From Gemmatimonadota bacterium (GTDB taxonomy: Bacteria; Gemmatimonadota; Gemmatimonadetes; Palauibacterales; Palauibacteraceae), in assembly GCA_039588215.1 (NCBI GenBank), contig JBDHAD010000002.1:2036-66035 (forward strand): DNA of 64,000 bases, read 5' to 3'. The translations under genes were made by a program, and so were the position numbers. The notes under the pieces were generated by a model that was not told the DNA's origin, did no database searches, and saw only the letters and a list, made by a program, of their open reading frames with translations. The first letter of the stretch is position 1, and each line of letters opens with the position of its first letter. Shown one piece after another: positions 1-64,000 of the stretch.

Positions 1-2
1 AC

Positions 3-68
3 TTGGGAGTAGACACGGAAGAGACGGAAGAACTGCCGGACGGGAGGCTGGGTATCCCAAGAGCGTAG
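3..68 (+). CDS. 3' end of an unidentified gene (partial, runs off the window)
   Basis: Open frame from the window edge (..LGVDTEETEELPDGRLGIPRA*) ending at TAG 66-68, followed 17 nt later by a strong GC hairpin. Too short to classify. Confidence 0.25.
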   Translation: MGVDTEETEELPDGRLGIPRA

Positions 69-84
69 GCCACCGAAGTCATGC

Positions 85-114
85 AAGGAGGGCCCGCCGA
101 AGCGGGCCCTCCTT
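85..114. terminator. GC-rich hairpin between convergent genes (possible bidirectional terminator)
   Basis: AAGGAGGGCCCGC-cgaa-GCGGGCCCTCCTT gives a perfect 13-bp stem and 4-nt loop. It lies between the + gene ending at 68 and the - gene ending at 181. There is no clear U-tract. Confidence 0.4.
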
Positions 115-180
115 CTCGATGCTGCACGAAGCCGAACCGCCCGCGTTCGGGCCGGCTCGAAGGGTTCGTCTACTCCGCGT

Positions 181-939
181 CTACATGTCTCCGGTCTCTA
201 CCGAGATCGTGTCCCAGATGTCGTCCGAGTGCGCGGTGAAAGCCCGCGCGAGCGCGTCGAAGCGGTCACCCGAGGCCTCGAACGCGGCGAACTGTGCGGC
301 CCATGCGTCGTCGATGGAATCCCAATCGGGCATGAGCAACAGGAGCTGCCAGTTCATGGCTCCGCCGTGCTCGTGCTGCTCGACCGCGAAGCCGTTCATG
401 GTGCCATCCGTGGTCGCCGCCATCAAGGCGGGTCTCCACACCTCATCATAGTAGGTGTTCCACATCTCCATCTCGGAGGGGCGGACGTTGAACTTGGCGA
501 TGTAGATGTGCTGGTTCGGGCCAGCGTCCTCCCTCTGATAGAGGTCGGTGAGCCGCCAGATGTGATCCTCGTGCGCCTGGACCATGCCGCTGAAGTCGGG
601 AGCTCCGGCCGCAGCCATCCCGCTGTTCAGCGCCTCTAGCGCGGTGTCGATCGAGGCCCAATCGGGCACGATCATCACGAAACGGAAGTTGTACTCGCCG
701 CCCGTGTTGTGCTGGCCGGCCGTGAATCCGTTGATCAGCCCCTGCTCCTGCAGGTTGCTGAGCACGGGAACGACGTACTCGGTGTACGTGCCGACCCAGT
801 CCTCGAGATCCGCGAAGCTCACCGTCCAGTAGCTCTCACGGACGTAGGGGTCGGCTTGCTCTTCCTGCGCCGCGACGGGCGCGAAACCGATCGCCAGAGC
901 AACGCCGAAGAGGGTGGCCATGGGTGCGAAGCGTTTCAT
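181..939 (-). CDS. Secreted protein of unknown function with two tandem homologous ~100-aa domains
   Basis: Internal ATG at 939 (MKRFAPMATLFGVALAIGFAPVAAQ, a signal peptide) is preceded by AGGAGA. The ORF-track start at 1089 adds an implausible Arg/Pro-rich leader. Internal repeat: INGFTAGQHNTGGEYNFRFVMIVPDWASID / MNGFAVEQHEHGGAMNWQLLLLMPDWDSID, and HEDHIW / HSDDIW. Confidence 0.75.
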   Translation of the reverse strand: MKRFAPMATLFGVALAIGFAPVAAQEEQADPYVRESYWTVSFADLEDWVGTYTEYVVPVLSNLQEQGLINGFTAGQHNTGGEYNFRFVMIVPDWASIDTALEALNSGMAAAGAPDFSGMVQAHEDHIWRLTDLYQREDAGPNQHIYIAKFNVRPSEMEMWNTYYDEVWRPALMAATTDGTMNGFAVEQHEHGGAMNWQLLLLMPDWDSIDDAWAAQFAAFEASGDRFDALARAFTAHSDDIWDTISVETGDM

Positions 940-1273
940 GCAGGTCTCCTTTTTCCGGGTCGACGAAGAAATGCCCGATGATGGATGGTGACTGGGACGC
1001 GGCATCGAGCCGGAAGGAGGAGTCCGGACAACCCAGGGGAGCGCGCCCCGACCACACAGCGCGCCGCGGTCCCGCGAGGCGGGCCGCACGATCCCGCCAC
1101 CTCGAGCGAGAATCTAAGACGAAAACGGCTCCGAGGACAAACGGGGGCAGCCGGGCGTCCCGCCCGCGGGGCGGGTGGCGCGCGGGCCATGCGGGAGGAT
1201 ACGGTAGGAGCGCGACGCTGTGACCTAACCCAGACGGAGTAGGCAGACCACTGGCAGCACGCGACCTTCGGTC

Positions 1274-3637
1274 ATGACACCGGAAGTAATCCTCGTCCTG
1301 GCGATCGTCGCGGGGGCGATCGTGTTGTTCGTCACCGAGTGGGTGCGGTACGACATGATCGCCCTGCTCATCCTCGTGACCCTCGCAGTGACGGGTACCA
1401 TCCCGGGGATCGAAGCGATCCAGGGCTTCGGGGACCCCGCGGTGGTCACGATCGCCGGCGTCCTGGTGCTGAGCGGCGGCCTTTATCGGACCGGGATCGC
1501 GAACCTGCTCGGGCGGCAGATGCTTCGCCTGGCGGGCGCGTCGGCCTCGCGGATCACGTTCGTCCTGATGATGACGGCGGGCCTCCTCTCCGGGATCATG
1601 AACAACATCGCGGTAGGGGCGCTCCTCCTGCCGGTCGTCCTGGACATCGCACGCCGCATCGGCCAACCGCCATCGCGGCTCATGATCCCGCTCGCTTTTG
1701 CCACTTTGCTCGGGGGCATGACCACCCTCATCGGGACCGCGCCCAACATCCTGATCGCCGGCGCCCTGTTCGAAGCGGGGCTCGAGCCATTCGACATGTT
1801 CGACTTCACCCCACTCGGACTCACCATCCTCATGGCGGGCACCCTGTGCATGGTCCTGCTCGGCGGGCGGCTGCTTCCACACCGATGGGAGGAGGGGGAG
1901 GGAGACTCGGCCGATGTGGACCTGCGCCGCCAGTACGAGATCGAAGAGATGTTGTTTACGATCGCGGTGCCGCAGGGCTCGGGACTCGCAGGTCGATCGC
2001 TCGTGGACTGCCGCCTCGGACTCGCCCTCGGACTCAGCGTCCTGGCCGTGCGCCGGGAGGGGCGAATGATCCTGGCCCCGCGTCCGAGCTTCAGATTGCT
2101 GGGGGGAGACCGTGTGGTGGCGGCCGGGCAGCTCGAGGCGTTCGAGACGCTACGCGGCTGGGGGCATTTCATCGAGCCTGGCGGCGAGCCGCCCTCGACG
2201 GGGCAGCTCGTTACCGGTCCCGTGGGCCTGGCCGAGATGGAGGTCGCGGGCGACTCGGCACTCGCGGGACAGACGCTGGGCGAGATCGACTTCCGCAACC
2301 GGTATCGGATGCACGTCGTCGCCATCGCGCGTGAAGGCGCCATCCGGCGGGCCCGCATCCACGAGACCCGACTCAAGATCGGCGATGTGCTCGTGGTCTT
2401 GGGGACGCGAGACATGCTTCAGCAACTTCGGTATGCATCCGAGTTCTGCAACATCCAGCAGCTCTCGGCAGAGGAGGCGACCGAGCGGTATCAGCTCAGC
2501 CGCTGGCTGCTGCGGCTCGAGGTCCCATCCGGCTCGCTCCTCGAGGGACGCACGCTCGAGGAGACGCGCCTGCGAAGTGCATTCGATCTCGCCGTCTTGG
2601 AGGTTCAGCGGGATGGGGAGGGCGTCGTGCTCCCGGGCCCCGGGACGCAGCTGAGAGCCCGGGACGTGCTCGTGGTGGAGGGGCGAAGGGAGAACTTCCT
2701 CGTGCTGGACGCGCTCGTCGATCTGGAGCTCCAGCCGGCGCCGCCACGAGTCCGTGATCTGGAGTCGGAGAAGGTCGGGTTCGCCGAGCTGACCCTGGCT
2801 CCGCGTGCCACGCTCGCGGGGAAGACGCTCGAGGAAGTCTTCTTCCGAGAGAAGTACGGGTTGAGTGTGCTCGCCATCTGGCGCGGCGGGCACTCGTACC
2901 ACTCGAGCGTGGAGGTGCGATCGATGCCTCTTCGCTTCGGGGATGCGCTCCTCGTGTACGGCGAGCGGACCAAGCTGAGGCTCTTGGCGCGCGATCCCGG
3001 ATTCCTGGTACTCACGGAGGAGATGCGCGAGATCTTCCGGGCCCCGAAGGCACCCGTGGCGCTCGCGATCATGGCCGCCGTCGTGTTGTCGGCGTCCACG
3101 GGCTTGCTTCCGATCTTCATCGCGGCGCCCGCGGGGGCGTTGCTGATGGTGTTCACGGGGTGCCTGACGGCGGATGAGGCGTACGAAGCTGTCCAATGGA
3201 AAGTCATCCTGTTGATCGGTGGGATGCTGGCGCTCGGCGTGGCGATGCAGGAGACCGGGACGGCGGGCCTCATCGCGCGCAGCGTGCTCGGACGCGCGGC
3301 CGAGCTCGGACCGCTGGCGCTCCTCGGTGGCCTATTCATGGTGACCGCGCTGGCGGCACAGTTCATCCCCACGGTGGCCGTGGCGGTCCTCATGTCGCCT
3401 ATCGCGCTCAACACCGCGGCGGAGGCGGGGGTGTCCCCCTATTCGCTGATGATGGTCGTGGCGGTGGGGGCGTCAGCCGCGTTCCTGAGTCCGTTCGGGC
3501 ACCCCGTAAACCTGCTCGTCATGGGAGTGGGCGGATACCGCGTCGCGGATTACACGAAGGTGGGGATCCCGCTGGTGATTGTCCTTCTGCTCGTGGTCCT
3601 CTTCGTCCTCCCGATCATCTGGCCACTGGCGATCTGA
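1274..3637 (+). CDS. SLC13/DASS-type (CitT/ArsB-like) anion permease with four central TrkA-C (RCK_C) domains
   Basis: 787 aa. Hydrophobic N- and C-terminal transporter halves (..NNIAVGALLLPV.., ..MSPIALNTAAEAGVSPY..). The central soluble region has four repeats of the TrkA-C pattern (L.G.TL.E..FR....L.V.AI.R.G......P....L..GD.L.V.G). Confidence 0.9.
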   Translation: MTPEVILVLAIVAGAIVLFVTEWVRYDMIALLILVTLAVTGTIPGIEAIQGFGDPAVVTIAGVLVLSGGLYRTGIANLLGRQMLRLAGASASRITFVLMMTAGLLSGIMNNIAVGALLLPVVLDIARRIGQPPSRLMIPLAFATLLGGMTTLIGTAPNILIAGALFEAGLEPFDMFDFTPLGLTILMAGTLCMVLLGGRLLPHRWEEGEGDSADVDLRRQYEIEEMLFTIAVPQGSGLAGRSLVDCRLGLALGLSVLAVRREGRMILAPRPSFRLLGGDRVVAAGQLEAFETLRGWGHFIEPGGEPPSTGQLVTGPVGLAEMEVAGDSALAGQTLGEIDFRNRYRMHVVAIAREGAIRRARIHETRLKIGDVLVVLGTRDMLQQLRYASEFCNIQQLSAEEATERYQLSRWLLRLEVPSGSLLEGRTLEETRLRSAFDLAVLEVQRDGEGVVLPGPGTQLRARDVLVVEGRRENFLVLDALVDLELQPAPPRVRDLESEKVGFAELTLAPRATLAGKTLEEVFFREKYGLSVLAIWRGGHSYHSSVEVRSMPLRFGDALLVYGERTKLRLLARDPGFLVLTEEMREIFRAPKAPVALAIMAAVVLSASTGLLPIFIAAPAGALLMVFTGCLTADEAYEAVQWKVILLIGGMLALGVAMQETGTAGLIARSVLGRAAELGPLALLGGLFMVTALAAQFIPTVAVAVLMSPIALNTAAEAGVSPYSLMMVVAVGASAAFLSPFGHPVNLLVMGVGGYRVADYTKVGIPLVIVLLLVVLFVLPIIWPLAI

Positions 3638-3659
3638 CTGCCGGAAGCCACCCGGCGAG

Positions 3660-4865
3660 CTAGCTGCCCTCCGACGGATCGCGATCATCCGATCCGCTCA
3701 GCTCGACCGAGATGTGGATGCCCCGACTCTCCAACGCCTCGGCTAGGGGGGGCAGCGGCAGGTCACCGATAGGTGACAGGAGTCCACGATTCGCGATTCC
3801 ACCGGCGGCGATCATCTGGGCGCCGATGCTGGCCGTGAATCCGGTCAGCCGACTGACGGCCGTCAGCCCGGTCTCGAGATCGCGCGCGTCCACCACCTGA
3901 GAGACGACGAGTGTCCGGACACCGGCCCGCCGTCCTTCAACCTCCACCCGAAGCACACCGAGATCGCGCTCGTCCGGCGCATACTGCAGGTGTGGCTCGA
4001 GGGCGGCAGCCAGGTAGTCGTATCGATCCACCGGTATGCCGCCCACGATCACGGGCTCCTCATCCAGCAAGTGCAGGTCGACGAGCGTGCGCCAGACCGC
4101 GCAATGCCCCGGCCACCGCAGCGTGTAGCGTCCGGCCGTCGCGAGCCGGGATCGGTCCAACGCCAGCGGCTCGACGTACTGGAGCGCATCTCCGTTGGGG
4201 TATGCCTCCAGCCGGCCCAGTCCCTCGATCTCGATCTCGTGCACGTTCGCGGGGTGGAAGATCTCGTCGCCACCGATTTGTACGAGAACCCCGTCGCGGA
4301 TGAGACAGGCGGGCCGTCGGTACGCCCGCAACACGCCCTCGAGCGTCCAGCTCACCTTGTACCGGAGGGGGTTCGTAACGGCTTCGGGTGCCGGGATCCC
4401 CGCGCCGTAGCTTCGGAGTCCCGTGACCTGGTCCAGATGGCGAACCGCGTCGCGCAGCATCACGAGATCCAACCCCGGGTCCATTCCGCACTCGGGGAGG
4501 AGGGTGACGTCGTTTGCCAGCGCCGGTCCGTGAAGCGCGCGGAACTCCGGTGTCGGGTAGTTCGTGCTGACCAGGTGGACGCCGTGTCGGACGGCGGAAG
4601 TCGCTACGTCCGCCATAAACGGAGCGGGCAGGAGGTCGATCGCCACGTCGTGCCCCGAGCCCATCAGCCGATCGAGGGCTCCGGCGTCCGTCGCGTCGAG
4701 CTGCTCGCAGCGTACCTTCCGCCCGTAGCCACGTTCGGTTACATGGGTCTCGAGGCGGTCAATCTCACGGTCCGCGGCCAACACCCCATGAACGGGCTCG
4801 CTGTGGAAGAGGTCGTGCAGCGCAGCCACGCCCTGCATGCCGACGCCCAACAGGAGCACCTTCAT
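3660..4865 (-). CDS. Saccharopine dehydrogenase-family NAD(P)-binding oxidoreductase
   Basis: 401 aa. N-terminal Rossmann motif MKVLLLGVGMQG. Overall resemblance to Sacchrp_dh N and C domains (..LLPECGMDPGLD..). Confidence 0.85.
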   Translation of the reverse strand: MKVLLLGVGMQGVAALHDLFHSEPVHGVLAADREIDRLETHVTERGYGRKVRCEQLDATDAGALDRLMGSGHDVAIDLLPAPFMADVATSAVRHGVHLVSTNYPTPEFRALHGPALANDVTLLPECGMDPGLDLVMLRDAVRHLDQVTGLRSYGAGIPAPEAVTNPLRYKVSWTLEGVLRAYRRPACLIRDGVLVQIGGDEIFHPANVHEIEIEGLGRLEAYPNGDALQYVEPLALDRSRLATAGRYTLRWPGHCAVWRTLVDLHLLDEEPVIVGGIPVDRYDYLAAALEPHLQYAPDERDLGVLRVEVEGRRAGVRTLVVSQVVDARDLETGLTAVSRLTGFTASIGAQMIAAGGIANRGLLSPIGDLPLPPLAEALESRGIHISVELSGSDDRDPSEGS

Positions 4866-4971
4866 CTCGAGGACCGAATCGTCTCGGGGATCGAACGTTC
4901 AGATCTGGGAGAGCAGCGCCCGATACTCCGCGGCCCTGTCCTCCATGTGGATGTCCATGTAGACGCCCACC

Positions 4972-5796
4972 CTAGAAGCCCGTGAGCGTGACGTTTCCGT
5001 TCGAGGTGATGACGTCGATCGTTCCCGCGCCCGTCCCGAGAGTGCCCGTCACCACGTTGTTCGTGATCAGCTCGTTCGTGAGCGCGAGGTTGCTCAAGGT
5101 CACGCTACCGTTGTCCGTGCGCGCCTCGAGCTCGGCATTAGTGGCCGAAGGTATGCGAAGCGTGATGTTCCCGTTCACCGCCGACAAGTCGATGAACTCG
5201 TCGTCCGCGATAGTCACTTCCGCGCTCAAGCTCCCGTTGGTCAGATCGATTTCGGTGCTCCCCTCGATCCTCGAGAGCGTGACCACGCCGTTGCCCACGA
5301 TCGCGGTGAGCCCGTTGTCGAGATCCTCGACCGTCACGTCACCGTTAGTGGTGATCACCTGGCCTATCAATCGCTCGGGTACCTCGAGCACGAAGTTGAC
5401 GGTGTATTGCCGGCCGCCGCCCACGGGGTGAACCGCTCGGATCTGAATCACGTCGCCTACTTCGGCGATCTCGATCGTGATGAGCTCGAGACCCGCCTCG
5501 GCGTCCGCTTCGCTGTTCGCCCCGACGCGCTTCTCGCCGCGGATGACGAACTCCTCACCGCCGGAGTTCGCGATCACCAGTATCCGTCCGTTGATGCCCT
5601 CGATCCGGAAGGTCGAGTGCCCGGTGGCATCCCGGTCAAAACGAAATTCCTCGAACAACTCCGTCGTGCAACATTGGCTGCTCGTGACCGAGACGCATGC
5701 GGCGATCGCCAGAGACGTGAGGACGGCGGCTAACGCCGACAGGTGGGTGGCGATCCGTGCGCTGTGTCTATGGCTCATGGTCCGTTTCCCGTTCAT
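4972..5796 (-). CDS. DUF4097-like beta-strand-repeat lipoprotein (putative adhesin fold)
   Basis: Signal/lipobox LTSLAIAAC. C-terminal repeats NGDVTV / NGVVTL / NGSLSA / NGNITL / NGSVTL / NGNVTL are typical of DUF4097. The start could instead be the internal Met (MSHRH) at 5778. Confidence 0.7.
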   Translation of the reverse strand: MNGKRTMSHRHSARIATHLSALAAVLTSLAIAACVSVTSSQCCTTELFEEFRFDRDATGHSTFRIEGINGRILVIANSGGEEFVIRGEKRVGANSEADAEAGLELITIEIAEVGDVIQIRAVHPVGGGRQYTVNFVLEVPERLIGQVITTNGDVTVEDLDNGLTAIVGNGVVTLSRIEGSTEIDLTNGSLSAEVTIADDEFIDLSAVNGNITLRIPSATNAELEARTDNGSVTLSNLALTNELITNNVVTGTLGTGAGTIDVITSNGNVTLTGF

Positions 5797-5871
5797 GTCA
5801 TCGGCCGTGGGGTCGCGATCGGTTCGTCGGCTGGCCCGCGTCTGCCGCCTCGAGTCGGGCTCCCCGTCCGC

Positions 5872-6549
5872 CTATCCTCGGGGTCGTCGACTCTCGCCGA
5901 GGATCCGGGCCGCGCGGCGCGGATTGAAGGCGCCGCAGTTGCAGAAGCGGGCCAGGCAACGGCTCGCCTCCGCCGGGGTCCGCCGCCCGTTCCTTACCCA
6001 CGAAATCATTTTTTGCGCCAATCCGTGCCCGATCATCCCGTGCCCGCACATCGTGCACAGGCGCAGCGTAGTGGCATCAGGGAGGCGCTCCGTCCGCCCA
6101 AAGAACCCTAGTGAGTATTCCACACTGTGCCGGGAGATCCCGACTTCGTCGCAACACTCTTCTGCACTGGACGTGAGGGCGCTCACGTTGATCGACAGCC
6201 CCAGGTCGGCGTCTCGCAATTCCTCGACGAACGCGCGCATCGATTCGTAGTTGTCGAATACGGCCGTGACGGGGGAGGGGGCGTCGACCGCGTCGATCAC
6301 GTCCTCGGGAGAAGGGGCCGAAGGACGGCGCCAGTGAACGGTGGGCCGGAGGCCTCGCTTCGAGTGGTGCCACCCGTGGTGGGCCGTATCGCCGATGTTG
6401 ACCGGGTCATGGCGGAGCGAGCGCCGCAGGAACTCCTTCTGCCTCTCCACCGCGAGCCGGGCATCGAAGCCGCTCGCCGGCATGGCCAGGACCAGAAAGT
6501 CATCCTTCTGATCTTCGGCAGGTCCGGATCGATGTAGCGTGTGGGTCAT
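5872..6549 (-). CDS. Cys-rich hypothetical protein (possible metal/Fe-S binding C-terminus)
   Basis: 225 aa. Its ATG overlaps the stop of the upstream ferredoxin-domain gene by 4 nt (6546-6549). C-terminal CTMCGHGMIGHG...CLARFCNCGAFNPRRAARIL is reminiscent of BFD-like [2Fe-2S] motifs. No confident family. Confidence 0.6.
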   Translation of the reverse strand: MTHTLHRSGPAEDQKDDFLVLAMPASGFDARLAVERQKEFLRRSLRHDPVNIGDTAHHGWHHSKRGLRPTVHWRRPSAPSPEDVIDAVDAPSPVTAVFDNYESMRAFVEELRDADLGLSINVSALTSSAEECCDEVGISRHSVEYSLGFFGRTERLPDATTLRLCTMCGHGMIGHGLAQKMISWVRNGRRTPAEASRCLARFCNCGAFNPRRAARILGESRRPRG

Positions 6550-7346
6550 GTCTCCAGGTGCCCAAGCCCGATGTTCGTCTTCGCGCGGATGGGTACGTAT
6601 CCGGAGCCCGCGAGCACCCCCTCCAGGGGACTGTCTCCCCCTCCGTCGCAGCGCCCGGCCGCGCCCACGGCCATCACCGTGTCGATTCGTTTCGCCACCT
6701 CCTCGAGGGCGCGCAGTACACGCGGGACTTCGTCGAATCCCACTTTGAACTCGACGATGGCCGACATGACCTTCTCTCCAAGGACATCGGGCTCCAGCGC
6801 GCCGGAGGCGGCATCCATCATCAGGCCGGTCACCGGGTTGTTCTTCTCGAACGTCACCCCGGTCGTGGCGAGATGGCGAGTCACACGCTCGATGTCACGA
6901 AACCAGACCCCGACCGCGGGTCGACCCAGTTCCACGACGAACCCTGCCTCGCCCTCCCGCACTCGGTCCGTCACGTCGTTCGTCTTCACTTCCTCCGTGC
7001 CGCGGCCATGCACGCCGGTCTCCTCATGAGGTGCCTGAGTATCGCTGAAGGCGCGGCGCACGGTGCGCGGCCACGTGAGCTCATCGGGCTCGATGGCGGA
7101 GGTCGGGCACACATCGGGCTCGGGGTCGAACCGGACACGCGCGAAACGAAGAAGCCGGCGAACACCCCGGACCAAAGTGGGATTGAGCCGCTCGGTGCTC
7201 ATGTTGCGGTAGCAGGCGAAGCATTCCACGCACTCGGTGGGATCCACGGCGGCTCGTTCCCTGGCGGGATCGATCGAGATCGCCGCCATGGGGCACACGG
7301 CCACGCAGTTGCCACACCCGACACACAGGTCCGGGTTGATCCTCAT
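6546..7346 (-). CDS. 4Fe-4S dicluster domain protein with uncharacterised C-terminal domain
   Basis: Start moved to ATG 7346 (MRINPDLCVGCGNCVAVCP) with GGAG 7 nt upstream. Second cluster motif CVECFACYRN...CPTSAI. About 170 aa of C-terminal region has no motif I recognise. Confidence 0.75.
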   Translation of the reverse strand: MRINPDLCVGCGNCVAVCPMAAISIDPARERAAVDPTECVECFACYRNMSTERLNPTLVRGVRRLLRFARVRFDPEPDVCPTSAIEPDELTWPRTVRRAFSDTQAPHEETGVHGRGTEEVKTNDVTDRVREGEAGFVVELGRPAVGVWFRDIERVTRHLATTGVTFEKNNPVTGLMMDAASGALEPDVLGEKVMSAIVEFKVGFDEVPRVLRALEEVAKRIDTVMAVGAAGRCDGGGDSPLEGVLAGSGYVPIRAKTNIGLGHLET

Positions 7347-7543
7347 TCCTGGGCTCCGCTGCCGCGAGGGGAGTGCGGGCCGGAACGAGTCGCCGCTCCG
7401 GCCGCCCGACCAATTGACAATATACTGATCCCCATGCGGCGGCACGGCGGAGACTACCCCTTGCCGGAGCCGGCGACGACCGTCACGCTGGCACGGTCTG
7501 TTGCGGGAGGGACAATACCGGATGATCAACAGGTCCGAGCCGG

Positions 7544-8320
7544 GTGCCGGGACGCGCACCTGCGCGCCCATGTGAGGTAGCGTTGCCAGTCGATCGGACG
7601 CTCGCCACGCTTCTGTACGGGGCGATCGCGGCCGCGGCCGCCGCCTTCGGGGTCGGCCCGTGGGCGTTCGGACGACGCCCGTCCCGGAGGCTCATCGGTC
7701 TCGCCAACGCCCTGGCGGCCGGACTCATGCTAGGGGCGGCGTACATCCTGGTGAGCGAGGGATTGACGGGCCCGGCCGCTCCCGGGGCCGCGGGCGCGGT
7801 GCTCGGCATCCTGTTCGTGTACGGTTCGCACGCGTTCGGAGGGACCGCGGACCTGCAGCTCAACCTGCCCGATGAGGTGTCCCCCGAGTACGGCTACAAG
7901 GTCGTAGTCGTCAATAGCCTCCACTCCGCCTCGGAAGGGATCGCGATCGGCGTCGCGATGTTCCTCGATCTCCGACTCGGCATCTTCATGGCTCTGGCCT
8001 TTGCGGTGCATAACGTGGCGGAGGCGACGGCGCTGTGCTCGGTCCTCGTACCGCGAGGCGTATCACTCGGCCGGGCCGCCGCGCTGTCGGTCCTGACCGA
8101 CGTGAGCCAGCCGCTCATGGCCGTGGCCACGTACGCGGTGCTGGTCGCGGCCCCCGTCATCCTCCCTCCCACCCTGGGCTTCGCGGTCGGCGCCATCATC
8201 TACCTGACGGTAGTCGAGCTACTCCCCGAGGCCTACACGCAGGCGCACGAGGTGGGGATCGGGGTCACCGCCGCGGTCGCGATGAGCGCGGTGGCCGTGC
8301 TCCGGGTCTTTCTGCCATGA
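7544..8320 (+). CDS. ZIP-family divalent metal (Zn/Fe) transporter, copy 1
   Basis: Multi-TM protein with ZIP signature HNVAEATAL. Homologous to the next gene (ALAAGLMLGAAY / AIASGLMLGASF). The start is uncertain. TTG 7583 would match the paralogue's N-terminus better. Confidence 0.8.
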   Translation: MPGRAPARPCEVALPVDRTLATLLYGAIAAAAAAFGVGPWAFGRRPSRRLIGLANALAAGLMLGAAYILVSEGLTGPAAPGAAGAVLGILFVYGSHAFGGTADLQLNLPDEVSPEYGYKVVVVNSLHSASEGIAIGVAMFLDLRLGIFMALAFAVHNVAEATALCSVLVPRGVSLGRAAALSVLTDVSQPLMAVATYAVLVAAPVILPPTLGFAVGAIIYLTVVELLPEAYTQAHEVGIGVTAAVAMSAVAVLRVFLP

Positions 8321-9063
8321 ACGGGGATCCCGAGACGTCGCAGATCCTGCGCGTCCTCCTGTGGGCCACCGTCACGGCACTGGCGACTGGCCTCGGCGCG
8401 CTCCCGTTCTTGGTCCTGCGACGGGTCACCTCGGGGGCGGTGGCGTACGCGAACGCGATCGCGTCCGGCCTCATGTTGGGTGCGAGCTTCGGCTTGCTCG
8501 CAGAAGGGACGGAACACGGTGCATGGCAGCCGTTCGTAGGTGCCAACCTCGGCGTCCTTTTCATTCTCGCGACCCGGCGCTGGCTCGATGAGCGCGACAT
8601 CGAGTTCGGATCGGTGCGGGGAGAAGGTGCCCGCAAGATGCTCTTGATCGTGATCGTGATGGCGGTGCATTCGTTCGCCGAGGGCGTGGCCGTGGGCGCT
8701 GCGTTTGCGGGCGGTTTGACGCTCGCGGCGTTCGTGACGATCGCCATAGCGATCCACAACATCCCCGAGGGGCTCGCGATCAGCGCGGTCCTGCGACCGC
8801 GAGGCCGGAGCATCGCGGCGTGCGCCGGCTGGAGCGTCTTTTCCTCGCTGCCCCAGCCCCTCATGGCGGTGCCCGCCTTTGTCTTTGTGGAAGCGTTCAG
8901 ACCCTCGCTGCCGTACGCGCTCGGGTTCGCTGCCGGCGCGATGGTGCTGATGGTCTTATTGGAGTTGCTTCCCGAATCGTACGAGCACGGTCGGCGGGCC
9001 CCGATCGGGATTCTCCTCTCGCTCAGCCTGGTCGGGATGCTTCTCCTACAGCGCTATCTTTGA
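8317..9063 (+). CDS. ZIP-family divalent metal transporter, copy 2
   Basis: ATG 8317 overlaps the copy-1 stop (ATGA). ZIP motifs HSFAEGVAVG and HNIPEGLAIS. The ORF-track extension to 8035 is out of frame inside copy 1. Confidence 0.85.
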   Translation: MNGDPETSQILRVLLWATVTALATGLGALPFLVLRRVTSGAVAYANAIASGLMLGASFGLLAEGTEHGAWQPFVGANLGVLFILATRRWLDERDIEFGSVRGEGARKMLLIVIVMAVHSFAEGVAVGAAFAGGLTLAAFVTIAIAIHNIPEGLAISAVLRPRGRSIAACAGWSVFSSLPQPLMAVPAFVFVEAFRPSLPYALGFAAGAMVLMVLLELLPESYEHGRRAPIGILLSLSLVGMLLLQRYL

Positions 9064-9263
9064 TCGGATGAAAGGCGAGAGCAGGGCCGTCAGGAGTGCG
9101 GACCCTCGCAGATCCGGGCCGCTAGCTTGGTGGGCGGTCCGACCGACGCGAGCGTGGCGTAGACGAGCGTTGAAGGATCCGGGGCCGCGGGCGCGAACTC
9201 GCAAAGTGAAACTCGCGACCGAGACTTGCCTCTGGTGCCCGAGTTCTTCCTAGTATCCGCCCT

Positions 9264-10451
9264 ATGAGGGTCTTGAAAGCGTTTCGATACTCCGGTCGCC
9301 TGACCGCCCAGGCCGTCCTCGCGGGAATCGCAGGTACGCTCGTCGCGGTCGCTGCGCTCGCCCAGGAGAGCCGGAGCGGAGGGGAAGATCGAACCACTTC
9401 CGCTCCGATGGCGACCGAGGCAGCGGTCGCGGTCGACACCCCCGATGTGTCCGCGTACTACGATCCGGATCTGCTCGAGCGCATGTTGGAGCGGGCCGAA
9501 CAGCTCACGCCGGTTTCCAGCCTGATCATATCGCGTCGCGGCGAGGTGGTGGTGGAGAACTACTACCGCGGGATGCGCGCGAATCGGGCGGTGAACGTGA
9601 AGTCGGTCTCGAAGACGCTCCTCTCCCCGCTGGTGGGGATCGCGATCCGGGATGGGCTGCTGGAAGGCCCGGAACAAAGAATCGATGGCCTCCTGTCCGA
9701 GACGTTCGACCGGCTCGAGGCAAACGGACGTCTGGATCCCCGCAAGCGGGCCGTGACGTTGCATCACCTGCTCAGCATGACAACCGGCATCGAGGGTACC
9801 AGCTTCGGCAACTACGGGGCGTGGGTGTCCTCGCGGAATTGGACCTGGGACGCACTTCGCCGACCGATGGAATGCGACCCCGGACGCTGCTGGGAGTACT
9901 CGACGGGTAACACGCACCTGCTCTCGGTGATCCTGTCGAGGCAAGCCGGGAAGAGCCTGCGATCATACGCACGGGACGTCTTCTTCCGCCCGCTCGGCAT
10001 CCCGCTGTACGAGTGGGACCGGGACCCGCAGGGCTACTACCTCGGCGGCAACAACATGGCGATGCGACCGCGGGACCTGCTCAAGTTCGGTCAGCTCTTC
10101 CTGGATCGCGGGCGATTCGAGGGCGCGCAGCTGGTCCCGGAGGAGTGGATCGAGCTCTCGTGGCGCGCTAGGAACCGGTCGCCCTGGAACGGCCATCGGT
10201 ACGGTTATCTGTGGTGGACGGAGGATTGGGGTGGCGAGATGGCCCACTTCGCGTGGGGATACGGCGGACAATACCTGGTCGTAGTCCCACGGCTGGACCT
10301 CGTGGCGGTGGTCACCTCCTCACTCGCCCGCACTCAACGCGGGCACACCCGGAGGGTGCGGGACTTCTTCGACGATTACGTCGTCCCCGCCTTCGCGGCG
10401 CGCTCGGCGCGCTCCGCCTCACTCGGCTCGGAGCGCGGCGGAGGCCCGTAA
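9264..10451 (+). CDS. Serine hydrolase, beta-lactamase/transpeptidase-like family, secreted
   Basis: Signal peptide. S-x-x-K nucleophile motif SVSK. Y-x-N-like YSTGN. Overall class C beta-lactamase/DD-peptidase-like layout. Confidence 0.85.
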   Translation: MRVLKAFRYSGRLTAQAVLAGIAGTLVAVAALAQESRSGGEDRTTSAPMATEAAVAVDTPDVSAYYDPDLLERMLERAEQLTPVSSLIISRRGEVVVENYYRGMRANRAVNVKSVSKTLLSPLVGIAIRDGLLEGPEQRIDGLLSETFDRLEANGRLDPRKRAVTLHHLLSMTTGIEGTSFGNYGAWVSSRNWTWDALRRPMECDPGRCWEYSTGNTHLLSVILSRQAGKSLRSYARDVFFRPLGIPLYEWDRDPQGYYLGGNNMAMRPRDLLKFGQLFLDRGRFEGAQLVPEEWIELSWRARNRSPWNGHRYGYLWWTEDWGGEMAHFAWGYGGQYLVVVPRLDLVAVVTSSLARTQRGHTRRVRDFFDDYVVPAFAARSARSASLGSERGGGP

Positions 10452-10491
10452 CAACGGGCGCGGACACGGGACAGGCAGACACCGGCGGCAC

Positions 10492-11298
10492 TCACGTCTC
10501 GTCGCCGCCCCAGAATCCCACCACCCGCTGCAGGATGCCGTCGGCCGACACGAGGGCGTAATCGATCCCACGGTACATGACGTCGCCCTCGGTGCTCAGG
10601 ATCTTCCACGGGATCAGGACCTCGCTCCGGCAAATCCGGACTTCGCCATCCAGTTGCGCCGTAGCGTCGGGCACGAACTGCTGCGTGAGTGCAATGTGAT
10701 GCGAGAGCTTGTCCCGGCCTTCGAACGCCGCGTACTCGTCCTTGATCTCGATGTCCTCCGCGCAGCAGGCCTCCAGGAGCTCCATTCGCGCATCCGGATC
10801 GGTCTCGCTCCACGCGGTGAAGTACGTGGCGATGGTCGACCCGAGGGTGGCCGCCAGGTGGGAGCGGTTGGCGAATAGCTGAAGCCGGGAGAGGTGGAAG
10901 CGCCACCCGGCCATGTGCTGCTCGACTTCTTCGTCTGTGGGGAGCCCGGAATGGGTCAGCGTGACCCTGGTGCCCAGGCCTTCCGCCGCGAGGACCAGTT
11001 CCAGGCGAGTCGACCCGGGCGGGATCCAGTCCGCCTGGTACCCTTCGGAAATCCCCCACGTGAACGCGATCTTCTCGTCCTGCACGAGTTCGACCAGCTC
11101 GCCCTCGATCACCGTCGAGTACTGAGGGAACCGCACGAAGAACGGACTTCCAGCTGCGGGTTGAAAGCTGGCCTCTCCGTCGAGCCAGCTCGAGAACTGC
11201 TCCGGATCCGAGAGGATCGAGAACACCGTCTGCGGACGCGCCTCGATGAAGATCGAGGTCTCGACCGAGCCTCCCGTCTCCGTGTTCGCATCATTCAT
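10492..11298 (-). CDS. SRPBCC (AHSA1-like) domain fused to an NTF2/SnoaL-like domain
   Basis: ATG 11298 overlaps the arsR stop (ATGA). N-terminal half SIFIEARPQTVFSILSDPEQFSSW..IAFTWG.. is typical of Aha1/SRPBCC. The C-terminal ~125 aa (YFTAWSETDPDARMELLEACCAEDIE...) looks NTF2-like. Confidence 0.8.
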   Translation of the reverse strand: MNDANTETGGSVETSIFIEARPQTVFSILSDPEQFSSWLDGEASFQPAAGSPFFVRFPQYSTVIEGELVELVQDEKIAFTWGISEGYQADWIPPGSTRLELVLAAEGLGTRVTLTHSGLPTDEEVEQHMAGWRFHLSRLQLFANRSHLAATLGSTIATYFTAWSETDPDARMELLEACCAEDIEIKDEYAAFEGRDKLSHHIALTQQFVPDATAQLDGEVRICRSEVLIPWKILSTEGDVMYRGIDYALVSADGILQRVVGFWGGDET

Positions 11299-11603
11299 CC
11301 AAAGCTCCTCTCCTCGGTTTCGGCGAGCCGCTTCAGCTCCGCCAGCTTGTCCGTCCACATGCTTTCCAGGTAGATAGCGAGCGTGCCCATGGTGTGCTTG
11401 CGGGCCCGGTAATATCGGTTACGCCCCTCCACCCGGACATCGACGAGTCCGGCCTCACGCAGGCGCGCCAGGTGCTGGGACACCGCCGAGAAGCTGACCG
11501 GAACCTGAGCGGCGATGTCCCCGGCGCTCCGCTCACGATCCCAGATCAGTTGCAGGATCTCCTGGCGTCTCGGCTCGGACACGACCTTCAAGGGCTCTCG
11601 CAT
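11295..11603 (-). CDS. ArsR/SmtB-family transcriptional regulator
   Basis: 102 aa. Winged-HTH: RRQEILQLI..ERSAGDIAAQVPVSFSAVSQHLARLREAGLV..RVEGRNRYYR. Confidence 0.9.
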   Translation of the reverse strand: MREPLKVVSEPRRQEILQLIWDRERSAGDIAAQVPVSFSAVSQHLARLREAGLVDVRVEGRNRYYRARKHTMGTLAIYLESMWTDKLAELKRLAETEERSFG

Positions 11604-11689
11604 AACGTATATTTTAGTGTGCGCTTAAATATAAGGCAAGAAGAAACCTTGGGGAAAGGGAGGGCACACCTGTCTGGACGTACGGTGGG

Positions 11690-12346
11690 TTATGTCGAGG
11701 GTCGGCCGTCGAAGAGGCTGCCCTCCCACACGGGATGCGGCCAGTAGACGACCAAGGTCGGCAGCCCGAGGGGCTGGAGGCGGTAGCCACCGCGGACGAG
11801 GTCTCCGCCGTGCATGCGAATCGAGGTATAGCTCGCGGGTCCCTGGAGATCGTACGCGCGACCGAGCGTGCGGAGCTTCTTGGTGGCCGGGGGCATCGGG
11901 TAGCGGGCGTCGTAGGCCGGGGTGTACTCGTTCGAGCCCCCATACAAGAGGTCGCGGTAGTAGGCATAGGGGTCGTAATACCGGCCGCGCAGAGGGCGGG
12001 CGCGGCGTTGTGATCGATCCCGGTCGCCCGAGTCAGGCCCGAAGCGAGTCGCGCGAGCGTCTCCCGTGCGCTCGAGCCCGGTGCCGATGAGGCGCGCTAG
12101 CCCGCCACGGTCGGAGAAGCTGCGGAGCGATCCGGCGTGCTGGTTTCCGAGCTTCACCTTGCCTCCGCTGATGCGAATCGGGGCGGACCCCGCGTCCCTG
12201 CTCGACCGCCCCTGACCTGCCAACGGGCCCGCCACCAGGGCCGCGATCAGGACTGTGACCACGGCGCCGGGTCCTCGCGACGCGGCCAAGGTACCGGGCC
12301 AGCCGCGTGGCGAGGGACTTGGTGTGGCGTCGCTCTTCGGTGTCAC
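11690..12346 (-). CDS. Hypothetical protein (possibly secreted)
   Basis: 218-aa ORF with a hydrophobic segment VVTVLIAALVAGPLAG and a Tyr/Pro-rich C-terminal half. No recognisable family. Competing ORFs in this region look like GC artefacts. Confidence 0.45.
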   Translation of the reverse strand: MTPKSDATPSPSPRGWPGTLAASRGPGAVVTVLIAALVAGPLAGQGRSSRDAGSAPIRISGGKVKLGNQHAGSLRSFSDRGGLARLIGTGLERTGDARATRFGPDSGDRDRSQRRARPLRGRYYDPYAYYRDLLYGGSNEYTPAYDARYPMPPATKKLRTLGRAYDLQGPASYTSIRMHGGDLVRGGYRLQPLGLPTLVVYWPHPVWEGSLFDGRPST

Positions 12347-12527
12347 TGACGTAGTCCTCTGCTGTTCGGGTCTGGTCCTCCGCTTCTCGAATTCCGCCCT
12401 TCGCTGAGGTGGATTCCGCCCTCTCTGTCCTTCTCGCTCCTGGGTACCCGTTTGAGAGTCGGTTGAGCCGCCGCGTCATCCCTCGTGTCATTCTGATCCC
12501 CGGTAACCCGAGAGAGGGTTCGTGGCC

Positions 12528-12773
12528 ATGAGGTACCTCGTCGTAATCGAGAAGACCGAATCGGGATACTCCGCACGCTGTCCGGACTTCGATGGCTGTG
12601 TGGCCACCGCCCGTACCCGGCCAGACGTGGAAGAGCAGATCGGCCGCGTGCTCGAGTTCCACCTCTGTGGGTTGCGGCATCTCGCCGTCGATGTGCCCCT
12701 GCCTACAGCCTATGCCATATACATCGAGCTCGCGGCTCGCCGGGCCGGTGCTCGCGTAGTCCAGCAGTCCTAG
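12528..12773 (+). CDS. hicB: HicB-family (UPF0150) type II antitoxin-like protein
   Basis: MRYLVVIEKTESGYSARCPDFDGCVATARTRPDVEEQIGRVLEFHLCGL is a near-textbook HicB N-terminal domain. GAGAGGG precedes ATG 12528 (the ORF-track GTG is at 12522). Confidence 0.75.
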   Translation: MRYLVVIEKTESGYSARCPDFDGCVATARTRPDVEEQIGRVLEFHLCGLRHLAVDVPLPTAYAIYIELAARRAGARVVQQS

Positions 12774-12784
12774 GTCCTCGAGAG

Positions 12785-13075
12785 GCTTGCTTCGACTACG
12801 AGTCCGGGACCCGGGACAAGCTCCCGTCACTGGGGTCCGGCTACTACGCGAGCGGGTCGGACGACGAGATCACGCTCCGTGACAACCGCGATACGTACGG
12901 ACGTATCGCGCTGCAATATTGTGTATTACGTACCATCAGTGAACGTAATCTGTCAGCAACGATCCTTGGTCACGATGTCTCCATGCCGATCGTGGTCGTG
13001 CCCGCGGCATTCCATCGACCAGTCTGTGACGAGGGAGAACTGCCCACCGCGAAGGCGGTGGACAGAATGGGGCTT
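12785..13075 (+). pseudogene. 5' remnant of an FMN-dependent alpha-hydroxy-acid oxidase/dehydrogenase (glycolate oxidase / L-lactate dehydrogenase family)
   Basis: Frame-2 translation ..FDYESGTRDKLPSLGSGYYASGSDDEITLRDNRDTYGRIALQYCVLRTISERNLSATILGHDVSMPIVVVPAAFHRPVCDEGELPTAKAV.. matches the N-terminal ~95 aa of the family (YYASGA.DE.TL..N...F.RI...PR.L.DVS..D..T..LG...SMPI..AP.A......P.GE..TA.AA). Similarity is lost after ~13075. No start codon was seen, and about 270 aa of the barrel are missing. Confidence 0.7.
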
Positions 13076-13115
13076 GAATCGAGAGGGGGGTCTCCGCCGC
13101 GCGGCCGTGTGCCGG

Positions 13116-15104
13116 TTACTCGATTCCAATACGACTCGGGATCGGGTCGTCATCGCGCGACCACGCAGGGACCGGCGGCCCGTCGTGTACAAGGAACGAA
13201 GCCTGATCGACCTGACGATCCCGCGCCGCCTCCTGGCTCTGCTCCACGATCGGCGTGTCTCGAACAGCGAACAGATAGGGCGTTGCCAGCGTGAACGGCA
13301 CGATGAGGAGCGCACCGTACAGCATCGTGCCGGCAACGGCCGTCGCCAACGTCGGTCTTCGAGCCTCGAGATGCTCGAGAATGCCGTCGGCCATTCCGAT
13401 CCGAGCTGCCGCGGGGATCGTCTCGAACGGCGGCTCGCACAGCGTCTCGAACACGGCCTTCAGCTTCTCAGGTCGCCCGGCGCTTCTGGGCATCTGCGGC
13501 ACGATCCGCCGCACTGCCGCAGCCCAGCGCCACTTGGCCGGTAGAGCCGCCGCGAGGAGGAGGGCGATCACGCCAAGCACCGGATCCCCGAACCTCCAGG
13601 CTACCCAAGCGAATGCCAGCGCCCCGACCCCGAGGAAGATCGCCTGCGCGCGAGGGAAGCGACCCAAGATCAGGGTCTCGACCACACGGCCTCCGTCCAG
13701 TGGTACAAAGGGAAGCAGGTTCAGATAGTTGAGGACAAGAGCCACGATCCCGAATTCGAGCCACCAGGAAGCTCCGCCCTGGTAGAAGAAGATCAGGCAG
13801 ACGACGCCGAGTATCAGTCCGGGCACGGGACCCAGCAGGTAGACGACGGTGCGCTGCCAGGCGCTGGCTCCCGGGTTACGACCGACCGTGGCCGCGCCCA
13901 GGAACGGGAGGAAGAGGATCTGCCGGTCCTTGTATCCGAACGCGATCATCCCGACCAGGTGTCCGAGCTCGTGGATGAGCACGGCCGCGAAGATGAACCC
14001 CACCAATCTCCAGGACGCGTACCAACCGAGTGCGAGGGCAAAGAGGACGGTGCTCACGAGGAACATGAAGGCCTTCCTCGCGATGGGGCGGCGCAGGCGC
14101 TCCTTGGCTTCTCGCAGGTACTCGAACTCCCAGGCCATCGCGGCCGCCTGCGCCTCACGTTCCGGCTGAGGCCCACAACAGGGTGAGGCTGTCAGGTCGT
14201 CCAGTGAGTGATCCTCCGCGAGGTACGCAGCGTCTGCCTCCGCGGGCGCAGGCCAGCGAGCGGTGATGCGCTCCGCCGGTGCTCTCCCGGCCGTAACCGC
14301 GGCGGGTCCCACGACCGGCATGGCGCCGGATCGCTCGACCCTGTGAGCCGCCGCTGCTTCGATCCGCTCGGCCCGCTGGATCTTCGCAATCCGGTGATTC
14401 TCGGCCACCAACTCGCGCGCGAAGCTCCACGCCGCTGCCGAGGCGACTCGCCAGCTCACCGGGGCCCTGCCGTTCCGGCCAACCGCAGCGGGTGCGATCC
14501 AACACTCCTGCTCCCAGAACCCAAGGGTGGCCTCCAGCATCGCCTCCTCGCGGGCTGCGAACTCGGTGGGAGAGTAACTGACAGTCTGGTGTGTAGTGAG
14601 CCGTTCTCGGATGGCGCCCTCGTGATGCTCCCACTGCCGGTCGAGGTCGTTGAGCTTATGGTCGTAGCTCTCCCAATACGGCGGAAGCGAGAGCGCGAGA
14701 TGCTCCACGCCGTCGAAGGTCGCGACCACGGTGCCGTCTTCAAAGGCGGTCGAGAACCCTACCTGGAATGCACGCTCCCCGGTTCCGGGCAACGGTGGAC
14801 ACACGGTCGCGTACGTGCCGCTCCACGGATGGTGGAAGACCTGATAGGGGCGTCGGCCCTCGCTCTCCACGACGGACTCGGTCCATTGAGCGTGGCTGAA
14901 GACGAAGTCGAGCTCCTCGAGGTGCTGGGTGGCCAGCTCGAACAGCGGGTCGATCTCGTTGGGGAGGTCAGCCGATTCGCAGACCTCTACGCGTGCCGGT
15001 CGCAGCCGCAGACGGCGGATTTTGAGCCACACGCTTGAAAGGACCAACAGCTTCGTGCCCCCGCCCAGGGCCACAAAGATGAGCAGCACGATAAGCAGGT
15101 TCAT
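13116..15104 (-). CDS. Membrane protein with site-2-protease (M50) metalloprotease domain and a large uncharacterised N-terminal domain
   Basis: 662 aa. HExxH in VLIHELGHLVGM and the second M50 motif NLLPFVPLDGGRV. One N-terminal TM helix followed by ~330 aa with no recognisable motif. Extra TM helices lie C-terminal of the protease core. Confidence 0.8.
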   Translation of the reverse strand: MNLLIVLLIFVALGGGTKLLVLSSVWLKIRRLRLRPARVEVCESADLPNEIDPLFELATQHLEELDFVFSHAQWTESVVESEGRRPYQVFHHPWSGTYATVCPPLPGTGERAFQVGFSTAFEDGTVVATFDGVEHLALSLPPYWESYDHKLNDLDRQWEHHEGAIRERLTTHQTVSYSPTEFAAREEAMLEATLGFWEQECWIAPAAVGRNGRAPVSWRVASAAAWSFARELVAENHRIAKIQRAERIEAAAAHRVERSGAMPVVGPAAVTAGRAPAERITARWPAPAEADAAYLAEDHSLDDLTASPCCGPQPEREAQAAAMAWEFEYLREAKERLRRPIARKAFMFLVSTVLFALALGWYASWRLVGFIFAAVLIHELGHLVGMIAFGYKDRQILFLPFLGAATVGRNPGASAWQRTVVYLLGPVPGLILGVVCLIFFYQGGASWWLEFGIVALVLNYLNLLPFVPLDGGRVVETLILGRFPRAQAIFLGVGALAFAWVAWRFGDPVLGVIALLLAAALPAKWRWAAAVRRIVPQMPRSAGRPEKLKAVFETLCEPPFETIPAAARIGMADGILEHLEARRPTLATAVAGTMLYGALLIVPFTLATPYLFAVRDTPIVEQSQEAARDRQVDQASFLVHDGPPVPAWSRDDDPIPSRIGIE

Positions 15105-15318
15105 CCGAACTCCGCTTCTTCCTGTTCGTATGCATCACGTCGCGCCGGTGGGCCGGCCTCCCGCGGCCTCCAACCTCCCATCCCATCCGATCAGCGCGCG
15201 GGGGGGTCCTGCTGCAAGTTTCGGGTCCCTGGCACAACTCCACACGGGACATGGAGATGCGAGCGGACGCGCCTACGCGTGGGTCCCTCAGGTTGCCATG
15301 CAGGGGGCAGGATGCGGC

Positions 15319-17013
15319 TTAGGACAAGACCCGAAGTGTGCGAAGGCGGTTGAGGGCCTTCGCCAACTCCTGCGGGCGAGGCATGGCGAGCTCGGGGCTC
15401 GGCTCGATCGCGATCAACCCCTCGGTGCGGGCCTTGGAGACCGCTTCGCGGACCAGGTCGCGGACCGGCACTGCCGCGTCACACATGGACCCGAGCTCCG
15501 CGAGCATCGCGCCGATGGCCCGCGCCTGCCCGTGGTCGATGAGCTGCTCCACGGCGCCCAAGTCCAAATCCGTGCGGCCGAACTGGATGGTCTCAGCGCC
15601 GTGGGTTCTGATGGCCGTCTTTCCGTCCCGGCGGCGTGGGTCGAAGCTCTCCGGTCGTGGGACCCGGTGGGTGGGGCGCAGCGGGTGATCCGGCTCGCCG
15701 ATCCGCCGGCCCGTAGGGTGCTTCGCCGCCACTCGCCGAGCTGCCTCTGTAACCAGGTGAGCTCTGTATTCCTCCATGAGGAGCACAGTGTCGGCCACGT
15801 CGAGGTAGTCGCCCCCGCCACCGGTCACGAGGATCGTGCTCACGCCCAGTGCGAGCAGCTCGTGCACGCGGTCGATCAACGGGGTGATCGTCTCTCGCTC
15901 CACGAGGTCCTGCATGCGGGCATCCCGAACCATCAAGTTCGTGGCGCAGGTGTCCTCGTCCATCAACAGGAGCGAAGTGCCCGCTTCGAGCGCCTCCATG
16001 ATGTCGGCCGCGAGGCTCGTGCTGCCGGACGCGTCTGGAGTGGAGAAGCTCCCGGTGTCGCGGGCGAGGGGCAGGTCATGGATGAACGGCCGCAGATCGA
16101 CGCCCGACACGGCTCGGCCATCTTCGCTGCGCACCTTGACTGCGTCCGCGGCGGTCACGGTCCATTCGCGCCCGTCCCCGGGGATGTGCGGGAATACGCC
16201 GAACTGGAGCGCTTCGAGGAGCGTGGTCTTCCCATGGAAGCCCCCACCGGTCACGACCGTGACGCCGGCGGGGATCCCCATCCCATCGACCTCGCCGTGG
16301 TGCAGTGTGCTGAGGGTAACGCGGAGCTCGGGCGGGCCCTCGAACGGGAGCGCCCCGGCGAGTGGGTCGCTGCTGACGCCGCTTCTTCGCGGAAGGATGC
16401 CGCCGTCGCGGACGAACGCGACCAGACCGCGCTCGGCGAGGCTTCCTTGCAGGTGGTCGTGATCTTCCGTCGTTCGGATCCAGCTCCATGCGAGCTTCTG
16501 ATCCACGCGGTCCCAGCACACGCTCGCGAAGGCACGTGGGAGGTGCTGTGTGAGGAGCTCGGCGGCCGAGCGTCCGAGGCAGCGTCGTCCGGAGGCGGGC
16601 AGCCCCACGCGGAAGCGGAGCGTCAGCCCGTCGGCGTCTATAGAACAGCCGGCACGCTCTACGACGATGGGGCTGCCGACGCTGACGAGTATCAGCCCCG
16701 ACTTCCCCGAGCCTCCCACGTGCGGGAGAGTCTCGCACGAGCGCTTGAAGGTGCGCAGCAGGAAATCGCACAGGCCGATTCTCCGTGGGGTAGTCGACCA
16801 GGCATCGTCGGGGATGCCGTGTCGGTCGGGAACTAGGTGAAGCCGCAGTTTGGAGGGGATCGCAAACGGATCACCCTGCACGTGGTCGATGTGCAGCGTG
16901 AAGTCATCTGCCGGCCACACACCTTTGGCTCGCTTGTAGGCCCGATATCCCTGGCCGTCGACGCCGTTTAGAAGACGACTCAGCTCGTCGAGCGATCCGC
17001 GCTCGGTCACCAA
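15319..17013 (-). CDS. ABC-class ATPase domain protein (PF09818/COG3044-like, function unknown)
   Basis: 564 aa. N-terminus ..LNGVDGQGYRAYKRAKG..FTLHIDHVQGDPFA is typical of the family. Walker A-like GGGFHGKTTLLEAL. Walker B-like LLLMDEDTCATN. Overlaps the upstream DinB gene by 7 nt. Confidence 0.85.
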   Translation of the reverse strand: MVTERGSLDELSRLLNGVDGQGYRAYKRAKGVWPADDFTLHIDHVQGDPFAIPSKLRLHLVPDRHGIPDDAWSTTPRRIGLCDFLLRTFKRSCETLPHVGGSGKSGLILVSVGSPIVVERAGCSIDADGLTLRFRVGLPASGRRCLGRSAAELLTQHLPRAFASVCWDRVDQKLAWSWIRTTEDHDHLQGSLAERGLVAFVRDGGILPRRSGVSSDPLAGALPFEGPPELRVTLSTLHHGEVDGMGIPAGVTVVTGGGFHGKTTLLEALQFGVFPHIPGDGREWTVTAADAVKVRSEDGRAVSGVDLRPFIHDLPLARDTGSFSTPDASGSTSLAADIMEALEAGTSLLLMDEDTCATNLMVRDARMQDLVERETITPLIDRVHELLALGVSTILVTGGGGDYLDVADTVLLMEEYRAHLVTEAARRVAAKHPTGRRIGEPDHPLRPTHRVPRPESFDPRRRDGKTAIRTHGAETIQFGRTDLDLGAVEQLIDHGQARAIGAMLAELGSMCDAAVPVRDLVREAVSKARTEGLIAIEPSPELAMPRPQELAKALNRLRTLRVLS

Positions 17014-17579
17014 CCCATCCGGTTACGGAGTGACGTGATGTGAGCCACGTGGTGGGCCCCGTGCCATGCGTACAGTTGCAGGAGCACGTCGAGGTCCATC
17101 TCCCCCAACTCAGGGTGGTCGAGCCGGCGCCGATAGTCGTCGTGCGAGAGCGAGCGGAGCCACGGCACCCAGCGGGCATGCAGCGCATCGAGCAAGGCAA
17201 GTGACACGTCGACTGGGGCATGTCGGGCGTCGACCAACTCTCCCCAGGCGGCCTCGTCGTACGTGCGGATCGTCGGGACGTCCTCCGTCACGGTGAGCTT
17301 GAAGCGCATGTAGCTGTTCAGGTGGCTGTCCGGGATGTGGTGCGCCACCTGTCGGACCGTCCATCCTCCCGGACGATACACGGTGTCGAGTTGTGCCTCG
17401 TCGAGCCCGTCCACCGCGACTCGGAGTGCGGCGGGGGCCGCGGCGATCTCGTCCCACATCCCCTCACGGCCCTCGGCGGTGAGCGTCCTGAGTGGCGAGA
17501 ATCGCCCTATGGGGAATCGGAGGACTTCGAGCTCGTCCTCACTGTGGTTGGTCGCACCTTGATGGGTCGCATCCGTCAT
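17007..17579 (-). CDS. DinB/YfiT-family metal-dependent (thiol) transferase-like protein
   Basis: 190 aa. GGWTVRQVAHHIPDSHLNSYMRFK ... LYAWHGAHHVAHIT carries the His triad pattern of the YfiT/DinB_2 family. Confidence 0.85.
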   Translation of the reverse strand: MTDATHQGATNHSEDELEVLRFPIGRFSPLRTLTAEGREGMWDEIAAAPAALRVAVDGLDEAQLDTVYRPGGWTVRQVAHHIPDSHLNSYMRFKLTVTEDVPTIRTYDEAAWGELVDARHAPVDVSLALLDALHARWVPWLRSLSHDDYRRRLDHPELGEMDLDVLLQLYAWHGAHHVAHITSLRNRMGW

Positions 17580-17778
17580 GTGTCTTCACCATCCATCGCG
17601 GGTCGCTGTGGGGCCGGTCTCCGAACGGCTCATCTTCGAAAGGGGCCGATCGACCTGGGGATTACATTATCATGCACGGCCCATGGCGCGTCGAGTGATC
17701 GGTGTGCATCGTTCCCCCGCGAGTGCAGCGTTCCGGCGCTCGATCCGGTTCCCGTATTCCCGTCAAGGAGCACAGGTC

Positions 17779-18222
17779 ATGGGTAAGACGATCGGCAGCG
17801 TGATCCTGGGGTATCTGGTGATGGTCGTCGTGGTCTTCGGAACCTTCTCGCTTGCCTTCCTCGTGCTCGGAACGGGGGGTTCCTTTCGGGAGGGATCGTA
17901 CGACATCTCCAGCCTGTGGATCGTCGTGAGTATCATCCTCGGGTTCATCGCCGCAGTGGTGGGAGGACTGGTCTGTCTCGCCGTGGCCCGGGAGGAGAGA
18001 GCGGCCCATATCCTCGCGCTCGTCGTGATCGCGTTGGGGATCGTGTTCGCGCTGCCGCAATTGACCGGGGGCATCGAGGACCCGGGCCCGCGGCCGGCCG
18101 ATATGGCCACGTTCGAAGCGATGCAGAGCGCCCGGCAGCCCACGTGGCTGGCGTTGTTGAACCCGCTGATCGGGGCGGCCGGGATTCTGACCGCGGTCCG
18201 GCTCAAGAAGAAAAAGGTCTGA
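17779..18222 (+). CDS. Small integral membrane protein, unknown function
   Basis: ATG 17779 is preceded by AAGGAG (17765-17770). About four hydrophobic helices and a C-terminal KKKKV. The ORF-track start at 17578 adds a non-coding-looking leader overlapping the DinB gene start. Confidence 0.65.
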   Translation: MGKTIGSVILGYLVMVVVVFGTFSLAFLVLGTGGSFREGSYDISSLWIVVSIILGFIAAVVGGLVCLAVAREERAAHILALVVIALGIVFALPQLTGGIEDPGPRPADMATFEAMQSARQPTWLALLNPLIGAAGILTAVRLKKKKV

Positions 18223-18289
18223 CGCCGCGGTTGGCGCCGCTTCCGGCGTCGGCTTGGCCAGCGCTCGGGCGCGAGCCTGGCCGCCCGCC

Positions 18290-19900
18290 TTATCGCTCCG
18301 GCGGTTGCCTCCACTCTACCGGGGGTAGCACGACCTTCTCCGGTAGGCCCGACATGTCTCCGGTCGTGACGAACCGTTCGAGCGCCATACGGAACTCGTC
18401 CGACGCATCCAGCGCCTCGCTGAGCGCGCCGTGCGTCCCGCGCTCCACAAGCACGAAACGGCTTACCTTGAAGTGGGGGACGAGCTGGAGCGCGTTCTCG
18501 AGCGGCGTCGACATGTCCCAATTCCCGTGCACGATGACCGTCGGGATGTCGGTGTCGAAGTTCTCCCGGAACTTATCTCCCAGGTCGGCGTCCCACGCGG
18601 GGCACGTCACCTGATAGAACCAGCCGAGGTTGCCCACGACCTCTGCGCCCCGATCCTCCAGCATCTGGCCGGCGCGGGCGGGGCTGATCCCGGACCCACA
18701 ATCGAGCATGAAGAACGCGGCGGTCGGTATGCCTGGCGCACGGGTACGGCTCGCGAGCTGACGATTGGCGGGGACCCGGAAGTCGCCCTCATGGAGTCGG
18801 ATGATGTCTGCGGGCCAACCGGCCATGCGATGGCCGCGCAGACTCGGGGTGAAGCCGCTCCACAGAGATCGGAAATCTTCGCCCGTCAGGATCACGTCGA
18901 CCGAATCGCGTGAGCCGGGCCGTTTGATGCGAACCGTGATGGGCTCGGAGTCGGCGCGCTCGATCACTTCCCGAAAGGCGGCAATGAGCCCGCCCGCCGG
19001 AATCCGATCGCCGAGGGCGCCCGACGCCTCCGCGTCAGCGGCCGTCCGCTCCAGCGCCTTCAGCACCCAACCGGGCATGTCGTACGTGTGGTCGGGGCCT
19101 TCCATGCCGTTCAGGACCGCACGCTCTACGATCTCCGGGTAGTACCGGAGCACGGTCATCCCCCAGTGTGATCCAAAGCTGCCGCCATGGACCTGGATTC
19201 TCTCGTAGCCCAAGGCCTCGCGGACATCGTTCACATCGGCGGCGGCTTCGATCACGGTGAGCCCGCTAAGATCCACCCCCTCACCCTCCCACTTCGCCCG
19301 ACATCGTTGAGCAGCGGTGAACATCTGGGTGGCCCGTACCTCGAGCGTCGGCTCGATGTCGGGGCCCAACGGCTCCGCGGATTCACACGCGGTGTTTGGC
19401 GCCGAGGATCCGATTCCCCGCTGGCCGACGACCACCACGTCGGCGAGGTGGAAGCGGGGCGCGATGTACTCCTCGAAGAATCCCTCTCGCTCGAGCTGGC
19501 TCCCGAACCCGGGCCACCCCGGCCCGCCATTCAGCCGGAAGACGGGAGGAGTCGAGGGGTCGGCCTCGGGGCCCGCGGGGAAGCGGTGGAACTCGAGCGC
19601 GATCACCCCGGTGCCGGGCGTGGCTCGGTTGGCCGGCACGTAGAGCACGCCCCGTTCGGCTTCGTAGACACCGCCATCCTCGCGCGGGATCTCTACCGTG
19701 GAGAGCAGGAGTGTGCCCGGTGGGTGCGCCTCCACCTCCGAGCTCGGTGCAGGCTCCGGTGCCTGCGCCGCCAGGATACTGGGCACCACCAGCAAGAGCA
19801 GGAGTGCCGGAAATGAGAACGCCCCGGTTGGGCGGAGCGGTCGGCCTGAAAGCGGTCGGCCTGGATTCGAAGTGAGTTCCGTCATGTTGACGTCCCGCAT
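18290..19900 (-). CDS. Secreted alpha/beta hydrolase (S33 / tripeptidyl-aminopeptidase-like)
   Basis: 536 aa. Signal peptide (FPALLLLLVVPSILAAQAP). Nucleophile elbow HGGSFGSHWG. Length and C-terminal region fit the TAP-like alpha/beta hydrolase layout. Confidence 0.8.
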   Translation of the reverse strand: MRDVNMTELTSNPGRPLSGRPLRPTGAFSFPALLLLLVVPSILAAQAPEPAPSSEVEAHPPGTLLLSTVEIPREDGGVYEAERGVLYVPANRATPGTGVIALEFHRFPAGPEADPSTPPVFRLNGGPGWPGFGSQLEREGFFEEYIAPRFHLADVVVVGQRGIGSSAPNTACESAEPLGPDIEPTLEVRATQMFTAAQRCRAKWEGEGVDLSGLTVIEAAADVNDVREALGYERIQVHGGSFGSHWGMTVLRYYPEIVERAVLNGMEGPDHTYDMPGWVLKALERTAADAEASGALGDRIPAGGLIAAFREVIERADSEPITVRIKRPGSRDSVDVILTGEDFRSLWSGFTPSLRGHRMAGWPADIIRLHEGDFRVPANRQLASRTRAPGIPTAAFFMLDCGSGISPARAGQMLEDRGAEVVGNLGWFYQVTCPAWDADLGDKFRENFDTDIPTVIVHGNWDMSTPLENALQLVPHFKVSRFVLVERGTHGALSEALDASDEFRMALERFVTTGDMSGLPEKVVLPPVEWRQPPER

Positions 19901-20149
19901 TCAATCGCCGTGTCTTGTCTCGAGGGTGTGAGTCGCGGCCCCCATGCCCCTGGGTCCACCCGACGTGCCCGAAGTGAGGGAACCGATACCCGGCTGGCTG
20001 AGGGCGCAAGCCAACAACGTCATCGCGCTGGATCCTGGAGAGCCGTACGGACGCTTGCCGCTCCGAGTTTGATTTGGTTGATTTGGAATCGGGAGGACCT
20101 GTGTGAGCGACGGGTGACTCAGGTCCCAATGGCAACCGCCGGGGGTGGG

Positions 20150-20566
20150 ATGATGGCCTACACGATCAGACGCGTCGACTACTTCTACACAACCGTACGA
20201 GATCAGCCGGGCTCCGCGTACACGCTCCTGGCCGCGCTCGCTGATCAGGGGATCAACCTCGTCGCGTTCACCGCGGTGCCGGTCGGACCGATGCGCGCAC
20301 AGCTCACGCTCTTTCCCCACGATTCGGGACAGCTCCAGAGGGCCGCCAAGAAAGCGGGGATGCAGCTGGACGGGCCGAACCCGGCCCTGCTGGTCCAGGG
20401 CGATGACGAGCTGGGGGCGCTCGCGAAGGTCCACGAGCGACTGTATCAAGCGAACGTAAACGTGTTCGCCTCGAGCGGGGTCGCGGACAACAGCGGGAGC
20501 TACGGCTACGTCCTGTACGTGAAGCCCGAGGATTACGAGCGAGCGGCGGCGGCGCTGAAGGTGTAG
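20150..20566 (+). CDS. ACT-like small ligand-binding domain protein
   Basis: ~138 aa. Two ACT-like halves (YFYTTVRDQPGSAYTLLAALADQGINLVAF.. and ..GDDELGALAKVHERLYQANVNVFA). The start is ambiguous (ATG 20129, 20150 or 20153). The ORF-track start at 19910 is unlikely. Confidence 0.6.
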   Translation: MMAYTIRRVDYFYTTVRDQPGSAYTLLAALADQGINLVAFTAVPVGPMRAQLTLFPHDSGQLQRAAKKAGMQLDGPNPALLVQGDDELGALAKVHERLYQANVNVFASSGVADNSGSYGYVLYVKPEDYERAAAALKV

Positions 20567-20590
20567 GGCGCCGGCAACGGCCCGCCCGTC

Positions 20591-21817
20591 CTACGCGAGC
20601 TTCCCCTTCCAGCCCCTGGGGACCTTCAGATCCCCGGCTCCGGTGAATGCGGCCAGGCTGGCCAGCGACTCGCGAAGACCCGTCACGAGCTCGCTGCCGT
20701 CGTCGCAGCCCTTCTCCAGGTGCAACGACTTGATCTCGAGCAGGCCACGATCCCGGTGCAGCTTGGGGTCGAGCCGCCCGACTAGCCGACCCTGGTGCAG
20801 GATCGGGAGCACGTAGTACCCGTATTCGCGCTTGGCCGGAGGGACGTAGATCTCGATTCGGTAGCGGAAGTCGAGCAGCTCCTCCGCGCGCTCCCTCCGC
20901 CATAGCAGGGAATCGAAGGGGCACAGCAAGGTGGTGCCCTCGGGGGCGGATAAAGCGTCGAGTTCGTCGAGGTGTTCGGGGAGCGCATAGCACGGTCCGC
21001 GCACGCCATCCACTCGCACTCTTACGATCCGCCCGACCTTCAGATTCCGGGCGATCACGCGGCGACGTGTCTCGGCCTTGAGGCTCGGGGCGGTCCAGTA
21101 ATTGAGCAGGTGCCGCTCGCTCGCGATCCCGTTCCCCGACAGCCCGATCAGGAGCCAGCTGTCCTCGAACTCGGTCGGGGTCGCGGCATCGCCCTCCGGG
21201 TAGACCCGTTCTGCCAGATCGTACACGCACCGGAAGTGACGACGCTCGCGCACGGCCACCCGTCCGTCGTGCCACAGCAGCTTGAGCGAGCGCTTGTCCT
21301 CTTTCGGCATCGGCATCGCGCCCCCGAGCAGGCCCGGGTCACCGAGCTTCTCGTCCGTTCGCTCGAAGTCGGCGCTCTCGAGCGGACCCTCCGCCCGCAA
21401 CCGCCTGAGGACGCGACGCTTCGACGCGGTGGAGGTCGAGTACACCGACCACCACGCCTTGCCGCTCCAGCTCTTGGGGGGAAAGCGTCGCATGCGCCGC
21501 CGACCGAGTGGGAGGTGCGAGATTGGGAGGATCGAGGCTTCATGCCCCCAGTACTCGTACGCGGCCCGGTCCCGGTACGCCCACCGATCGACCTGCTTCC
21601 GGTCGAACGCGCCGAAACGGCTCCACAGGGTCAGATAGTGCGCCCGATCCAGCACGTTGATCGTGTCGAGCTGGAGGGCCCCCGTGCGCTCGAGGTGATC
21701 GGTCAAACTGACGCGGGTCAGAGGCTCGGCTCCGCGCGGGCGATCTATACCCTGGCGCTGGAACCACAGCCGGACGACGCTCTCACGATCGATGCGGGGC
21801 GGGGCAGGTGATGCCAT
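20591..21817 (-). CDS. YcaQ/AlkZ-family winged-helix DNA glycosylase (interstrand-crosslink repair family, DUF1006)
   Basis: 408 aa. ..LERTGALQLDTINVLDRAHYLTLWSRFG..YEYWGHEASILP..REYGYYVLPIL.. are characteristic family blocks. Confidence 0.85.
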   Translation of the reverse strand: MASPAPPRIDRESVVRLWFQRQGIDRPRGAEPLTRVSLTDHLERTGALQLDTINVLDRAHYLTLWSRFGAFDRKQVDRWAYRDRAAYEYWGHEASILPISHLPLGRRRMRRFPPKSWSGKAWWSVYSTSTASKRRVLRRLRAEGPLESADFERTDEKLGDPGLLGGAMPMPKEDKRSLKLLWHDGRVAVRERRHFRCVYDLAERVYPEGDAATPTEFEDSWLLIGLSGNGIASERHLLNYWTAPSLKAETRRRVIARNLKVGRIVRVRVDGVRGPCYALPEHLDELDALSAPEGTTLLCPFDSLLWRRERAEELLDFRYRIEIYVPPAKREYGYYVLPILHQGRLVGRLDPKLHRDRGLLEIKSLHLEKGCDDGSELVTGLRESLASLAAFTGAGDLKVPRGWKGKLA

Positions 21818-21941
21818 GGCCTACGTATAACGCGAGCCAGCCGATTGCGCATGTGAGTGGGAGTGAGGAAGCGCGAGGGCCGACGGCTTAGTTGGGAGGC
21901 TGGGAGGCCGCCGCCTGACCCTCGCGCCGAGCCGTAAAGCG

Positions 21942-23057
21942 TTACATGATCTCGGACCACGTGCCCGGCTCCTCGACCATCGGGCCGAGGCCGCGAAGCG
22001 CGAGCTGGATGTTGCATGAGTGGTATTGGAGATCCCAGTTCCCGTTCGCTTGGACGGGGTTCGCTGAGGCTTGATTCAACAGCAGGTTGAGGCCGGCGAC
22101 GACCGCGCCGCGCACCTTCTGCTTTCCGTTGCTGGTGACGTCGTCCCCGACGAGGATGAGCCCATCCCACTGCAGGTTGCCGCTCAACGTCACGTCGTTC
22201 AGCACCACCAGGGTCCCGCGCCCGCTCATGGTCGGGTTCATCTGATAGCCGGGCTGGTCGATCAGAATGACCGGCCAGTCTCCCGGCGCGACCTGGCTCC
22301 GGAAGCTCGGGTACCCCGTCTGAGACACGACGTAGTCGAACCCCACGTAGTTGCCGCTGATCAAGCTCTGCCACGGGATCTTGGTAGCCTGGAGCATGGC
22401 CATCGCGATGCTGCTCGAGTCCACGGCGGGATTCCCGGCGAAGCCCCGGGTCTGGGTGGCGCTCGTGGAGCTGGGGGTGCGCGCGTTGAGCAGTCCACGC
22501 GTCCGGAGACCCCCGGGCGGCACGACGAGGCCGGCCACGTCCTGCGTTCCGCCGATCGAGCAGTCTGCGGGCGTCGCCGCATCCATGCCCGAGACGAGCC
22601 CCGCCGCGCCGTTCTTGTTCAAACCGCCGGGTGCGACCACAGCCGCGTACAGGTTGAACGGTGCCGGTGCCTCGAGCACCGTCCTGCTCAACATCCTGGT
22701 CGCGCCGAGCCCATCCGGTCGGGTGTATGCACCGCGTGAGAGTACGCGCCAGAGCGCGCTCGCATCGTCGACCCCAACCAGCCGCTCTCCCCAGACGTAG
22801 GTCGAACCAGACGGGAAGTGGTACACCTGCGTATCGGTCGAGACGTTCCCCCGGGCCAGGTAGTTGGCGAGTCCCGCATCCGCCATGTAGAAAGCGTCCA
22901 CGCTGCTGCGGTGGTTCTCGCTCACCCGGAGATCGGTATGTGAGAGAAGGAAGCCGGCCGTGGAGATCGCGGTCAGGGCGAGGAGGGCCAGGAGGGTCGC
23001 CGCGAGGGCAAACCCGTTCTGGTCATGACGTTGGCTACGGCGTTGCCTTACTTCCAC
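21942..23057 (-). CDS. PilX N-terminal-domain protein (type IV pilus minor-pilin/assembly-like), orphan
   Basis: 371 aa. N-terminus QNGFALAATLLALLALTAISTAGFLLSHTDLRVSENHRSSVDAFYMADAGL fits the PilX_N pattern (hydrophobic helix + AFY.AEAGL). No other pilus genes are in the window. Confidence 0.7.
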   Translation of the reverse strand: MEVRQRRSQRHDQNGFALAATLLALLALTAISTAGFLLSHTDLRVSENHRSSVDAFYMADAGLANYLARGNVSTDTQVYHFPSGSTYVWGERLVGVDDASALWRVLSRGAYTRPDGLGATRMLSRTVLEAPAPFNLYAAVVAPGGLNKNGAAGLVSGMDAATPADCSIGGTQDVAGLVVPPGGLRTRGLLNARTPSSTSATQTRGFAGNPAVDSSSIAMAMLQATKIPWQSLISGNYVGFDYVVSQTGYPSFRSQVAPGDWPVILIDQPGYQMNPTMSGRGTLVVLNDVTLSGNLQWDGLILVGDDVTSNGKQKVRGAVVAGLNLLLNQASANPVQANGNWDLQYHSCNIQLALRGLGPMVEEPGTWSEIM

Positions 23058-23440
23058 AAGGGACCCCCGCGGTCAGCCCATTTTTTTCCGACTCGGCCGC
23101 CAGGCTGTCGCCTTCTGTCGACGGTTCACGAGCACGGGTCTCCGATATCGCCGCACACCACGCCGTGCAAAGCGAGGACCGTCGCGAACACGCGATTCCG
23201 GGCTCACAAGCATCAGACGTTCGCAAGATCAGTGCTGATATTGTGTTACGAGAACGGCGCGTGGGTCGCGAGCGAAACGCCGTGTGGCCGGGATCCGGCA
23301 GAACGCGACGCAACGTCGGTCGGACGGTGGGGCAGTTCGCCGCTGCTGCGTGCAGACCGCGGCAAGGGCCCGGATCCGGGTACGGGGACGACACTTCGCG
23401 CTCTCGACGGACTGGTTCTCCCGACGTAGGTTCGCGGCCC

Positions 23441-24064
23441 ATGACCATCGTCGACGCCGTTGCGATCGTGTGTGCGATCCTCGCGCTCTTCTTCTTCCTC
23501 GCCAGCTCTGGCTCGTTCCGCGAGCACCATTGGGTGCGGGGTGTCGTGACCCTGCTGCTCGGATCCTCGCTGCTGGCCGTCGCGTTCCTGTTCGGGGCCA
23601 TCGCCGTGGGCACGCAGGGATATCGTCCGCTCACGGGCGACGATGTGGCGGTGACGGTCACGACCGAGCCGATCTCGCCCGACTCGATCCGCGCCAAGTT
23701 CACGTTTCCGGGCGGGATCAGTCGAACATACCGGATCGCCGGCGACGTCATCCAACTCGAGGCCCATGTCCTGAGATGGCGTCCGCTTGTCGCCCGACTC
23801 GGGCTCGACTCCCAGTACGAGCTGGACCGGGTCTCCGGCAATTACAGCAGGCTGGTCGACCAGGAGACGAAGCCACGGACGGTGCTTTCGCTCGCCGTCC
23901 GGAAGCCGCTGGACTTCTTCGATCTGGCGACTCGTTTCGGCTTTCTCGCTCCGCTACTTGCCCACGATTATCGTGAGACTTCCGTCGTCCCAGGTGGCTC
24001 GAGCCAGGTATATGAGGTACGCGTCACCGAGTCCGAGCTGCTCGTTCAGCGGACTGGTGGATAG
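23441..24064 (+). CDS. Membrane-anchored hypothetical protein
   Basis: ATG 23441. Two N-terminal TM helices (AVAIVCAILALFFFLA, VVTLLLGSSLLAVAFLFGAIAV) and then a ~140-aa soluble domain. The 467-aa ORF-track version extends antisense through the PilX-like gene and was rejected. Confidence 0.6.
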   Translation: MTIVDAVAIVCAILALFFFLASSGSFREHHWVRGVVTLLLGSSLLAVAFLFGAIAVGTQGYRPLTGDDVAVTVTTEPISPDSIRAKFTFPGGISRTYRIAGDVIQLEAHVLRWRPLVARLGLDSQYELDRVSGNYSRLVDQETKPRTVLSLAVRKPLDFFDLATRFGFLAPLLAHDYRETSVVPGGSSQVYEVRVTESELLVQRTGG

Positions 24065-24181
24065 CCCGAGGGAAACTCCAGACCCGGGCACGGGTTGTAG
24101 GTGGGCGTAGGTGTTTGAAAGGAGATCGGGGTCCCGCGCGCGACGCGATGCTCCCCGTTCGCGCCGAAAAAAGGATCCAGA

Positions 24182-26227
24182 ATGAGACCCCATACCGTGC
24201 GAGCTCTCGCAGTCGCGTCCCTCTTCGCGCTCATCGCTCCAGCGATCACGACGATTTCCCGCACGATCGAACCGCTGGGGATCCAGGCCATCGGTGTCGC
24301 GCTCGCTCAGGAGCCGGCTGCGGAGGAGGAGCCTGCACCCGACCCGGAGCGTCTCCCGAATCCCGAGCACGCGTTCGACCCGCTCGAGCTTCCGGCGACG
24401 GACGAGATCCGGTCCATCTCGGGCGCGCCGGGTGAGAGATACTGGCAACAGCGCGCCGATTACGTGATCCGGGTAGCGCTCGATGACGACGATCATCGCA
24501 TCGAGGGAAGCGAGACGATCACCTACACGAACAACAGCCCCGACTCCCTCCGCAGTCTGTGGGTCCAGCTCGACCAGAACCTGTTTCGGGAGGACAGCTA
24601 CGGGGCGGAGCGCGCCGAAGACGGCCAGCGGCACGGTGGGTTCTTCAAGAATGGCGGGTTCGACGTTCAGGGTATCACGATCGATCTCGGTGGGCAGGCG
24701 TTCGCCCCCGAGTATCGGATCGAGGACACGATGATGGAGGTCCTACTCCCGGAACCGCTCGCCCCAAATGGGGAGCAACTCCGGCTCGAGCTAGAGTTCG
24801 CGTTCACGATCCCGGAGACGGGTGCCGACCGGATGGGGCGTCTCAAGGTCCGACGGGGAACGATCTACCAGTTGGCGCAGTGGTACCCCCGCGTGTTCAC
24901 GTACGACGACGTGAACGGCTGGAACAACCTCCCCTATCTGGGCCAGGGCGAGTGGTATCTGGAATACGGCGATTTCGATCTGGAGCTCACGCTGCCGCGC
25001 GACTACATCGTGGTCGCGACTGGCGAGTTGCAGAACCCCGAAGAGGTCCTGACGCAGGAACAGCAGCGTCGATTGAACGAGGCGCGCCGCAGCGAGACGA
25101 CGATCCCCATCATCGGCGAGGACGAGGCCGGCGACGAATCGACGCGTCCGGTGGGTGAAGGACCTCTCACGTGGAAGTTCCGCGCCGAGAACGTTCGGGA
25201 TGTCGCGTGGGCGGCGTCCGACCGCTTCATCTGGGATGCAGCGAGCTGGGAAGACGTGCTCATCATGTCCGCCTATCCGGAGGAATCGCTCGGTGGCCAG
25301 AGGTTTTCGGGGTGGGAGCGATCCACGGAGTATCTACGCCACTCCATCAAGCACTATTCGGAGCAGTGGGCGCGTTACCCGTATCCCGTCGCGATCAACG
25401 TCGGTGGCCTCGCGCTCGGGATGGAATACCCGATGATCGTGTTCTGCTCGCACCAGGCGAGGGGCGGTTTCCTGTTCGCGGTTACGGACCACGAGATCGG
25501 GCACACCTGGTTCCCGATGATGGTCGGATCGGATGAGCGTCGGTACGCGTGGATGGACGAGGGCTTCGACACATTCATCAACTACTACTCGGGCATGGTA
25601 TTCTCGGGTGGGGCGCCGATCCTGGCCGCCCTGATGCAGCCGGGACAGATCGCCGATGACATGCGCTCTGCCGAGCACTCCATGCTCGCGGTCCCGGATA
25701 GCCTCGACGAGAACGAGATCGGGTTTCTAGCCTACAACAAGCCCGCCGCCGTCCTCGTGCTCCTGCGAGAAACCGTCCTCGGTCCAGAGCTGTTCGACGA
25801 AGCCTTCCGCGAGTACATCCGCCGCTGGTCGTTCAAGCATCCCCAACCGGCGGACTTCATCCGCACCATGGAGGACGTCACCGGCGAAGATCTGGATTGG
25901 TTCTTCCGGGGCTGGGTGTACGAGAACGGCACGCTCGATCAGGCCGTCGCAGGCGTACAAGTCATCGACGAGAGAACGGTGGTCACGATCGAGAACCGTG
26001 GAAGGATCGTGATGCCCTTGGAGCTGCGCTTGATCTTCCGTGACGGCACCGAGGAGTTCCGGAATGTACCGGTGGACGACTGGTCCGAGACGGGCCAGTT
26101 CGTGCTCGAGATCTCCGAGAAGCGGCTTCGGCACGTGCAGATCGATCCCGACGGTGTGCTCCCCGATGTGGACCGTTCCAACAACGTGTGGGGCCGGGGC
26201 GTTGTTGGGAGGCGGTCGTCAGGCTAG
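24182..26227 (+). CDS. M1-family zinc metallopeptidase (aminopeptidase N-like), secreted
   Basis: 681 aa. Signal peptide. Gluzincin motif VTDHEIGHTWF followed by WMDEGF. Confidence 0.9.
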   Translation: MRPHTVRALAVASLFALIAPAITTISRTIEPLGIQAIGVALAQEPAAEEEPAPDPERLPNPEHAFDPLELPATDEIRSISGAPGERYWQQRADYVIRVALDDDDHRIEGSETITYTNNSPDSLRSLWVQLDQNLFREDSYGAERAEDGQRHGGFFKNGGFDVQGITIDLGGQAFAPEYRIEDTMMEVLLPEPLAPNGEQLRLELEFAFTIPETGADRMGRLKVRRGTIYQLAQWYPRVFTYDDVNGWNNLPYLGQGEWYLEYGDFDLELTLPRDYIVVATGELQNPEEVLTQEQQRRLNEARRSETTIPIIGEDEAGDESTRPVGEGPLTWKFRAENVRDVAWAASDRFIWDAASWEDVLIMSAYPEESLGGQRFSGWERSTEYLRHSIKHYSEQWARYPYPVAINVGGLALGMEYPMIVFCSHQARGGFLFAVTDHEIGHTWFPMMVGSDERRYAWMDEGFDTFINYYSGMVFSGGAPILAALMQPGQIADDMRSAEHSMLAVPDSLDENEIGFLAYNKPAAVLVLLRETVLGPELFDEAFREYIRRWSFKHPQPADFIRTMEDVTGEDLDWFFRGWVYENGTLDQAVAGVQVIDERTVVTIENRGRIVMPLELRLIFRDGTEEFRNVPVDDWSETGQFVLEISEKRLRHVQIDPDGVLPDVDRSNNVWGRGVVGRRSSG

Positions 26228-26237
26228 CGTCGGGCGC

Positions 26238-27275
26238 ATGATACGCCCGGGCTACAGGATTCGCTCTACAGTATTTGCCGCTGCAGGCTCGCTCGTCGCC
26301 GCGGCCATCTTGTGGTCGTGCGGTGGCACGGATCTGCAAGAGACCGCCCCCGGACCTGCCGCTACCCAAACCGCGAGCCTCGACGCGGCGCAAACCGACG
26401 GGACCGGCGGATCTCCGGAAGCGACGGGTCCGGCCCCACGCGACTCCGCTCTCATCGTCTACATCGCCAACGAGGGTGTGATGGTGGTGGCCGCGGGCAA
26501 GACCGTGCTCGTCGACGCCCTGTTTCGCGACGGGGTGAGCGGCTACGAGACCATCAACAGCTCCATACGAGAGGCGATGGAGCGGAGCATCGGAGCGTTC
26601 GGCGGCGTGGAGCTCGTGCTCGCCTCTCACCACCACCCGGATCACTTCGACGCCGAGGCGGTCCTCAATCACCTGCGCAACAACCCGGTGGCGCGGTTCG
26701 TGTCCACGACGCAGACCATTGCCCGGCTCGCCGCGGCTTCGGGAGGCGGAGCCGGAGATCCGGCCGGCGTCTCGGGAGCGGGAGTCGACGCGACGGTATT
26801 GGAGCGCGTCGCGGGAGTGTGGCCTGAAGAGGGCAGGGACACGGTGCTTTCGTTCGATGACATCGAGCTCCGTGTCCTCAACCTGCACCACGGTCGGGAC
26901 TTCGACCCACCGGTCGAAAACCTGGGATTGCTGGTGAGCCTGGGAGGCTTCAGGGCGCTCCACGTCGGCGACACCGAGGCCGGCGTGGAGGACTTCGCCC
27001 CGTACCGGCTCGCGGACGAGGGGATTCATCTCGCCTTTCTACCGTATTGGAAGCTCCTCGGGGACGAAGGTGTGGGGCTCCTGCGCGAGATCGGGGCGCA
27101 CGGCGTGGTAGCCATCCATGTGCCCACGGCCGGAGCGCCGACTTCGTGGTTTGGCGGGGCGGGCAGCCGCGAAGCGCTTGTTTCAGACCTGGAACGGACC
27201 ATCCCGGGCGTGATCGTGCTCGATGAACCGGGCGAGACGCATCAGATCGGATACTGGCCCGCCGAGCGCCCTTGA
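26238..27275 (+). CDS. MBL-fold metallo-hydrolase lipoprotein
   Basis: ATG 26238. Lipobox AAILWSCGG. Metal motif LASHHHPDHFD. Later HVGD and H residues are consistent with the beta-lactamase fold. Confidence 0.8.
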   Translation: MIRPGYRIRSTVFAAAGSLVAAAILWSCGGTDLQETAPGPAATQTASLDAAQTDGTGGSPEATGPAPRDSALIVYIANEGVMVVAAGKTVLVDALFRDGVSGYETINSSIREAMERSIGAFGGVELVLASHHHPDHFDAEAVLNHLRNNPVARFVSTTQTIARLAAASGGGAGDPAGVSGAGVDATVLERVAGVWPEEGRDTVLSFDDIELRVLNLHHGRDFDPPVENLGLLVSLGGFRALHVGDTEAGVEDFAPYRLADEGIHLAFLPYWKLLGDEGVGLLREIGAHGVVAIHVPTAGAPTSWFGGAGSREALVSDLERTIPGVIVLDEPGETHQIGYWPAERP

Positions 27276-27295
27276 GGCGAGCCCCTGAAAAGGCG

Positions 27296-27994
27296 ATGAC
27301 CATGGCCGGACAGCAGCGCTACTTCTCGAACGAGCTGTTCAAGTTTCTCCACGAGCTGACGGAGAACAACAATCGGCCCTGGTTTCAATCGAACAAGGAC
27401 CGGTACGACCGTTACGTCAAGGAGGCCTCCCTTCGATTCATCGAGGACTTCGCTCCCCACCTTCGGAAGATCAGCCCGCATTTCGTGGCCGACCCGCGTC
27501 CCGTCGGAGGCTCGCTGTTTCGCATCTATCGCGACACGCGGTTCTCGAAGGACAAGCGGCCCTATAAGACGCACGTCGGGATCCGGCTCACGCACGAGTC
27601 CGCCAAGGACGTGCACGCGCCCCTCTACTACTTGCACATGTCGAACGACGAAATGTTCGGTGGGGTTGGGATCTGGCACCCCGCTGGTGATGCGCTGCGT
27701 AAGATCCGGGAGGCCATCGTCGACGATGCGGCGAGCTGGAAGCGGGCCCGAAACGCGAAGAAGTTCACGGATGTGTTCGAGCTCGAGGGTGCTTCGCTAA
27801 AGACCGCACCCCGCGGGTTCGACCCCGAGCACCCGATGATCGAGGACCTGCGCCGGAAGGACTTCATCGGCGTCAAGCGACTTACGAAATCAGCCGTTAC
27901 GGACCCTGATTTCATGCAAGCGTTTGCCGACATCTGCCAGGCCGGCGCACCCCTGCAACGCTTTATCTGTCGGGCGCTGGCCGTACCCTACTGA
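27296..27994 (+). CDS. DUF2461 (TIGR02453) family protein
   Basis: FSNELFKFLHELTENNNRPWFQSNKDRYDRYVKEA...FRIYRDTRFSKDKRPYKTH is the classic DUF2461 signature. The start is ATG 27296 or 27302. Confidence 0.85.
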   Translation: MTMAGQQRYFSNELFKFLHELTENNNRPWFQSNKDRYDRYVKEASLRFIEDFAPHLRKISPHFVADPRPVGGSLFRIYRDTRFSKDKRPYKTHVGIRLTHESAKDVHAPLYYLHMSNDEMFGGVGIWHPAGDALRKIREAIVDDAASWKRARNAKKFTDVFELEGASLKTAPRGFDPEHPMIEDLRRKDFIGVKRLTKSAVTDPDFMQAFADICQAGAPLQRFICRALAVPY

Positions 27995-28887
27995 CGGTCA
28001 CCCACCTCGTTCCCCGCCTCCTCGGCGTCCGCCGCCAGTCGGGCCTGCTCGCGACGCTGCCACCAGCGCCACAGGAAGAGGAACGCCGCCGTGTTGAAGG
28101 CGATGCCGGCCCAACCCCGCTCCGGATCGTATTGGAGCGAAGTGGCGATCCCGAGCGCCCCGGGGGCCGTGCCGAAGCCGAACAGCGTATAGGCGAGCCC
28201 GTTCCACAGGCCGTGCGAAAGCGCGGCGACGAGAACGGATCCCGACACGAGTCTCAGGACGCCCCAGCTCATCCCGAGAAGCCACACGTTCAGCATGTGG
28301 ACAGGGAGCTGCTGGACCGGTAGTCGGTACGATGGTTCGATCAGCGCCACCGGCAGGTGCCACGCGGCGAAGGCGAAGGCGGTCCACAGGAGGATCGCCT
28401 CGGGCGCGAGCCGCGCCCGCTCGAGCGTCCCCCACAGCCACCCGCGAAAGAAGCCGTCTTCCGTGATCAGCGCCCCGAGCGTCGTAATGACGGTCATCAT
28501 CGAGACCTGTAGAGCGACGGTGCGGACCGGCGTGTCGTCGACCCGGGTCACTCCGACGGCCGTGGCCAGAAACACGATTCCCCCGACTACCAGCAACGGG
28601 TGGAGGATCGCGGTCTGATACGACCCGCGCCCACTCACGAACCCCACCTCGCGGCGGTTGAGCCCGGTCCGGCTCCAGCAGAAAGCGAGGAAGACGAGCG
28701 CGGGTAGCGAGTACAGGGTCGCGTCCCCCGTGAGGAGCTCGAGCGCCGGTGATGTTGCCAGAACGGCAACCGTGCCGGTAACAGCCCAGGCGCGCGGAGA
28801 GATGCGAGATCGCCACGGCCGTTGAGCCTCTTCGGACGACCGTTGCCGGTTATCGCCTTCCACTGAAACCTTTGCGCTCACGCCCAC
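27988..28887 (-). CDS. CPBP-family intramembrane glutamic endopeptidase (CAAX protease-like)
   Basis: Multi-TM protein. Motif 1 ITEDGFFRGWLWG, motif 2 FAFAAWH, motif 3 SHGLWNG. Confidence 0.85.
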   Translation of the reverse strand: MGVSAKVSVEGDNRQRSSEEAQRPWRSRISPRAWAVTGTVAVLATSPALELLTGDATLYSLPALVFLAFCWSRTGLNRREVGFVSGRGSYQTAILHPLLVVGGIVFLATAVGVTRVDDTPVRTVALQVSMMTVITTLGALITEDGFFRGWLWGTLERARLAPEAILLWTAFAFAAWHLPVALIEPSYRLPVQQLPVHMLNVWLLGMSWGVLRLVSGSVLVAALSHGLWNGLAYTLFGFGTAPGALGIATSLQYDPERGWAGIAFNTAAFLFLWRWWQRREQARLAADAEEAGNEVGDRQ

Positions 28888-28947
28888 GTCCTTCGTACCG
28901 TTGGCGGCGGCCTATCGAGGGCCGCCGAATGTCATTCCCAGAAATGT

Positions 28948-29289
28948 GTGCAAACCATGGACCTCGGCCTCCTGATCCCGCTGCTCGGCATCTTCTTCGT
29001 GATCGGCGTTCCGGTCATGTCGATCGCCGCCCATTTCGTGCTTCGTCCGCTGATTCGCGACCTGACGGAGGCGCTGCGCGGCGTGAAGGGCCGCGAGAAA
29101 GAGGACATGGAGCACCGTATCGGACGTCTCGAGGATGCGTTGCTCGAGCAAGGGCGTCAGCTTGACCAGTTAGTCGAGGCCGAGCTGTTCCGCCGCCGGC
29201 TCGAGGCGGGCGAGCCGCCGATTTCTGCGAAGTCGGCGACTGCCGAGGCCGCCGCGATTCCCTCGGTAACACCCCCCGTGGGCAGCTAG
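28948..29289 (+). CDS. Small single-pass membrane protein with coiled-coil tail (PspB-like architecture)
   Basis: 113 aa. N-terminal TM helix LGLLIPLLGIFFVIGVPVMSIAA, then RIGRLEDALLEQGRQLDQLVEAE. Immediately upstream of the ABC-2 operon. The true start may be ATG 28957. Confidence 0.6.
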   Translation: MQTMDLGLLIPLLGIFFVIGVPVMSIAAHFVLRPLIRDLTEALRGVKGREKEDMEHRIGRLEDALLEQGRQLDQLVEAELFRRRLEAGEPPISAKSATAEAAAIPSVTPPVGS

Positions 29290-29314
29290 TCCTGCGTCGG
29301 GGAGAGCCACTTTG

Positions 29315-30268
29315 ATGAGTTCGGATGCACACCGCGCCCCGGACGGCCTGATCATCGAGACCGCCGGGCTCACGAAGCGTTTCAGGAAGACTCTCGCCGT
29401 GGATGGCATCTCTTTCGAGGTGGAGCGAGGGCAGGTATTCGGCTTCCTGGGCCCGAACGGGAGCGGCAAGACGACCACGATCGGCATGCTCCTTGGCATC
29501 ATCAGACCGACCGGGGGCGGGTTCCGGTTGTTCGGCGGGGATTCTCCGGAGGAGATCCACTCCGCCCGGCAACGGATCGGCGCTACGCTCGAGACGCCGA
29601 ACTTCTACCCCTACCTGTCGTGCCGCGACAACCTGCGGATCGCCGCGAACGTGAAGGGAAAGGGCGCGGCGGACATCGATGAGGTTCTCGAAGTCGTCGG
29701 GTTGACCAAGCGCCGGAAGACCAAGTTCAAGGCTTGCTCGTTGGGCATGAAGCAGCGGCTCGCGCTGGCTGCCACGATGCTCGGTGACCCGGAGTTGATC
29801 ATTCTCGACGAGCCCGCGAACGGATTGGATCCGGAGGGGATGAGGGAAATCCGCCATATCATCCATGACCTGGCGGACCGCGGGAAGACGATCTTCTTGT
29901 CGAGCCACCTGCTAGGGGAGGTCGAGCGGACCTGCACCCATGTCGCGATCATTCAACTCGGACGGCTGATCCGACAGGCGAGCGTGGCCGAGATCACATC
30001 GGGCACCGTGAGCGTCGGGCTGCGCGCGGGAGACGACCTCGGTGCCCTCGAGACGATCGCGGGCGAGTACCCGCGGGCCGTCTCGGTCAGGGTGCATGAA
30101 GACAGGGTCATCGTGGAGCTGGAGGAGGATGACTTCGCGTCGCTAAACCGGTTTGTGGCTGGACGCGGAGTCTATCTGTCATACCTCGCGCGCGAGCAGC
30201 GGACCCTGGAGGACGTGTTCATGGAAGTCACCGGCGCGACCGAATCCGGGTTCGGCGAGGTCCAGTGA
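29315..30268 (+). CDS. ABC transporter ATP-binding protein (ABC-2 / DrrA-like)
   Basis: Walker A GPNGSGKTT, signature CSLGMKQRLALA, Walker B LIILDEPANGLD. ATG 29315 is preceded by GGGGAGAG. Confidence 0.9.
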   Translation: MSSDAHRAPDGLIIETAGLTKRFRKTLAVDGISFEVERGQVFGFLGPNGSGKTTTIGMLLGIIRPTGGGFRLFGGDSPEEIHSARQRIGATLETPNFYPYLSCRDNLRIAANVKGKGAADIDEVLEVVGLTKRRKTKFKACSLGMKQRLALAATMLGDPELIILDEPANGLDPEGMREIRHIIHDLADRGKTIFLSSHLLGEVERTCTHVAIIQLGRLIRQASVAEITSGTVSVGLRAGDDLGALETIAGEYPRAVSVRVHEDRVIVELEEDDFASLNRFVAGRGVYLSYLAREQRTLEDVFMEVTGATESGFGEVQ

Positions 30269-31098
30269 GCACGACAGCCGTCCTCCTGCGGAACGAGACG
30301 CTCAAGCTGCGAAAGCGTCTCGCTTTTTGGGTCACCATGGGATTCTTCGCCTTCATTCAGGTGGTGTCGTACGGCGAGGAGTACTTCGACGCGCGCAAGG
30401 ATCCGGAAGAGACCTTCGCCCTCCCCGCGGCCTGGTCTCAGATCATGAGCGACGAGTCCATGATCAGCGTCATCTTCGGTGCCGTCGTCCTCATCCTCCT
30501 CGTGAGTACCGAGTTTACTTGGCGGACGGCCAGACAGAATGTCATCGACGGCCTCTCGAAGACCGAGTGGTTCTGGGGAAAGGCCGCCCTGCTCCCGATC
30601 GTCGGCGCGATCTTCATCCTCTCTCAGATCGTTATCGGGGGAGGGTCCGCGTTGGCTGGCACGGACCTGGCCGCGATGCAGGGTGCGATCGTGGGAGCCA
30701 CCTTCTTCCAGGCTCTGGGAGGGTTCTTCCTGGCCTTCTTCGTCATGGGGAGCCTGGCGCTCGCGGTCGCGCTCGCGATTCGCTCGTCCGGGGCGGCCAT
30801 GGCCGCCTGGTTCGCCTGGATCGGGTTTGGCGAGCGTTTGGTCGCGCTTGGCCTGGGTCGCCTCTTCGAGGGGCTGCGAACGGCCCTCGGATACTTGCCT
30901 TTTGGCACTTCGCTCAAGCTCCTGGACTACGACGCGTTCGACCCGGCGGCGTATCAACGGGCCGTCGAGGCGGCGGAGGCGGCCGGACGCGCGGTGTCCG
31001 ACCCTGTCGCGGTTGGCACGGCGTCACTCGTGGCGGTCGGTTGGATCGTCCTGTTCGTTGGGGTCTCGTATGTGTGGTTCCGCAGAAGGGACCTCTAA
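30265..31098 (+). CDS. ABC-2-type transporter permease
   Basis: GTG 30265 overlaps the ATPase stop (GTGA). 277 aa with about six hydrophobic helices. Confidence 0.8.
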   Translation: MSTTAVLLRNETLKLRKRLAFWVTMGFFAFIQVVSYGEEYFDARKDPEETFALPAAWSQIMSDESMISVIFGAVVLILLVSTEFTWRTARQNVIDGLSKTEWFWGKAALLPIVGAIFILSQIVIGGGSALAGTDLAAMQGAIVGATFFQALGGFFLAFFVMGSLALAVALAIRSSGAAMAAWFAWIGFGERLVALGLGRLFEGLRTALGYLPFGTSLKLLDYDAFDPAAYQRAVEAAEAAGRAVSDPVAVGTASLVAVGWIVLFVGVSYVWFRRRDL

Positions 31099-31315
31099 GC
31101 GCCCGGGCCTAGGCCTCGAGGGTGGTTTCGGGCCGCGAGGGCGGCCCCGTCGGGGGCTCGGATCTCGGCCCTGCGCGGCCTCTGACCTCGGCCAGGCTCT
31201 GGGCCTTGATCTCGGCCTGGTAGGTTCCCGAGACTACCTACCATGAGCTCGTCCCTTACGCGGCCTTATCACCACGGCCACGTCGCACGACAGTGACCTC
31301 TGCCAGGAGCCGGCC

Positions 31316-32587
31316 ATGACGGATCACGGGGAACAGCTGAGAAGCCGGCGAGCCTTCCTCAGGTTTCTAGCCGGCAGCCCTCTTCTCGCGTCTTTGGGTC
31401 TGACTGCGTGCATGCGGGAGACGGGTACTGCCGGGTTCGGGGCGTCCACCGGCTCGGGACAGGGCGGCGCCGGAGCTCTTGATGGTCTCCTTGGCGAGGC
31501 TATCTCCTCGGCGGCTCGCGCGCTCGACGTATTCGATTTCAAGACCGCCGCGGCGCAAAGACTCCCACCGGCTCACTACGGGTACCTGGCCACGGGCGTC
31601 GATGGAGAGGCCACGTTGCGCGCCAACCGAGAGGGCTTCGAGCGGCTCTTTCTGCGACCTCGCCGCCTCGTCGATGTCACCGAGTTGGACACGACCACGA
31701 CCCTGTTCGGGGTGGATTGGGAAACCCCGATCGTGCTCGCTCCGGCGGGGAGTCAGCGTGCCTTCCACCCCGATGCGGAGTTGGCGAGCGCCAGGGCGGC
31801 GCGAGCCAAGCGCCACCTGCAAATACTCTCGACGGTGACCTCCACACCCGTCGAGGATGTCGTGGATGCTCGGGGTGAGCCGGTCTGGTATCAGCTCTAC
31901 CCGACCTCACGTTGGCCGGTTACTCAGGCTCTGTTGAGGCGGGTGGAGGACGCGGGGTGCCCGGTCGTGGCCCTGACCGTGGATATGCCGGCCCCCAGCA
32001 ATCGAGAAACGGTCGAACGATACCGTCGCCTGGACGACCGCGATTGTACGGCCTGTCATCCGGCGCCCGATGTGGCAATGCGGAACAAGCCGATGTACAG
32101 GGGCACGGAGATGACGGGGGTCGCCGACTTCTTTGCCTCCGGGCTCACCTGGGACTTCGTCGCTCGCTTGAGGGACGCCACGGACATGAAGGTGGTCCTG
32201 AAGGGGATCGTGACGAGGGAGGACGCGGGGCGGTGTCTGGAGAACGGCGTCGACGGGATCATCGTATCGAACCATGGTGGCCGAGCGGAGGAGAGCGGCA
32301 GAGGGACCATCGAGAGCCTGCCCGAGGTCGTCGAGGCTGTGGGTGGAGCGATCCCGATCATGATCGACGGCGGCTTCCGCCGCGGAACCGATGTGTTCAA
32401 GGCCCTGGCTCTCGGGGCCAATGCCATCTGCATTGGGCGGCCCTACCTGTGGGGTCTCGGCGCGTTCGGGCAGCCGGGGGTCGAGAAGGTGCTCGACATC
32501 TTACGCGCGGAGCTGGAGACCGTGATGCGACTCATGGGGGCTCCCACGCTAAAGGGGATCGGATCATCGTTCGTCGGAGAAACATGA
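31316..32587 (+). CDS. FMN-dependent alpha-hydroxy-acid oxidase/dehydrogenase with N-terminal twin-arginine (Tat) signal
   Basis: 423 aa. N-terminus QLRSRRAFLRFLAGSPLLASLGLTAC (Tat motif SRRxFL plus a possible lipobox). The core has family blocks: LRANREGFERL.LRPR, PIVLAPAG, ILSTVTS, WYQLY, LTVD, VLKGI, GIIVSNHGGR, IMIDGGFRRGTDVFKALALGA. Confidence 0.9.
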   Translation: MTDHGEQLRSRRAFLRFLAGSPLLASLGLTACMRETGTAGFGASTGSGQGGAGALDGLLGEAISSAARALDVFDFKTAAAQRLPPAHYGYLATGVDGEATLRANREGFERLFLRPRRLVDVTELDTTTTLFGVDWETPIVLAPAGSQRAFHPDAELASARAARAKRHLQILSTVTSTPVEDVVDARGEPVWYQLYPTSRWPVTQALLRRVEDAGCPVVALTVDMPAPSNRETVERYRRLDDRDCTACHPAPDVAMRNKPMYRGTEMTGVADFFASGLTWDFVARLRDATDMKVVLKGIVTREDAGRCLENGVDGIIVSNHGGRAEESGRGTIESLPEVVEAVGGAIPIMIDGGFRRGTDVFKALALGANAICIGRPYLWGLGAFGQPGVEKVLDILRAELETVMRLMGAPTLKGIGSSFVGET

Positions 32588-32606
32588 CGCGCGGAAGCCG
32601 GATCTG

Positions 32607-33374
32607 ATGACGTCCCGATCACGAGTCCGGGCCGTCCTCTTCGGAGCGTCGGTCGTCGTGGCGGGTTGTTCCACTCCGCCTCCAGCCGGAGACTCGGAGA
32701 CCGTTATCCTCGTCCATGGCCTCGGACGGACCTGGGCGTCGATGGCACTGCTCGGCGCGAGACTGCGGGCGGCCGGCTTCCACACCGTCAACGTGGCGTA
32801 TTCCTCCAACCGCAGGACGATGGAGGAGCTCGTCGCGGAGCTGGGAAACCGCGTCGAGGAGTGTTGCGCCGGAACGCCCAATGTGCACTTCGTAACTCAC
32901 TCCATGGGTGGGATCCTCGTTCGCATGTATCTGGCCGAGCACTCCCCGGAGCACGAGGGGCGGGTGGTGATGCTAAGTCCGCCGAGTCAGGGGAGCGAGG
33001 TCGTCGATGCGCTGCCGGACTCGCCTCTGCGCCGCCTGCTGCTCGGGCCGGCGGGGTCGCGGCTCGGTACCGATAGTCTGAGCGTACCGAGCCGATTGGG
33101 GCCCGCGGAATTCGAGCTCGGGATCATCACGGGGAACCGCACGCTGAACCCGCTCACATCGTGGCTGATTCCCGGCCCGGACGACGGCAAGGTCGGCATC
33201 GATCGAGCACGGGTCGAAGGGGCGGCCTTCCTGGTGGTGCCCCATACGCACACTTTTATCATGAACACCAGAGTCGTGGCCGAAGAGTCCGAGCACTTCC
33301 TGCGCACGGGGCATTTCTCTCGAGGCGGTCCGGGAGGACCGATCGTACCGGACGCCGCGAGGTCGATGCGCTAA
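32607..33374 (+). CDS. Alpha/beta hydrolase lipoprotein (lipase/esterase-like, PGAP1/DUF676-type)
   Basis: Lipobox VVVAGCS. VILVHGLG oxyanion region. Nucleophile elbow THSMGG. Late HTH likely supplies the catalytic His. Confidence 0.8.
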   Translation: MTSRSRVRAVLFGASVVVAGCSTPPPAGDSETVILVHGLGRTWASMALLGARLRAAGFHTVNVAYSSNRRTMEELVAELGNRVEECCAGTPNVHFVTHSMGGILVRMYLAEHSPEHEGRVVMLSPPSQGSEVVDALPDSPLRRLLLGPAGSRLGTDSLSVPSRLGPAEFELGIITGNRTLNPLTSWLIPGPDDGKVGIDRARVEGAAFLVVPHTHTFIMNTRVVAEESEHFLRTGHFSRGGPGGPIVPDAARSMR

Positions 33375-33441
33375 TCAACGGCCTGAAGGCGCCGCCACGA
33401 ACCAGACCACAGCAAACCCAAACAGAGCGAGAGAATCACGC

Positions 33442-34623
33442 ATGTCGCTCCTCCGTTACGTACCCCCGATGGGCATCTACGAGACGCTGTACGCGTTCCT
33501 GGACTCGTTCGGCACCTACATGGGCGAGCCGGGGACCCACCCCTGGAGCCAGGGGTTTCCGCGCACGGCCCGTCTGCCGGACGGGCCGGAGATTCCTTCC
33601 TCGGTGACGGTGACCCCGGATCACCTCAGGTACCCCAAAGCCTGGGGCATGCCGGCGCTTCGCGAGGCGATTGCGGCGTATTACCGGCGGTTTTACGGGG
33701 CGGAGATCGAGTCGGAGAACGTTATGGTGTTCGCGGGCGGCAGACCCGGGATCGTCGCGGTGCTTCTGTTCTTGGACCCCGATGTCACGGTTCGCGTAGC
33801 GTCCACCGAGTATACGCCGTACTACGACATGCTCGGATTACTGAAGCGTCCGTTCGCAGTGGTGCCTAGCGATGCGGACAACGGGTTCCGACCGCCCATC
33901 GAGACCTACACCGAGGCCCCCAAAAGCGGCCGGTCGCTGATACTCATCAGCAACCCGTGCAACCCGACGGGGATCACCCGCGAGGACGTCGAGCTAGAAG
34001 CTCTCGTCCAGGCGGCGTCTCGGGAGGACACGGGGCTCCTCATCGATGAAGCGTACGAGCTCTTCCATGACGAGCCGGTGAGCGCCCTGCGGTACGTGCG
34101 GAACATCGACGAGTCGAACCTGTTCATAGCCGGGGCCGCGACCAAGGGTCTGCAGGCCCCTGGGATCCGCATCGGCTGGGTGGTCACCGCCCGGCGTCAC
34201 ATCGAGATCCTGGGGAACTTCTCTTCCTTCGGCATGGGCGGGGTCTCACACCCGTCTCAGTGCTTCGCGCTCGAGCTCCTCGACGGTGAGCGGATGGCGC
34301 ACGTCAGGCGAGCGGTGCCCGCATTCTACGGCGACCAGCGGGCGCGCTACGGAGAGGCGTTCGAGCGGCTCGGTCTGGCGCTGTTCTCGGGAGACGGCGG
34401 TTTCTACCACTGGTGCCGGCTGCCAGAGGGGCACACCGCGGAGGCGTTGAACGAGCGGCTGTTTCGGGAGGGTGCGGCCGTCCTCAAAGGTACGGATTGC
34501 GACATGCTGAGGCTGGGTGCCGAGTCACCCCTTCGTGATTTCTTCAGGTTCTCGTTCGGGCCTCTCGATCCCGAGTCGTTCGAATCGGATATCGAGATCC
34601 TCAGGCGCGCGCTGGAGGCGTAG
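33442..34623 (+). CDS. PLP-dependent aminotransferase, class I/II
   Basis: 393 aa. ISNPCNPTG block, DEAYE, and the PLP-lysine region AATKGLQAPGIRIGW. Confidence 0.9.
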   Translation: MSLLRYVPPMGIYETLYAFLDSFGTYMGEPGTHPWSQGFPRTARLPDGPEIPSSVTVTPDHLRYPKAWGMPALREAIAAYYRRFYGAEIESENVMVFAGGRPGIVAVLLFLDPDVTVRVASTEYTPYYDMLGLLKRPFAVVPSDADNGFRPPIETYTEAPKSGRSLILISNPCNPTGITREDVELEALVQAASREDTGLLIDEAYELFHDEPVSALRYVRNIDESNLFIAGAATKGLQAPGIRIGWVVTARRHIEILGNFSSFGMGGVSHPSQCFALELLDGERMAHVRRAVPAFYGDQRARYGEAFERLGLALFSGDGGFYHWCRLPEGHTAEALNERLFREGAAVLKGTDCDMLRLGAESPLRDFFRFSFGPLDPESFESDIEILRRALEA

Positions 34624-34640
34624 GATGGTGTGAGTAACGG

Positions 34641-36140
34641 TCAGCGATATCGGATCACGTCCCGGTACAGGTCGGCCCCGGTGCCGATCGCGTCGTCGTT
34701 GCTCGAGGCATCGGCCAGACGCTGAAGCAGGCCAGCCTCGAGCCCCTGCGCAGCGAGCGGGTCTACTTCCGCCGCCAGATCGATGGCGTGCGCCGCGTAC
34801 CGCAGGACCTGAGCGGGCGCGAGACCACCGATGTCGTCGAAGAACCAGGCGCAGGAAGTGAACATCCGGAGCGCGTCACGCTCCATCTCGAGGAGCGTAC
34901 CCGCGCGAGTAGAAAGCCCGTCGGTCTCCCCCGGACGCCTCGCGACCGCCCGGCGGACGAACGCCTCCCGGTTGTCCGCGTCCGCGCGCACGACCTCGCC
35001 ATACCCATCGCGAACACCCCATGGCTCGCCGAACAGCGCTTCCCCGGCGTTCGCGTACAGGTCATGTAGCTCCCGCGCCAGTCGTTCGAGCGCGTCACGA
35101 AGCGGTGTGCGCCAGCTTTGCTGGCTCTCCGCCTCAGGCGCCGTCTTGCAGCCACAATCAGACCGCCAGCGCTCGACGCCGTGCGCGCAGCTCCAGGATG
35201 TGGGCTCCCGTAACCGTATCTCGTGCATGGCCGGTTGGCGCGCGAGGAACGCGGCAAAGTTGTCGACGCGCACGTCCCGTCGAGCCTCGAGCGCGGTGAT
35301 CACCCCCGCGAGGGCCAGGTCGCCGAACTCGTGGTGATGCCCGTACGTCTCACCGTCCGTGGCCAGCGTGACCAGGCGGCCAGGCATCGCGGCCCCGTTG
35401 CTTGGCGCCATGCGTTCTGCCCACGCCTCCGCATCGCGCAGCGATTCTCCAAACGCGACCCCGTGCGACATCTCGCCGTCGTACACGAACACGGCGATGG
35501 AGCCTCCTCCCTCCGTGCGCACGAATCCGGGCAGCCCATCGGGCGGTGGTTCCTCCACCTGGTGCGGGGCCAAGATGGTGAACGCGATTCCTTCCGCGGC
35601 CAGGACGTCGAGGGTCTCCGAGTCGACCGCTGTTTCGGGGAGCCACATCCCCGTCGGAGTGCGCCCGAAGCGTCGCTCGAAATCTGCAATCCCCCACCGG
35701 ACCTCGGTCTGCTTGTCCCGGCGCGAGGCTAGCGGGAGGATCACGTGGTGGTAGGGCTGCGCGATCGCGTTGCCGTGGCCATTGGCTCGAGCACGGCTGC
35801 GACGGTCCGCATCGAGCACCAGCCCGTAGGTTTCAGGGGCCGCGCGCTGCAGCCACTGGAGGAGGGTCGGGCCGAAGTCGAAGCTGATCCACTCGAGCGC
35901 GTTCAGGCGGTGGGCGATGTTCCCATCGGATGCGAGTACGCGCGCTCGAGTAACGGGCTCGTAGCACTCATCCGTGATCCGTTCGTTCCAGTCGTGGAAG
36001 GGGTCGGCGGAGAGCTCCCGGGGTACCTCGCCGGTCCAGGGATCCTCGCGCGGTGGCTGATAGAAGTGGCCGTGGATAACGACCGAGTGTCGTGGGATAG
36101 TCACGCGTTCCGCCGTACCTCCCGGGGGGAGATCACTCAT
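34641..36140 (-). CDS. Glycoside hydrolase family 57 protein with DUF3536-like C-terminal domain
   Basis: Start moved to ATG 36140 (GGAGGGG 5 nt upstream). IHGHFYQPPRE, WLPE, and DGETYGHH (GH57 catalytic region). C-terminus ..FTSCAWFFDDIGG.. is typical of DUF3536. Confidence 0.85.
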   Translation of the reverse strand: MSDLPPGGTAERVTIPRHSVVIHGHFYQPPREDPWTGEVPRELSADPFHDWNERITDECYEPVTRARVLASDGNIAHRLNALEWISFDFGPTLLQWLQRAAPETYGLVLDADRRSRARANGHGNAIAQPYHHVILPLASRRDKQTEVRWGIADFERRFGRTPTGMWLPETAVDSETLDVLAAEGIAFTILAPHQVEEPPPDGLPGFVRTEGGGSIAVFVYDGEMSHGVAFGESLRDAEAWAERMAPSNGAAMPGRLVTLATDGETYGHHHEFGDLALAGVITALEARRDVRVDNFAAFLARQPAMHEIRLREPTSWSCAHGVERWRSDCGCKTAPEAESQQSWRTPLRDALERLARELHDLYANAGEALFGEPWGVRDGYGEVVRADADNREAFVRRAVARRPGETDGLSTRAGTLLEMERDALRMFTSCAWFFDDIGGLAPAQVLRYAAHAIDLAAEVDPLAAQGLEAGLLQRLADASSNDDAIGTGADLYRDVIRYR

Positions 36141-36163
36141 GACGCCCCTCCGACACCACCCGT

Positions 36164-37681
36164 TCAGGAGTTGGGAATGTGTGCGGCCAGGGCCCGCCGA
36201 TACACATCCAGGTACCGTTGGGCGGAGCTCTCCCACCCGAAGTCGCGACTCATGGCCTCGGCCATGTGCTCCTCCCAGGCGTCTGGCTCGCTCCGGTACA
36301 GGTTCGTCCCTCGCGACATGGCGGTGAAAAGCCCATCCGTGGTGTATTCGTCGAACAGAAAGCCGGTCACCTGGTCTTCGATGGTGTCGGCGAGCCCGCC
36401 CACGCGACGTGCCACCGGGATCGTACCGTACCGCTGGGCCCGCATCTGGGTGAGCCCGCACGGCTCGTATTGCGAGGGCATCAAGAGCAGGTCCGCCCCC
36501 GCGAGCAGGCGATGCTCTTTTGGCTCCTGAAAGTCGGTGTCGACGATGACCCGGTCAGGGATCGCGGCCGCGATCTCGCGCAAGGCATGCTCGTACCGCC
36601 CATCCCCGGCACCGAGGAAGATGAACTGCGCCTCCGCACGGTACAGGAGGTCCTCCCCGAGGATCAGGTCGAGACCCTTCTGTTGCACGAGGCGAGCGGT
36701 CATACCGAACAGCGGCATTCGCGGGTACTCCGGGAGACCATATGCCCGCTGCAGGGCCTGCTTGCAGCGAACCTTTCCCGAGAGGTCGAACCTCGAGTAG
36801 GGTGCGGCGATCTCGGGGTCTTTCTCCGTATCCCATACGTCGAGATCGATACCGTTCCGGATCCCGACAAATCGGTCCTGGAGCCCGATGAAAGAGTGGT
36901 GAAGCCCGAAACCGCCGGCCGGGGTCCGGAGCTCGTGTGCGTGGGTCGGACTGACCGTCGTCGCATAATCGCTGAACACGAGCGCGCCCTTGAGCCAGTT
37001 CACGTGCCCGTACCACTCGAGCCAGCGCCAGTGGAACAGCTGTTGGGGGAGCCCCACCTCGGCCAAGACGCGCGGCTCGAAGTGGCCCTGGTACCCTGCG
37101 TTGTGCACGGAGATCACAGCGGCCATCCGGTCAAACTCCGGCTTGCCCGCGAACTTCGTGCGCAGATAGACCGGGGCGAGTGCCGTGTGCCAGTCGTGGG
37201 CATGCACGACCACGGGGACATTCGCCAACTCCGGAAGCACCTGGAGCGCGGCGAGGTTGTAAAAAGCGAACCGCCTCGAGTTGTCTGGATAATCGCCGTT
37301 GTCCCCGTAGATGCCATCGCGACCGAAGTGCTCCTCATTCTCGATGAAGAGAACCCTGGGGTTCTGCGGCGGTCCCTGCGGCTGGTGTACCCTCGCCTCC
37401 TCGAGTCTCGAGCCGACCTGGACGTAATAGGGATCGTGTGCGGGCTCCAGATCGGGATAGGCCTCGCGAACCGAGCGGTACAGCGGCATGAACACCGTGA
37501 CGGGTGTCCCATGAGCCGCCTGGAAGGTGGCGATGCCGCGCACGGCTTCGGCCAGTCCCCCGGTGCGGGCGTACGGCCAGTATTCGGCGACGAGATGTAC
37601 GACCGCCAATTCCTCGGCTGGGCGAGGTTCCGGGATATGCATGGGTCGCTGTGGCTTGGCGATCGTCCTCATGCTCGGCAT
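36164..37681 (-). CDS. glgA: Glycogen/starch synthase (GT5)
   Basis: 505 aa. E.WPYARTGGLAEAV (K/RTGGL motif), HDWHTA, FLGAGD, PSQYEPCGLTQM. Confidence 0.9.
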   Translation of the reverse strand: MPSMRTIAKPQRPMHIPEPRPAEELAVVHLVAEYWPYARTGGLAEAVRGIATFQAAHGTPVTVFMPLYRSVREAYPDLEPAHDPYYVQVGSRLEEARVHQPQGPPQNPRVLFIENEEHFGRDGIYGDNGDYPDNSRRFAFYNLAALQVLPELANVPVVVHAHDWHTALAPVYLRTKFAGKPEFDRMAAVISVHNAGYQGHFEPRVLAEVGLPQQLFHWRWLEWYGHVNWLKGALVFSDYATTVSPTHAHELRTPAGGFGLHHSFIGLQDRFVGIRNGIDLDVWDTEKDPEIAAPYSRFDLSGKVRCKQALQRAYGLPEYPRMPLFGMTARLVQQKGLDLILGEDLLYRAEAQFIFLGAGDGRYEHALREIAAAIPDRVIVDTDFQEPKEHRLLAGADLLLMPSQYEPCGLTQMRAQRYGTIPVARRVGGLADTIEDQVTGFLFDEYTTDGLFTAMSRGTNLYRSEPDAWEEHMAEAMSRDFGWESSAQRYLDVYRRALAAHIPNS

Positions 37682-37734
37682 ACTACCCTGGGCCGCGCGC
37701 TCGCGCGCAGTTCATGTGTCTCGTGGCGCAAGAG

Positions 37735-40257
37735 ATGCGCCGGTCGCCCTTTAACCCCATGTGGCCGAATGAGGTCCGATTGTCGCGACTCGACTCGAAG
37801 TCACTGACCGCGTTGCTTGCGGGGTTGTGCCCTGACCCCTCGGGCGTGCTCGGGGCCTACCGGCTGGAGCCACCGGACGCGGAAGAAGCCGCAGAAGACA
37901 GGTCTTCGCGCCTACCCGCGACCGTCGTGCGGGTGTTCCTCCCTCGTGCTCGTTCCGTGACGTTGCTGTGGATCTCGGCCGAGGCCGGTGACGCCCAGGA
38001 ATCGGCCGGGATCCAAAGTGCCCTAGGGCCCAGGAACCGAACGGGATCGGGACGTGGAGACCCGACTCCCGCAAAGCGCGCGAACGCGTCGGAAAGCGCG
38101 AGGCACATGGAGCGCGTTCACCCCGAGGGTGTCTTCGAGCTGGAGCTGGAGGAGCCGCCTCCCAGGAGCTACCGCATTCGGGTGAGCTGGGAGGGTGGGG
38201 GAGAAAGCGACGTGGATGACCCGTACCGGTTCCTGCCTTCGCTCGAGCCGGCGCAGTTGGCCGCGTTCGGGAAGGGCGAGGAATCCAGGCTACACGGTTT
38301 GCTGGGGGCACATGCGGAGACGCGTGACGAGGTGCGTGGCACTCGCTTCCGAGTGTGGGCGCCGGCAGCCCGGGCGGTGAATCTCATGGGCTCGTTCAAC
38401 GGGTGGGAGGCGCGGACGCACCCGATGTACCCGGTCGGTTCCAGCGGGGTGTGGGAGTTGTTCGTGCCTGGAGTCGGGGAAGGGGCCCGATACAAGTACC
38501 AGATTCGGCCCACGGCCGCGGTCGCGAGATCGATAGCCGAGGAACGGACGGCGGGTGTCAGGCAATCGGAGGCCAGAGGGAGGGCTCGTCGTTCGAAGAC
38601 GACCCGGGCCGCCAGGACGGAGGAGAGACGGCCACTGGCCCTTGAAAAGTCGGACCCGTTCGGATTCGATCACGAAGTCCGGCCGCGCTCCGCATCCGTG
38701 GTATGCGATCTAGATGGTCACTCATGGAGTGATGAGACCTGGCTCGAGCGGCGCCTCAACGACACCGGGAGCCACGCTCCGGTCTCGATCTACGAGGTCC
38801 ACCTCGGTTCCTGGCGTCGGCGAGAAGATGGCGAGTGGCCCGGCTACCGGGACTTGGCGCGGGACCTCCTCCCGTACGTGAAGGAGCTGGGCTTCACGCA
38901 CCTGGAGCTTCTCCCGATCACGGAGCATCCGCACGATCCGAGCTGGGGGTATCAGGCGCTCGGGTATTTCGCCCCCACGTCGAGGTACGGCTCCCCCGAG
39001 GACTTTAAGGCGTTCGTGGATGCCGCACACGGGCTCGGGCTGGGCGTGATTCTGGATTGGGTGCCCGCCCACTTTCCGCTAGACGCCCATGGACTCAGCC
39101 GCTTCGATGGCACGCATCTGTACGACCATCCGGACCCGATGCGTGGCATCCACCCGGACTGGGGGACGGCGATCTTCGACTACGGCAAGCCGGAAGTCGT
39201 GTCGTTCCTCATTTCGAGCGCCCGGTTCTGGCTCGAGGAGTACCACCTGGACGGGCTCCGCGTGGATGCCGTCGCATCCATGCTCTATCTGGACTACTCG
39301 CGCGAGAAAGGGGAGTGGCTCCCGAACGAGTTGGGGGGACGGGAGAACCTGGAGGCGGTGGCGTTTCTCCGCCGGCTGACAGATGCGATTCACGACGCGT
39401 TCCCGGACGCGCTGTTGTTCGCCGAGGAGAGCACGGCATGGCCACGCGTCTCGGGACCGACGGGGGAGGGGGGGCTCGGATTCGACATGAAGTGGAACAT
39501 GGGGTGGATGAACGACACCCTGAGTTATTTCGAGGCGGATCCGTTCGTCCGCCATGCGGCGCACGAGAAGCTCACGTTCTCGATCCACTACGCCCACAAC
39601 GAGCAATATCTACTTCCCCTCTCACACGACGAAGTAGTCCACCTGAAGCACTCGCTCCTCTCGAAGATGCCCGGAGGGTACGAAGAGAAGTTCGCCAATC
39701 TTCGGGCCCTGTTCGCCTACATGTGGGCGCACCCCGGCAAGAAGCTCCTGTTCATGGGTGGCGAGCTGGGTCAGTGGTCCGAGTGGGACGAGAACGCGGA
39801 GCTGGACTGGAGCCTGCTGAACTTTCCGCAACACCGTGGCATCCAGCGCTTCGTACAGGTTCTGAACCGGCTGTACACGGAGGAACCCGCGCTGCACGCG
39901 TTGGACTTCTCGTCTGACGGCTTCGAGTGGATCGACGTGCACGACAGCGCCCGCAGCGTCGTCGCCTTCGTGCGCTGGAGTCAGGAATGGGAGGACTTCG
40001 TGCTGGTGGTGGCGAACTTCTCAGGTACCCGATGGCGCGATTATCGGCTGGGGGCACCGTCGCCGGGTGAATACGTGGCGATACTCGATAGCGACTCGCC
40101 GGAGTTCCTCGGGCGCTCGGACCCGGTGGCCTTGCCGCGCTTCACTGCCCGGGAGGAGGAGTGGCAAGGGCGCTTGGCCTCGCTGACCCTGGATCTGGCC
40201 CCCCTCTCCTGCCTGTACCTGAAGCGCGCGAGTGACACCGACCCCTCTGCGCCGTAG
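37735..40257 (+). CDS. glgB: 1,4-alpha-glucan branching enzyme (GH13_9) with unusual N-terminal-region insertions
   Basis: GH13 regions DWVPAHF, GLRVDAVASM, FAEEST, LSHDEVVH. Start candidates are ATG 37714, 37735 and 37759. The ORF-track start at 37504 would overlap divergent glgA. Confidence 0.9.
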   Translation: MRRSPFNPMWPNEVRLSRLDSKSLTALLAGLCPDPSGVLGAYRLEPPDAEEAAEDRSSRLPATVVRVFLPRARSVTLLWISAEAGDAQESAGIQSALGPRNRTGSGRGDPTPAKRANASESARHMERVHPEGVFELELEEPPPRSYRIRVSWEGGGESDVDDPYRFLPSLEPAQLAAFGKGEESRLHGLLGAHAETRDEVRGTRFRVWAPAARAVNLMGSFNGWEARTHPMYPVGSSGVWELFVPGVGEGARYKYQIRPTAAVARSIAEERTAGVRQSEARGRARRSKTTRAARTEERRPLALEKSDPFGFDHEVRPRSASVVCDLDGHSWSDETWLERRLNDTGSHAPVSIYEVHLGSWRRREDGEWPGYRDLARDLLPYVKELGFTHLELLPITEHPHDPSWGYQALGYFAPTSRYGSPEDFKAFVDAAHGLGLGVILDWVPAHFPLDAHGLSRFDGTHLYDHPDPMRGIHPDWGTAIFDYGKPEVVSFLISSARFWLEEYHLDGLRVDAVASMLYLDYSREKGEWLPNELGGRENLEAVAFLRRLTDAIHDAFPDALLFAEESTAWPRVSGPTGEGGLGFDMKWNMGWMNDTLSYFEADPFVRHAAHEKLTFSIHYAHNEQYLLPLSHDEVVHLKHSLLSKMPGGYEEKFANLRALFAYMWAHPGKKLLFMGGELGQWSEWDENAELDWSLLNFPQHRGIQRFVQVLNRLYTEEPALHALDFSSDGFEWIDVHDSARSVVAFVRWSQEWEDFVLVVANFSGTRWRDYRLGAPSPGEYVAILDSDSPEFLGRSDPVALPRFTAREEEWQGRLASLTLDLAPLSCLYLKRASDTDPSAP

Positions 40258-40317
40258 CGGGCCAGCTCATACCGCAGCGCGCTTACCACTCTCCGGCGCC
40301 CGACCTCGATGGCGGGG

Positions 40318-41535
40318 CTACCCCGCGTACAATTGGAGTCGCGTCGAAAACAGATCGGCGATCTCGGTGAGCGTCTGGAGGTCGGGGTGCCGCAGGAAGA
40401 CCATCCCGTCGGAGATGAGGGTGGCTTGCCAGTTCCTCCGGGGCGCGCCGATCGGCAACAAATCCAGCTCACACACGTTTGAGCCGTACTCCTGCATGAG
40501 GGGTGCGAGCCCCTCGATCCGCTGGATGTGACCTCGCCCTTGCGCGCGCTTCACGACCCAGCACGCGTTGTACTTTCGCTCGACGGGTTGCGACCAGCGC
40601 TTGTGGACCACGGCCTCGGCCCAACCCCGGTACGTGTCCAGATCGGAGGCGTAATTGATCAGGTCCACGGTTCGCACGCCCGGCGGCCGGGCCGCGATCT
40701 CGCCGAACACGGCCTCCCCGTCCGGCTTCCTGTACCACTCCATGTGTGTATAACCGGTTCGGAAGCCCAACGCCTGCAACACGGCGAACCCCATCTCCCG
40801 GCCCGAGCGCAGTTCCTCGGCTTCCACGTCGCGTAGCGCGAAGGTCTGCGGACTGATCCACTCGTTCTCCTTGGCGATCAGCGCGCGGGGGTCGTAGCGA
40901 CAGATGTTGTGGTGCTGCACCTGGCCGTCGATGCATATCGTGTCGAACGTCATGTCGTCGCCCTCGACGAACTCCTCGACGCTGACCTGAGGGACGTGGC
41001 GCAGCGCCGGAAGTACGCTCTCCAATTCCTCCTGGGAGTCGATTCGATACGTATCGGCTGAGCCGGCGCCGGCGATCGGCTTCACGATCAGAGGGAACCC
41101 GATTCGCTCGGCTGCGGCTCGGCACTCCACCACGGTCGTCGCCCGGGCATGGTGGGGAGTGCGGATGCCCGCGGCGTCCAGGACCTGCTTCATGATCTCC
41201 TTGTCACGGAAGGGAATCGTCTCCGCCACGGTCATCCCCGGCAGATTGAGCATCTCGCGCATCCGCCCCGCCAAGATCATGTAGGGCTCCCATAGGCATT
41301 CGACTCGATCGATCGGACGGTGCCTCGCGTACTCCCGGACCTGGGTAAGGATGGCATCCTCGTCTACGAGCGACCGCACCTGGATGTGGTCGGCGAGGCC
41401 GTCGCGAGCCGCCTCGGGCAGGGCGGCGGCCGGCTGGTCTCCGAGTCCGATCACTTCCGCGCCGACCTCGGCCAGCGCGCGAGTGAAATACTGCATCTCT
41501 GCCGGATAACCGGGTGAGATCATGAGGATGTTCAT
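40318..41535 (-). CDS. ATP-grasp ligase, paralogue A1 (stand-alone carboxylate-amine ligase-like)
   Basis: 405 aa. GFPLIVKPIAGAGSADTY, VSVEEFVEGDD, THMEWYRK..GEAVFGEIAARPPG, DLDTYRGWAEAV. Clearly paralogous to A2 and A3. Confidence 0.85.
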   Translation of the reverse strand: MNILMISPGYPAEMQYFTRALAEVGAEVIGLGDQPAAALPEAARDGLADHIQVRSLVDEDAILTQVREYARHRPIDRVECLWEPYMILAGRMREMLNLPGMTVAETIPFRDKEIMKQVLDAAGIRTPHHARATTVVECRAAAERIGFPLIVKPIAGAGSADTYRIDSQEELESVLPALRHVPQVSVEEFVEGDDMTFDTICIDGQVQHHNICRYDPRALIAKENEWISPQTFALRDVEAEELRSGREMGFAVLQALGFRTGYTHMEWYRKPDGEAVFGEIAARPPGVRTVDLINYASDLDTYRGWAEAVVHKRWSQPVERKYNACWVVKRAQGRGHIQRIEGLAPLMQEYGSNVCELDLLPIGAPRRNWQATLISDGMVFLRHPDLQTLTEIADLFSTRLQLYAG

Positions 41536-41597
41536 CGCGTCTGTCTATGCTCCCAATATGTTGGTATACAGGGCTTTGTATGCATGAATCTCGTGTT

Positions 41598-42818
41598 TTA
41601 CTCTAACTCGATGCGTATACGGGTGACGATGCGTTGGAGCGCGTCCTCGACGACGCGGGTCTCCGCATGTCTCACGATGATGTAGCCCTCACCCTCGTAG
41701 GTTCCCGAGGGCGGCTGTCCCGGGTGGGGCAGCTTCGCCTCGACCACGAGCGGGCCGAGCTCGCGGCGGAGCTCCTCCACGCCGTGGACTCGCGCGACCC
41801 GTCCCCGTCCCTGACCCCGCAGATAGGCGGCCCCGGCGGCGTACGGTCGCGGGCGTGGCTCGAACTCCTCCCGGATCATTAGCCGTGCCCAGGCCGCGTA
41901 CAGATCGAAATCATGCGCCCAGGAGATCAGGGTCGTGAACTGTGCGCCCGGAGGGCGCGCGCCGACCTCCGAGATCGCGACGGAGCCGTCCGGCCGAAGA
42001 AACCACTCCATATGGCTCAGACCCGTGCCCAGGCCCAGTGCGGCGAGCGCGCCACCGGCCACCCGCCGGATCTCTTCATAGCGGGGCGAGTCGACCTCTC
42101 GGGGCAGCAGCACGCACCACTGGATCCAGGGCTCACGCAACACCTCCAGCGGGGACGGTGCGTAGTGGTTGATGGAGTGCCACACGATCCTCCCGCCCAG
42201 GCTGATGCTATCGAAGGAGTGTTCCTCTCCCGTCACGAATTCCTCGACGAGCGTGGGTCGTTCGGCGGACGGGCGGTGCGTCTCGAGGCTCGCTCTGAGT
42301 TGCTCCATCGTTTCGACCCGGAACGTCCCGCGGGCACCGGAACCGGCCGGTGGTTTGACCACGAGGGGGAAACCGACGTCAGCCGCGAAGCTCTCGGCGT
42401 CCTGTCTGGATCCGGCCAGTACATGTCGAGCACACGGAAGGCCGGCACGCCGCAGCACGTCTTTCATCCGAGACTTGTCGCGGAAGTTACGCCCGGTCTC
42501 GGCCCCCATCCCTGGAATCCCGAAGCGATCGCGTAACTCGCCGAGCGGTACCTGAAGCTCCTCGAGCGCCCCGAGCAAGCGGTCCACCTCGCCCAGCTCT
42601 CCCTGCATGCGGACGAGAGCGTCATGAATCGTATCCGGGTCGAGAGCATCCCGGACCTGCGCGTGGCTGGCCAGTGCACCGCGGAGCTCGGCAGGCAGCT
42701 TCTCCGCGGGATCCTGACTGATCAGGCCCAGCCGAGCGCCTGGGGTCGACGCGGCCGCGCTCACGAAGCGCAGCGTGGTAGGCAGGAAGAACGGTGCGAC
42801 GAAGACGACGTTTGGCAT
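41598..42818 (-). CDS. ATP-grasp ligase, paralogue A2
   Basis: Start moved to ATG 42818 (MPNVVFVAPFF, collinear with the A1 and A3 N-termini). GFPLVVKPPAGSGARGTF, LVEEFVTGEE, SHMEWFLRPDGSVAISEVGARPPG, DFDLYAAWARL. The ORF-track 702-aa version extends antisense into A3. Confidence 0.85.
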   Translation of the reverse strand: MPNVVFVAPFFLPTTLRFVSAAASTPGARLGLISQDPAEKLPAELRGALASHAQVRDALDPDTIHDALVRMQGELGEVDRLLGALEELQVPLGELRDRFGIPGMGAETGRNFRDKSRMKDVLRRAGLPCARHVLAGSRQDAESFAADVGFPLVVKPPAGSGARGTFRVETMEQLRASLETHRPSAERPTLVEEFVTGEEHSFDSISLGGRIVWHSINHYAPSPLEVLREPWIQWCVLLPREVDSPRYEEIRRVAGGALAALGLGTGLSHMEWFLRPDGSVAISEVGARPPGAQFTTLISWAHDFDLYAAWARLMIREEFEPRPRPYAAGAAYLRGQGRGRVARVHGVEELRRELGPLVVEAKLPHPGQPPSGTYEGEGYIIVRHAETRVVEDALQRIVTRIRIELE

Positions 42819-43061
42819 GGCCTCGGGATCAGTTCTTGCGCCCAGTGTGAATCCGGCACCCGCGGGAACCGGTATGTGGAACCCGCGGGCGCGGGGTGCC
42901 GCCGGGGAGGGCCGGTTCGTCGACGTCGTGCCGACGCCACACGGCGCCCCCTGGCGTTCGAGCACGCCCACGCTACAATGGACAGCCCTGAAAATGAAGG
43001 AGGCGGCGTGGCGGGCGGGCTGTGGAGGCGACCCACCCACGGCGCAGAGGTGTTCAAAACG

Positions 43062-44285
43062 ATGCATGTTGTCTTCATAGAGCCGCGGTTTCCCGACAAC
43101 CAAAAGGACTTCGTCCGTGGGCTGCGTGAGGTCGGCGCGGAGGTGTCGGCGATCGGCGAGGCGCCGGTAAGCGCACTCGGCGAGGAGCTGCGCGGATGGC
43201 TGACGCGCTACGAACAGGTCCGCTCGGTGTGCGACGAGGACGACCTCATGCGCGTCGTGCGCTGGATTCAGGACCAGAGGTGGGTGGACCGGCTGGAGGC
43301 CACGGTCGAGGCTCACATTCTCCCGACGGCTCGCGTGCGAAAGGCGTGCGGGATTCCCGGAACGTCGGTACGCACGGCATACCTTTGCCGCGACAAGCCG
43401 GCCATGAAAGACGTGTTGAGGCGCGCGGGGATCCCGTGCGCTCAGTCGCTCGGAAGTGGCTCGGTCGAGGAGATACAGGCATTCGCGAGCGAGGTAGGCT
43501 ATCCGCTCGTCGTGAAGCCGCGCGCCGGAGCAGGCGCGTCGGGCACGTACCGCGTCGATGATGATGAGCAGCTCCGGGGTGTCCTGTCGCAGGTCGGCGT
43601 GGGGCGTGGGGCGGACGTGGCCGTGGAAGAGTTCATCGAAGGACACGAGGCGTTCTACGACACGGTCTCGATCGGTGGTCAGGTCGTCCACGACTTCATT
43701 ACGCACTACTACCCGAACGTCCTGGAGGCGATGAGGACGCGCTGGATCTCACCGCAGTTCATCGCTACCAACAGGATCGACAGCGCCGAGGGATACGGGG
43801 CAGTACGCGAGATGGGGCGCAAGGTGATCGAAGCGCTCGGGGTCGAGACGTCCGCGACTCACATGGAGTGGTTCTTCGGTGAGAGAGGCCTGAAGTTCTC
43901 CGAGATCGGGTGCCGGCCCCCAGGCGTGAGGGCCTGGGACTTGTACTGCGCCGCGAACGACATCGACCTGTACCGCGAGTGGGCGATGGCCGTCACCTAC
44001 GATCGGCCCGACCAGAGACCGTCCCGGCGCTTCTCGGCCGGGATCATCACGCTTCGGCCGGATCGGGACGGGCGCATCATGCGGTACGAGGGGCTGGACC
44101 AGATCGAGCAACGCTTCGGCGAGTGGATTATCGATATGCATGTGCCGCCGCCTGGCACTCCCACGCAGCCGGTCGAGGCCGGATACATGGCCAATGCTTG
44201 GATCCGAATGCGCCACCCCGACTACGACGCCCTCCGCGCCATGCTCGGCACGGTCGGAGAGACCGTACAGGTGCGGGCCGAGTGA
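43062..44285 (+). CDS. ATP-grasp ligase, paralogue A3
   Basis: MHVVFIEPRF is collinear with A1 and A2. GYPLVVKPRAGAGASGTY, AVEEFIEGHE, THMEWFFGERGLKFSEIGCRPPG, DIDLYREWAMAV. An alternative in-frame GTG at 43008 lies 4 nt after AAGGAGG. Confidence 0.85.
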   Translation: MHVVFIEPRFPDNQKDFVRGLREVGAEVSAIGEAPVSALGEELRGWLTRYEQVRSVCDEDDLMRVVRWIQDQRWVDRLEATVEAHILPTARVRKACGIPGTSVRTAYLCRDKPAMKDVLRRAGIPCAQSLGSGSVEEIQAFASEVGYPLVVKPRAGAGASGTYRVDDDEQLRGVLSQVGVGRGADVAVEEFIEGHEAFYDTVSIGGQVVHDFITHYYPNVLEAMRTRWISPQFIATNRIDSAEGYGAVREMGRKVIEALGVETSATHMEWFFGERGLKFSEIGCRPPGVRAWDLYCAANDIDLYREWAMAVTYDRPDQRPSRRFSAGIITLRPDRDGRIMRYEGLDQIEQRFGEWIIDMHVPPPGTPTQPVEAGYMANAWIRMRHPDYDALRAMLGTVGETVQVRAE

Positions 44286-45310
44286 GCCTGGGGCGCCGCG
44301 CCCTCCGCGTGATCCTCCTGGGTCCCCAGACGCCGGTCGCGACGGTGGGCGCCGTACATGCCGACCTCGTGAAGGACGGCACTCTGGGGGCCGGAGATGT
44401 GGTGCCGACGATCACCGCGGGCTGGCAGGAACGGGAAACGGAGGATGCGGAGCTCGACCTCGAGCTGGGCGGACGCTCCCGAAACCTGCGACTCTACGAG
44501 CGTGCGTACGAGGTGATCGAGGAGGACCCGGAGCTCGCCCGGGCGCACCGGGCGATCCAGGACCGGCTCAAGCTCTTGCGCCGCGCCTACAATCTGAGGC
44601 TCCGTCATCTGATCGAAGCCTGGCGGGAGATTGGACGGCTCGATGGGGACGCCGAGTTGGTCTCAGCGGAGCGGGCCGCGGCTCTCGAATCGATCCGGTC
44701 TTTGGATGGGCGACATCTCGAAAGGCTTGGTGAGTTGCGGACGGAGTTCGATCGCGTCCACTCGCCGCAGACGCGGAGATCCGTGCGGAGTCAACGCGAC
44801 GAGATCGTCGACGTACTCGAGGATGCTCCCGTCGTCGCGATCGCGGGCGGGCATATCGCCACCCTCCTGAACCGACTCCGCCTGTTCGGCCTGCGTGAAG
44901 CTGTGGCGGACAAGACGCTGGTAGCGTGGTCCGCGGGGGCGATGGTGATGGGGTCTCGCATCGTGCTGTTTCACGATCGACCGCCACAGGGACCCGGCAA
45001 TGCCGAGGCGTTCGAGAACGGGCTCGAGCTGTACCCGGACCTGATCCCGTTCCCGCACGCGTCACGACGCCTCCGTCTGGACGACCCCGTCCGCACCGGA
45101 CTCCTCGCGGGCCGCTTCGCGCCGAGCGCGTGCGCGCTCCTGGAGCCGGAGACACGCCTCGAGTGGGGTTCTGACGGGTGGCGAGCGGTCTCTGCCGGAG
45201 ACCGACTGACCCGTGACGGTGACCGCGTATCGTTGGATGGCTGGGGGAACGACGAGTCAAGAACGCGCGTGGCGAGGCGCGGCAGCTCCAAGCGAAGGGT
45301 GCGAGGGTGA
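44282..45310 (+). CDS. Peptidase-S51-like (type-1 glutamine-amidotransferase-like fold) protein with long helical insertion
   Basis: GTG 44282 overlaps the A3 stop (GTGA). VVAIAGGHIATLLNRLRLFGLREAV..KTLVAWSAGAMVMG matches the S51 pattern GG(N/H)...LL......G........G.SAGA. About 130 aa of Arg/Glu/Leu-rich helical sequence lie between the first strand (RVILLGPQ) and this block. Confidence 0.65.
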   Translation: MSLGRRALRVILLGPQTPVATVGAVHADLVKDGTLGAGDVVPTITAGWQERETEDAELDLELGGRSRNLRLYERAYEVIEEDPELARAHRAIQDRLKLLRRAYNLRLRHLIEAWREIGRLDGDAELVSAERAAALESIRSLDGRHLERLGELRTEFDRVHSPQTRRSVRSQRDEIVDVLEDAPVVAIAGGHIATLLNRLRLFGLREAVADKTLVAWSAGAMVMGSRIVLFHDRPPQGPGNAEAFENGLELYPDLIPFPHASRRLRLDDPVRTGLLAGRFAPSACALLEPETRLEWGSDGWRAVSAGDRLTRDGDRVSLDGWGNDESRTRVARRGSSKRRVRG

Positions 45311-46512
45311 ACGGCGAGGCTCGTGAGTGGTTCTTGAGCCCCACCCTCGGCCACGGCTCCGAGGAGCCGATGCCCGATTCGCCGACCATCCAGGAACTCG
45401 CGCAGGCGGACGAGCTGGATGCGGGTCGGATCGACGCATTCCTGGAAGGGCACGCTTTTCCCATCGCCGAGCCACCCAACTACACGTTCGTATACCGTGG
45501 TTCCGCCGATGCGGTGCATCTCCGTCACTGGATCTACGGGCTGCCGGCATCTCAACCCTTCCGGCGTCTGGGGCGGTCAGACCTTTGGTATCGAACCGTC
45601 GAGCTGCCCGACGACTCCCGGGTGGAGTACAAGCTCGAGATCCGAGGGGGCGGGCATGTGCGGTGGATCGAGGACCCGTTGAACCCCCACAGTGCCCGGG
45701 ATCCATTTGGCGCGAACTCGGTGGTGACCGCGCGGGGGTATGAGGTTCCGGAGTGGACTCGATTCGATCCCGACGCCAGACCGGGCACTCTGGAGGAACG
45801 CACGGTGGACAGCCGCGAGCTCGGTGAAACGCGGCGCGTCAGCGTGTACCTGCCCGCCCGCTTCCGGGTGCAACGGCGCTACCCGCTCCTCGTGGTCCAT
45901 GACGGTGGGGACTACCTGGAGTACGCGAGCCTGCGGACCGTGTTGGACAACCTGATCCACCGTCTCGAGATTCCGTCGGTGCTCGCTGCGCTCGTACACC
46001 CCGGAGCGCGCATGCGGGAGTACGCTGCCCTCGAAGCCCACTCGCGGTTTCTTTCGCGCGAGTTAGTCCCGGCGCTGGAAGCGGAGTTCCCGCTGCTCGG
46101 CACACCGGAGGGCAGAGGCATCCTCGGAGCGAGTCTCGGTGCCGTCGCCTCGCTCGCCGCCGCGACGCACGAGCCGAAGTTCTGGGGAAAGCTCCTGCTT
46201 CAATCGGGCTCGTTCGCGTTCACGGATATCGGCGATAACCCCCGCGGCCCCGTCTTCGACCCGATAGTCGAGTTCATGAACCATTACCGGTCGAAGCCCG
46301 CGGCCGTGGCGGGGCAGGTCTTCATGACGGCCGGCGTGTACGAGTCGCTGGTGTACGAGAACCGCTCACTGGTTCCCGTCTTGAGATCGACCGGCATGCA
46401 GGTCCGGTACGTCGAAGCGCGAGACGGTCACAACTGGGAGAACTGGCGTGACCGCCTCCGCGAAGGGCTCTCCTGGCTATTCCCCGGACCCCTATGGATG
46501 GTGTACGAGTGA
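45307..46512 (+). CDS. Esterase-family serine hydrolase (PF00756-like) with N-terminal beta-sandwich domain
   Basis: GTG 45307 overlaps the upstream stop (GTGA). ATG 45370 is an alternative start. PLLVVHDGGDY, nucleophile elbow ILGASLGAVASL, RDGHNWENW (His). The N-terminal YTFVYRG..VHLRHW......LWYRTVELPDDSRVEYKLEI resembles the Ig/E-set domain of enterochelin-esterase-like proteins. Confidence 0.8.
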   Translation: MNGEAREWFLSPTLGHGSEEPMPDSPTIQELAQADELDAGRIDAFLEGHAFPIAEPPNYTFVYRGSADAVHLRHWIYGLPASQPFRRLGRSDLWYRTVELPDDSRVEYKLEIRGGGHVRWIEDPLNPHSARDPFGANSVVTARGYEVPEWTRFDPDARPGTLEERTVDSRELGETRRVSVYLPARFRVQRRYPLLVVHDGGDYLEYASLRTVLDNLIHRLEIPSVLAALVHPGARMREYAALEAHSRFLSRELVPALEAEFPLLGTPEGRGILGASLGAVASLAAATHEPKFWGKLLLQSGSFAFTDIGDNPRGPVFDPIVEFMNHYRSKPAAVAGQVFMTAGVYESLVYENRSLVPVLRSTGMQVRYVEARDGHNWENWRDRLREGLSWLFPGPLWMVYE

Positions 46513-46557
46513 GTCGAGACGAACTGCACGCACGGGCCCATCCGAGAGGTCTCATCC

Positions 46558-47796
46558 TTGGCTGAGGTCACGCGCAGGATCGGGCTTTCGCTCGGGGCAG
46601 ATGTGTGCTGGCCGATCTGCTACCAGGAGATCCTGCGGCGACTCGACCTCGCGATCCCCTGGCAGGGCGACACGCTGCGATTCGAGGTGGAGCGCGTCAC
46701 GATCGAGCCGTTCGACCTGCGGCAGCCGTGCCGCTATGACGTGGTGATCGATCGCCTCACGCACTGGTATCACACCACGCGAGAATGGATCAAGAAGGCG
46801 GTGATGCTCGATGGGCTGTACGTGTTCAACAACCCGTGGAGTGTCCAGTCGATGGAGAAGCAGACCACGTACTCCGCGATGATGCGACTGGGTCTCCCGA
46901 TCCCCGACACATGGCTCGTCCCCCCCAAGTCGTACGACCCGAAGGAAGACCTTCAAATCACGCTCGAGCGGTACGCACGCATGTTCGACCTGGGAGAGAT
47001 CGGCCGCTCCCTCGGCTATCCGCTGTTCATGAAGCCGTACGACGGTGGCGGGTGGAAGGGAGTTTCGCGGATCCCGGACGAACAGGCGCTGCGCGCCGCA
47101 TACGAGGAGAGCGGGGTCTTCGTCATGCACCTTCAGGGTGCGGTCGAGCCTCACGACCTGTTCGTACGCTGCATCGGTTTGGGTCCTCAGACCCACATGA
47201 TAAGGTACGATCCGGAGGCGCCGCTTCACGATCGCTACACGATGAGCCGGGATTTTCTTGAAGAAGAGGACGCGGTGCTGCTCCGCGATCTCACGCTCAC
47301 GATCAACACCTTCTTCGGGTGGGATTTCAACTCGTGCGAAGCGCTCCGGGGCGGGGGTACGTGGCACCCGATCGATTTTGCCAATCCGTGTCCGGACTCG
47401 CAGGTCACCTCGCTTCATTATCACTTTCCGTGGCTGATCGTGGCCAACATTCGATGGTCCATTTTCTGCGCGGCCACCAAGCGCCCCATGCGGCCGAACT
47501 TGGATTGGCAGCCCTATTTCGACGCGTGTGAGGAGGGGATGACGCTGGGGGAGCGCTTGCGCGCCTGCGCGACGATTGCCTACGGGCGGCTCGAGGCGGA
47601 CCGTTTCGGGGAGTTCTGCGCAACACACCTCGCGCAACTGGATCAGGTAGCTGATGAGTTCTTCGGCTCCGACATGGCCCGCGATGCCGTCCACCAAAAG
47701 GTGCGTGCGTTGTATCCTGCTGACGAGGTGGAGGAGTTCACGGAGCTGTTCTGGCAGCGGATCCAGAAAGCGCGGGCGGACGGGATCGAGACTTAG
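46558..47796 (+). CDS. Divergent ATP-grasp-like protein (RimK / glutathione-synthetase-like)
   Basis: TTG 46558 has GAGAGG 8 nt upstream. GYPLFMKPYDGGGWKGVSRI (ATP-grasp K-loop), VFVMHLQ, HPIDFANPCPD (metal-site-like E/D-x-N). 412 aa. Not collinear with A1-A3. Confidence 0.7.
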   Translation: MAEVTRRIGLSLGADVCWPICYQEILRRLDLAIPWQGDTLRFEVERVTIEPFDLRQPCRYDVVIDRLTHWYHTTREWIKKAVMLDGLYVFNNPWSVQSMEKQTTYSAMMRLGLPIPDTWLVPPKSYDPKEDLQITLERYARMFDLGEIGRSLGYPLFMKPYDGGGWKGVSRIPDEQALRAAYEESGVFVMHLQGAVEPHDLFVRCIGLGPQTHMIRYDPEAPLHDRYTMSRDFLEEEDAVLLRDLTLTINTFFGWDFNSCEALRGGGTWHPIDFANPCPDSQVTSLHYHFPWLIVANIRWSIFCAATKRPMRPNLDWQPYFDACEEGMTLGERLRACATIAYGRLEADRFGEFCATHLAQLDQVADEFFGSDMARDAVHQKVRALYPADEVEEFTELFWQRIQKARADGIET

Positions 47797-47855
47797 TAGA
47801 TCCTCGAGGGGCCTCGAGCGGTCTGTATTACTGACGAGCGCGTAGAAGGGAATCG

Positions 47856-48614
47856 ATGAAGGCAAGCACGAGTTGGCACTCGGGACATCTGGATCAGCGC
47901 GTCTCCGTGGTTCGGTGGGGTGAGATCGGGACGCCGGTCCTCATCTTCCCAACGGCGGGCGGCGACGCGGAGGAGATCGAGCGGTTCCTGGTCATCGATA
48001 CGCTCGCCGAGTACATGGAAGCGGGGCGCATCAAGATCTACTCGTGCGATAGCGTGGCGGGACGCGTGATGCTCGGAAAGGAAGGGTCGCCCGAGCACCG
48101 GATGCGCGTGATGAACCGCTTTCAAAACTTCGTCTACCACGAGCTCGTGCCGTCAATCCGGGAGGACTGTCACACCGAGGATGTCGGCATCATCGCGGCC
48201 GGTGCGTCGATCGGTGCCTTCAACGCGCTCGCCGCCCTGTGCCGTTACCCCGACGCCTTCACACACGCGTTGTGTATGAGTGGAACGTACGACCTGCAGC
48301 GTTTTCTCGAGGCGGGGCTGACGGAGGACTTCTACTTCTCGTCACCGCTTCACTATCTGCCCGACCTCGAAGGGCCACTGCTCGAGATGCTGCGGACGCG
48401 TTACGTGTTGCTCGCGTCGGGCCGGGGAGAGGCGGAGGACATCACGGAATCGTGGCGCGTCGCGGCGCTCCTGGGACGCAAGGGCGTGCCGAATCGACTG
48501 GACGATTGGGGGGAGGATTGGCCCCACGATTGGCCCACGTGGCGCAACATGCTGTACCGCTATCTGGATGAGCTCGTGCCTGCCGTCGAATCAGCGACGG
48601 AGGCCGGCCCCTAG
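47856..48614 (+). CDS. Esterase-family serine hydrolase (PF00756-like), short form
   Basis: ATG 47856 has GAAGGG upstream. VLIFPTAGGD, nucleophile elbow IIAAGASIGAFNAL, C-terminal DWPHDWPTW (His). Its stop overlaps the convergent glgP stop (CTAG at 48611-48614). Confidence 0.75.
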   Translation: MKASTSWHSGHLDQRVSVVRWGEIGTPVLIFPTAGGDAEEIERFLVIDTLAEYMEAGRIKIYSCDSVAGRVMLGKEGSPEHRMRVMNRFQNFVYHELVPSIREDCHTEDVGIIAAGASIGAFNALAALCRYPDAFTHALCMSGTYDLQRFLEAGLTEDFYFSSPLHYLPDLEGPLLEMLRTRYVLLASGRGEAEDITESWRVAALLGRKGVPNRLDDWGEDWPHDWPTWRNMLYRYLDELVPAVESATEAGP

Positions 48615-50815
48615 ACGGTCGGTGGGTCGTCACCGGGGCTCACTCCGGTCAGCCCCGGCACGTAGTAATCCCGTGCGTAATCCTGCACCATCCGCCGAGC
48701 CGTGAACCGCTGGGCCGCAACGACCAGCGCGGCTTTCATGCGTTGGATCCAGCCCACGGGTATTCCAGTGCGATCTCGCTCGTAGAAGAGCGGGATCACC
48801 TCCTCCTCCAGCAAACCGTAGAGGTGCTCGGCGTCTAGCGCGTCCGTTTCCTCGGTGGTTTGCTCGTCCTCCGCGTCGCGCGGCGCGGGTGGAATCGACC
48901 ACCCGTTCATCCCGGTGAACCCCTCCTCCCACCACCCGTCAGTGGTGCCCAATTGTGGCACGCCGTTCAGTGCTGCCTTCATGCCGCTGGTCCCGCTCGC
49001 CTCGCGGGGTACGCGGGGGAGGTTGACCCACAGGTCCACCCCCTCGACGAGGCGGTGCGCGACGTGGAGCCCGTAGTCTTCCAGGAATGCGATGCGTCCC
49101 TCGAAGCGCTGATCACGAGTGTGGGAATAGACCGCTTGCAGAACCTCCTTGCCACGCTCGTCACGTGGGTGGGCCTTACCCGCGAATATGAGCTGAACCG
49201 GTCGCCAGGGGTCCGAGAGCAAACGCAGGAAGCGTTCGACGTCGCTGAAGATGAGATCGGCGCGCTTGTAGGCCGCGAAGCGACGAGCAAAGCCGATCGT
49301 GAGAGGGAAGGGGCTCAGGAGCGTGCCGGCACCAACGAGGTGGGCCGCTTCCTGCCAGTGATCGCGCCAGTGGCGCCGAGCCTCTTCGCGCATGAAATCG
49401 ATGAGCCCGAGCTTCAGTCGCTGGTGAACGGTCCAAAGCCCGTGGTCGGGGATGTCGAAGATCCCCTCCCACATCTCCGGTTCCTCGAGACGATGTCCCC
49501 AGTCCTTTCCGAGGTACCTGTCCAACAGAGCCATTACGTCGTTGTTCATCCAGTTGGCGAGGTGGACCCCGTTCGTCACGTGGCCGATCGGGATGTCATC
49601 GACCGCGCGTCCCTTCCACAGGCTCTGCCAGATATCACGGGTGACCTTGCCGTGGCGCTCGGACACGGCGTTCACACGCCGCGAGAGGCGGATGCCGGCC
49701 GCCGTCATGTGGAAGCGACCGCCGTCGAGCTCCGGGTGTTCGCCCAGCTTGAGCAGCTCGTCCTGGTCACCGAGCTCGTCCCAATAGGAGCCCGCCCATT
49801 CCCGGATTTGGGCTTGCGTGAAGATGTCGTGGCCAGCCGGCACCGGCGTGTGGGTCGTGAACACGCTGTTCGCTCTGACACTCTCGACGGCCTCATCGAG
49901 GGGCACGCCCTGCTTCACGAGCTGCCGAACCCTCTCGACCAGCATGAAAGCGGCGTGCCCCTCGTTGGCGTGCCAAGCGCGTGGCTCGATTCCGAGAGCC
50001 TTGAGGACGCGCACGCCCCCGATGCCCAGGAGCCCTTCCTGGCGGAGCCGGAGATCGGCCCCTCCGGCGTACAGCTTGTGGGACAGCTCCCGATCCGCGC
50101 CCTCGTTCTCGTCGAGGTCGGTGTCCAGCAGGTAGATCGAGACGCGACCCACACGCACCCGCCAGGCCCCGACATGGACCTTGCGGCCCGAGCTGACGAT
50201 CGATGTCAGGTACGGCTCGCCGTCCGGTCCGGAGAGTGGCTCGAGCGCGGTCCGCGCGGGGTCGAACGTCTCGTCTCCGTCCTCCTGCCAGCCGTCCAAC
50301 CGGAGGGCCTGGTCGAAGTATCCCCGAGTGTATAACAGACCGACCCCGACCAGGGGCACGCCGAGATCCGATGCCGCCTTGCAGTGGTCCCCGGCCAACA
50401 CCCCCAGCCCGCCGGAGTAGATGGGGACGGAGTTGTGCAATCCGAACTCCGCGCAGAAATACGCGATCGGCTTGTCCAGGTGCTCGGGGTAGCGCTGCGC
50501 GAACCAGGTGTGCTCCGAGGTCGACTCGTGCTCGATGGTTGCGATGACCGCTTCGTAGCGCTCGAGAAAACGTCCGTCTGCTGCCAGGCCGGCGAGCCGC
50601 TCGGGCTTCACCCGCAGGAGGAGCTCCACCGGGTTATGGCGGGTCATGCGCCACAAAGGGAGATCGATCGACCGAAACAGGTCGCGTGCGTCGCGGTCCC
50701 ACGTCCAGGTGAGATTCATCGCGACGTTCCACAGCTTGTCGATACGCTTCGGGATCTCGGGTCGCTCGCGTGGGATCGTCGCTGCGAGCCTCGACCGCGT
50801 CGTCGATTTCGCCAT
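48611..50815 (-). CDS. glgP: Alpha-glucan (glycogen/maltodextrin) phosphorylase, GT35 'alpha-glucan family' type
   Basis: Start moved to ATG 50815 (GGGAGGGG directly upstream). NLTWTWD, YFCAEFG, YSGGLGVLAGDH, EASGTSGMKAALNG (PLP-lysine motif). Confidence 0.9.
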   Translation of the reverse strand: MAKSTTRSRLAATIPRERPEIPKRIDKLWNVAMNLTWTWDRDARDLFRSIDLPLWRMTRHNPVELLLRVKPERLAGLAADGRFLERYEAVIATIEHESTSEHTWFAQRYPEHLDKPIAYFCAEFGLHNSVPIYSGGLGVLAGDHCKAASDLGVPLVGVGLLYTRGYFDQALRLDGWQEDGDETFDPARTALEPLSGPDGEPYLTSIVSSGRKVHVGAWRVRVGRVSIYLLDTDLDENEGADRELSHKLYAGGADLRLRQEGLLGIGGVRVLKALGIEPRAWHANEGHAAFMLVERVRQLVKQGVPLDEAVESVRANSVFTTHTPVPAGHDIFTQAQIREWAGSYWDELGDQDELLKLGEHPELDGGRFHMTAAGIRLSRRVNAVSERHGKVTRDIWQSLWKGRAVDDIPIGHVTNGVHLANWMNNDVMALLDRYLGKDWGHRLEEPEMWEGIFDIPDHGLWTVHQRLKLGLIDFMREEARRHWRDHWQEAAHLVGAGTLLSPFPLTIGFARRFAAYKRADLIFSDVERFLRLLSDPWRPVQLIFAGKAHPRDERGKEVLQAVYSHTRDQRFEGRIAFLEDYGLHVAHRLVEGVDLWVNLPRVPREASGTSGMKAALNGVPQLGTTDGWWEEGFTGMNGWSIPPAPRDAEDEQTTEETDALDAEHLYGLLEEEVIPLFYERDRTGIPVGWIQRMKAALVVAAQRFTARRMVQDYARDYYVPGLTGVSPGDDPPTV

Positions 50816-50924
50816 TCCCCTCCCATCCATGCCTGGCGGCCGGACCCGGGTCGTCACGACCGGGTCACAACCGGGCCGGAAACTACAAGGTTTGCACACT
50901 CATGCCAGGTGGGGAGCAAGAAGA

Positions 50925-50949
50925 AGGCCCCGCCGGAGTGGCGGGGCCT
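50925..50949 (-). terminator. Rho-independent-type terminator after the ECF-sigma operon
   Basis: AGGCCCCGCC-ggagt-GGCGGGGCCT is a perfect 10-bp stem. On the minus strand it is followed by TCTTCTT. It lies 54 nt downstream of the gene ending at 51003. Confidence 0.55.
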
Positions 50950-51002
50950 CGGTCGTCAGCGGGACCTACGTCGTATGCCGCGATGACGTCGACCGCGATG
51001 AA

Positions 51003-51701
51003 CTACCTCTTGTGCATGACCGGGCTGAGCTGGAAGCCGGTGGCGTTCCAGACCAGGGATCCTATGGAGGCGGTCGTGGCGATCTCCAGCAGGATAGCCT
51101 CCGTTGCTCCGCCGACCACTTCGACCCGGTCCATCTGGATCTTGTACCCGGACTGTTCGGCGCTCGGGATCCTGATCTCGTACGTTCCCGGGTCCAGGTC
51201 CTGTCCACCGACATTGATCGTCTGCGCGAGCGTCAACGTCGAGGTCGAGAAGTAGAGCCGCACCTGGTTATAGAAGCCGGCGACCAGCGAGCCACTTGCG
51301 ACTTCAACCCCGCCGGTGGTGGGGAGGCTCATGAGGTCGATGGGGGTTTCGGTTCCGAGGTCGAGAGTGACCCAGCCTCCACCCGTCCCGGCGCCGCTCT
51401 CTCCGCCTTCGCTTCCCTCACCTTCGCCCGTCCCATCACCTTCAGCTTCGCTTCCGTCACCGGTCCGGTGGATGTCGACGCGCGTCACGGCGAGGTCGAT
51501 CGATCCGACCGCTGCCACCGGCACGTCACCGAGGCTGAGGCGCAGCCCGGCAGGCACGGTTGAAGCGGCGACCGACCCGTCACCGGCGAGCAGGATGCTG
51601 GCCTGTCCAGTCTCCACTCCGGTGGTGTCGCTGCATGCGCTGAAGACCGCGGCCCCGGTCAAGAGCAGCACGGCGGCTAGAGTCTGGTATCGTCTGAGCA
51701 T
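51003..51701 (-). CDS. DUF4382-like lipoprotein
   Basis: ATG 51701 (MLRRYQTLAAVLLLTGAAVFSAC, a lipobox). WVTLDLG..PIDLMSL...LVAGFYNQVRLYF...IRIPSAEQSGYKI matches the DUF4382 pattern. Contains an acidic Gly/Glu/Asp-rich linker. Confidence 0.75.
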   Translation of the reverse strand: MLRRYQTLAAVLLLTGAAVFSACSDTTGVETGQASILLAGDGSVAASTVPAGLRLSLGDVPVAAVGSIDLAVTRVDIHRTGDGSEAEGDGTGEGEGSEGGESGAGTGGGWVTLDLGTETPIDLMSLPTTGGVEVASGSLVAGFYNQVRLYFSTSTLTLAQTINVGGQDLDPGTYEIRIPSAEQSGYKIQMDRVEVVGGATEAILLEIATTASIGSLVWNATGFQLSPVMHKR

Positions 51702-51876
51702 TTTTCCACCTCTGCCAAATGGCGGGTGGGGGATCCCAAATGCGCTCCCCCAAACGTTCGGTTCGGAGGATGTCGTGGCAAGAGGCATACCACAGGTATC
51801 GGGCGTTCAGAATGACCGGGTGAAGGGCGAAACGCCCGGAGCGGGGTCCTTGCCGCTGCCCAGGATCGTGAAAAGT

Positions 51877-52374
51877 CTATCGGTGCGGGCGCAACGACAG
51901 CCCGCCAGGCGGGGCCCCTTCTCCCCGTCGATCCCCCGTGTCGGCGGGCATGAGCCCGCGGTCACGAGCTCGCGGACCGCGAGGACCTCGCCGCTGCGGC
52001 ATCATCTCATCGAGTAGCTCTTGTTGCTCGGAGGTCAGGACCTCTCGGATGTCCACCCGCGTCGATTCCATGATGGCGCTCAGGCGTGGCATCGCCAGGC
52101 GCAGAATCGAGTCGGTTTCCGGTTGTCTGCGCTCCAGGATCGCCTGGATCTCGGCGCGCTGTTCCGGCGTCAGATCGATGCGCTCGAGCTGTGGAGGCAG
52201 GACGCCTCGGCGAGCGAGCGAGGGTGGCATGCGGATCGTCTGCGCGCGCTCTCCCGAGGCCGTCCGGGCGTGTTCGATGGCCACTCCGGCCAGGCCTCCG
52301 CTGAGAAACGCGAGGGCTAGCAACAGGAGACCTTGCAGACGGAGCCGTCCTAGTGACTCGACGCCCTTTTTCAC
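51877..52374 (-). CDS. Periplasmic Spy/CpxP/ZraP-like protein (heavy-metal sensor family)
   Basis: Signal/TM anchor. LTPEQRAEIQAILERR and LTSEQQELLDEM, the LTxxQ repeats of the family. Overlaps the upstream gene by 4 nt. Confidence 0.75.
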   Translation of the reverse strand: MKKGVESLGRLRLQGLLLLALAFLSGGLAGVAIEHARTASGERAQTIRMPPSLARRGVLPPQLERIDLTPEQRAEIQAILERRQPETDSILRLAMPRLSAIMESTRVDIREVLTSEQQELLDEMMPQRRGPRGPRARDRGLMPADTGDRRGEGAPPGGLSLRPHR

Positions 52375-52841
52375 TGTTCCTCCTCGGAGAAAACCAGCTC
52401 CGCCGGCCCCGGGATCTCATCACCGGAGACCCAGTCCGCCACGTAGGCCGGCACCCCTAACGCCTGCGCCAGCTGGACGTCCGCGGATCCCGTCTCCGCG
52501 GGCGGGTGCTCGACGAGCCTCAAGGTCGCCAGTGAGGCGAGCGTGATGGCCGCCGCCACGGGCAACAGCACCCGCTGCCAGCCTCGAATGACTCTCACCA
52601 CGGCGATGGCGAGCTCGTCCAAGGCCGCGATCTCAGGACTCGCGGCGTGACCGCTCCGGCGTGTGAGTTCTCCTGCCGCCCGGGCCGCGATGCTCCGGAC
52701 CAGAGGCTCGAACCGAGTCGGGTCCGCGGTCGGATCCAACACGCTCAGGTCGATGCGGTCGGTCATTCCGGAGCCATCATCCGAACCTCCCGGGCCACCG
52801 CCTCCAAAGGCGCCACCCGTCGTGCCGTGATCTTCATCCAT
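52371..52841 (-). CDS. Putative membrane-anchored anti-sigma factor
   Basis: 156 aa. Overlaps the sigma gene by 8 nt. Single TM helix (VLLPVAAAITLASLATL) and position immediately downstream of an ECF sigma. No sequence motif recognised. Confidence 0.55.
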   Translation of the reverse strand: MDEDHGTTGGAFGGGGPGGSDDGSGMTDRIDLSVLDPTADPTRFEPLVRSIAARAAGELTRRSGHAASPEIAALDELAIAVVRVIRGWQRVLLPVAAAITLASLATLRLVEHPPAETGSADVQLAQALGVPAYVADWVSGDEIPGPAELVFSEEEQ

Positions 52842-53433
52842 TCAGATACTCCCTCGCGTACTCCTCACCGAGTGTCGCCCGCATTCGACGACGTGCCTGC
52901 ATCAGATGATACCGGGACATGCCGACCGAGAGGTCCAGCGCCCCGGCGATCTCACGGTGCTGCCGTCCATCCAGATCGTGGAGGAGCAGCACTTCGCGCT
53001 GGATCGACGAGAGAGCGCCGAGAGCCTCCTCCAGATGGGCGCGGAGCTCATCACGTGCCAGGTCCCTCGGGGGACCGCTGTCTCCGGGTCCTGCCACCCG
53101 GACGGCCGCGGCGCGGGTTGCGGGGACGCTCTCGTGATCCGGTCCGCGACGCAGGCCCAGATACGCCCGATAATTGTGCGCTCGGTTGCGGACGATCGAG
53201 AGCAACCAGGCGCCGAACCGGGCAGGGTCACAGTCATCCAGCCGTTCCAGCGCCCGTAGGAACGCGTCCTGGCAGACATCTTCCGCTTCCATCGCGGTTC
53301 CCAACTGGCCGAGCGCAACGGCGAACGCGGCCCGGTAGTACCGGCGAACCAGCGCCTCGAACGCCACGCCATCGCCCTTTCGGGCACGAGCAACCAGTGA
53401 CGCATCTTGAATGTCTGCGTGACCGTCAACCAT
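52834..53433 (-). CDS. ECF-type RNA polymerase sigma-70 factor
   Basis: Region 2 (FEALVRRYYRAAFAVALG...DVCQDAFLRA) and region 4 HTH (LSSIQREVLLLHDLDGRQHREIAGALDLSVGMSRYHLMQARRRM). Confidence 0.9.
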   Translation of the reverse strand: MVDGHADIQDASLVARARKGDGVAFEALVRRYYRAAFAVALGQLGTAMEAEDVCQDAFLRALERLDDCDPARFGAWLLSIVRNRAHNYRAYLGLRRGPDHESVPATRAAAVRVAGPGDSGPPRDLARDELRAHLEEALGALSSIQREVLLLHDLDGRQHREIAGALDLSVGMSRYHLMQARRRMRATLGEEYAREYLNG

Positions 53434-53576
53434 TTAGACCCGTCCTACGGGATATGACAGGCGAGCACCACCGCCCGTTAAGGACGACGCGGAACGCTGA
53501 CATGAAGCTGGTCCGTCAACTTGCCCCACTGTACGACGAGGCCCATCCTCAGCGGAACATCTAATCGGGGGAGCAC

Positions 53577-55316
53577 ATGGATTTCGCCGCGATCGTCGAC
53601 TGGCTGAACCACAACGTCGCGGAGCTCGGCATTCCCGTTGGCGATGAGAAGATCACCCTTCAGGTGGTCCTCCTGCTCGGCACGGGCCTGTTCCTGACGC
53701 TTCGCCTGGGCTTCATCCAGCTTCGCCGTCTCGCGCACGGGTTCGCGGTGACCAGCGGTCGCTACGACGATCCGAACGAGCCGGGAGACGTGTCTCACTT
53801 CCAGGCGCTCACCACGGCGTTGAGCGCGACCGTAGGGATTGGAAACATCGCGGGCGTCGCGATCGCGATCCACTGGGGTGGACCGGGGGCTCTGTTCTGG
53901 ATGTGGATGACGGCCGTGCTCGGGATGGCGACGAAGTTCACCGAGGTGACCCTCGCCCAGAAGTACCGTACGGTCAACGAGAAGCCCGAGCACAAGTGGG
54001 AGGGGACGGTCGCCGGCGGCCCCATGTACTACATCGAGCGCGGGCTCGGGAAGAACTGGAAGCCGGTCGCGATCTTCTTCGCCTTCGCCCTGGGGATCAC
54101 GGCCTTCCTGACCGGGAACGGTATTCAGGCGAACACGGTCGCGGATGCTATGCGGACCAACTTCGGGATCCCGGTGTGGGTGAGCGGGCTGATCACATCG
54201 GGAATCGTCGCGCTCGTGATCCTGGGCGGGATCACCCGGATCGGACGCGTGACGAGCATCCTGGCGCCGTTCATGGCGGCGGTTTACGTGCTCGGCGCCC
54301 TGATCGTGATCGTGATCAACGCGGGCGATCTGATCCCGACGTTCGGGTTGATCTTCCGCGAGGCCTTCAACCCGACCGCAGGCGTGGCCGGTACCGGGGT
54401 CGGGGCGTTCCTGGTGACCCTCATGTGGGGTGTGCGTCGTGGGCTATTCTCGAACGAGGCGGGGCAGGGGTCGGCCCCGATCGCGCACGCCGCGGCCCAG
54501 ACGGACGAGCCCGTCTCCGAAGGGGTAGTCGCGCTCCTGGAGCCTTTCATCGACACGATCGTGATCTGCACCATGACCGCGCTGGTGATCATCATGACCG
54601 GCGTATGGAGCGATCGCGTCGCGACCGAGATCGTGCTCGACGGGGGTGGGGACCTTTCCTACGTGACCGTCGAACGAGATGGAGCGAGCGTCTCGGCGGA
54701 CGCGTCGGGGCCGATCCGGTACGTGGACGGCCGGCCCGCGGACTCCTCGGCTCCCCAGGTCGCGTGGCATGAAGTAGCGCTAGAGGAGTTGTTCGTGGAC
54801 CCGGAAATGACGGTTCGCTTCGAGGGAACCGTCTCTGCCGACGACGGTGCGGCACAGCTGCCCGATGGGCGCTCTGTCACGAGCCTGTACGGGATGGCGG
54901 TCGAGAGTGGTGCGCCCCTCACCATGGAGGGATTCCGACGCGGGCTTTCGCCGATCGGCGACTGGGGACACTACATCGTGATCTTCTGCGTGCTCCTGTT
55001 CGCGATCTCGACGGCGATCGCCTGGAGTTACTACGGCGACCGGTGCGCTCATTACCTGTTCGGCGTCAAAGCGGTCTTGCCGTACAAAATCGTGTTCGTC
55101 GCCGCTCACTTCATCGGCGCGGTATTGCCTCTGGCGGTCGCGTGGACGCTGGGCGATATCTTCCTCGCGATCGTGATCATTCCGAACCTGATCGCGCTGC
55201 TCTTTCTGGCGCCTCAGGTGGTCGCGGCCACGCGGACCTACTTCGAGCGGCAGCCGTGGCTCGAGAACGCCGAGGCGCACCGGCGCTGGAAACAGGAGCG
55301 CAAACGCCGCCGCTAG
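53577..55316 (+). CDS. Alanine/glycine:cation symporter (AGCS family) with a ~100-aa insertion
   Basis: FQALTTALSATVGIGNIAGVA, GGPGALFWMW, GPMYYI, RRGLFSNEAGQGSAPIAHAAA are AGCS blocks. 579 aa. Confidence 0.9.
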   Translation: MDFAAIVDWLNHNVAELGIPVGDEKITLQVVLLLGTGLFLTLRLGFIQLRRLAHGFAVTSGRYDDPNEPGDVSHFQALTTALSATVGIGNIAGVAIAIHWGGPGALFWMWMTAVLGMATKFTEVTLAQKYRTVNEKPEHKWEGTVAGGPMYYIERGLGKNWKPVAIFFAFALGITAFLTGNGIQANTVADAMRTNFGIPVWVSGLITSGIVALVILGGITRIGRVTSILAPFMAAVYVLGALIVIVINAGDLIPTFGLIFREAFNPTAGVAGTGVGAFLVTLMWGVRRGLFSNEAGQGSAPIAHAAAQTDEPVSEGVVALLEPFIDTIVICTMTALVIIMTGVWSDRVATEIVLDGGGDLSYVTVERDGASVSADASGPIRYVDGRPADSSAPQVAWHEVALEELFVDPEMTVRFEGTVSADDGAAQLPDGRSVTSLYGMAVESGAPLTMEGFRRGLSPIGDWGHYIVIFCVLLFAISTAIAWSYYGDRCAHYLFGVKAVLPYKIVFVAAHFIGAVLPLAVAWTLGDIFLAIVIIPNLIALLFLAPQVVAATRTYFERQPWLENAEAHRRWKQERKRRR

Positions 55317-55363
55317 GCCACCTGGCGGTCGGCCGGGTGCGCTCGGCCCTGTCGAACCCATCG

Positions 55364-55395
55364 AGCGGGGCGGCCTGAATGCTGCCGCCCCCGCT
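55364..55395 (+). terminator. Rho-independent-type terminator after the AGCS gene
   Basis: AGCGGGGCGGC-ctgaatgct-GCCGCCCCCGCT (11/12-bp stem, one bulge) followed by TCTTTG. Confidence 0.55.
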
Positions 55396-55467
55396 TCTTT
55401 GCCTGGGGAGCCAGGGAGGGTCGTCAGGGTCCCATCAGCGACGCTGGGCGGTCGTGCTCGAGCCTGG

Positions 55468-55497
55468 TTTACAAGTCCCCCGGTAAAACGTTATTAT
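55468..55497 (+). promoter_or_regulatory. Sigma-70-like promoter candidate for vapBC
   Basis: TTTACA - 18 nt - TATTAT in an unusually AT-rich patch, ~50 nt upstream of vapB. Confidence 0.4.
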
Positions 55498-55546
55498 CGT
55501 CGATCCTTGTCCCGTCCTACTTTATCCGCATCGATGTGAGAAGCGT

Positions 55547-55756
55547 ATGCTGACCGAGACCGTTGTCACCGTCTCCCCCAAGTACCAAGTCGTCATCCCA
55601 CGTCCGATTCGTGAATCGCTAGGGCTCCGGCCCGGCCAAAAAGTGCAGGCCCTCCTGTACCACGATCGCGTGGAGTTCGTCCCCTTCAGACCCGTGAAGG
55701 GGATGAGAGGATTCCTCAAAGGCATCGAGCGATCTCCAGCGGAGTGGAACGCGTGA
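55547..55756 (+). CDS. vapB: AbrB/SpoVT-family antitoxin (VapB-like)
   Basis: 69 aa. VTVSPKYQVVIPRPIRESLGLRPGQKV is the classic SpoVT/AbrB swapped-hairpin motif. Confidence 0.85.
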   Translation: MLTETVVTVSPKYQVVIPRPIRESLGLRPGQKVQALLYHDRVEFVPFRPVKGMRGFLKGIERSPAEWNA

Positions 55757-56160
55757 ACGTAGTCGACGCGTCGGGCTGGCTCGAATACTTCACGGACGGC
55801 CCAGACGCGGCGTTCTTTGCCCAGACACTTCAGGAGGTCGACCAGCTCATCGTCCCGACGGTCACCATCCTGGATGTGTTCCGGCACGTGTATCGCCACG
55901 GAGATGAAGGTGATGCACTCCAGGCGGCTGCCGCGATGCAGCAGGGGAAGGTGGTGAACCTCGACACCACGGTGGCGCTTAGTGCGGGAAGACTGGGCGT
56001 CCAGCACGGGCTCTCGCCGGCCGCAGGTGTCGTGCTGGCTGCCGCCCGCAAGCATGAGGGCCGCGTTTGGACCCTTGAAGAGGAGTTGAGGTCGGTGGAG
56101 GGCGTCAAGTACCGTCCGCGCACGGGTCCTCGCAAGTGGGGGACCCAAGTAGACGAGTAG
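55753..56160 (+). CDS. vapC: PIN-domain protein (VapC-like toxin, possibly degenerate active site)
   Basis: GTG 55753 overlaps the vapB stop (GTGA). VNVVDASGWLEYF is a typical PIN N-terminus with the first Asp. Downstream acidic positions look altered (see finding). Confidence 0.75.
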   Translation: MNVVDASGWLEYFTDGPDAAFFAQTLQEVDQLIVPTVTILDVFRHVYRHGDEGDALQAAAAMQQGKVVNLDTTVALSAGRLGVQHGLSPAAGVVLAAARKHEGRVWTLEEELRSVEGVKYRPRTGPRKWGTQVDE

Positions 56161-56179
56161 AGTCTTGGGAGCGAGTCGG

Positions 56180-56683
56180 CTAGACGGCTCCGCCCCTGAG
56201 TCGCTCCGCCTCGGCCACGTATTGCTCCAGCGTGATTCGTCCGTCCAGGTAGCGGCGCTGCAGCCGCCGCCACGCTGGCGTCGTCGGGGCTTCCGACGGC
56301 GCGCCCCCCGCCGCGACTCCGCGCAGGACGCTCGCCAACCTCTCCCGCGCCCCTGGCCCGCGTTCGGATCCCGGTGCACCCAGATCGCCCGCGGGTGGGG
56401 TGACGCCGGCCGGAGCTGCTAGCCCGGGTTTCGGCGTCGCCATGCGGTGGTACAAGCGTGGGTGTGCGACGGCGACGATATCCTCAATGAGGCTGCGAAC
56501 GTCTCGACGGCAGCAAGACCACAGGTCGGGTAACGCACGTCTCACGCGTCGGACCAGGATCCCGGCCTGATCCATCCACCCGCTCAGCGCGCGCGCGGCG
56601 CGCTCCCGGCTCCATTCCCAACGCTCCCCACGCCTCCGAGCCAACCCGACCACCAGGACGAACAACAGGAAGGCTTCGAACAT
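56180..56683 (-). CDS. Membrane-anchored hypothetical protein with SHOCT-like C-terminus
   Basis: N-terminal TM helix (FEAFLLFVLVVGLA). C-terminus LQRRYLDGRITLEQYVAEAERL resembles the SHOCT short C-terminal domain. 4 nt downstream of padR (same strand). Confidence 0.55.
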   Translation of the reverse strand: MFEAFLLFVLVVGLARRRGERWEWSRERAARALSGWMDQAGILVRRVRRALPDLWSCCRRDVRSLIEDIVAVAHPRLYHRMATPKPGLAAPAGVTPPAGDLGAPGSERGPGARERLASVLRGVAAGGAPSEAPTTPAWRRLQRRYLDGRITLEQYVAEAERLRGGAV

Positions 56684-56687
56684 GGCG

Positions 56688-57269
56688 CTAGCCCTCGCTC
56701 GTCGCGTGCTCGGCCGACTTGGGCCAGGCCTGTTCGATCTCGCGTGCGGCCCTGTCCAGAATCTCCTTCAGGACCTCGATCTTTCCCTCGTCCCCGCCGT
56801 CGCCGACGGCGCGATCGAAGCTCACCTGAGCAAGACGGATGAAAGAGCGAGTGAGATCGCGCATCTCGGCGCCGGTGAAACGCTCACCCAAGTTTACGAA
56901 GCGACCGAAGATGTCATCGTGTCGGGCCGTGTGCTTGTCGAGGAAGGCTAGCCCTTCTTCGGTGATCCGATAGGTCTTCTTTCCATCCGCCTGCTCCCAT
57001 GCGACAAAGCCCTGGTCCTCCAGCATCTGGAGGGTGGGGTACACCGAGCCCGGGCTAGGCGAGTACATGCCACCCGACTCTTCCTCCAGGCGGCGGATGA
57101 TCTCGTATCCGTGCATCGGCTGTCCACGCAGTAGACCGAGGATGACATATTTCAGGTCGCCCTTCCGGACGACGCGTCGTTTGGCGCCCAATGGCCGACC
57201 AAACGCGAAGACGCCTGGTCCGCAGCAGTTGGCCCAGGCACCGAATCCGTAGTCACGACCTGTCAGCAT
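56688..57269 (-). CDS. PadR-family transcriptional regulator
   Basis: KGDLKYVILGLLRGQPMHGYEIIRRLEEESGGMYSPSPGSVYPTLQMLEDQGFV...KKTYRITEEG is the canonical PadR winged helix. Confidence 0.9.
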   Translation of the reverse strand: MLTGRDYGFGAWANCCGPGVFAFGRPLGAKRRVVRKGDLKYVILGLLRGQPMHGYEIIRRLEEESGGMYSPSPGSVYPTLQMLEDQGFVAWEQADGKKTYRITEEGLAFLDKHTARHDDIFGRFVNLGERFTGAEMRDLTRSFIRLAQVSFDRAVGDGGDEGKIEVLKEILDRAAREIEQAWPKSAEHATSEG

Positions 57270-57357
57270 CGCGCTTCCGCTCCTGCTTTGATCTCGGTTC
57301 GAGGGGTGTGACGGTCAACGGTGCGCCAGCCTTCCGGCGACGTATCGCGACCTGTCA

Positions 57358-57392
57358 CGATATATCGTATACGTATCGATAGCGATATATCG
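57358..57392. promoter_or_regulatory. Composite AT-rich palindrome, candidate PadR operator
   Basis: CGATATATCG (57358-57367) and an identical copy (57383-57392) flank CGTATACG (57366-57373) and TATCGATA (57374-57381). Located ~90 nt upstream of the padR start. Confidence 0.45.
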
Positions 57393-57438
57393 GGTCACTG
57401 TCAAGATCCTGGGATCGGTTCGCGAGAGACCCCCATGG

Positions 57439-58233
57439 TTACGGGTCTGAGGTGCCCTCCGGGTCAGGCGGTTCCCAGAGCTCGATACGCTGGCCATCGG
57501 GGTCCATGGCCCACCCGAAACGCCCGTAGTCGTACTCGTCGAGACGAGCATCCACCTCCACGCCCGCGGTCCGTAGACGCTCGAGAAGATCGTCCAACTG
57601 GCGCACGCGGAAGTTGATCATGAAGGGCTTGTCGCTCGGATCGAAGTAGTCCGTATCGGCGGGAAATGGTTCCCAAGCCGTGAACGCGGGCGTCCCATCC
57701 AACTCCCGCCAGCGGAAGCTGACGTAGCCATCGGGATCCGGAGTAACGCCTAGGCGCTCCGCGTATCAGGCTTTGAGAGCGCTTGGGTCGCCGGTCTTGA
57801 AGAAGACGCCTCCCAGCCCGGTCACCGGACCGGAAACCGGCGGACGTGCCGGTAGGTGGTCGGCGGGCTCCCACAGCTCCACCCGGTGTCCATCCGGGTC
57901 CATGACCCAGGCGAAACGTCCCTCCTCACCCTCGAAGATCTCGTCGTCTACCGCTTCGCCGGCCGCATGAAGAGACGCCACGAGGGGTTCGAGGTCGACG
58001 ACGCGGAAGTTGATCATGAACGGCTTTGAGCTGGGATCGAAATAGTCGGTCGTGTCCGGGAACGGGCCCCACACGGTGAGTGCGCGCTCTCCCGGCTGAC
58101 CGTCTCCTTGTCCCTCGAACCAGGCCCCCCCGCCATCCCCGGACGCTAGCCCCAGGTAATCTCGATACCATGCTCGCAGCGCATCCGGCGCTGCAGACTT
58201 GAAGAAGATCCCGCCGATTCCCCTGACGCCCAT
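57439..58233 (-). pseudogene. Two-domain VOC/glyoxalase-family gene interrupted by one in-frame TGA
   Basis: ORFs 57766-58233 and 57439-57702 are in the same frame, and the 63 nt between the stop and the ORF-track Met also translate cleanly. The halves are homologous (FPDTTDYFDPSSKPFMINFRV..MDPDGHRVELWEP / FPADTDYFDPSDKPFMINFRV..MDPDGQRIELWEP). The TGA at 57766-57768 aligns with Trp: DALRAWYRDYLGL vs SALKA*YAERLGV. Confidence 0.75.
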
Positions 58234-59009
58234 CAGGACTCCTCGCGATGTACGACGTAGACGCTTCTTTGTGCGGTCGGAAGCAGCAGCACATCGGCGA
58301 CGTTCACGTGCTCGGGCGCGTTCACGATGAAATGCACGACCTCCGCCACGTCCTCCGCCGTCAACGGGTCGAATCCGTGATACACGGACTCCGCCTTCTC
58401 CTCGTCTCCATCGAATCGGACCGACGAAAACTCCGTGTGCACGAAGCCTGGATTGACGCTCGAGACGCGTAACCGGGTCCCGGCCACGTCCAGGTTCATA
58501 CCCTCGGTGAGGGCGCGCACGGCGAACTTCGAAGCGTTGTATACGTTGCCCTTGGGGTAGACCTGGTAACCCGCGGTGCTGCCGACATTCACCACGTGCC
58601 CGATGCCCCGATCGATCATGGCGGGCAACAGCGCGCGGGTAACGAACAGCAGGCCTTTGACGTTCGTATCGATCATCCGATCCCAGTCTTCGAGATCACC
58701 CTCCTGTAGCGTCGCGAACCCGGCGGCCAGCCCGGCGTTGTTGAGAAGGATATCGGGGATCCAGCCGGCTTCCAGGAGAGTGGCGGCCTCCGCGGCAACC
58801 GTGTCGCGATCTCTCACATCGACCTCGGCGAGCCTGACGTCGACCTGGTGCGAGGAGGACAGCTCGGTCGCAAGGGTCTCGAGTCGCTCACGCCGTCGCG
58901 CCCAAAGGGTCAGGTTGGCACCCGCCTCGCCGAACCGCCTCGCGCAGGCGGCACCGATCCCGGAGCTTGCCCCCGTGATGAGGATCCGCTTTCCCGTCAG
59001 TCGGTTCAT
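58233..59009 (-). CDS. Short-chain dehydrogenase/reductase (SDR), YdfG-like
   Basis: ITGASSGIG cofactor motif, NNAG, catalytic YNASK. Confidence 0.9.
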   Translation of the reverse strand: MNRLTGKRILITGASSGIGAACARRFGEAGANLTLWARRRERLETLATELSSSHQVDVRLAEVDVRDRDTVAAEAATLLEAGWIPDILLNNAGLAAGFATLQEGDLEDWDRMIDTNVKGLLFVTRALLPAMIDRGIGHVVNVGSTAGYQVYPKGNVYNASKFAVRALTEGMNLDVAGTRLRVSSVNPGFVHTEFSSVRFDGDEEKAESVYHGFDPLTAEDVAEVVHFIVNAPEHVNVADVLLLPTAQRSVYVVHREES

Positions 59010-60709
59010 GACGTACTCTCTCGTTCGAACACGAGCTCGCCTTCGACGAACGTGAGGTCCACGCGAACGCGCTCTATCTCTATCGGATCGATCGTGAAGA
59101 TGTCATCCGACAATACGACCAGGTCCGCGTAGAATCCGGGTGCGATCCTCCCCGACTCCGACTCGAGGTAGCTCGCATATGCGTTTGCGCTCGTGTATGC
59201 GGTCACTGCTTCCTCGACCGAGATCTTTTGCCGCGGCACCCACCCCTCCGGGTTACGGCCATCGGTCGTGCGGCGCGTGACCGCCGCGTAGATCCCCAGG
59301 AGCGGGTCGAGGGGCGCCACCGTCCAGTCGCTTCCGAAGGTCAGGGCGGCCCCGGAGTCCAGCAAGTCACGGAACGCGTACGTGAGATCGATGCGCTCGG
59401 GACCGATGCGGTTGATAGCCCAGCGGCCATCGTCGATGGCATGGTACGGCTGCATCGATGGGACGACCCCCTGTGCAGCGAAGCGCTCGATGGCGTCGGG
59501 TCGCAAATGCTGCGCGTGCTCGACGCGGAAGCGTCGATCTCGGGGCCCGTTCACGCGTTCGGCCTCGGCGAACGCATCCAGCAGCCAATCGTTGGCGCGC
59601 GTCCCGATCGCGTGCACGATCACGTGCATCCCGGCGGCGTCGGCCTGGAGGATGTCTTCGTGAAGCGTGGCCGTATCCGTGACCATCAGCCCGCGCTCAT
59701 CGGGAGCATCCTCATACGGCTCGTAGAACCAGGCCGTGGTCGAACCGAGCGACCCATCCACGTACGCCTTCAGGCCACCCCAGAATAGACGGTGATCTCC
59801 GCGACCTTCGTCCGCGAGGAGATCCCGCATGCGCTCCCAGGTAGCCAGCGGCACGACTGCATACACACGCAGCGGTAAGGACCCCCGGGCCCGGGCGCGG
59901 CGGTACGTCTCGAACCCGGCCCAGGTACCCATGTCCGTGATCAAGGTCACGCCGCGCTCGACGGCGTGTCGGGCCGCGGCAGCCAGGGCGCGGTCCAGTT
60001 CGTCTTCCGAGGGCGGTGGCATGCGCTCGAACGCGAACGCCTGCGCGGCATCCTTCAGCACGCCCGTCGCGCGGCCATCCTCGTCGCGGACGATCGTCCC
60101 GCCGTCCGGATCAGGGGTGGACGCGTTGATCCCGGCGGCCTCGAGCGCCCTGGAGTTGGCGAGACCCATGTGCCCATCGAGCCGCTGGACGAATACAGGC
60201 GTCTCAGCGGTCAGCGAATCGATCCAATCGCGGTGCGGAAGCGCTCCCCCCCAGAGCTCGTGATCCCACTGGCCGCCGGTCATCCACTCTCCGGGGTGAT
60301 CGGACGCGAACCGTCCGATTCGGCGGGCGAACTCCGTCGGTGTGTCGGCGTCACGCAGCTGCACCCCGCTCAGCTCGAAGCCGCCATCCAGGAAATGAGT
60401 GTGGTTGTCCATGAGGCCGGGGATCACGCGACGCCCGCTCAGAGCCACGCGTCGCGTGCCGGGTCCGACCCACTCCTCAATGTGTGCGTCCGATCCCACG
60501 GCGGCGATCCGCCCGCCACGCACCGCGATCGCGGTCGGCTCGCCTGCGGAATCGTTGTCACCGGAGGTCCACACGCGGCCGCCGGTGAGGACCAGATCCG
60601 CCCGTGTGCCCGGCCCAGCGCTCGACGACACTTCCGAGTCCTCCTCTCGACTTCCGCACGCCGCGGATAACGCGGCCGAAACCGCGATCGCCACCAGCGC
60701 CCGAGTCAT
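59006..60709 (-). CDS. Amidohydrolase-family metallo-hydrolase (Amidohydro_3 / YtcJ-like) lipoprotein
   Basis: Lipobox LSAAC. DNHTHFLDGG (HxH), VHAIG, VEHAQH, FGSDW. Confidence 0.85.
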   Translation of the reverse strand: MTRALVAIAVSAALSAACGSREEDSEVSSSAGPGTRADLVLTGGRVWTSGDNDSAGEPTAIAVRGGRIAAVGSDAHIEEWVGPGTRRVALSGRRVIPGLMDNHTHFLDGGFELSGVQLRDADTPTEFARRIGRFASDHPGEWMTGGQWDHELWGGALPHRDWIDSLTAETPVFVQRLDGHMGLANSRALEAAGINASTPDPDGGTIVRDEDGRATGVLKDAAQAFAFERMPPPSEDELDRALAAAARHAVERGVTLITDMGTWAGFETYRRARARGSLPLRVYAVVPLATWERMRDLLADEGRGDHRLFWGGLKAYVDGSLGSTTAWFYEPYEDAPDERGLMVTDTATLHEDILQADAAGMHVIVHAIGTRANDWLLDAFAEAERVNGPRDRRFRVEHAQHLRPDAIERFAAQGVVPSMQPYHAIDDGRWAINRIGPERIDLTYAFRDLLDSGAALTFGSDWTVAPLDPLLGIYAAVTRRTTDGRNPEGWVPRQKISVEEAVTAYTSANAYASYLESESGRIAPGFYADLVVLSDDIFTIDPIEIERVRVDLTFVEGELVFERESTS

Positions 60710-62922
60710 CGCTGTGACCCTTCATCGGACCCTGCGGCAGCCGTCACAGCACCCTTGAGCATCCGTTCGAAAAAATCGGCCGTCGCATGGTACGCCGCGA
60801 GCCAGTTCCGGTGGAGAAGAAAGCTGTGTACCTCGTCGGGGAACACGAGTTGCTCGACAACGACGTTCCGTCGCTCCAACGCCTCGATGAGATCCACCGA
60901 CTCGGAGAACGGAACGTTGCGGTCGTCATCCCCATGGATGAGCAGCACAGGCGAGCGCCAGCCATCGATCGAGGCCATGGGAGATGACTCGAACGCGAGG
61001 CGGGCGACCTCCGCCCGGCGCTCGGCCTGGTACGCGGGGACGAAGTTGCGGATCACCACGTTCCAGTCGTGCACGCCGTGCAAGTCCACGCCGGCCGCGA
61101 ACAGTTCTGAGTCGCGAGCGAGTCCGAGTGCGGTCAGATAGCCCCCATAGGAGCCGCCCCAAAGCCCGATCCGATCCGGGTCGACATCCGCCCGCTGAGC
61201 CAGATACCGGCCGCCCGCCACCACATCGCGGTATTCACTCGCGCCACGTGCGCCGTAATCGAGGGCCTCGCGGAACTCCATCCCATAACCGATCCCGCTT
61301 CGGTAGTTGACGGACAGCACGACGTATCCCCGACTGGCGAGGTACTGGTTCATCGCGTAGGCGTTATGGTAGTAGCCCCGATAGTGCCACCCGAGGAGCA
61401 TCTGGCGGCGAGAGCCGCCATGAAAGAAGAGGATGGCGGGGCGTCTGTCTCCCGGTGGCAGATCCGCCGGCGTGAACAGCTGCCCGTGTATCTGTACGCC
61501 ATCTTCCGCGAGGAACGTCACGGCCTCGGGCGTGACGAGGTGTCGCAGCGGGAAGTCCCCGGGCGTCCCCGGATCCAACCGGCGCCTGCGGCCGTCGGCA
61601 TGCAGGATTTCCGCATGCGCGGGAGTCCGAGCATCCGAGGCCAGAAAGGCGATCACTTGGCCATCGGCGGTGGCGGCCGGTGACCACTCGATCCCCGACC
61701 CCTGCGTGAGCGCCACGGGCGCGCCGCGCGCCACATTGACCGACCACAGGTGTCGTCGATCGATGTCCGCCTCGTTCGACGAGTAGATGAGTCGCTCGCG
61801 ATCCGCCGACAGCGTGACGTGCTCGACCTCGAAGGCGCCGGGTGTGAGGAGGCTCGGCTCGCCCCCCGCGGCAGCGACCGAGTACAGGTGGGTCCAACCG
61901 TCGCGCTCCCAGGGAAACACGATTCGATCTCCCACCGCCCACCATACCTGGTCCGCCCCCTCGATCCCACGGAACGCGCTGCCTGTTCCCTCGGAGGCGC
62001 GCCACACCTCCGATCCGTCTCCAGTGGCGATGTCGACCACCCGTATGGACCAGGGGAGGGCGGAGCGTCTCGGTGCGAACGGCACCCGGTCGCGCTCGTT
62101 GAGGATCCGCACAAAAGCCAGGCGGCTGCCGTCGGGCGACCACGTCGGCGACCCGTCGCGCGCGAGGGAGGGATCCACATACCGGACTGTGCTATCGTCG
62201 ACCGAGAACAATCCGATGAAGCTATGATCGCCGCGACTACTCACGAATGCCAGGTGGCTACCGTCCAGAGACCAACGCAGCGAACCGGCGCTCCCCCGCG
62301 TACGGAGGAGCTGCCGTGGCCCGCGCGCCGGTTCACCTTCACCCTCGGCTGCCTCCGGAGCCGAGGGCGTGCCGGGCTCCTCCGGTGTCGCATCGACATT
62401 GATGGACCAGATCTGGCCACCGCGCAGAAACACGAGACGTGAGCCATCCGGGGATGGATTGGGGGAGGAGCCGGCCGTGAGGCGCCTGGGCTGACCCGCT
62501 TCCGAACCGTCGAGATCGACGACCCAGATGACTCGCTCCGCCCCCTGCGCAGCGCTGGTCGGGTTGGGAGTCTCCCCCTGCCGGTTGGGTGCACCCCCGC
62601 GGACGAAGAACAGCCGTCGATCGTCCGGCGTGAACCGGAGGCTCGAGAGCTCCTGACCGTCATCCTCCGTGTACGATGTGAGACGACGGCTGGTGTACTC
62701 GGGTGGCCGAGCGATCCAGATGTTTCTCGCACCACCTTCGTTCAGGACCCACGCGAACCCGCCGCTTCCGTGATCAGCCAAGAGGCCCGACGGAAACGGC
62801 GCCTCCATGATCTGCTCGAGGGAGTACGGTTCCTGTGCGGCCAAGCCCCATGAAGGCCCCAGGGACGTGAGGGTGAGTGTGAAGGTGGCGACGTGTCTGC
62901 CGAGGTGTCGACCGCAGGTCAT
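60706..62922 (-). CDS. S9-family serine peptidase (prolyl oligopeptidase/DPP-like) with N-terminal beta-propeller
   Basis: 738 aa. AAGGAG 7 nt upstream of the ATG. PD40/TolB-like repeats (SPDGSRLVF, SLDGSHLAF, SPDGSRLAF). Catalytic GGSYGGYL, HGDDDRNV, DEVHSF. Confidence 0.9.
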   Translation of the reverse strand: MTCGRHLGRHVATFTLTLTSLGPSWGLAAQEPYSLEQIMEAPFPSGLLADHGSGGFAWVLNEGGARNIWIARPPEYTSRRLTSYTEDDGQELSSLRFTPDDRRLFFVRGGAPNRQGETPNPTSAAQGAERVIWVVDLDGSEAGQPRRLTAGSSPNPSPDGSRLVFLRGGQIWSINVDATPEEPGTPSAPEAAEGEGEPARGPRQLLRTRGSAGSLRWSLDGSHLAFVSSRGDHSFIGLFSVDDSTVRYVDPSLARDGSPTWSPDGSRLAFVRILNERDRVPFAPRRSALPWSIRVVDIATGDGSEVWRASEGTGSAFRGIEGADQVWWAVGDRIVFPWERDGWTHLYSVAAAGGEPSLLTPGAFEVEHVTLSADRERLIYSSNEADIDRRHLWSVNVARGAPVALTQGSGIEWSPAATADGQVIAFLASDARTPAHAEILHADGRRRRLDPGTPGDFPLRHLVTPEAVTFLAEDGVQIHGQLFTPADLPPGDRRPAILFFHGGSRRQMLLGWHYRGYYHNAYAMNQYLASRGYVVLSVNYRSGIGYGMEFREALDYGARGASEYRDVVAGGRYLAQRADVDPDRIGLWGGSYGGYLTALGLARDSELFAAGVDLHGVHDWNVVIRNFVPAYQAERRAEVARLAFESSPMASIDGWRSPVLLIHGDDDRNVPFSESVDLIEALERRNVVVEQLVFPDEVHSFLLHRNWLAAYHATADFFERMLKGAVTAAAGSDEGSQR

Positions 62923-63051
62923 ACTCGCTCCTTTGCCGTGGGCCGGTGCTGGCGAGAGGCTCGAAAAAAAGTAGGTGGACCAGTCGGCTTCTGACCAGCC
63001 GTCCGGGTGTGGTCGCGTCAGGAAGTCGGTCGGAGGCCGCCGCGCCGACAG

Positions 63052-63900
63052 CTAGTGGCGACGCAGGAAATAAAAGCAGCGGTGGTCTGCGGCTCCTCTG
63101 TGGAAGCTCTGCACCGTGTAGCCTCTTCCCAGGTAGTGGAGGAACGCCCGCCGGGTCGAGACCCGCCAACGCTGGGCGTCCCTCGGCGAGTGGGTCGCCA
63201 GCTCGCCCGCGTCGCAGGGGATCTCGATCAGCACCGAGCTCGTCTCGGGCAACTCCGGAGCCCCGGACAGGCGCTCGCTCGGGTCGGGTGGAGCGACGAT
63301 GGGCGCCTCGACGGCGGCCTCGTTGGTCTGTGTCTGCTCACCCTCGATCGCCCAGAGCGTCCTCTGGCTCGCCAGCTCCCACTGTACGATGAGGCGGTCG
63401 GTGTCTCCCATGGAATGAAGCGGACTTCCCGTCTCGCGTCCGTACATGTTGGGGGCGTAGCCCGCGATGTCGACGCCGAGCCGGTTCAGGTTCAGGTGGG
63501 CGTTGCGAGCGATGAGGGGGTCGAACGTCCAGAAGACCCTCTCCACTCCCTTCTTCAGCAGCTCCTCCCTTTGAAAGAGCTTGAGACGTCGGCCCAGCCC
63601 ACGGCCTCTAGCCTCCAGGTGTACGGCCAACATGTGCGACCAGTGGACGGGCACCTCGTCGCGCGTCCCCTGCAGGCTGAACACGAAACCCGCGAGTCGA
63701 TCGTCCTCCGTGAAGGCTCCCGCAACGAGTCCGCCGACCTTCTGCGACACGAAGAGCAGGGAAGCCGGAACGAACTCCAGGAACGCGTCGCCCCAAGTCG
63801 TGCGCTGCAGTTCCACGCAGGCTTCGAACTCCACCAGGCGTTCCAGGTGTCTGAGGCTGAAGGCACCTTTAGCCGGGGGCGCGGCCGGTCTGTTCGTCAT
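63052..63900 (-). CDS. GNAT-like acetyltransferase-fold protein (COG3375-like), function unknown
   Basis: 282 aa. HMLAVHLEARGRGLGRRLKLFQRE (acetyl-CoA-binding-type R/Q-x-x-G-x-G/A motif) and FWTFDPL.ARNAHLNL. Confidence 0.7.
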   Translation of the reverse strand: MTNRPAAPPAKGAFSLRHLERLVEFEACVELQRTTWGDAFLEFVPASLLFVSQKVGGLVAGAFTEDDRLAGFVFSLQGTRDEVPVHWSHMLAVHLEARGRGLGRRLKLFQREELLKKGVERVFWTFDPLIARNAHLNLNRLGVDIAGYAPNMYGRETGSPLHSMGDTDRLIVQWELASQRTLWAIEGEQTQTNEAAVEAPIVAPPDPSERLSGAPELPETSSVLIEIPCDAGELATHSPRDAQRWRVSTRRAFLHYLGRGYTVQSFHRGAADHRCFYFLRRH

Positions 63901-64000
63901 GGGCTCGGCGCGGGGCTGTCGGAACTCCCGCGTGGGGCAAGCTCCTCGGTGCGCACGGTGAGATCATCGATCCTATCGACGTTCACGTCGACCCCCAATC
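63897..64000 (-). CDS. 3' end of an unidentified gene (partial, runs off the window)
   Basis: Open frame from the window edge (..GVDVNVDRIDDLTVRTEELAPRGSSDSPAPSP*). Its TGA overlaps the GNAT-like ATG (ATGA). Confidence 0.35.
   Translation of the reverse strand, partial: LGVDVNVDRIDDLTVRTEELAPRGSSDSPAPSP

Follow-up and report, generated by a model that had tools for sequence, protein, structure and literature searches.

A conserved cytoplasmic module of seven genes, encoding four ATP-grasp ligases and three serine hydrolases, lies between glgB and glgP in the window (the whole 64,000-nucleotide stretch of Gemmatimonadota DNA that was analysed), and its genes share operons with glgA and glgB in many phyla. 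It looks like an undescribed pathway for adding and removing amino-acid-like units alongside the glycogen store, or directly on it.

Gene content and enzyme classes

An ORF check found all seven reading frames of the block, each intact, where the first-pass annotation had placed them. The flanks were also as it had described them, with glgB ending at 40257, the glgP stop at 48611, and the GH57 gene and glgA upstream. The features are as follows.

34641-36140, minus strand: GH57-family glucan enzyme with DUF3536 (Pfam Glyco_hydro_57 1.3e-19, DUF3536 3.4e-45); context
36164-37681, minus strand: glgA, ADP-glucose-type glycogen synthase (TIGR02095 474.9 bits, cut-off 328)
38107-40257, plus strand: glgB, branching enzyme (Pfam CBM_48, GlgB_N, Alpha-amylase, Alpha-amylase_C)
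40318-41535, minus strand: A1, ATP-grasp ligase of the L-amino-acid-ligase type (Pfam ATPgrasp_N, ATP-grasp, Dala_Dala_lig_C)
41598-42818, minus strand: A2, paralogous ATP-grasp ligase (Pfam ATP-grasp 5.7e-11, weak LAL_C2)
42951-42979, plus strand: promoter-like block in the divergent A2/A3 spacer, CTGGCGTT.GAGC...TAC(A/T)AT
43062-44285, plus strand: A3, paralogous ATP-grasp ligase (Pfam ATP-grasp, CPSase_L_D2)
44282-45310, plus strand: S51-fold serine hydrolase, peptidase E / cyanophycinase-like (Pfam Peptidase_S51 1.8e-7)
45307-46512, plus strand: Est1, Fes-like alpha/beta serine esterase (PF00756 1.3e-20; probable true start 45370)
46558-47796, plus strand: G4, divergent ATP-grasp ligase (no Pfam family)
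47856-48614, plus strand: Est2, short alpha/beta serine esterase (PF00756 3e-10)
48611-50815, minus strand: glgP-type alpha-glucan phosphorylase (Pfam DUF3417 4.6e-33, Phosphorylase 1.8e-25)

The glgB frame is open from 37504, its likely start being the ATG at 38107; over 717 aa its product shares 88% identity with the glgB of the closest relative's locus (L083), which is also called at 717 aa. In L083 the GH57 gene is missing between an aminotransferase and glgA. The window's glgA is 70% identical to that of Palauibacter, which occupies the same relative position. The position of glgP is likewise the same in the Palauibacter loci and L083; it converges with Est2, and the two stop codons overlap by 4 bp. 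Intergenic gaps within the block are 45-62 bp, apart from the 243-bp A2/A3 spacer, which holds no conserved ORF. The promoter-like block in this spacer can be aligned across five Palauibacter loci, L083 and the window, unlike the remaining spacer, and was not called by a promoter consensus scan. Of the translational coupling proposed from A3 through S51 to Est1, both GTGA overlaps (44282 and 45307) are present; Est1, however, more likely starts at ATG 45370, since GAGGAG stands ahead of this codon and Est1 is called as a 380-aa product after a gap in a contig that is 95% related.

A1, A2 and A3 are collinear paralogues, as had been suggested (32-39% identity over ~407 aa, E 4e-65 to 4e-90), and each carries generic ATP-grasp domains in Pfam. 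Their description as L-amino-acid-ligase-type enzymes is supported by a PDB sequence search, in which the best solved relatives of A2 were RizA (4wd3, 1.7e-19) and BL00235 (3vot, 9e-15), and BacD was also matched (7e-8). Across phyla, identity among orthologues is 46-75% for A1 and 60-77% for A3. G4, put forward as a fourth and non-collinear member, has in common with A1-A3 only the ATP-binding strand and loop (E 1e-4 to 8e-8). It had no match in a Pfam search and was recognised as an ATP-grasp protein by Foldseek with its AlphaFold model (pLDDT 80.6): the best structural matches by TM-score are ArgX (3vpc, TM 0.66), LysX and RimK (TM 0.55-0.66), and Ddl was matched at 1.8e-8. G4 is 61-77% identical across phyla, and the best 120 of its 5723 homologues are all at least 69% identical.

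The AlphaFold model of S51 (pLDDT 90.5) contains a helical hairpin insert of ~110 residues and is matched in Foldseek by 6nqc (9e-8), PepE (6a4r, 1e-6) and cyanophycinase (3en0, 2e-6); its nucleophile, Ser217, is invariant in 35 sequences, and 8 of 35 relatives carry another residue in place of the canonical His. Est1 matches Fes (2b20, 7e-13), and its motifs GAS.GA, HDG and H.W..WRD are kept in 63 sequences. The Est1 N-terminal domain is a CBM20/48-like beta-sandwich of the E-set type, for which Pfam gave Enterochelin_N in 17 of 18 members and sub-threshold matches to CBM_20 (11 of 18) and CBM_48 (4 of 18). The best solved match to its profile was a glucoamylase starch-binding domain (1ac0, E 0.0084), and the invariant W71 and Y85-K86, together with D100-P101 (invariant, at least 90%), align with W563, Y577-K578 and D593-P594 of 1ac0, numbered from the chain index. 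Est2, whose motifs G.SIGAF and HDW.TWR are kept in 61 sequences, is the most constant partner of G4, lying directly 3' of it in 64 of 76 loci.

Conservation and linkage to glycogen genes

In 80 related loci, spread over at least seven phyla, the same genes stand in syntenic order, and the block is thus not a chance insertion. Its carriers are Myxococcota, Eisenbacteria, Binatia, Planctomycetota, Acidobacteriota, Gemmatimonadota and alpha- and gamma-proteobacteria, with S51-Est1-G4-Est2 as a near-constant core. This synteny check on related genomes established the expected co-occurrence of the genes, and the enzyme classes and the cross-phylum gene set agree with the original proposal of a multi-ligase and hydrolase module. 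In Myxococcota, Eisenbacteria, Binatia and Planctomycetota the cluster is joined by genes for a GCS2+CBS amidoligase and for AstE/AspA-like and FGase-like amidohydrolases; the GCS2+CBS gene is found after Est2 in 22 loci but nowhere in the 64-kb window. Other accessory genes were seen in one locus each: a phytochelatin-synthase-like gene with a DJ-1/PfpI gene, OsmC, a Na+:dicarboxylate symporter within the cluster, and TctABC beside it. The module has no conserved exporter, regulator or riboswitch, and no gene for a carrier or precursor is found in the cluster.

True glgA and glgB accompany the A-type ligases, and stop and start codons often overlap between them. Of 40 A3 genes, 20 have a true glgA (TIGR02095 518-521 bits, cut-off 328) immediately upstream in the same orientation, at gaps of -15 to 114 bp, A3 being the A-type ligase most often preceded by glgA. 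In one locus (L084), A2, A1 and glgB run in one direction and glgA, A3, S51, Est1, G4, Est2, GCS2-CBS and AstE in the other, with 4-bp overlaps at A1/glgB, glgA/A3, A3/S51 and G4/Est2; in another (L085), glgA follows Est2 with a 1-bp overlap. A glgB downstream of A1 is also found in Binatia and Planctomycetota, and among the 37 loci with full flanks, 23 have a glycogen gene no more than 10 kb from G4. In 14 of these 37 loci, and also in L081, neither glg genes nor A-type ligases lie within 10 kb of the core, and alphaproteobacterial variants (Est1-G4-Est2-A3) have no glg neighbour. Cluster-linked GlgA proteins from five lineages are 48-64% identical among themselves and only 33-39% identical to Gemmatimonadota GlgA, indicating that it was a different glgA clade that became linked to the module in the window's lineage. 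The first-pass annotation had spoken of a block inserted in a glycogen locus. This wording does not hold: the linkage is conserved and tight, and the glycogen genes are thus part of the biology of the system rather than a passive landing site.

Possible products of the module

What was observed is which enzyme classes are present, how well they are conserved and how their genes are linked; from this we infer the chemistry, the kind of acyl donor and attachment to a glucan. The nitrogen or compatible-solute reserve suggested by the first-pass annotation is one of several possible readings. In the reading that we tentatively prefer, the ligases would attach acidic acyl or amino-acyl units to the GlgA/GlgB alpha-glucan as esters and lengthen them, and the esterases and the peptidase would remove them. 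The alpha-glucan would be made by GlgA and GlgB; at least one ATP-grasp ligase would convert the carboxylate of an acidic amino acid or a di- or tricarboxylic acid to an acyl-phosphate (ATP to ADP and Pi), and the acyl group would pass to a glucan hydroxyl to form an ester. The remaining paralogues may then lengthen the acyl unit by amide bonds, the three orthologous lineages and G4 suggesting three or four different bond specificities. During turnover the Fes/CE1-like esterases, among them Est1 with its CBM20/48-like N-domain, would cleave the ester, the S51 hydrolase would break down the released aspartyl- or glutamyl-type peptide, and in other phyla the AstE/AspA-like and FGase-like amidohydrolases may assist. 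The net product, if this is true, would be a decorated, charged or nitrogen-bearing glycogen.

Glycogen decoration is favoured by the glgA/glgB linkage described above, by the two constant PF00756 esterases, which a pure peptide pathway does not need, and by the match of the Est1 N-domain to 1ac0 with its sub-threshold CBM_20 and CBM_48 signals. It is also favoured by the known capacity of ATP-grasp enzymes to form esters as well as amides, as in the VanA D-Ala-D-lactate ligase and the graspetide ligases. However, no ATP-grasp enzyme that acylates a polysaccharide is known to us, A1-A3 look like ligases for free amino acids, and it is in small-peptide metabolism that partners of the S51, GCS2, AstE-like and FGase-like kinds are typically found. 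The loci and alphaproteobacterial variants away from glg genes also weaken it, the CBM-like signals of Est1 fit its N-domain less well than Enterochelin_N, a family for which we know of no glucan binding, and the gene linkage could mean co-regulation only.

Almost as likely is a parallel reserve polymer. The ligases would build from free amino acids a separate poly- or oligo-amide of the cyanophycin type, probably with much Asp or Glu and perhaps with some ester bonds, which S51 and the esterases would depolymerise; operons would be shared with glgA/glgB only because both reserves are deposited under like conditions. The closeness of A1-A3 to RizA, BL00235 and BacD argues for it, as do the peptidase E and cyanophycinase fold of S51 with its invariant nucleophile, the GCS2+CBS and N-acyl-Glu/Asp amidohydrolase-like genes (AstE/AspA, FGase) in four groups, and the core standing away from glg genes in some genomes. 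The synthase-beside-depolymerase arrangement also follows the pattern of cphA and cphB, which lie side by side. Against this, there is no Mur-ligase-like domain or CphA architecture (cphA models 35-39 bits, cut-off 850), a pure polyamide would leave the two constant esterases without a task, and translational coupling with glgA/glgB in three arrangements is tighter than mere co-regulation predicts; to our knowledge, the reserve pathways cph and pha share no operons with glg. Moreover, nitrogen limitation is the condition in which glycogen usually builds up, and making a polymer rich in nitrogen would then be counter-productive.

It is rather unlikely that the product is a soluble short peptide or organic-acid/amino-acid conjugate (an osmolyte, low-molecular-weight thiol or metabolic effector) tied to glycogen flux and recycled by the hydrolases. 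L-amino-acid-ligase-type enzymes typically make di- to oligopeptides, GCS2 is a gamma-Glu-Cys ligase relative, here with energy-sensing CBS domains, PF00756 takes in S-formylglutathione hydrolases, and the single-locus accessory genes would suit such a product. Yet these occur in one locus each and GCS2-CBS is missing from the window, three or four hydrolases are excessive for one small molecule, no conserved exporter, regulator or riboswitch accompanies the module, and the extreme conservation and RimK/ArgX-like fold of G4 suggest a macromolecular partner.

A further reading has a protein as the target, as RimK, LysX/ArgX and the tubulin ligases add amino acids to protein C-termini or side chains; G4, perhaps with A1-A3, would do likewise, possibly on a glycogen-granule protein, with the hydrolases as erasers. 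The top TM-score matches and cross-phylum conservation of G4 fit this, but we consider it improbable: the cluster offers no carrier or precursor gene in its gaps or spacer, cluster-linked GlgA C-termini are ordinary and non-acidic, RimK and LysX family models give G4 21-22 bits against cut-offs of 143 and 276, and four ligases with two esterases fit poorly.

Finally, a chance juxtaposition of housekeeping enzymes (PurK/PurT, Ddl, biotin carboxylase, carbamoyl-phosphate synthase, Fes), with some support from the labels 'GAR transformylase' or 'carbamoylphosphate synthase large subunit' on some A3 homologues, is refuted by the cross-phylum synteny with paralogue-specific orthology and by NCBIfam, in which the block proteins all score far below the cut-offs of the curated housekeeping and characterised families (purT 37 against 502, purK 25-35 against 318, Ddl 40 against 246, accC at most 32 against 740, Fes 97 against 222 bits), which agrees with the original view of an uncharacterised ligase-hydrolase system.

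The module is named in no Rfam family, PADLOC model or curated protein family, nor in any paper within a full-text search that did not reach the survey of Iyer et al. 2009; to that extent the earlier remark that this is not a described pathway stands. It is an uncharacterised, widespread system that merits experimental test.

Comparison with known systems

A1-A3 have the ~405 aa size and three-domain ATP-grasp layout of the stand-alone L-amino-acid ligases (RizA, BL00235, BacD/YwfE), but identity is low (BacD model 29-36 bits, cut-off 850), they lie outside antibiotic clusters, and they form three ancient orthologous lineages kept across phyla. With RimK/LysX/ArgX and the D-Ala-D-Ala ligases, G4 aligns over the core fold and the ATP-binding strand and loop (FMKPYDGGGWKG versus PLFVKPANQGSSVGV); it differs in its lack of a Pfam family, its low family-model scores and, in the AlphaFold model, an additional C-terminal helical domain of ~120 residues, and its family is tight and isolated (1519 of 1.8 billion representatives at E<=0.001).

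Est1 has the layout of Fes/IroD/IroE and of CE1 esterases with CBM48-like N-domains, an E-set domain followed by PF00756 with a GxSxG nucleophile, and Est2 weakly resembles IroE and Ag85. Est1, however, stays below the Fes equivalog cut-off, both esterases are cytoplasmic with no siderophore genes near the module, and their partners are ligases and glycogen enzymes. The mycobacterial MGLP, made with GlgA-like Rv3032 and a GH57 enzyme, is a precedent for a GlgA-type alpha-glucan later esterified with short acids; its acyl groups come from acyl-CoA-type transferases, methyltransferases take part, ATP-grasp ligases and S51 hydrolases do not, and its phyla differ from those carrying the module.

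The cyanophycin system (CphA and CphB) likewise pairs ribosome-independent ATP-grasp ligation with an S51-fold serine hydrolase, in adjacent cytoplasmic synthesis and breakdown genes tied to reserve storage. The module differs from it in lacking the CphA architecture (no Mur-ligase M domain, no N domain), in having four separate ligases of two very different types, in the helical insert and replaceable His of its S51 protein, and in its two esterases and embedded glgA/glgB. Iyer, Abhiman, Burroughs & Aravind (2009, Mol Biosyst 5:1636; cited in PMC4431377) reportedly predicted amidoligase neighbourhoods that make storage peptides and metabolites with a like toolkit of ATP-grasp ligases, GCS2-type ligases and peptidases.

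Organisation of the seven-gene block

The block comprises three paralogous ATP-grasp ligases (A1, A2 and A3), a fourth, divergent ATP-grasp ligase (G4), a peptidase-S51-like serine hydrolase (S51) and two PF00756 esterases (Est1 and Est2). All seven open reading frames claimed in the first-pass annotation were found in the window, as follows.

40318-41535, minus strand: A1, ATP-grasp ligase
41598-42818, minus strand: A2, ATP-grasp ligase
43062-44285, plus strand: A3, ATP-grasp ligase
44282-45310, plus strand: S51, peptidase-S51-like serine hydrolase
45307-46512, plus strand: Est1, PF00756 esterase
46558-47796, plus strand: G4, divergent ATP-grasp ligase
47856-48614, plus strand: Est2, PF00756 esterase

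The claim that A1-A3 are collinear paralogues was borne out by full-length alignments (~407 residues) at 32-39% identity (E 4e-65 to 4e-90), and A2-A1 are indeed transcribed divergently from A3, across a spacer of 243 bp. The translational coupling that had been read from two GTGA overlaps stood in part: the overlap at 44282 joins the A3 stop to the S51 start, and the same sequence is present at 45307, but Est1 more likely starts at ATG 45370, since this codon is preceded by a Shine-Dalgarno-like motif (GAGGAG) and since Est1 is called as 380 aa, after a 59-bp gap, on the contig of the closest relative (L083, in which A3 is 95% identical). G+C content is ~65% throughout the window and shows no shift where the block begins or ends.

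The flanks were also as described earlier, with GH57+DUF3536, glgA and glgB on one side and a glucan phosphorylase on the other. The glgA product scores 475 bits against TIGR02095 (cut-off 328), glgB encodes CBM_48 and Alpha-amylase domains, and the glucan phosphorylase gene on the glgP side, of the DUF3417 type, is convergent with Est2. The glgB open reading frame (37504-40257, plus strand) has ~200 codons 5' of its likely start, ATG 38107, which overlap the 5' end of the opposite-strand glgA; this upstream part is probably not translated, and the closest relative's GlgB is called as 717 aa. A class I/II aminotransferase gene (33442-34623, plus strand) adjoins glgA in the window and in L083, and was not seen beside the module in other phyla. 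Between it and glgA stands the GH57+DUF3536 gene (34641-36140, minus strand), which is missing there in L083 and thus marks a recent gain or loss inside the glycogen locus. A DUF4382 lipoprotein-like gene is found at 51003-51788, and downstream of glgP, at 51877-53433 on the minus strand, two small genes accompany a gene for a sigma factor of the ECF type (its L083 counterpart has Sigma70_r2/r4), together likely a sigma/anti-sigma unit.

In the divergent A2/A3 spacer, the block CTGGCGTT.GAGC...TAC(A/T)AT (42951-42979) is kept across Gemmatimonadota families, as observed by comparing the spacer of the window with those of L013, L015, L016, L020, L026 and L083; the surrounding spacer is not conserved. 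This block is probably a promoter or operator of the A3 operon. A promoter and terminator scan returned signals at background level only, and no Rfam match at E<=1 was obtained between window positions 33000 and 52000, on which basis a riboswitch or other known RNA was ruled out. Opposite G4 runs an antisense open reading frame of 437 aa (46552-47865, minus strand), and similar ones lie opposite Est1, Est2, S51 and the A genes in most loci. They recur across loci and cluster as families in an all-against-all comparison; we rejected these "shadow" frames as genes and regard them as artefacts of high G+C content and strong conservation of the sense genes.

Enzyme classes of the ligases and hydrolases

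Pfam searches of A1-A3 gave generic ATP-grasp matches only, plus ATPgrasp_N (above its cut-off) in A1. Within the window, A2 alone gave an LAL_C2 signal, of 19.8 bits where the Pfam cut-off is 29.4, and precomputed LAL_C2 matches exist for a few A3 orthologues. Against solved structures, A2 matched RizA (4wd3, 1.7e-19, residues 46-360), BL00235 (3vot, 9e-15) and BacD (7e-8), and the three paralogues are, as far as sequence can place them, of the L-amino-acid-ligase type at the level of the three-domain ATP-grasp fold and of significant similarity. The BacD NCBIfam model itself scored 29-36 bits (cut-off 850). Nor do A1-A3 fall into the housekeeping ATP-grasp families that had been held out as the alternative: every curated NCBIfam cut-off was missed by far, with scores of 37-39 against 502 for purT, 25-35 against 318 for purK, 36-40 against 246 for Ddl, at most 32 against 740 for accC (biotin carboxylase) and 28-34 against 1027 for the CPSase large subunit. 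Assignment to PurK, PurT, Ddl, AccC, CarB or GshB-type enzymes was rejected on these grounds, and housekeeping roles for the module enzymes can be practically dismissed.

G4 has no Pfam family. Its predicted structure (pLDDT 80.6, pTM 0.83) adopts the ATP-grasp fold, with ArgX, LysX and RimK nearest by TM-score (up to 0.66) and Ddl nearest by E-value (1.8e-8); its C-terminal helical domain was unmatched in the structure comparison, and sequence similarity between G4 and Ddl is limited to the ATP-binding strand and loop. The RimK and LysX models reached 20.7 and 22.2 bits, short of their cut-offs of 143 and 276. At least 5,723 homologues are present in a large protein collection, the best 120 of which are all at least 69% identical, and a G4 profile retrieved only 1,519 of 1.8 billion 50%-identity representatives at E<=0.001, many of them fragments. 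A search for Rosetta-stone fusions among the long representatives revealed no extra Pfam domain, save for one Est1-G4 read-through. G4 is thus an isolated family; its lack of a Pfam entry, given more than 5,700 homologues in databases, makes it worth defining as a family and assaying biochemically.

The S51 protein matches Peptidase_S51 (1.8e-7, 31.5 bits; cut-off 23.9), and its AlphaFold model (pLDDT 90.5) was matched by Foldseek with probability 1.00 to the peptidase E and cyanophycinase structures 6nqc, 6a4r, 7c9b and 3en0. The PepE equivalog score is 16.6 bits against a cut-off of 156, and a helical hairpin of ~110 residues (~71-179) has no counterpart in solved S51 structures. Among 35 family members the nucleophile Ser217 (AWSAGAM), H231-D232 (H231 in LFHD) and E242 are invariant. 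The histidine aligning with that of "IPHAS" (PH motif) in Deinococcus PepE is kept in the window protein and is Y, S, D or N in 8 of the 35; its replacement in these members, while H231 is invariant, suggests from the alignment a shifted catalytic arrangement in this family. Characterised S51 family members cut aspartyl peptides.

Est1 belongs to PF00756 (1.3e-20, 74.7 bits) and resembles Fes structures (7e-13), with Enterochelin_N at 22-26 bits in the window protein (cut-off 27.1) and the Fes equivalog PRK10439 at 96.6 bits (cut-off 222). Est2 is a short PF00756-like hydrolase according to Pfam. The GxSxG and C-terminal H.W..WR motifs are kept by both esterases in more than 60 orthologues. 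The Est1 N-domain gave matches to CBM_20 in 11 of 18 members (best E 0.0027) and to CBM_48 in four of them (best 0.0017), all below cut-off; the best solved match of its profile is a glucoamylase starch-binding domain (E 0.0084), and W, YK and DP residues line up between the two.

Conservation across phyla and coupling to glycogen genes

The first-pass annotation had proposed examining synteny in related genomes, and the gene set was found to recur across phyla. From at least 590 stretches confirmed in a genome scan, 80 loci were retained, spanning Myxococcota, Eisenbacteria, Binatia, Gemmatimonadota, Planctomycetota, Acidobacteriota and alpha- and gamma-proteobacteria, nearly all from metagenome-assembled genomes. 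Loci were examined within 10 kb on either side of G4, so that "absent" means not within 10 kb. Est2 directly follows G4 in 64 of the 76 loci with enough DNA, Est1 precedes it in 58 of 74, and S51 is present in 53 of 65. Separate orthologues exist for A1, A2 and A3, and as these are 46-77% identical across phyla, well above the 32-39% between paralogues, the triplication is ancient. Identity between phyla amounts to 61-77% for G4, 60-77% for A3 and 36-54% for S51, and GlgA of the window's phylum is 33-39% identical to that of others; the two latter ranges rule out uniformly recent transfer as the cause of the high G4 and A3 values, and G4 and A3 are under unusually strong constraint. One locus labelled uncultured Bacillaceae (L056) has the alphaproteobacterial arrangement (G4-Est2-A3) with a G4 identity of 68%, and the taxonomic label of this bin may be wrong.

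The glycosyltransferase adjoining the ligases in other phyla is a true GlgA (TIGR02095, 518 and 521 bits in L008 and L043; cut-off 328). It lies directly 5' of A3 on the same strand for 20 of the 40 A3 genes with enough upstream sequence, at gaps of -15 to 114 bp. In L084 the gene calls read glgB<-A1<-A2, followed divergently by glgA->A3->S51->Est1->G4->Est2->GCS2-CBS->AstE-like, with 4-bp overlaps at A1/glgB, glgA/A3, A3/S51 and G4/Est2; in L085 they read S51-Est1-G4-Est2-glgA (1-bp overlap), with A3 beyond a toxin-antitoxin insertion. This insertion consists of two toxin-antitoxin pairs (PhdYeFM/PIN and MazE/PIN; L085 13485-14113 and 15473-16137) and a transposase-associated gene. glgB follows A1 in Binatia and Planctomycetota loci as well, and in Steroidobacteraceae A1 is found beside glgA-A3 with malQ alongside. 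A glycogen gene is present in 23 of the 37 loci with full 10-kb flanks; by our own estimate, such a gene would be expected in no more than a few per cent of random 21-kb stretches.

In five lineages the GlgA proteins linked to the cluster group coherently, at 48-64% identity. In Gemmatimonadota, including the window, the module lies between glgB and glgP, beside a different GlgA clade. The association between module and glycogen genes has thus been reached in more than one way, so the earlier picture of a block inserted in a glycogen locus is wrong: the coupling to glgA and glgB recurs in several layouts across phyla, and the glycogen link is part of the module's system.

Several partners vary between loci. 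In 22 of the 80 loci (for example L084 12051-14862), Est2 is followed by a carboxylate-amine ligase of the GCS2 type with two CBS domains fused to it; these loci come from Myxococcota, Eisenbacteria, Binatia and Planctomycetota. The enzyme, which often has an AstE/AspA-like hydrolase for a neighbour, is possibly an energy-sensing fifth ligase of the system. The AstE/AspA-like amidohydrolase occurs in 8 loci and an FGase-like amidohydrolase, 5' of glgA, in 7; none of these three genes lies within the 64-kb window. Together with the S51 family, such partners indicate amides of the Glu/Asp type. Inserts that separate Est1 from G4 or come after Est2 differ from locus to locus (among them kinase-FGE, DUF4056, SDF transporter, phytochelatin-synthase-like, DJ-1 and DUF4419) and were rejected as members, each being found in one locus only. 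A Na+:dicarboxylate symporter within a cluster, TctABC beside one, a phytochelatin-synthase-like gene with DJ-1/PfpI, and OsmC were each seen once (one-off neighbours: L012 8540-9844, L085 1058-4206, L001 16159-19072, L081 7264-7683), and hint at acidic substrates or at thiol and stress chemistry.

Possible function and relation to known systems

Taken together, these results establish for the module its enzyme classes, intact active-site motifs, cytoplasmic location and operon-level coupling to glgA and glgB. As to chemistry, we tentatively favour, while regarding it as far from secure, a single pathway with glycogen, in which the ligases would acylate alpha-glucan through ester bonds and extend the acyl units through amide bonds, and the esterases and the S51 hydrolase would strip these units off. 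This model is favoured because it gives every enzyme class a role and explains the embedding of glucan-building genes, and not only regulators, in the operons; the starch-binding-domain profile match and sub-threshold CBM matches of the Est1 N-domain fit it as well. Against it, we know of no precedent for an ATP-grasp enzyme acylating a polysaccharide, and it is weakened by the partners of small-peptide type and by loci that have the core without glg genes.

An alternative scenario, only slightly less probable, is a cyanophycin-like reserve made in parallel with glycogen, which is consistent with the L-amino-acid-ligase and S51 ancestry but leaves the two esterases and the tight glgA/glgB coupling unexplained. 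Production of a soluble peptide or conjugate, the third main reading, is less likely. Modification of a protein tail is very improbable, as the cluster-linked GlgA C-termini are ordinary and thus offer no RimK-like target tail there. A carrier-protein or RiPP (graspetide) model was rejected, as neither the cluster nor its immediate surroundings hold a conserved small open reading frame: the gaps between genes measure 45-62 bp, and the 243-bp spacer, in which conservation is limited to the promoter-like block, holds only unconserved frames of 31-37 aa. An anti-phage defence system was likewise rejected, as a PADLOC search gave no hit for any of the seven proteins.

Among bacterial carbon reserves glycogen is the most widespread, and the set of genes behind it is considered complete. 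Several uncharacterised enzymes are found here in translational coupling with glgA and glgB, in many lineages of soil, sediment, marine and sponge-associated origin. Their conservation exceeds that of the glycogen enzymes themselves, and they make up a large, conserved and as yet unnamed share of storage metabolism. Were the module to modify glycogen, views of bacterial glycogen structure, charge and nitrogen content would change, and ATP-grasp enzymology would gain a new reaction type. Carried to its full extent, the same-pathway model would have glycogen covalently decorated in at least seven phyla, with ATP-grasp ligases esterifying amino-acid or organic-acid units onto the alpha-glucan and extending them, and CBM-bearing esterases and the S51 peptidase removing them. 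We consider this broad version rather doubtful but a real possibility; if true, decorated glycogen would be a previously unrecorded storage polymer, a carbon/nitrogen hybrid or a charged one, and its ligases would be the first ATP-grasp enzymes found to acylate a polysaccharide, something categorically new.

We found no Rfam element, curated family name or paper among the full texts searched that describes the module, part of which might be listed in a 2009 survey of amidoligase neighbourhoods. Judged by their defining tests, the module stands outside CphA, Fes, RimK/LysX, the graspetide systems and every housekeeping family of ATP-grasp enzymes; it agrees with L-amino-acid ligases, S51 and PF00756 at the fold or superfamily level only. 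In its working it resembles the pairs of a non-ribosomal amidoligase with a hydrolase, of which cyanophycin metabolism is the nearest. CphA fuses its ATP-grasp G domain to a Mur-ligase-like M domain and an N domain in ~870-900 aa, whereas the module ligases have 405-412 aa, and CphA models match these in the ATP-grasp strand region only, at 35-42 bits against cut-offs of 850-877. If its product is a separate polymer or peptide, the module would represent a new cyanophycin-like reserve, or a new peptide ligase family of biotechnological interest.
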